This document shows, piece by piece, positions 1 to 32,000 of a stretch of 32,000 nt of DNA. Source of the DNA: an uncultured archaeon. GTDB taxonomy: Archaea > Asgardarchaeota > Thorarchaeia > Thorarchaeales > Thorarchaeaceae. How positions within the stretch are numbered: the stretch's first letter is position 1; each line of letters opens with the position of its first letter. The stretch lies in the NCBI GenBank assembly GCA_964354495.1, contig CAYHAA010000003.1:100507-132506 (forward strand), in the 5' to 3' direction. The translations under genes and the position numbers were made by a program. A model generated the notes under the pieces. The model was given only the letters and a program-made list of their open reading frames with translations, was not told the DNA's origin and did not search any database.

Positions 1-2
1 TA

Positions 3-3000
3 TGAGTCACTGTCCATGTTCCTGAACGAGAAGCCCACATCTGCGCCATAGACTGGCACTCGTAGCTGGGTGTCGAATCTCCAGGTCGCATCGCCTGTAG
101 CGTTATAGGCAGTGACTCCTGCGTTCCGAACCAAGGCGGCCACCTCGTTGGCAAAGTCGCCCTCTATGTCAGCCGAGTAGATGTCCACCAACGTCTGATA
201 GTCCATGCTCACTGAGCCTATCTCTGTCTGTGTGGACGAGCTGATGATGTCTATTCCGTAGGCGGTCTGTACCGCCACGGCATCATGCAGGAGAATCTTG
301 TCGAAGTCACCTGAGACCATCTTGTCTCCGCCAACGCCGATGTTCACCTGGAAGATGAAGGTGCCCGTGTTCCCAGCATAGAATCTGACATTCTGGTCGT
401 CACAACCAAAGGCGATGTCGTAGGTACTGGCTCCATTGAAGCGACCTGAGGTCATGTATGCGTCACTCCTTGTGCCATTGACACTACTGACATAGCTCGC
501 CTTCAGGTTGTAGTTGTACCACACAACGTAGGACTTGGTGTCACCTGTGTTCTCGAAGAGTATCGCAATCTCGTCGTATTCATAGCTGGTACCAGTCCTG
601 AAGTTTGCCACAATGCAGTCAACAATCCTCACACTAGCACTGGGGCTTGTCACTGCGCCCAGCTGTACACCAGTGTCGCCGTTCAGGAGAAGAACCTTGT
701 TGCTATCGACAACGACAGCAAGGTCTCTGTTTCCTGCGTTGTTGAGGTTTCCGAACCTGACCTCTGAAATCGTCCCTGAGAACTTCGAAGACCAGAGATC
801 GACGTCGCGGTAGGCGTCAATCAGTGTCAGGAAACTCCCTTGACGTACAACGACCTCATCGTATGAAGTGGGATTGACATCAAAGGTCCATGCGTTCTCG
901 TATTCCTCTGTGAGCGATGTTCTTGCCCAGTACTCACCGCGAGGATTGTAGGCCCGTGTCCATTCCCACTCAGAAAGACTGGCCCGCTCCAAGAACAGCA
1001 GGTGAGAATACACCGTCGGATACGGGAATATCCATGCCAATGCCGAATCAACACCATCGCCGTCGAAGTCTACTGCGCCCAGACCCTGAACATACTGGCC
1101 GGTGTAGTTGAGGAACATCGGCAGCCCGCTCTTGCCATCAAGGGCAATGACCGTACTGGTGCTGTTCAGGCTCAACAAAACATCGTACTTGCCGGTACCA
1201 CCGAAGTAGCCGTAGGTCGCGCTTTGGACTTGGCCGAGATCACTGGTGTAGTGCCACTGTATACACAGCGTATTCGCCTCTATGAGATACACGCCGCTAT
1301 CCCTTGTCACTACGAGAAGCTCTGTCGTACGGTCGCCGTCGAAATCATCTGCGATAAGACCTCTACTAGACAAGTACTGGCTGATTGTAAGATTGTAGAT
1401 AATCCGTCCGTGGTACACGTCGGCAATCCGCACCACATTCTTTCCGAAGATGACTTCATCGTAGGTGTCACCGTTCATGTCTGCTGTTATGAACGCCTGG
1501 GGACTCCAGCTCGGTACCATGTTGTTCAAAGTATCAAACAGCACGGTCCCGTCGAAGGGATTGATTGCCTTTACCGCATAGGTGTCGTTTGCATAGGCAA
1601 CACCGACCAATCCCTCGTCAAAGTGTCCGACTGCGACTGCCCAGACATCTCCAATTTCGATGTCCAGCACATGCCATACTAAGCCGGTGCTGTTTATGAT
1701 ACATATCTGTGCATTGCCGGTGCCACCGTCTGTACCGACGACAACTTCGAGCAGGCCATCTCCATTCAGGTCGCCAATATCGTATGACTGTACCTCGTCA
1801 GCAAGAGAGCTGCAGTTCCAAAGGAGTGAGCCGTTCGTTACGTTGTAGGCAACGGGATGCCCATTCTGGTCACATCCAATGATCTCAGGAGTGGAGTCCC
1901 CGTTGATATCTTCGAGTCTGATCTGAGTGCCGAATGAAAACGAGTTCGTGACGTTCCATAGCAGAGTTCCGTTGTCGTCGAAGAGCTGGAAGCCCCCGCC
2001 AAGAGGAGTGAGCAGGAGCTCGTCCTTCAGATCAGCATCTACATCGCCACTTACAATAGCAGTATCCCAAGCCATGCCAATGGTTGTCAGGTTGTCTGTT
2101 GTGACAGAGTAGCCGAACACTGTTGCACCGTCAGACGAGTCCACGTACTCTAGTACATACGCATTCCCATGCTCTGCCGAAACTGCAATCTCTTCCCATC
2201 CGTTACCATTCGAGTCATAGACTGTCACACCTGTGAGCGGCCAATCATACGGTTCTGAAACATAGGCCTGTGAGTAGGTCATGTGACCAGTCCCGTTGTT
2301 CGACTGGAGCAGCTCCACGACGCCGAAGCGGTCTCCGAAAGTTGCAACAATCTCGCGTCTCGCATCACAGTCGGTGTCGCCTACTGCCATGTCCTCGACG
2401 TACGGCAGTGTCGTGTCAATCCACTGATCATCCCGTACCCAGCCATAGACCAAGTCATAGCCCATGTCAATACCAGTTGCTACTATGGGAACAATGTAGA
2501 GCAAGCCTCGTTCCGTGTGTGCAACTATGGTTGGACTGTATGCCCTGGGACCGTATATGGGAATGTACGTGTAGTTCTGATAGTAGTAGTACCCGTAGCC
2601 ATCAGGGGAATCGAAACGATTCATATATGGAGCAATGGGATTGAGGTTTTGTTCCTCCGTCCATGTCGTGCCGCTGTTCCGACTCGCAACAATCCCTATC
2701 TGGTCTTCGAATGCCGCGTACCTCTGCTCGTAGGCTATTAGTAGTGTAGTGTTGTCGCTTCTCATGTAGTCGAGATGCGGATAGGTCTCGTAGTAGTACG
2801 AGTCTGTCACTCTATGCACTATGCTTCCTGCGAACCCGAAAGACGAGTTCGCCATTACGAAGAAGATGTCGTAATCGGCCTTGGAACTTGAACTGTCAAC
2901 CGCAGAGAACGCAAGGGCAAACTCACCGCTGGGCATGTGTTCTATTGAGAAACCCTGCATGTTGAATTTGGTACGACTTGGAATATCTGGTACGAGGTAT

Positions 3001-6000
3001 GCACTCGGACTCCACCCTCCTGAGAGTTCTTTGTCTATGATATGGTACCTGACACTATCGATTCCAAAGACTGGCTCATATAGGTACATGATTCCGATAT
3101 GGGTTTCATTGTACTCGAAGACGTGTGGCAGAGTACGGCGCGAGAGGCAGTTCGCATAGAAGGAGACAGGATTCTCCCAGCTACCTACGCTGAAATTGAG
3201 CATTGAAATCCACATGTCGTAGGTCCCATCTGCCCTAGAGGTGCGCCATGTCATGTAGATGGCCTCACGGGTGAGTGCCATGGACGGTTCGGCCTCGGAA
3301 ACGATTGTACTGCCAGGTCCGTAGGAAGCTGGTGAGAAGATGTAGCCACCAAAACCGCCCACGAGAATTTCGGAGCCCGATACATTGTAGGCAACGATGC
3401 AGAGCTGTGTGTCGCTTGTTATAGCGCCAAGTCCAATGTTCAGTTCTTCCAGCCAGACCATGTCACTGAATGACCTGTTTGTGAGTATCAGAGAATAGAT
3501 ACTCTCGGGCTGAGTTCGAGACACATCTATCTCCGGATAGTTGGGCGATGAGCTGACTGTTTCAAGCACGCGGTATTTTGAGTCTGAGCCTTGCATATAC
3601 TCCAAGATATCGATCCCGTGAGAGTGGCCTACTATGACCTCTTGGATACCATCATAATCTTGGTCGTCGATGATGATGCTCGATATCGGATTCCAGTGAG
3701 TAATGCTGCTGGGAGCCTCCCAAGCGAGTCGGAAGGTCCCCCCCACACATTCGTATGACACCAAGAACCCATTCTGATGCTCTATCCTTGTATCGACTAT
3801 ACCGCCGGCGAATACCTCTGGGTGACCGTTTCCGTCAGTGTCACCAACAGCGAGTGCAGAGATCAGGGCATTCTCGAAACTCGGGCCGGCCAGAGGACTG
3901 CCAAATAGATAGTAGCGGCCTTTTCCATCAGATGCATCGCCGAAGAAGTCGTTCGTCTCCATCCCCGCGAACTCCCCAGTTTCAACATTGTAGATGAGAA
4001 GATACGGACCCGCCCCTACAAGTAATTCCATACGACGGTCAGAGTCGAGGTCACTGCCTGCCTGAAGGACAGTAATCGAATCGATGCCTTCCCAGTCTGC
4101 GAACTCAGGATCGATATAGCCGAGGTCTCGCAGGTCGATGGTGTAGGCCAGACTCAGAGTGTCGTCGACACCTGTTGCCTCGAAGATGTAAATCTGAAGA
4201 CTGCTGGCCACAATCAGTTCCCTGTGGTCGTCCTGATCAATATCTGTGCCTACTACAAGGTGGGTTGCATGGTCGAAGATTCGTCGGTAGAAGTCGCCAC
4301 TCAGACCCTCAAGTTCACCGTAAGCATACGGGGTCTCGTCGGTGACGATTGTGTGGCATAAATCTGGGGATCGAAACATCCTCTTGTATGTGCTGTTCAC
4401 TAGGTGTTCGAAGCTGTACACGTTATTGTCAAAGTCGCCGACAACAATCTCTCCTCGTCCATCACCATCGACATCCCCTGAAGATATAGAGAGAGTCCAT
4501 TCCTGAAGGTCAAAGTTTGTGTTCCACGACTCATGCATGTGAAAACCGACATTCTTGAAGCCGCCTCCCGTCCTCAGGCAAAAGTCCGTTCTCGACACAT
4601 ATGGGTTCGTCGCGACCATGTAGCTGTCCATTGTATCATACACAGGTACACCGAAGGTGAGCTTTCCCCCTGTGGAATTGATAGCACCCCAATGGTAGTC
4701 ACCCTGCAGCTCGTACCCCGTCGCCTCGGCCTGCTTCTGGAGCGTGTATCCTCCCGTGTTCGGGATGAACTGCAAGTCCTTCAGGTGGAGTATGGTCAAC
4801 GCAGTTTCAGGATTCGAGTTCATCAGGAACTGCCTGTCTTCAGACCAGATGGGCTGCAAGCTGCTCCCTTCATTGATAAAGCAGGTGACACCCCAGTTCG
4901 ATGCAAATGAGAGCACGACATCCAGATCTCCGTCCGCATCGAGGTCGAAGAGATCAGGCTGCCCCCAGACTGCACTTCCACCCTGTTCATTGATGGAGCG
5001 GAAGTACTCCTGGTCCAGACAGAATCCCTCGGAACCCATTTCTTCGTACAGGTTCTTCACGAGATAGAGCTTGCCTACAGACATCGCGAAGTCGAGGTCA
5101 CCATCATTGTCAACATCAGCAAAGCTCAGTCGTGGAGTTGTTGTGGCAACCTGAAGTACCTGAGAGATGTCTTGAGTGGCATCGTAGTTTACGATTGGGC
5201 CCGCCCATGTGTAGGGTTCGCTCACTGACTCGTGCGAGAAGATCTCGATTCCAGCCCGTCCGAAGAAGTACGAGTCTGCCGTGTAGTCTGCTTCGGGGTC
5301 GTACCGTGAAACGAAGATGAATGGAAGGTGTCCTTCTTCGGGCCAGAGCCAAGCTAGGTTCAATGCAACATAGGGATCGGCTATGTAACCGGGGAGATTG
5401 ACGAGAAGATTCATGAAGTCCACGTCCAACTCACCCCGCATGTCGTAGACAGCGTAATCGCCGCTTACACCTCCAACGAAATACCTAGGCAGCCCATCTC
5501 CTCCGAGAACCGTCAGTGGGCTTGCTACACCATGAGACCATGCATTGAGAGCGGTGCTATCGAGCGACAGGCTTGATCCCAGAAGGTAGTTCGCTGCCGT
5601 CGACTTGGTGTCTATGTACTCAAGATCCCAGATGTATCGGTCCAGTTTGTATCGATCGTCATCGTAAGACTCCCAGAGAACCTCATATGAATCACCGTCG
5701 TAACCAACACAGATGTACTCGCCAATCGATGTACCAATGACTATCTTGTCGAGTTCCGACTCACCGGTGAAGTAGCTATACCCATCGAAGTCCATTGGGC
5801 CTATGGTGAGTGAAAGCGCCTCCGTCAAGAGGTTATAGACATGCTTGAGTTCGAGTGAGTTGATACGGTAGTTGCCACCATTATAGACGACCAGCTTGGC
5901 ATAGCGGAACCAGTCCCAGTGCCGCTCAATAAGAACATCGTCCACGTCTATGCTGAGCTGACTGGCTGAGATGGTCATACGCGATGAGTCCACTTGTGTG

Positions 6001-7499
6001 AAGTCAGTGGCGGTCTGCCCAATCGAGAAGTTGAACTTCGCGAATATTCCGGAATCTAGCGTGTGGAAGGTTATGACAACATCGCGGTCTGCATTGGCCG
6101 AGCCAGTGCCCTCCTCGTCAAGTCCAAAGTCAACTATGGCAGTGGCGCTGTCAACGCCTGGGATGGAGGCATCAAACGTCGAGAAGTTGCCATCCCATGC
6201 GCGTGCCATACCTGTGTTATACGGATAGACGCTGGCGTCAGGGAGGAACTTCTGCAGATCCTCATTCCAAACGTACACTATCGGTTCACTCACAATGAGC
6301 GATGCGTTGACTGGGTCGTGGTACGTGACGTTGTTGGCCGACACTACTCGATCCACATAGTAGTCAAGACCATGAAAGCCGAAGCTCTCCCACTCTGCAA
6401 ACTCACGCTGTACCTTTTCGTATCGATAGTTTGCTCTTGCTGCTTCCCAGTTCAGTGTGAACACGCCTTGGCCCTCTGTGACAAGGGCGATCTCATCTCC
6501 AGGAGTCCCATCCAACTCGCCGACTGCCATCGACCTTATCGGCTGCCATGTGTAGTTGCCACTAGTCCATACCTGTCGGTAGGCGTTATCGCGTATGAGT
6601 GGGAATGGCTGGCCATTAATCATGATTGTTGTACCTGCGTTCTCAAACACAAAGACAGTCCCATCGCGTGTGCCCACGACGATGTCCGGAAGCCCATTGT
6701 AGTTCGTGTCACCGCTCTCTAGCGTGTAGACCTTCTCACCGACATTCAGCACTGAGACCTGTCTGTAGGTGATCCAATGCTCAGCCACGAACGGATAGCC
6801 GGAGTGGTTGTCGTACTCAAAGAGACGCACCTTTCCGTCCCAGCAGCCTGCAATGATGTCGGGTCTGTAGTCTCTATCAACATCGTCAACCTTGACCGCG
6901 AACACCTTGAAGAAGCCAGGGCTCGACCAGACTAGATCGAACATGTTCTCAGTGTTCATGTACGGGTCGTACAGGTGTCGCTGTTCGAATACGTAGATGT
7001 GCCCGTCTGCGCAGCCGACTACAATCTCAATGAAGTCGTTCAGATCCGTGTCTCCGAAGTCGATGCTCAATACGTCACTGTTCATGACACCATCACCGAT
7101 CTCCATGACCTTGTCGAAGGTGTCAGTCAGCAGGTTGTACCTGAAGAGGTGCACTTCATTGTCATAGAGATAGCCTCCACCGACTGCTAGGAAGCCTGTG
7201 TCGCTGTCGTATGAGACTGCATGTACGGCAGCCTTGGACAGCCACGGTTCGTAGATTGTCTTGTAGTCGTTCTCTCTGTTGCCTAGGAAGCTGTCGAGAT
7301 CTATGCTTGCAGGATATGGTGTCGCATCCTCAGACAGAGCCCTGATTGCCGCCTTCTGGATTGCAGCTGAGGATGGAGTGGTGGAGCTCTCTGTTGCTTC
7401 GAAAACACTAGAAATCGGGACCATTGGCACTATGAAGGCTCCAACCATCATGAAGAGCACTACCAATAGTGCTGCTGTCTTTGGTCTAATGTGACTCAC
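3..7499 (-). CDS. Giant secreted FG-GAP/VCBS-repeat multi-beta-propeller protein, >2499 aa, 3'-truncated by the window edge (absent from the ORF track)
   Basis: Manual translation from GTG at 7499, one nt after the stop of the upstream gene, gives VSHIRPKTAALLVVLFMMVGAFIVPM (signal-peptide-like). I spot-checked the frame at about 7150, 4600, 980 and 3-60 and it is open. The ORF track lists nothing in this frame, consistent with no stop in the window. It has more than 20 motifs of the type D-x-D-x-D-G-x-x-E-I-V-V-G (e.g. SGDVDGDGRGEIVVG, IGDLNGDGLLEVVVG, FADVDNDGDLDFAMS), one Asp-box-like SRNSGTTW (2661-2687) and many N-x-S/T sequons. Confidence 0.9.
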   Translation of the reverse strand, partial: MSHIRPKTAALLVVLFMMVGAFIVPMVPISSVFEATESSTTPSSAAIQKAAIRALSEDATPYPASIDLDSFLGNRENDYKTIYEPWLSKAAVHAVSYDSDTGFLAVGGGYLYDNEVHLFRYNLLTDTFDKVMEIGDGVMNSDVLSIDFGDTDLNDFIEIVVGCADGHIYVFEQRHLYDPYMNTENMFDLVWSSPGFFKVFAVKVDDVDRDYRPDIIAGCWDGKVRLFEYDNHSGYPFVAEHWITYRQVSVLNVGEKVYTLESGDTNYNGLPDIVVGTRDGTVFVFENAGTTIMINGQPFPLIRDNAYRQVWTSGNYTWQPIRSMAVGELDGTPGDEIALVTEGQGVFTLNWEAARANYRYEKVQREFAEWESFGFHGLDYYVDRVVSANNVTYHDPVNASLIVSEPIVYVWNEDLQKFLPDASVYPYNTGMARAWDGNFSTFDASIPGVDSATAIVDFGLDEEGTGSANADRDVVITFHTLDSGIFAKFNFSIGQTATDFTQVDSSRMTISASQLSIDVDDVLIERHWDWFRYAKLVVYNGGNYRINSLELKHVYNLLTEALSLTIGPMDFDGYSYFTGESELDKIVIGTSIGEYICVGYDGDSYEVLWESYDDDRYKLDRYIWDLEYIDTKSTAANYLLGSSLSLDSTALNAWSHGVASPLTVLGGDGLPRYFVGGVSGDYAVYDMRGELDVDFMNLLVNLPGYIADPYVALNLAWLWPEEGHLPFIFVSRYDPEADYTADSYFFGRAGIEIFSHESVSEPYTWAGPIVNYDATQDISQVLQVATTTPRLSFADVDNDGDLDFAMSVGKLYLVKNLYEEMGSEGFCLDQEYFRSINEQGGSAVWGQPDLFDLDADGDLDVVLSFASNWGVTCFINEGSSLQPIWSEDRQFLMNSNPETALTILHLKDLQFIPNTGGYTLQKQAEATGYELQGDYHWGAINSTGGKLTFGVPVYDTMDSYMVATNPYVSRTDFCLRTGGGFKNVGFHMHESWNTNFDLQEWTLSISSGDVDGDGRGEIVVGDFDNNVYSFEHLVNSTYKRMFRSPDLCHTIVTDETPYAYGELEGLSGDFYRRIFDHATHLVVGTDIDQDDHRELIVASSLQIYIFEATGVDDTLSLAYTIDLRDLGYIDPEFADWEGIDSITVLQAGSDLDSDRRMELLVGAGPYLLIYNVETGEFAGMETNDFFGDASDGKGRYYLFGSPLAGPSFENALISALAVGDTDGNGHPEVFAGGIVDTRIEHQNGFLVSYECVGGTFRLAWEAPSSITHWNPISSIIIDDQDYDGIQEVIVGHSHGIDILEYMQGSDSKYRVLETVSSSPNYPEIDVSRTQPESIYSLILTNRSFSDMVWLEELNIGLGAITSDTQLCIVAYNVSGSEILVGGFGGYIFSPASYGPGSTIVSEAEPSMALTREAIYMTWRTSRADGTYDMWISMLNFSVGSWENPVSFYANCLSRRTLPHVFEYNETHIGIMYLYEPVFGIDSVRYHIIDKELSGGWSPSAYLVPDIPSRTKFNMQGFSIEHMPSGEFALAFSAVDSSSSKADYDIFFVMANSSFGFAGSIVHRVTDSYYYETYPHLDYMRSDNTTLLIAYEQRYAAFEDQIGIVASRNSGTTWTEEQNLNPIAPYMNRFDSPDGYGYYYYQNYTYIPIYGPRAYSPTIVAHTERGLLYIVPIVATGIDMGYDLVYGWVRDDQWIDTTLPYVEDMAVGDTDCDARREIVATFGDRFGVVELLQSNNGTGHMTYSQAYVSEPYDWPLTGVTVYDSNGNGWEEIAVSAEHGNAYVLEYVDSSDGATVFGYSVTTDNLTTIGMAWDTAIVSGDVDADLKDELLLTPLGGGFQLFDDNGTLLWNVTNSFSFGTQIRLEDINGDSTPEIIGCDQNGHPVAYNVTNGSLLWNCSSLADEVQSYDIGDLNGDGLLEVVVGTDGGTGNAQICIINSTGLVWHVLDIEIGDVWAVAVGHFDEGLVGVAYANDTYAVKAINPFDGTVLFDTLNNMVPSWSPQAFITADMNGDTYDEVIFGKNVVRIADVYHGRIIYNLTISQYLSSRGLIADDFDGDRTTELLVVTRDSGVYLIEANTLCIQWHYTSDLGQVQSATYGYFGGTGKYDVLLSLNSTSTVIALDGKSGLPMFLNYTGQYVQGLGAVDFDGDGVDSALAWIFPYPTVYSHLLFLERASLSEWEWTRAYNPRGEYWARTSLTEEYENAWTFDVNPTSYDEVVVRQGSFLTLIDAYRDVDLWSSKFSGTISEVRFGNLNNAGNRDLAVVVDSNKVLLLNGDTGVQLGAVTSPSASVRIVDCIVANFRTGTSYEYDEIAILFENTGDTKSYVVWYNYNLKASYVSSVNGTRSDAYMTSGRFNGASTYDIAFGCDDQNVRFYAGNTGTFIFQVNIGVGGDKMVSGDFDKILLHDAVAVQTAYGIDIISSSTQTEIGSVSMDYQTLVDIYSADIEGDFANEVAALVRNAGVTAYNATGDATWRFDTQLRVPVYGADVGFSFRNMDSDS

Positions 7500-7500
7500 T

Positions 7501-10500
7501 TCAGTCATCCTCCTTACGTACAACTCTCCTTGGGGTTGTCTTTGTGGTCTTCCTGGTTGTCGTCTTTGCACCTGTCTTCTTAGACGTCGGCTCAGGCACG
7601 CTGGTCCCAGTTTCATCCTTCTCTGGGGTAGTGGCCACGTCCTCTGCTACACGCTCTGTCGGCTCCGGCGGGGGTGCGGCAGAGGTCTTTGTAGATTCTC
7701 CAGACCCACTTCGTCCGATGGTTCGTCTGCCTGACCTCCGAATCCTGTATGTTTCGAATACAAAGACAGTGACCATCACGCCAAGGGCCACCGAGAGTGC
7801 CCCAATGATTGCCCATGGAAACTCGCCTGGCACCGACACTACAAAGTCAATCTCTGTGACATACTCCACTCCCTCGCGCGTCATACCGAAGACTTGCATG
7901 GTGTATGTGCCCGGCTGCCAGACAATGGCGTCATTATACCACTGGCGCAGACTGGCGCTGTATGTGAGCGTGTGGTTTTCGCTCCAGCTGCCTGTTGTGC
8001 GGTACCGGAAGCTCATCGAATCAAACGTGGTCAGGTTCACCACGCGTACAGCTGTTGTCGTATAGACGACTCCACCTGCAGTCGGTGTGAGGACCACCAT
8101 TCTGGTTGCGGCTGCGGCTGCGTCGGATACAGTGAATTGGATCTCCGTCAGACGCTCAGTACCATTGACGTCAAGACCAAACACTTGGAGATCATAGAGT
8201 CCTGGTGTAAGCGCAAGCGGATTGCTAGTCCATTTGTCTGTTGCACCGCTGTACACAAGCGTTTCGTTTCCGGACCATGTGCTGCCCGTCATATATCTGA
8301 ACCACATAGAGCCCATTGTTGTGTAGTTCATGACCTGAAGGGTCAGCTGAGTCCCGACAATGGAGCCACTAAGGGGCGACAAGACTCCAGCATAGGACGT
8401 GCTGAGTGGGTCCGTGCCAACTGCCACTTCAAAGCCGTCCGATACTCCATCTCCATCACTGTCCCCGGATGTCGGGGATGTCCCATAGATGCTTACTTCA
8501 TCACCATCCAAGAGACCATCCTCATCGCTGTCAGGATTCAGATATCCTCCGACTCTTGATGTTCCAACGACAAATGCCGTGCCGAGCTGGAACTCAAGCC
8601 CGTCCGGCAGACCGTCAAGGTCACTATCAAACTCCATTGTGTCAGGAGTACCATCACCGTCAGAGTCGTCATCAAGAGGATTACTTCCGTAGACCAAGAT
8701 CTCGCCGCCATCAGGCAGCCAGTCATCATCGCAGTCCCAGTCCGTCGCGGATGTGGGGTACAGAGCGGACTGTGCGACTATGTATGATGCAGGTCCAAGG
8801 TCAGTGCCAACCATGCCAATCGACCAGTTGTCAGGCGGCCAATCGCCATATGGATAGACCGGGATGAGAGTTTCATCATTGTCTAGCAGCCCGTCGCCAT
8901 CAGTGTCAGTCTTGAAGGCAGATGTGTTGTAGACCCAGACCTCATGCCAGTCGTCAATCGTGTCGTAGTCTGTGTCTATGTTCGTCGCGTTCGTATTGAA
9001 GACGACCACCTCCTGATAGTCGGTCAGGTTATCCCCGTCTGTGTCTGGCAGGACAGGGGATGTTTCATACCTGTAGACTAGAGATATCGAGAGGTATGGA
9101 TAGATTATGTCCGTCTGGTTGACAAGCATGAGTTCGTCACCATCGAGAAGAAGGTCTCCGTCGGTGTCCTCATCGAGAGGATCGAGAACCAGCGGTGCCA
9201 TCCATGGAATCTCGCCTGCGCCAAGATAGAGCTCTATGCCATCCGAGAGCCCATCTAGGTCCGAATCGGGTGCAGTCGCATTCGTCCCATAGATCATGAC
9301 CTCGTCATAGTCATTCATCGGCCATGTCATCTCACCCCACTCATTCGGGTCTTCGATACTGTCCAAGTCAGTATCCCAAGAGAGTGGGTCTGTATCGTAG
9401 AGCAGGACTTCTTGACCATCGGAGAGGCCATCCAGATCCGTATCGTAGGAGAACGGATCAGTGTAGTAGATGATAGCCTCCTCGAAGTCCGTGAGACCAT
9501 CGTTGTCGCCGTCCTCGTCCATTGGATCGGAACCGTACCATAGCACCTCGCGCCCATCACGTAGCCTATCACCGTCGCTATCATCAGACAGAGGGTTGCT
9601 GTGCCAGAGGAAGACTTCCTCACCGTCCTTTAGTGAGTCAAAGTCGCTATCAGGAATGAGTGGATTTGTGTGGTACGTGTAGAACTCGTCTGAGTCAGTA
9701 ATCATGTCCCCATCCGTGTCTGCACAACGTGGGTCACATCCAAGGAGTATCTCCTGCATGTCATGGAGGAGATCTCCGTCAGTGTCTGCCATATTTGGAT
9801 TGGTGTGATTGGAGTAGGGATTCAGCACCCCCTCAATCCCATCTATGAGACCATCGCCATCTGTGTCGCCATTCAACGGGTTCGTAGGAGGTGTCTGTGC
9901 GAGCTCGTAACCATCGGAGTTGAGCCAAATGCCTGCCTCAGGGATGCGGTCGTCTACACCGGTGTCACCGTCACTGTCTGGATTGCATGGATTTGTGAAG
10001 AGGACCTTGTCGTAGGGAAATCCATAGGAATCGTAGAGAATTGTCGGGATTCCTCTGACCTCAACGCCATCATTCATATCTTTCAGGAAGAGCAATGCCT
10101 GCTGGTCGACGACGCCATTGGTGAGCTGAAGGTAGGAATCGTCATCAGTGTCTGCATCGAGTGGGTGAGTGTACCCGTCATTGAATATGATTGGGAACGG
10201 GTCACTGAGAGTGTCATTGTAAAGGCTTGGCAGGCCATAGTAGGCCGCCATTGGTCCTTCGTCACCGTCCAAGATACCATCGCCATCTGTGTCGGGGTTC
10301 AGCGGGTCCGTATGGTCGTTGTACTCCACACCACCGATGACCACAGATGTGACAGTCGGCGTGACAGTGGTGATGTTCCACGAGGTGAAGACCTCGTAGT
10401 CGTCAGAGAGTGCATCGCCATCCGTGTCCTGACATAGTGGGTTAGTCAGGTATATCCGGACTTCTTCAAAGTCAGTCAGCGACTCGAAGTCACTGTCGGG

Positions 10501-18336: not shown

Positions 18337-20076
18337 CTACGAGGGAGTTGTAGTGATAGTGATATCATAGTAATCGCCTGAAAATTCCTCAACCGTGACT
18401 TGTATGTAATATTCTCCTGAATATTGTGCAAAGTATCCAATATATACATAACTTCCGACAAAGCTAAGAGTTAAGAGGTTCATGTTTGCGTCGAATAGTT
18501 TGATACGGAGGACTAAATCAGGATCGCTATAGGCTGTTGCAGTGATGAATAGGCCCGAATAGCAATTGAATTTGTACCAATCTTGGCCTGGAAAATAATT
18601 GCGGTCGCGTACCCAAAGAGGCTCATTAGGATGGCTATATGGATTTAGGGACCATGAGTAACTCAAAACCAAGGGTGCATCCGAACTTGAAGTTGAAATG
18701 TCTGAACTATAGAACGATACTTCATCCCACGCATCAACACGCCCAGTTCCATAATCATTATCAAAGCCTGGATGTGAATCGCCTGGCATATCTGTTGCAC
18801 TTGCCATTAGCAATTTCTTTACACGTGGATGAGGATGAGGATCACTAACGGGAACTCTGAGACTATAGTCCTTATCTAGCCACAACGCTGCCAATCCTGC
18901 TACAAAAGGAGTTGCATAGGATGTTCCTGAATCATGATTGTATTGATTTGTTGTTCCAGCTTCAGCCGCTATTATTTCATATCCTGATGCTAGTATGTCG
19001 GGTTTAATCCTACCATCATCACAAGGTCCTCGACTAGACCAACTAGCCAACGACCATTCACCTGCCCTAGGATCTATCGCTGCCCCAACTGTAATGGCAT
19101 ACTTAGCTGTCCCAGGGGGGGTTATTGTGCCCTCATCCTGACCAGAATTTCCAGCTGCTACACATACGACCAAACCATAATTCTCTACGAGCCAATCGAC
19201 AAACATGGCTTGTATGTCATATTCTCCAAAATGCTCAGGATTAGAAACACCCCACGAGCAACTCACAATCTCGATTCCGTATGCATAGCTATTCTCAGCT
19301 ACCCATTCTAGAGCCTCAATTGCATCTGATATATCATAATGTCCTGTAAAATCCATCATTTTTACTCCGACGAGGGCGGCATGCCTTGCGACACCACGAA
19401 AGGCTGGATTAGCATCACCGCTTCCAGCAGCTATACTAGCACAACGAGTACCATGTCCGTTATCATCATAAGCAGTAGAATGTTTCTTTCCTTCCCAATC
19501 GCCGCAAATATCTACCCACTTAATGACTTTATTACCATCTAGATCTTGGTGTTCTATGTCTATCCCTGTATCAAGAATAGCGATAACTATGTCATCCCTA
19601 GAATAGCTAGTCTTTGATCCATCCTTGTCGCCATCAATACTTGGGTCCTGTTGAGTCCAAACGTCCACATGAGTATATAGCCTCGCGGCATCGAGACAGG
19701 CTGAACCTCTTGAATTCATATCGATTCTTGTTACAAACGGCAGCTCGGCTAATCTCAATATTGCATTAGATGGAATATTAGCTCTAAACCCCCCCAGAGC
19801 AGGCCAAACATCTGTTATTATCATATCTGGGCTATGATTGTTAGCTTCATTTGCGTAATCAGGTTCACTTTTTTTATCACATGCAACTAAGATATCAATC
19901 ACTCTGTCATCTAACTGGTCATTATTGATATTTGATATCAGACTTCGTCCAAGTTTGGATACGATCTCATAGGATAGTTCACTATTCGTTTCAATTGTGG
20001 GTTGATCAATGACAATTGCGCATAAACCAAGCAAAACTAACCATACTAGTATTAGTCCGGTCAACTCTCTTTTCAA
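18337..20076 (-). CDS. Secreted subtilisin-like S8 serine protease with propeptide and C-terminal beta-sandwich (PPC-like)
   Basis: Catalytic triad motifs IAILDTGID, DDNGHGT and SGTSYATPFVAG, oxyanion VAAGN, and a signal peptide. TTG start with AAGGAGGGAG upstream. Confidence 0.92.
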   Translation of the reverse strand: MKRELTGLILVWLVLLGLCAIVIDQPTIETNSELSYEIVSKLGRSLISNINNDQLDDRVIDILVACDKKSEPDYANEANNHSPDMIITDVWPALGGFRANIPSNAILRLAELPFVTRIDMNSRGSACLDAARLYTHVDVWTQQDPSIDGDKDGSKTSYSRDDIVIAILDTGIDIEHQDLDGNKVIKWVDICGDWEGKKHSTAYDDNGHGTRCASIAAGSGDANPAFRGVARHAALVGVKMMDFTGHYDISDAIEALEWVAENSYAYGIEIVSCSWGVSNPEHFGEYDIQAMFVDWLVENYGLVVCVAAGNSGQDEGTITPPGTAKYAITVGAAIDPRAGEWSLASWSSRGPCDDGRIKPDILASGYEIIAAEAGTTNQYNHDSGTSYATPFVAGLAALWLDKDYSLRVPVSDPHPHPRVKKLLMASATDMPGDSHPGFDNDYGTGRVDAWDEVSFYSSDISTSSSDAPLVLSYSWSLNPYSHPNEPLWVRDRNYFPGQDWYKFNCYSGLFITATAYSDPDLVLRIKLFDANMNLLTLSFVGSYVYIGYFAQYSGEYYIQVTVEEFSGDYYDITITTTPS

Positions 20077-20077
20077 A

Positions 20078-20150
20078 CCACTCCCTCCTTATGATGAGTC
20101 ACATCATAATCTCATGAATCTATTGAATATGTTTTATATAAATTTATCCA
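20078..20150 (-). promoter_or_regulatory. Candidate archaeal TATA box and ribosome-binding site for the protease gene
   Basis: Minus strand reads GGATAAATTTATATAAAAC (about 20149-20131; purine-rich stretch then TTTATATA). A purine-rich AAGGAGGGAGTGG lies at 20090-20078, just before TTG 20076. Confidence 0.55.
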
Positions 20151-20517
20151 ACAAGGATTGTTGGCTATTCCGATATTAGTACTCCTTCTTTCATCATGAT
20201 TGATGGCGAACGATTTGCCGAATTGATGAATGGGAACAATGTTTGTGTAGTCACAGAATAATAGCACAAACCGAAATGTCCTGATATTGAGTGCTTTGAG
20301 GAGTAGCCACTGGCCCGGACTGATGGCTTTGTTTCGTTTCCCATCATAGAGGATTCTGAATATTATCATCCTTTATAATTCCCAAATTTCATCATAGAAA
20401 AAGCGCAAATTACAATAGTCGAATGTTAACGAGAATGTAAAGAACTAGATACTTAGGAAAGTACAGATTGCCTAGCGGTAAGGAACTACGAATAAGGGAT
20501 TAATACTCATACTGTTT

Positions 20518-21264
20518 CTACATGGTTTCAAGTGCTCGAACCAGTTCCGTAACCCTTGGTTTCGCAAAACTCAAGGCATTAGTTCCTGAACCGTACATTT
20601 GCTTATAGTCGTTCTCTCGGTATTGTCTATCGATACTTGCAGGAACTCGGATTATATCTCGCGTGGAGTCTGCCAAATGCATTGAAACCCATTTATATCT
20701 ATCACAAGCAACACTATACTTGTTGCTCAAGATTGAACGTAGATATGCTTCTTTTTGTCCTATTTTTTTGTCAAGTAGCAGTTGTTCAGCAAAGAAGATT
20801 GTCTTTAGTGAACTGAATATTCTGAAACAGCAACCTGTGAATTCTGCCCTTGCGTCAAGTAATCTACAAGACTCCTCGAGATCTTCAATACACTTCCATA
20901 GTAAACTCGTCGCCATATTAGGAATTAGCTTCACCTGAGTCCAAGATTCAGGTCCATGTAGAATCTCATAGTCTTTTAACGCACTCCAAAGAAAGAAGTT
21001 ATCTTTTCCTACTTTCGCTTTCATATATTCGGCTTCACTATATATTTTGCAGTCAAAGGAATTTTCACTAGTCTTACAGTTGTGCAACTGAACGATTTTT
21101 CGAACTTGACTTATGGATACATCATCATCCGTGATAATCACCAAATCGATATCGCTATCAGAAGTTTCACACCCCTTTGCCCAGCTTCCAACCAATATTA
21201 TGGACTTACATAATAGTAGAGCTTGCTCTATGAATGAATATAGCCTTGTTTTTTTGTTCTTCAT
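20518..21264 (-). CDS. Minimal-nucleotidyltransferase (Pol-beta/KNTase-like) domain fused to a helical, possibly HEPN-like, C-terminal domain
   Basis: IILVGSWAKG...SDSDIDLVII (GS and DxD motifs). The helical C-terminal half contains RYKWVSMH (R-x6-H). Confidence 0.75.
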   Translation of the reverse strand: MKNKKTRLYSFIEQALLLCKSIILVGSWAKGCETSDSDIDLVIITDDDVSISQVRKIVQLHNCKTSENSFDCKIYSEAEYMKAKVGKDNFFLWSALKDYEILHGPESWTQVKLIPNMATSLLWKCIEDLEESCRLLDARAEFTGCCFRIFSSLKTIFFAEQLLLDKKIGQKEAYLRSILSNKYSVACDRYKWVSMHLADSTRDIIRVPASIDRQYRENDYKQMYGSGTNALSFAKPRVTELVRALETM

Positions 21265-21364
21265 TCGTTTCCCTCATGCTTATCTGAATAGGTTTTCACT
21301 CGATTTATATCATTATAAAGTATGATTTCGAGAGTCGCGTACCGTATAGACACAAACTCAAGCG

Positions 21365-21484
21365 GTTATGAAGGGCGAAGATGTCAAGAAGATTGCAGCT
21401 GAGATCGAAGAGTTTCGCAAGGACTATCAGAAGGTGCATTTTGCCTTTGACACTCCAGCCTATGCTCATCTCAGGTTCAAGTGA
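21365..21484 (+). pseudogene. glyA: Headless duplicate of the last ~39 codons of glyA (contains the candidate attR core 21368-21399)
   Basis: Translates to VMKGEDVKKIAAEIEEFRKDYQKVHFAFDTPAYAHLRFK*, versus VMKGEDVKKIAAEVGEFRKNYQKVHFAFDTETPAYAHLRFK* in the full gene. Similarity stops just upstream of about 21361. Confidence 0.92.
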
Positions 21485-21508
21485 GGGCTCGACGGTGCTT
21501 GAGCCCTC
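21483..21508 (+). other. Stem-loop immediately after the glyA-tail stop
   Basis: GAGGGCTC-gacggtgctt-GAGCCCTC is a perfect 8-bp inverted repeat. There is no U-tract, so its function is unclear. Confidence 0.5.
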
Positions 21509-21522
21509 TGCGGGGGTATTCT

Positions 21523-21825
21523 ATGAAGATTGAAGATGCACAGGAAATGATGAGAAGAGTCTATCTTGAAAGGGACAGAGCCAGAGGCGTGAAGGGCACT
21601 CTTCAGAGAACAAAGGAAGAACTTGCAGAGCTTAGCAAGGCAATCCTCAAAGGTGACAATACAGCAGCTTTGGAAGAAGAGGTGGCTGACGTCTTTGCAT
21701 GGCTCTGCTCCCTTGCAAATCTTCTTACTATCGACGTGTCTGAGGCGTTCTACAAGAAGTACACAGATGCTTGTTCCAAGTGCAAGCAGAGTCCATGTTC
21801 TTGTCCGATAGAGCCCAGAGAATGA
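21523..21825 (+). CDS. mazG: MazG-like nucleotide pyrophosphohydrolase with C-terminal Cys cluster (intact copy)
   Basis: EELAEL...EEEVADVFAWL MazG motifs and CSKCKQSPCSCP tail. I chose ATG 21523 over the ORF-track start 21481 because it aligns with the first copy. Confidence 0.88.
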   Translation: MKIEDAQEMMRRVYLERDRARGVKGTLQRTKEELAELSKAILKGDNTAALEEEVADVFAWLCSLANLLTIDVSEAFYKKYTDACSKCKQSPCSCPIEPRE

Positions 21826-22019
21826 TAAGTCATAATGACTCTAGACTCAGCGATGTAAGTTATTGGAGTGTGCCTTGTCTGGATTCAATCAACACGCCCT
21901 TAGTGATGTGATGTCGTACTGGCGCTGTACGATGGATTGATAATATGGACTCTAAGCGTACAGAGTGTGCCTCAATAACGCGGCTATAGCAACTACTCTC
22001 CAACGGTACGTGATGATCG

Positions 22020-22985
22020 ATGATTCGAGTAGAGTCCAAGCAACTTCGTCCAGAAGACTGCAAAATCCTTGCAAGAATCACATCGTCTGCAAGAGAGAAG
22101 ACACCGCTGGAGTCAGGTAAGAGTGTCGAGGAAATCACTGCAGATATTGAGAAAATCTCTTCAAGTGATGAAGTCCAGATACTAGTCGCGCGGGATGATA
22201 ATGGGGTCATTCTTGGCTGGATCTCCTTCTATGTTGGTATTCCGCCCATGGCATTCATAGATGGATTCATGCCCATTGTGGATTCTGAATATGAACCTGA
22301 AAAGACAGCCCTGTCCTTAATTGAGGCCGCAAAGAGGGATATTGTTGGGCGAGGATATACAAGAATAGAGATTGAGATGAAACTTCAAACAGATGCACAC
22401 AGAGCATTATCAAAGGGGTTTGTCAACTGGTATGAAAAATGCGACTTCCGGTTTGCAGCAGAAGAGGCGCATATGAGATCGAATCTCACATCACTAAGCC
22501 TTCCACGCCTCCGTCCGCCCAAGAACTGCACTCTCAGGAAGCTCTCAGAGGTCTCCTACGAACAACTGGAGATAGCGGGATTTCAGACATTTGAGAACAG
22601 CAATGATGACCTGTTTCACTCAGAGAGTCGCGCAGAACAAGAGGTAGAAGTGAAGCATTTCTTTGAAGGGTCTAGACCGTTCATCGAGAATGCTTCATTT
22701 GCTCTTGAGAGAGATAGGAAGATTGTTGGATTCGTCATCACTAGAGTGAGAGATAATGAGGCAGAGATAGGACCAATCGGTCTCATTCCAGAAGCCAGAG
22801 GTCAAGGACTCGCGAGCTATCTGCTAGCCTATGCTCTGAAGAATCTAAGAAGCAGCGGTCTGAAAAGAGCAACTCTTGATATGTCAATAACCAATCTACC
22901 AGCCAAGATACTGTACAAGAAATACGGCTTTGAGGAACTGTACTGCCAACAATTCTATTTCTGGTCAACTGACATTTCTAAGTGA
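22020..22985 (+). CDS. Tandem (two-domain) GNAT-family N-acetyltransferase
   Basis: C-terminal domain has IGPIGLIPEARGQGLASYLL (acetyl-CoA motif A) and N..A..LYKKYGF. The N-terminal domain is a degenerate GNAT ending WYEKCDF. Confidence 0.88.
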   Translation: MIRVESKQLRPEDCKILARITSSAREKTPLESGKSVEEITADIEKISSSDEVQILVARDDNGVILGWISFYVGIPPMAFIDGFMPIVDSEYEPEKTALSLIEAAKRDIVGRGYTRIEIEMKLQTDAHRALSKGFVNWYEKCDFRFAAEEAHMRSNLTSLSLPRLRPPKNCTLRKLSEVSYEQLEIAGFQTFENSNDDLFHSESRAEQEVEVKHFFEGSRPFIENASFALERDRKIVGFVITRVRDNEAEIGPIGLIPEARGQGLASYLLAYALKNLRSSGLKRATLDMSITNLPAKILYKKYGFEELYCQQFYFWSTDISK

Positions 22986-23052
22986 GAAGAGTATGATTTC
23001 TGTTTCATAAAAAGACAGCACTCGATTGCTCTAGTTCAAAGTCAATGTAACA

Positions 23053-26000
23053 TCATTTTCCTTTTCTCCTGCGTATTATTCCGTCAACGCTTTTGGTTGT
23101 TCGAGCTATTTTATACTCGAGCCAAAGCCTCTCTGTTATCTGACCTGGAGAAAGCCCCCGTTCATGCATGGCCATAATCAAGTTAGCTTCATTTGATTGC
23201 ACCTTCTTACGGCTTGTAGAACGTTTCTCTATTATTTTCTGCAGATGATTGTGTCTTTCTTGACGGCTGCTTGCATGTTTGAAAAGAGGAAGAGAGTTTG
23301 CTTTGATAATATCACCATATCGATGGATTACCACTTTTGTTTTATCAATTTTCGAGTCTATATTGAAAGAAGCCAGAAGACGTTTTATGAAATGTTGATT
23401 TGTTTTGGATGCGATACCAACACGGAACGTCTTGAGAGAGGCATAGCCATCGCCATCAGAGAGTCCCTGAACAAAGGCGATACGCCATTCCCTTGGCATT
23501 TCAAGTATCCAATCGGACTGTACTGGAACCTCCTTCTTCTTATCGGAGGGATTCAAGCCAAGCAATGTCTTCTTCAGCCACATTAGAAAAGGGCTTGCTT
23601 CACTTTCCCACACCATGAATTCTCTTAGTTTACCTCTCTTTTTACGACGGCTGTTTTGCCTTCTCTCTGCTGATAGACCAAGCTTTCCTAGTGCATAGCA
23701 AAAAGCATCTCCAAGCTCCGCGCTCCAAGGATATTTCACACTTGCAGAGAGAATGACTTTAGCTGACAAATCAGTGTCGAATTTGAATGTCCCATCGGAG
23801 AAAAGAAGACCAAGAAGATACATTAGAGCAAGGGGCTTTGACACTTTCCCAAATTTCTGTTCGTACTTCTCCATTACTGGAGAATCTAGACTCTTGAGAT
23901 TATCTACCGCTTCAATGAGATCGTCTGGTGATGTAATACCAAGGGGAATCTGCATGAATTCTTCTGGCATGTTGAGCATTGGATTCAATCTGAAAGGCAG
24001 CCACCTCCAACCAGACCTGAGAGGTGTCAATGGAATCGAGGCTGCATATTTCGCATATGTGGGAAATTGTCTGGCATTCAACCATTCAGAAAGTGAACTT
24101 GTGCCAGCTTTTGTCTTTGCTGAGAGTGCCTTTCTTGTTCCACCGCGCACATATTCGTTAAGAAAACGGAAAAAATGTAGAGCATTCTGGATGTTGGTAT
24201 CGTGACTCTTCATTCGTCTTAATTCATCAATATAGTATAGCATCTCAAGGCGACAATTTGCTGCCTCCATACTTGAGACCCCATTAAGCTTGAGTAGAAT
24301 TTCGTTTACGCGACCAATTTTTTCAGATAATGAGGGCTCTTTATTGAGGTAATGGTACAATCTTGGTTTTAGACCTTCGCGAACAATTCTACGCACCCTT
24401 TTTGCAGGGATTTTGAGAGCTTTAGCGAGGCGGTGAATCTCATTACTAGTAATCAGATTTCTTCCATGGAATGCCAGATATACTGCCAAATGAATTTCAA
24501 TGCTTGACATTAGTTTTCGAAGATCACTACGATTTCTAGTTGAAGGATAGTGTGTGCCCAGAAGTGTATCCAATTGCTTACTGGTTTTGATTTCAATTCC
24601 ACCAATTTCTGGAACCCAAATGTTATTGCGATAGATGTTTCGTAGCTTCCTGACTTTTCGAATCAGAACAGGAACTTTCTCGCCACGTAACCATGAGATT
24701 ACTTCCATAATGGGAACATCATATTTCTCGCTGAGTCTTTCGATGTCTTCACGATGGTAGATTTCTCTGCTGTTCTGGAGTCTTACTCCAATCTCCCCTC
24801 GTTTTTTGGCATTCATAATCTCAATCCATGCTCTTGCATCCCTTTTCCACTGTTCAAAGGGAACCATCCGGTCGTCAAGTTCAAGCATAGGGTTATCCTT
24901 TAGAATTGTTTCCAACTCCTCCTTTGTATTTGGAGAATCTAGTTCTGTTTTGTGTCGAACAAGCTCCCAGAATGTCCAGTATGCCTCATGGTTGAGCACA
25001 TTCTTCAGAGCCCGAGGTTCTGCTTCACCATTTGCCCATTGCTCAGCCAACTCAGAATCGATGCCAAGTTCCTCTGCGACTCTCTCTAACTCCTCCTCGC
25101 CTTGCTCATTCAGAGCCATCTTGAACTTGAAAAACCTACGGATTTCCTCCATGACCTCCTCGTCTTCTAATAGGTGCTCCAGTCCGTGCTTTTCGATAAG
25201 CCTCTCAAAGTCATCCTCATCTTCTACAAGGCCACGTAGATACTCTCGAAAAGCCTCTTTCCATTCTTCAGGCATTTCTTCGTACAATTCAAGGAGTCTC
25301 TTCTTCCAGCACTTGTCTTCGACTGACTCTTCTTCACTCTCATCTTTCTTTTCTCTCGTTTCTTCAGGCTGTGAAACTTCGGCATCAACTTCCTTCTCAT
25401 TGACAACTAGGTGTTCTATCTCAGTAGATTGGCACTTCTCTGAAGATTCCGATGTTTTCTCATCAGCACAAGATTCATCATGCACTCTCTCGGGGTGAAT
25501 CTTCACCGTTTTTCCTGTTTCTTTTTCATTACAACCAGTTTCTACTAGCTCCTCATGCTCTTCCGATGAAATGCTTCCTTCAGGAAGATCTTTGATTGCC
25601 TCATCTCGAGGTGTGGTTTTCTCTTGGACACTCTCATCAGATGGCTCCCTTGCTTTCGAGTGTTCTTGTGTTTCGGGTGAGCCTTCAGTTTCTTTTTCTT
25701 GATGTGGGACATCGGTCTGTGTACTCTCTCCCTTAGGCTCACCTTCTGGTGATTCCATTGTTTCAGTAGCTGTTTCGGCTTGTTCGCTGTTTGGTTCTAG
25801 TTCCGCCTCCGTTGTTGATTCAGCCTCGGGTTTGGTCCTCACCTCGTACATCTGTCCGCTGCCATCATCGTAATGCGACAAGCTCTCAGCAGTGGAACTC
25901 TGACTACTCCGTTCCCCTTCCTCTCCTTCATTATCCGACTCCTGCTCGTTTTTTGACTCTTGAAGGTACTCCTCAATATCCCTGACGAACTGCTCGCGCC

Positions 26001-26487
26001 ACTGCTCCTTTGCATCCTCAGCGTCACCGCCTTTGTCTTCAAGGCTCTCCAGAAACTTTCTCTCCAGATCCTCGTACGAATCATTGTCAGCAAATTCCTC
26101 ACATTCCTCTTGTGTTCGTTCCAAATCCTCTTGCTTCTCAGACTCATGCTCTCTGGACGCTCCTTTCCTTTCCGATAGTTCTTGGATTGCATCTCTGACG
26201 CACTGCTGAGCTTCACCAGGAATCTCTCCATCTCCCTCCATATCCTCATCAGAGGCTGGTTGTTTACGTTCTTTCTCCTCGACATCAGCTCTTGCTTCTT
26301 TCACTACATCTTGAGCTGACATAGGTGGCTCATCTGACTCAGGTGCTTCAGTATCGTCTTCAATCTCACGTCGTAATTCTCTCATCATCTCTTGTGCCGA
26401 TTTGAGCATCTCGTCGGTTTCAGGGGGCTCGTCTGTGTCATGACTCTCGCGTCCTCTCCGATCGTGTTCCCCCCCTTCATGTGTCAT
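23053..26487 (-). CDS. 1144-aa protein: very acidic low-complexity N-terminus, four tandem HTH-containing units, double-motif LAGLIDADG endonuclease-like domain, terminal HTH
   Basis: LAGLIDADG-like helices LMYLLGLLFSDG (about 23786-23826) and IAFVQGLSDGDG (about 23443-23480). HTH-like segments at about 25030-25090, 24665-24745, 24360-24440 and 24055-24135. The first ~430 aa are rich in E/D/S. Confidence 0.8.
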   Translation of the reverse strand: MTHEGGEHDRRGRESHDTDEPPETDEMLKSAQEMMRELRREIEDDTEAPESDEPPMSAQDVVKEARADVEEKERKQPASDEDMEGDGEIPGEAQQCVRDAIQELSERKGASREHESEKQEDLERTQEECEEFADNDSYEDLERKFLESLEDKGGDAEDAKEQWREQFVRDIEEYLQESKNEQESDNEGEEGERSSQSSTAESLSHYDDGSGQMYEVRTKPEAESTTEAELEPNSEQAETATETMESPEGEPKGESTQTDVPHQEKETEGSPETQEHSKAREPSDESVQEKTTPRDEAIKDLPEGSISSEEHEELVETGCNEKETGKTVKIHPERVHDESCADEKTSESSEKCQSTEIEHLVVNEKEVDAEVSQPEETREKKDESEEESVEDKCWKKRLLELYEEMPEEWKEAFREYLRGLVEDEDDFERLIEKHGLEHLLEDEEVMEEIRRFFKFKMALNEQGEEELERVAEELGIDSELAEQWANGEAEPRALKNVLNHEAYWTFWELVRHKTELDSPNTKEELETILKDNPMLELDDRMVPFEQWKRDARAWIEIMNAKKRGEIGVRLQNSREIYHREDIERLSEKYDVPIMEVISWLRGEKVPVLIRKVRKLRNIYRNNIWVPEIGGIEIKTSKQLDTLLGTHYPSTRNRSDLRKLMSSIEIHLAVYLAFHGRNLITSNEIHRLAKALKIPAKRVRRIVREGLKPRLYHYLNKEPSLSEKIGRVNEILLKLNGVSSMEAANCRLEMLYYIDELRRMKSHDTNIQNALHFFRFLNEYVRGGTRKALSAKTKAGTSSLSEWLNARQFPTYAKYAASIPLTPLRSGWRWLPFRLNPMLNMPEEFMQIPLGITSPDDLIEAVDNLKSLDSPVMEKYEQKFGKVSKPLALMYLLGLLFSDGTFKFDTDLSAKVILSASVKYPWSAELGDAFCYALGKLGLSAERRQNSRRKKRGKLREFMVWESEASPFLMWLKKTLLGLNPSDKKKEVPVQSDWILEMPREWRIAFVQGLSDGDGYASLKTFRVGIASKTNQHFIKRLLASFNIDSKIDKTKVVIHRYGDIIKANSLPLFKHASSRQERHNHLQKIIEKRSTSRKKVQSNEANLIMAMHERGLSPGQITERLWLEYKIARTTKSVDGIIRRRKGK

Positions 26488-29400
26488 TTACCGTGCTCTC
26501 CGTCCAAGAATCTGGAAAATCCCTCAAACTGCCCAAGATTTTCGGGCGTGCCATATTCCAACACTAAGAACTTGAGTGCTTGAAGGACGGAGCTCCAACT
26601 ACCATCACCATGTGTGTTTGATATGGTCTGAAGCTGTCTTGCTAAAGTGGAATAGTCTTGCTCCTTTAGACACCTCTCACAGAATCTAGCAATGAGGGGT
26701 GTCTTGATTATTCGTTGAATCTCACTAGATCTCGATACGGTAGGTTCCAGAACTTGCAGATTGTCGTTGTCTTTCTTCTTGCCATGTTCGAGTTGAATGG
26801 CACTATCATCAGGAATTGGTTCATGCTCTTGCAGATGGGGATTCCTCAGGATGATTGGAGTCATGTGTTTCTTGAGGGCTTTGTCTGACACTTCATTGTC
26901 AGGAAATGCACCCTGGATGAATCTGCTGATAGTGAACATCTTGACATTCTTCGGCACACCCTCATGCTGCAAATAGACGACTGCTTCCCCGACTTGCATC
27001 CCTCCAATATGATCCATCTGAGCCTCCGTACATCTCGAATGTCTGCCAACTAGCCTCCGATCTTCACTGTCTGAGAGCGCATGGATTATCAGGTTGACAA
27101 CAATCTTCAGTGCCTGAGGTACCAGGGTCGTTGGTGACTGGTCAGCAATGACCACTCCAAGGCCTGGCCCGCCACCAACACGTAGCAATTCGATGAATGC
27201 GTTTACAGCATGTAGCCTTGCATCTGAGTTGGCCTCGCCGCCAGAGTTCGTAGAACCCAAGAGATAATGGGCCTCCTCCAGTATCAGAAGATTCGTGACA
27301 TTCTTTGTAGGATTTGCCAACTTGTATTCACAGATGCCAGCAGTAAGAATTCCCATGAGGAGAATCTTATCGCTCTCTGACAGAGCATCCATATCGATGA
27401 TGGTCGGGTGGGAGAGAAGTTCCTCTATCGTGATTCCTGTCTTAGTATTGAACATCTCCACAAGTGTATATTTCCTCAAAATGCTTCTGATTCTTTCAAC
27501 TAGAGCCCCAAAGACATTGCTTGAGACCTCATTACCATACGATAACCTTTCATCTTCTTCCTCTAGAGCCTCAATCAGATCCGTGAGGAGAATCGCTCTT
27601 CCTTTGACGTTCTTCTTGAGATTCCAGCCGCATCTTCTGTACATTGTATAGACCACTTTTTCAAAATGCATAGAGATGACGGGGTCGTTTGGCAGCCAGA
27701 GCGTCCATGCCTGAACAATGCGGTCTGCCCATTTTGCCAGAGGGACGTTCTTGGGCGGATTCCATATGTTCAGCAAGAGGTTAGCGATGTCACTCCTGCC
27801 ACATGTAAAGAATCGAATATCGTGGAAGATGTTCAGCAAGAATCGCATCTCGTAGCTCTTCGAAGGCACAAGAAGGATTGGCGTTACCCCCAGTGTGATA
27901 GCCTGTCCAAAGATGCTCATTATAGAAGTAGACTTTCCAGAACGCGTGTTTCCAAGGACCGCCAAATGCATGTTCAGATTCCTGATTTCAGTTGTCACAT
28001 ATGCCTTTGACAGAATGTTTCCGTTCTCATCAATCGGGTGTCCGAAGAATAGGACCGGCTTTCGCTTAACCCACTTGACCTTTGATAGAACGAGTGAGGT
28101 TACTCGGTCAGACTCCTGTTTAACTAAATCCGGCCCTTCACCGACCTCTTTTGTTCCAGATGAGAATTTTTCCCGTTTTGTGACCCGGATATTTGCATCT
28201 TTTCGAGAGATGACTGTGTACACTGTTACTTCATCAGCTGTCAGGATTGTGGACCTACCAACCTGATGGCATGCAAGGAGTCTTTCAACATCCTTTTTTC
28301 TACTCCTGTACTCGATTCGAAACTCTTCATGGTCATTATCAGGTCGAATACCGCCTATTAATGGCACCACAAGACGTCTGACATCAAAGTCTGCTTTAGA
28401 GATATCAGCGGCCCATGAAATAGCTGTTACAGTTGCTTTGTATAGATTCGTATTGGACAACCGTCGAATCTGCCTCTCAAGAAGTTCAGCCTCTTTCTTC
28501 GCATCCAAGTTGATAGAGGTCCTGGACTCCTGATGACTCCCCATCCAGCTAGACTGCTCCCGCGAGATGGTGGTTTCAGATTTCTCAACAAGTTCCTTGA
28601 AACGTTTCTCAAGTGTCTTGATCTTTGACTTGCTCATTTTCATCGGTTCAATGAAGACCTGATAGACACCGTTCTCAAGGTCCTGAAAGACCCCCGTCAT
28701 TGCTTCTAAGGGGTCTTTCCTCTGCTTCTCATCGAGTATTGAGAGTGGAGCACCGGTCATTATTGCAGCACAGCCCTTCTCATTATCATCCAGTCTGATC
28801 TCGGGGAACTTACCTACAGGGTCTAGTCGGAATCCTGGCAGGTTGTGTTGAAGAGCGTCATTCAGGACAGCCAGTTGATGCTTGAGGAGATCTTCATCAG
28901 ACGACCATGTGAAGTAGAAGATGCGTGTGTTCCACTTTGCGCGCTGCATTCGAAAACCAAAGGGGGTAGATGTCAAGGTTCTCGCTACACTGTGAAAGCG
29001 CTCAATCACATCCAAGGAATTATCCCTCATGTTGGCAAAGGCGTAGTCGTGAGGAATTTCCTTGAGTTCAAGTGCAAGTACACTGGTTGATTTCTGTCGG
29101 AATAGTTGGAGCCCCATAGTGCTTGTTTTGATTGTTGTTTCTTTCGCGGATGAGGCGACTAGTCCCGAGTGCAGAGAATCTTTTTGTGTAGGCCAGAGCC
29201 AAGCCAGTGTGAGACCTAGGGAAATGGCCGCTGCCACGACCGCATAGAACGCGTTTCCAAACAAGGGAAAAGGAATGAATGTCAATTGCCAGAGAAGGCT
29301 AAGGATTATTGTTGCCAGACCAATTGCAGATCCTCCGATAATCGAGTATGCCCACACTCGCGCATTCTTGTTCTCTAATAGAACAATCGCTCCAATGAAA

Positions 29401-29570
29401 AACACAATACCTGAGAGTAAGAGAGTAGGACCCACCCAATCTGATGGAACCCAAAAGGTTGTCAGAAGTAGAAACTGAACTCCAACCGCTGGAAGGGCTG
29501 TAAGGAATATGATGCCCATGAATTTGACTATCCAAATCGCCCATGGAGCTGAGTCATTCTCTCCTGTCAT
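26484..29570 (-). CDS. Membrane-anchored HerA/FtsK-superfamily (DUF87/VirB4/VirD4-like) P-loop ATPase with four N-terminal TM helices
   Basis: Walker A AVLGNTRSGKS, Walker B LLILEEAH, and a downstream GLGVVIADQSP motif typical of HerA/FtsK. Four hydrophobic segments in aa ~14-125. Its stop overlaps the next start (ATGA, 26484-26487). Confidence 0.88.
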   Translation of the reverse strand: MTGENDSAPWAIWIVKFMGIIFLTALPAVGVQFLLLTTFWVPSDWVGPTLLLSGIVFFIGAIVLLENKNARVWAYSIIGGSAIGLATIILSLLWQLTFIPFPLFGNAFYAVVAAAISLGLTLAWLWPTQKDSLHSGLVASSAKETTIKTSTMGLQLFRQKSTSVLALELKEIPHDYAFANMRDNSLDVIERFHSVARTLTSTPFGFRMQRAKWNTRIFYFTWSSDEDLLKHQLAVLNDALQHNLPGFRLDPVGKFPEIRLDDNEKGCAAIMTGAPLSILDEKQRKDPLEAMTGVFQDLENGVYQVFIEPMKMSKSKIKTLEKRFKELVEKSETTISREQSSWMGSHQESRTSINLDAKKEAELLERQIRRLSNTNLYKATVTAISWAADISKADFDVRRLVVPLIGGIRPDNDHEEFRIEYRSRKKDVERLLACHQVGRSTILTADEVTVYTVISRKDANIRVTKREKFSSGTKEVGEGPDLVKQESDRVTSLVLSKVKWVKRKPVLFFGHPIDENGNILSKAYVTTEIRNLNMHLAVLGNTRSGKSTSIMSIFGQAITLGVTPILLVPSKSYEMRFLLNIFHDIRFFTCGRSDIANLLLNIWNPPKNVPLAKWADRIVQAWTLWLPNDPVISMHFEKVVYTMYRRCGWNLKKNVKGRAILLTDLIEALEEEDERLSYGNEVSSNVFGALVERIRSILRKYTLVEMFNTKTGITIEELLSHPTIIDMDALSESDKILLMGILTAGICEYKLANPTKNVTNLLILEEAHYLLGSTNSGGEANSDARLHAVNAFIELLRVGGGPGLGVVIADQSPTTLVPQALKIVVNLIIHALSDSEDRRLVGRHSRCTEAQMDHIGGMQVGEAVVYLQHEGVPKNVKMFTISRFIQGAFPDNEVSDKALKKHMTPIILRNPHLQEHEPIPDDSAIQLEHGKKKDNDNLQVLEPTVSRSSEIQRIIKTPLIARFCERCLKEQDYSTLARQLQTISNTHGDGSWSSVLQALKFLVLEYGTPENLGQFEGFSRFLDGEHGK

Positions 29571-30115
29571 CAGCCATCCATCCTACTAGTGTATTGTTCA
29601 CAGCCTTTATTCTCCTCCAAAGACCAATGGAGAATATGAGGAGAAAGAGTGAAGTAACTTTGGGCGATGATAGAAGTCCGATATGCGGTGCTTATGCAGA
29701 TGAAAAGAACATTAGAATCATCTGTGCAGTCAAATCGAGTCTATTAGCCAGCAAATCTGGATTAGAAAGCCTATTGTCATTTTTCTGTATGTATAAAGTG
29801 TCCATACTGCAACATATGAGCGCACCTTCCCGTACTCATAGACCTCAACACACACCGTTGTTTCTCGATCCTCTGCAAGATTCTCGTGTCTGGTGCTATT
29901 GGTAAAAAACACAACTGTATCAGCTCCACTCTCCAAAGAAACCCAAACGATTAGGCCATCGCCCTGAGCTAAATCATACTCATAGAACTCGCGCTACAAG
30001 GGACTCAAAGAAACGTGCCAAGTTCCAAGTATGAAGGCATTGGTTTCCACATGAAGCATTGCGGCAAAACAGATGGATATTGCTATTGACAAACGGTTCT
30101 TCTATTCGTACCCAT
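29554..30115 (-). pseudogene. Probable heavily degraded gene for an exported/membrane-anchored beta-domain protein
   Basis: Piecing frames together gives MGTNRR/LSIAISICFAAMLHV... then in-frame TAG (29994-29996), then REFYEYDLAQGDGLIVWVSLESGADTVVFFTN..., then after a frameshift SA*APHIGL...TSLFLLIFSIGLWRRIKA...DDRRE*. It ends overlapping the ATPase start by 17 nt. At least two frameshifts and two stops are required. Confidence 0.35.
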
Positions 30116-30222
30116 ATCGTTTACCTTCAGTATTCCCAATTTGCTTCTTCCGTATAGCGGTCATTACACATTCGGTTTTCACAAGAAGTACTCGGTGGCT
30201 GAGATAGAATGAGAGTCCGTCT

Positions 30223-30710
30223 TTAGTTTCTATTTGCCAGAACAGAACGTAACTCATCTATCTGGTTTTGTATCTCTTCTGACAATCTATCTCCGTCTTC
30301 CGATATTGCCAACATCCTGAATTGCGTAAGATCGTCAATCAGATATTGAACGCCATCATAATATCCTCTCATTACCACATCACGAAATCTATCGCTTCTT
30401 GCAGCATCCACGCGCCTCTTGATTTGAACCAAACTTCTTCTTTTTTGAGTAGAAAGCTTGAATAATCCAACCAAGGATTTCTATACCGTTTCTCGCTAGC
30501 TGCAAAGCTTAGGCCGATTAGTACGAGTAACACTACCAAGACTATTATAATTGAATACCCTTCTACTGGTGTTTGCGTCGCCAGACTAGCACCTACAAGA
30601 GCAGCCCCTGCTACTGCAATTAATGCTTCTACCATTTTAACAATATAGTAAATCTGTTGTATTCGTGATACTGGAATGGCAGGAATTACTGGACTTCTAT
30701 TATCACTCAT
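30223..30710 (-). pseudogene. Frameshifted two-TM membrane protein of unknown function (ORF-track ORFs 30372-30758 and 30223-30474 are probably one gene)
   Basis: ATG 30710 follows GGAGTTGAAG. Two TM helices, then EKRYR. The second frame continues KSLVGLFKLSTQKRRSLVQIKRR...ELRSVLANRN*. One extra base between about 30442 and 30482 would join them. Confidence 0.6.
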
Positions 30711-30910
30711 TACTTCTTCAACTCCTACTCGCATCCCACTAAATGAAGCAATTTTCAATCTAAGATATAATGATTATCATTTACGGCTCTTAGTTCTCTC
30801 CGGTTTATCTGAGAAAAAGAGCAATATAACTCCGTGTTCGTTGAATCATTAGAAGGCTTAATAAACACAACATCGTCTGAAGGCAGAGTGCTCAAGAGAA
30901 GGTAGATACA

Positions 30911-31105
30911 ATGCCGAAGACCGCGAAAAAGAAAAAAGGAAAGCGCGGGGACGGACCGATGCCGAGCGGTGGAGCCGGCTTGATCAGATTCTTTGAAGAC
31001 GAAACCCCAGGCATCAAGGTGGGTCCCACTGTCGTCGTGATAATCGCAAGTATTCTTCTGGTCGCCACGGTGATTGCACACATATTCTACCAATTAACAA
31101 ACTGA
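30911..31105 (+). CDS. sec61b: Preprotein translocase subunit Sec61beta (archaeal SecG)
   Basis: Basic N-terminus, GAGLIRFFEDETPGIKVGP signature and a single C-terminal TM helix. Confidence 0.93.
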   Translation: MPKTAKKKKGKRGDGPMPSGGAGLIRFFEDETPGIKVGPTVVVIIASILLVATVIAHIFYQLTN

Positions 31106-31200
31106 GCAGGTCAATCTGAGTCACAGATTCAGATGAGCCATGCCCTAAGTGTTATAAGAGACTCTAAGCCGAATCGCACAGTCAAGACAGGTGACTCGCA

Positions 31201-31482
31201 ATGAAGGTAAAAGGCGAACTGAATAAGTACTGTCCCCGCTGCCATAAATACACTGAGCATGCCGTGTCCATCGAGAAGGCTGGAAAGAGACGGAGCATGG
31301 CTCAAGGTGAACGTCGTATGAGGAAGAGGACAAAGGGCTATGGATCATTCCCGAAGCCAATCCAGCACAAGTTCGCCAAGACAACAAAGAAGACTGTTCT
31401 GAAATTCAAGTGCAAGGAATGCAGCCACATCGTTTTGGCCAAGAGTATTCGAATGAAGAAGGTAGAGGTTGAACGAGCGTAA
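31201..31482 (+). CDS. rpl44e: 50S ribosomal protein L44e (eL42)
   Basis: YCPRCHKYTEH...GYGSFPKP...AKTTKKTVLKFKCKEC zinc-ribbon pattern. Confidence 0.96.
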   Translation: MKVKGELNKYCPRCHKYTEHAVSIEKAGKRRSMAQGERRMRKRTKGYGSFPKPIQHKFAKTTKKTVLKFKCKECSHIVLAKSIRMKKVEVERA

Positions 31483-31493
31483 GGTGATTCTTA

Positions 31494-31694
31494 ATGACCA
31501 AGGGAGAGATAGTACAGCAGCCGAATTCGCGGTTCCTTAAGGTGAAGTGTCTTGATTGTGAGAACGAGCAGATTATCTTTGGGAATGCCTCAACAGAAGT
31601 GAAATGTCTTAAGTGTGGAAAACTACTTGCTAAGCCTAGTGGAGGAAGAGCCAAGCTCGAGCCAATTGCAAGAGAAGTTGAAGTCCTTCCGTAA
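31494..31694 (+). CDS. rps27e: 30S ribosomal protein S27e
   Basis: PNSRFLKVKCLDCENEQIIF...VKCLKCGKLLAKPSGGRA. Confidence 0.97.
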   Translation: MTKGEIVQQPNSRFLKVKCLDCENEQIIFGNASTEVKCLKCGKLLAKPSGGRAKLEPIAREVEVLP

Positions 31695-31706
31695 GGAGAA
31701 GAGAGA

Positions 31707-32000
31707 ATGGTATTCAAACGTGGCGAATGGCCGAATGTGGACGACTATGCGATAGCAGTTGCTACCAAGGTCGCCGCATATGGGGCATACGTCACGTTGC
31801 CGGAGTATGGTGACAAGGAGGGCTTCATCCACATCTCCGAAATCAGCAGCACATGGGTCAGAAACATACGTAACCACATCCATGAGAATCTGCGAGTTGT
31901 TGTCAAGATTTTGAAGGTCGATCCTGAGAAGATGCATATTGACTGCTCGCTCAGGCGTGTTTCTAATGAGTCGAAGAGAGCTAAGAACAATGAGTGGAAA
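31707..32000 (+). CDS. eif2a: Translation initiation factor 2 subunit alpha (S1 domain), 3'-truncated; absent from the ORF track
   Basis: Manual translation MVFKRGEWPNVDDYAIAVATKVAAYGAYVTLPEYGDKEGFIHISEISSTWVRNIRNHI... Conserved archaeal order rpl44e-rps27e-eIF2alpha. Confidence 0.96.
   Translation, partial: MVFKRGEWPNVDDYAIAVATKVAAYGAYVTLPEYGDKEGFIHISEISSTWVRNIRNHIHENLRVVVKILKVDPEKMHIDCSLRRVSNESKRAKNNEWK

Follow-up and report, generated by a model that had tools for sequence, protein, structure and literature searches.

In the genome of a member of the Thorarchaeota (Asgard archaea) we found a module of two genes, apparently not described before, in which a membrane-anchored ATPase that is VirB4/CedB-class by its predicted fold is coupled to a large partner protein that, judged from its sequence and modelled structure, is probably able to bind DNA and to cut it. 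Sequence comparison indicates that the LAGLIDADG end of this partner is an exchangeable cassette and not a fixed component. We hold our claims on the anatomy and evolution of the module, taken jointly, with high confidence; our best reading of its function, in which a membrane translocase receives DNA from a site-specific cutter, is put forward tentatively. Our literature search found no published description of the module.

Layout of the locus

The window, meaning the whole stretch of DNA that was analysed, is 32,000 nucleotides long, and its relevant features are as follows.

21481..21825, plus strand: MazG-like gene (Pfam MazG), left border of the slot
21852..30841: 9.0-kb insertion with GNAT, partner, ATPase and small ORFs (blastn against G012, the closest relative; genus survey)
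23053..26487, minus strand: partner gene (P0002), 1144 aa, its start overlapping the ATPase stop (ATGA)
23056..23208, minus strand: partner aa 1094-1144, C-terminal three-helix HTH (Myb/Tc3/resolvase-like)
23209..23937, minus strand: partner aa 851-1093, double-motif LAGLIDADG endonuclease domain (LLGLLFSDG and VQGLSDGDG)
23938..24642, minus strand: partner aa 616-850, helical HTH-like repeats, first part of the exchangeable cassette
24643..25290, minus strand: partner aa 400-615, helical module "M1", common to partners with other C-terminal cassettes
25291..26487, minus strand: partner aa 1-399, N-terminal peptide MTHEGGEHDRR..., then an acidic low-complexity region (from sequence)
24671..29811: conserved core unit, 240 nt upstream plus ATPase plus partner codons 1 to about 605 (blastn, protein comparison)
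26484..29570, minus strand: ATPase gene (P0001), 1028 aa (ORF; Pfam DUF87; AF2 pLDDT 80.5; fold matches)
26487..26885, minus strand: ATPase aa 896-1028, helical C-terminal domain (AF2)
26901..28073, minus strand: ATPase aa 500-890, P-loop motor domain (Walker A 540-548, Walker B about 761-768)
28206..29093, minus strand: ATPase aa 160-455, alpha/beta N-domain, aligning with the VirB4/TraC/ConE N-terminal domain
29196..29570, minus strand: ATPase aa 1-125, four transmembrane helices (AF2 helices 9-37, 43-67, 70-98 and 102-125; hydropathy)
30843..30866, plus strand: conserved element GAATCATTAGAAGGCTTAATAAACA, right edge of the variable slot
30911..31105, plus strand: small tail-anchored, presumably Sec61-beta-like gene with one C-terminal TM, right border of the slot

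The preliminary description had seen a 1028-aa ATPase overlapping a 1144-aa nuclease-like protein by ATGA, which is confirmed at 26484-29570 and 23053-26487, and its statement that no integrase, relaxase, NurA, Mre11, Rad50 or intein splicing motif is visible near the pair is borne out; NurA, Mre11 and Rad50 are absent from the whole window. Flanking genes encode GNAT (convergent, directly after the partner), MazG, an NTase, an S8 protease and small ORFs, and a single 2-TM ORF at 30372-30758 is not conserved among loci.

The ATPase resembles VirB4 and CedB in predicted fold

In the model of the ATPase, four TM helices precede an N-domain that is VirB4-like, and a P-loop domain follows. TrwK/VirB4 is its top PDB match in Foldseek (about 916 columns), with TrwK 8rtd_O covering model residues 159-910, and CedB, a DNA importer, is the best match among reviewed structures (E 8.5e-21). 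TraC, VirB4, TrbE and YddE/ConE can be aligned with its cytoplasmic portion (residues 159 to 935 or so); in the Swiss-Prot AFDB the alignments of VirB4, TrbE and YddE begin at residue 159-162 and that of CagE, a VirB3-VirB4 fusion, at residue 9. HerA structures cover residues 503-935 only. The earlier label "HerA/FtsK-type" named the right kind of protein, a membrane DNA translocase, but lacks precision, since the similarity to HerA and FtsK is confined to the P-loop domain; the nearest folds are VirB4/TraC/CagE and CedB.

By sequence, the ATPase does not reach the curated cut-offs for the VirB4, CedD or HerA families: it reaches 29.4 bits where the CedD model (NF053655) requires 600, 27 and 19 bits for the HerA equivalogs NF040937 and NF040819 (cut-offs 800-970) and 29 bits against 800 for the NCBIfam antiphage HerA model NF042943. 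The curated score for the FtsK_SpoIIIE motor domain is not reached either, PADLOC HerA and mad8 give partial matches only (E 3e-11 to 1e-8), and PF03135 (VirB4 N-terminal) has no match in the ATPase or anywhere in the genome. Walker A and B are intact, with G540, G545, K546 and E766 invariant in 38 homologues. The C-terminal domain evolves fastest, at 72% identity where the P-loop has 91% and about 28% where the P-loop has 55-67%, and it is the one ATPase piece kept at a decayed locus (C4).

The partner is conserved at its N terminus and exchanged at its C terminus

ATPase genes are directly followed by a gene for a large protein with an acidic N terminus in 35/35 distinct Asgard loci, compared across Thor-, Hermod- and Promethearchaeota. 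The preliminary description had named rare adjacency beforehand as the observation that would count against the pair; this refutation fails because the partner adjoins the ATPase in every locus, and the pairing is real. Across 23 loci no third conserved gene was found. The pair is accessory, occurring in 12 of 24 genus and 38 of 76 family genomes with up to six matches per genome; decayed copies also occur, and no close relatives of it were found on viral contigs or plasmids.

Most subtypes of the partner, that with NUMOD3-HNH among them, have the N-terminal peptide, and Asp plus Glu make up 21-42% of the first 200 residues in nearly all loci (16% in L033). Matches found by phmmer (P0120, P0127, P0130-132 and others) align to the M1 block only, and M1 is 64-68% identical in L045 and L046. 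The repeats at residues 616-850, modelled with confidence as helical and with no clear counterpart in the PDB, are repeated in paralogs and also occur in free-standing genes. The nuclease is folded as a double domain in one chain, its two LAGLIDADG helices end in acidic residues, and both catalytic Asp residues are kept in 20/20 sequences. Pfam detected no Hint/intein domain in the partner, which also lacks a detectable signal peptide, TM helix or known trafficking domain and has no PADLOC match. Other partners carry HTH, HNH and NUMOD3 domains; cutting may be non-essential, because about two thirds of partners are without a recognisable nuclease.

The closest orthologous locus (L045) shares with ours, at 81% DNA identity by blastn, only the core unit: it keeps the ATPase and partner residues 1 to about 605 and continues with HTH+HNH. 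The exchange point lies at partner residues 605-616 or so, with the ATPase still 85% identical, and the cassette of the closest paralog is NUMOD3+HNH. LAGLIDADG, HTH+HNH and NUMOD3+HNH cassettes thus stand behind related N-terminal parts and ATPases, and standalone cassettes exist. The earlier view did not take account of the LAGLIDADG part being variable: an intact domain is present here, and HNH types stand in its place in the closest relatives. Since the cassette is exchangeable and also free-standing, the nuclease may be partly a mobility or hitch-hiking element.

A homing-like pattern at the MazG/Sec61-beta site

Where our genome has the insertion, its closest relative, G012, has 93 bp of intergenic DNA between flanks that are 87-95% identical; this comparison and the genus survey show the variable presence among relatives that the first description had suggested looking for. 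Within the genus the site is empty in 5 genomes, holds a free-standing LAGLIDADG gene in 7, C-terminal remnants in 2 and a fusion with the ATPase module in 2. In empty sites the GAATCATTAGAAGGCTTAATAAACA element comes right after the stop of MazG, whereas in G004 and G014 it comes after that of the LAGLIDADG gene. On the left, the MazG-like gene is conserved beside SHMT in 20 genus genomes; on the right, the border gene (MPKTAKKKK...GLIRFFED...), putatively Sec61-beta-like by its motif, is conserved across the genus. Other cargo of the slot in relatives comprises a permease, TPR, beta-helix and propeller proteins and a hydrolase.

The cassette is either a protein C terminus or a free-standing intergenic gene, not part of an intron or intein, and its distribution is consistent with a homing-endonuclease gene acting at one fixed site. 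Two ATPase subtypes that are 26-30% identical (G000 and G014) are both fused to the same local cassette lineage.

What the module may do

We propose that the ATPase is a membrane-anchored, probably hexameric motor: four helices form the anchor, an N-domain like that of VirB4 follows, and behind the P-loop motor comes a helical tail that varies. Its partner would be a translationally coupled cytoplasmic adaptor, with the N-terminal peptide, an acidic disordered stretch of about 400 aa, M1 and HTH-like repeats, ending in an exchangeable site-specific DNA-binding/nuclease cassette derived from free-standing homing-endonuclease genes. This partner would recognise and cut a specific DNA site and, still bound to the ATPase, present the DNA to the motor, which would translocate it at or across the membrane, the cutter replacing a relaxase, as in conjugation or Ced-type exchange. 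In this scheme we infer that the two proteins form a complex and that DNA is cleaved, and also what is transported and in which direction. Archaeal conjugation and Ced/Ted have no known relaxase (PMC9905601), so a substitute nuclease is plausible. The nuclease cassette may also be what places the module in a homing hotspot and lets it spread by co-conversion.

Against a transfer machine, a conserved gene count of two is little. The analysis revealed no VirB6, pilin, relaxase or integrase; a VirB6/CedA-like channel, pilin or other T4SS/Ced component is neither present in the 9-kb insertion nor recurrent across loci, PF04610 has no match genome-wide, and 21800-31200 contains no polytopic membrane ORF.

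The main rival, which we consider rather unlikely, is a defence pair against mobile elements: a membrane-tethered HerA-like translocase would engage foreign DNA at the envelope, feeding it to, or being guided by, the nuclease partner, with cassettes diversifying in an arms race. HerA-NurA, Sir2-HerA, DUF4297-HerA, TdpAB and DndFGH offer analogues, but defence HerAs lack a TM anchor and VirB4-like N-domain, which align together only in the VirB4/CedB class, the ATPase scores far below the antiphage HerA cut-off, and the other cargo of the slot is not defence-like. Defence effectors are seldom homing-type nucleases with long specific sites. We rejected the known HerA defence systems (Sir2-HerA, DUF4297-HerA, MADS, Dnd/Tdp), given partial PADLOC matches for the ATPase only and none for the partner, and likewise a HerA-NurA end-resection machine, given the low HerA scores and the absence of NurA, Mre11 and Rad50 from the window.

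It is unlikely, by a slightly wider margin of doubt, that the core is just the ATPase with the N-terminal 605 or so residues of the partner, serving some DNA-related role, and that the nuclease ends are selfish genes fused in frame, which would exploit host gene expression and spread the module by co-conversion while staying outside its core mechanism. The sharp homology break at about residue 605 between 81%-identical loci fits this, as do the free-standing, empty and remnant states that together form a classical invasion-decay-loss cycle, the capture of one cassette lineage by divergent ATPase subtypes and the many partners without a recognisable nuclease. However, in-frame fusion recurs with three nuclease types at several loci, with frames intact over more than 1000 codons, and the HTH-like repeats of the cassette are of the same kind as M1 in the core, a resemblance that suggests one functional DNA-binding array. 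This explanation is compatible with the others.

We regard as distinctly improbable a "conjugative homing element", a minimal self-contained DNA-transfer device with a homing endonuclease in the relaxase's place. The partner would cut its site while held through its acidic tail and M1 to a self-anchored VirB4/CedB-like pump, DNA would move between Asgard cells, and the same nuclease would open the empty site of the recipient, which would in this way acquire a copy of the module together with flanking genes.

Very improbable is a polymorphic nuclease toxin that the VirB4-like ATPase secretes into competitors: FtsK/VirB4-type ATPases do drive T7SS and T4SS export, but no immunity gene follows the partner (the convergent GNAT stands there), neither a signal or known trafficking domain nor a channel component is present, and LAGLIDADG and NUMOD3-HNH proteins are site-specific homing nucleases, neither of which is known as a toxin. 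The swapping of C-terminal cassettes with standalone ones seen here is a polymorphic toxin hallmark in a survey that mentions LAGLIDADG 0 times (PMC3482391).

Significance

Asgard archaea are the archaeal lineage closest to eukaryotes. How archaeal DNA transfer is initiated is an open question, and the module may show how DNA is cut and moved without a relaxase. Archaeal conjugative plasmids and Ced/Ted have VirB4-like motors and no recognisable relaxase (PMC9905601); here a VirB4/CedB-class motor is always coupled to a DNA-binder that often bears a site-specific nuclease, which makes this DNA-binder a testable candidate for the missing DNA-processing partner. If the defence explanation were true, the module would represent a new type of defence system, anchored in the membrane, whose sequence-specific nucleases can be swapped and could interest those who seek programmable scaffolds for DNA targeting. 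Whichever function proves right, the locus is a clean natural case of a cellular gene capturing homing-endonuclease cassettes of three kinds in frame, and also of one intergenic site in which all states of a presumed homing cycle occur: empty, with a free-standing gene, fused and decayed.

Comparison with known systems

The ATPase resembles the VirB4 family (VirB4, TraC, TrbE, ConE/YddE, CagE) in that the modelled N-domain and P-loop align with it along some 770 residues, at E values from 1e-16 to 1e-20, and its N-terminal TM segment recalls the VirB3-VirB4 fusion of CagE. Sequence identity, however, is only 9-11%, a helical C-terminal domain is added, and no VirB2/3/6/8/D4 genes lie near the pair or are detectable, the conserved neighbour being a giant DNA-binding/nuclease protein. 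With CedD the ATPase shares the layout TM + NTD + HerA/VirB4-like ATPase (PMC11868833). Ced and Ted are archaeal, as the module is, and lack a relaxase (PMC9905601), but the module has no CedA/TedA channel or CedA1/TedC pilin gene, and while Ced/Ted are conserved chromosomal systems of Thermoproteota, it is a patchy, multi-copy, hotspot-borne Asgard pair.

Unlike the HerA-nuclease pairs (HerA-NurA, Sir2-HerA, DUF4297-HerA, TdpAB, DndH), the module's ATPase does not have a HAS-barrel-only N terminus but four TM helices and a VirB4-like N-domain, and its partner is a 1144-aa acidic, HTH-rich homing-type protein and not NurA, Sir2 or DUF4297. From free-standing LAGLIDADG proteins the cassette differs by its fusion behind about 850 acidic and helical residues and its coupling to a membrane ATPase, and from WhiA by retaining the catalytic residues. 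In FtsK/SpoIIIE and Streptomyces TraB, a wHTH that reads the sequence directs a DNA pump in the membrane, and the module resembles these systems in joining, with very few genes, a membrane-anchored and putatively hexameric P-loop pump to sequence-specific DNA recognition.

Pairing and distribution of the two genes

The two overlapping ORFs of the preliminary description, encoding a membrane P-loop ATPase and a coupled partner protein, were borne out in the window as follows:

26484-29570, minus strand: ATPase gene, 1028 aa
23053-26487, minus strand: partner gene, 1144 aa

The window corresponds to G000:C3:100507-132506, and public names of close homologs mark the organism as a Thorarchaeota (Asgard) MAG.

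The ATG of the partner overlaps the stop codon of the ATPase, reading ...GGT AAA TGA / ATG ACA CAT. Every ATPase paralog in the genus is followed by a same-strand charged ORF of 560-1300 aa with an acidic N terminus, and a wider survey with one genome per species found the arrangement also in Thor-, Hermod-, and Promethearchaeota loci. The claimed coupling of the pair also held when adjacency was scored automatically in a deduplicated set of 42 ATPase ORFs, 7 of which are cut by contig ends: the downstream ORF starts within -160 to +300 nt in 33 of the 35 scorable cases, and the two failures (loci L031 and L035) are threshold or start codon artifacts, the partner being present in both.

As had been suspected, presence among relatives is variable, both in slot contents (see below) and in the ATPase family itself: of the genomes sampled, 12 of 24 in the genus and 38 of 76 in the family carry a member. 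Among the other Asgard families, only f12 yielded full-length matches, and a few others gave partial ones. A single genome has up to 6 matches, and G000, the genome that holds the window, has paralogous gene pairs on contigs C3 (upstream), C4, C10, C16, and C33. On C4, all that is left of the ATPase is its C-terminal 262 aa (locus L028, 10579-11367), upstream of an intact 1268-aa partner, and decayed ATPases lie on contig C8 of genome G014 (L031, 6209-9714; split into 460- and 658-aa ORFs) and contig C9 of genome G003 (L140, 3974-4261; residues ~359-454 left).

No third gene is conserved across the ATPase-partner loci. In subtypes whose partners carry no recognizable nuclease, a small, highly charged gene product of 196-261 aa without a Pfam match is encoded directly behind the partner (L036, 1-645; L037, 12203-12793; L038, 6098-6691; L039, 12923-13708); it might act as an additional subunit or in the manner of an immunity protein. 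Several module copies also have a TPR-repeat gene close by (L030, 4812-5711; L025, 2979-4349; L029, 4496-7450): one is directly upstream of the NUMOD3-HNH-type ATPase, and another encodes an nSTAND NTPase-TPR protein and adjoins the free-standing LAGLIDADG gene on C33.

Anatomy and fold class of the ATPase

An AlphaFold2 model of the ATPase from 38 homologs (mean pLDDT, 80.5) has five parts, the transmembrane (TM) helices being evident from hydropathy too:

Residues 9-125: four TM helices
Between the TM helices and the alpha/beta domain: disordered linker
Residues 163-452: alpha/beta domain
Residues ~500-890: P-loop domain
Residues 896-1027: helical C-terminal domain

Residues 524-743 match Pfam DUF87/HerA, and the Walker A (G540, G545, K546) and Walker B (E766) residues show no variation among homologs. 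The entire cytoplasmic part aligns structurally with the VirB4 class only; the top PDB match by Foldseek is TrwK/VirB4 (~916 columns), and the closest reviewed AlphaFold models are CedB (8.5e-21), TraC (1e-20), YddE/ConE, VirB4, TrbE, and CagE. Alignments with VirB4, TrbE, and YddE/ConE begin at query residue ~159 and that with CagE, a VirB3-VirB4 fusion, at residue 9; HerA proteins cover only residues 503-935 (~1e-13). At the sequence level, the ATPase missed the cutoffs of all curated families tried, with no match to the PF03135 profile, 29 bits for the CedD model (cutoff, 600), 19-29 bits for the HerA models (cutoffs, 800-970), and a score of 15 for the FtsK model (cutoff, 24). The structural alignment and the failed sequence cutoffs together indicate that the ATPase, judged by its modeled fold, works like a VirB4/CedB-type motor yet stands outside every curated family; this fold and the TM helices agree with the earlier view of it as a kind of membrane translocase. 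The ESM Atlas places it among unnamed DUF87/HerA_C clusters.

Covariation of the ATPase C-terminal domain with partner type was ruled out, as this domain evolves fastest regardless of the presence of M1, the helical module of the partner (aa 400-615). Bacterial and thaumarchaeal relatives resemble the P-loop domain only (25-31% identity), are soluble, and lie in unrelated operons, and they therefore give no functional hint.

The partner and its exchangeable end

The partner is acidic and of low complexity over residues 1-399 and is modeled at a pLDDT of 93.9 over residues 400-1144, of which 400-850 are confidently helical without a clear structural match. Residues 1000-1050 match Pfam LAGLIDADG_3, and the catalytic Asp of both LAGLIDADG motifs is kept in 20/20 fused and free-standing relatives examined. 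A PDB sequence search with the partner gave no match and an ESM Atlas search with residues 400-850 no usable one, while Pfam found no Hint/intein domain, in keeping with the intein splicing motifs having been described as absent. Complex prediction for ATPase residues 460-1028 and M1 (aa 400-620) scored 0.00, which carries no weight either way.

Beyond what the preliminary description could show, the nuclease of the partner is a swappable cassette that apparently homes locally. The closest ortholog, at locus L045, has an ATPase 85% identical to that of the window, and the two loci have a single DNA block in common (window 24671-29811; 81% identity), which takes in the 240 nt ahead of the ATPase gene, that gene itself, and the first ~605 codons of the partner, with nothing beyond. 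Their partners are 64% identical over residues 1-616, after which that of L045 carries two HTHs and two HNH-like units, whereas that of the window carries HTH repeats and LAGLIDADG. The closest same-genome paralog lies on C10; its ATPase is 54% identical, and the protein encoded next, of 618 aa, has at least 7 NUMOD3 motifs (4.5e-54) and an HNH domain. Among 28 partners, 7 have LAGLIDADG by Pfam and 2 have HNH (one together with NUMOD3); many match HTH families, and the C-terminal domains of the remaining ones went unrecognized by Pfam. An exhaustive phmmer search with the partner returned 324 representatives, many of them standalone HTH+LAGLIDADG proteins of ~530-630 aa and others with only the M1 block in common and different C termini.

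The slot between MazG and the Sec61-beta-like gene

The pair occupies a variable slot in a conserved genus backbone (SHMT, MazG, slot, Sec61-beta-like gene, S1-domain gene), with the following contents by genome:

Empty (~70-170 bp from MazG to the next conserved gene): G012, G018, G024, G011, G013
Free-standing HTH+LAGLIDADG gene: G002, G004, G007, G009, G015, G016, G023
Last 30-50 codons of an HTH+LAGLIDADG gene only: G017, G020
Remnant of a window-type ATPase (52% identical): G003
Cassette fused behind ATPase and partner core: G014 (canonical orientation), G000 (inverted)
Unrelated cargo: G005, G006, G008, G022, G042

The free-standing gene has a constant orientation, its stop abutting the right flank. 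A conserved element (...ATTAGAAGAGTTAATAAA...) lies directly after the MazG stop in empty sites, directly after the LAGLIDADG gene stop in G004 and G014, and at 30843-30866 in the window. In the closest relative, G012, whose flanks are 87-95% identical, 93 bp stand in place of the 9.0-kb insertion (21852-30841) that holds the pair. G000 and G014 have ATPases that are only 26-30% identical, yet both are fused to the same local cassette lineage (44-50% identical). From such sequence comparisons, the LAGLIDADG cassette behaves as a homing endonuclease gene would at the window's own site.

The other slot cargo is miscellaneous, and defense-island context was discarded as support. In five genus genomes, a 487-492-aa ORF adjoins MazG in the slot (L141, 5337-6800; L133, 2721-4184; L137, 6321-7784; L138, 3158-4636; L139, 2753-4231); the only copy scanned, that of G005 (L141), is an amino acid permease, and the other four are likened to it by size and position alone. 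The small conserved tail-anchored gene at 30911-31105 (plus strand; MPKTAKKKK...GLIRFFED...) is presumably Sec61-beta-like, and a 112-aa antisense ORF at 30755-31093 is probably spurious.

Borders, mobile elements, and other loci

Our scan of the pair's neighborhood agrees with the initial observation that no relaxase, integrase, NurA, Mre11, or Rad50 is present there. TrbL/VirB6 was not found in the genome by profile, and the 9.0-kb insertion holds no polytopic membrane gene. There is no tRNA or integrase as an island border in the window, nor did ARAGORN and Rfam, which intron-bearing tRNAs could escape, find a tRNA beside the paralogs. PF00589 (tyrosine recombinase) matched nowhere in G000, which is 97.7% complete, and matched in 14/14 control genomes. 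No close relatives were found on viral contigs or plasmids, the one match on viral contigs being distant and to the P-loop.

A separate 5.1-kb block (16267-21360), encoding an unknown 397-aa protein, an ArsR-like HTH protein, an S8 subtilase, an 85-aa ORF, and a nucleotidyltransferase, lies between direct repeats, diverged (69%), that consist of the SHMT 3' end and MazG (15853-16266 and 21361-21780). It looks as if it had been inserted when the locus recombined with its counterpart from another lineage. Four genes of window 16469-21264 recur on C4 (L028, 695-4973), with identities of 48% (S8 protease), 50% (ArsR-HTH), 32% (397-aa protein), and 33% (nucleotidyltransferase); there they adjoin the other LAGLIDADG-bearing partner gene of G000, with which they may form a larger recurring neighborhood. 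Most of the sequence to the left (3-14235, minus strand), half of the window, is taken up by two giant ORFs, one of >2538 aa with FG-GAP/beta-propeller repeats and one of 2244 aa with bacterial TSP3 repeats; both probably encode surface proteins. In a Thaumarchaeota MAG (L089, 5488-13653), tandem HerA/DUF87-type ATPases of 1040 and 830 aa, accompanied by a PKD-domain protein and a 2-TM protein, may represent a different membrane DNA-handling locus.

Discussion

Our findings strongly suggest that the pair is a real, conserved, accessory two-gene Asgard module, combining a motor of the VirB4/CedB class by fold, with its own membrane anchor, and a DNA-binding partner whose exchangeable C-terminal cassette derives from free-standing homing endonuclease genes, the window copy residing in a hypervariable homing hotspot. 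We found no published description of the pair in the literature on Thorarchaeota/Asgard HerA, CedB/VirB4, LAGLIDADG, NUMOD3, Asgard defense, or archaeal polymorphic toxins.

VirB4-class motors serve in conjugation, DNA uptake and release, effector export, and Ced import, and these roles are one reason why we tentatively favor DNA translocation, in which the partner might select and cut DNA and then pass it to the membrane motor, which would translocate it. The other reason is that a relaxase is lacking from archaeal transfer systems (PMC9905601).

A role in defense, which strikes us as rather doubtful, is kept because the ATPase P-loop is equally close to defense HerAs and the distribution of the module is defense-like. 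Hitchhiking is unlikely, though compatible with the other readings; here a selfish homing gene would have become joined to the core as its nuclease. An exported polymorphic nuclease toxin is highly improbable, as neither an immunity gene nor a secretion signal is present.

In layout, the window ATPase resembles CedD of Saccharolobus, described as TM, N-domain, and ATPase in the same order (PMC11868833).
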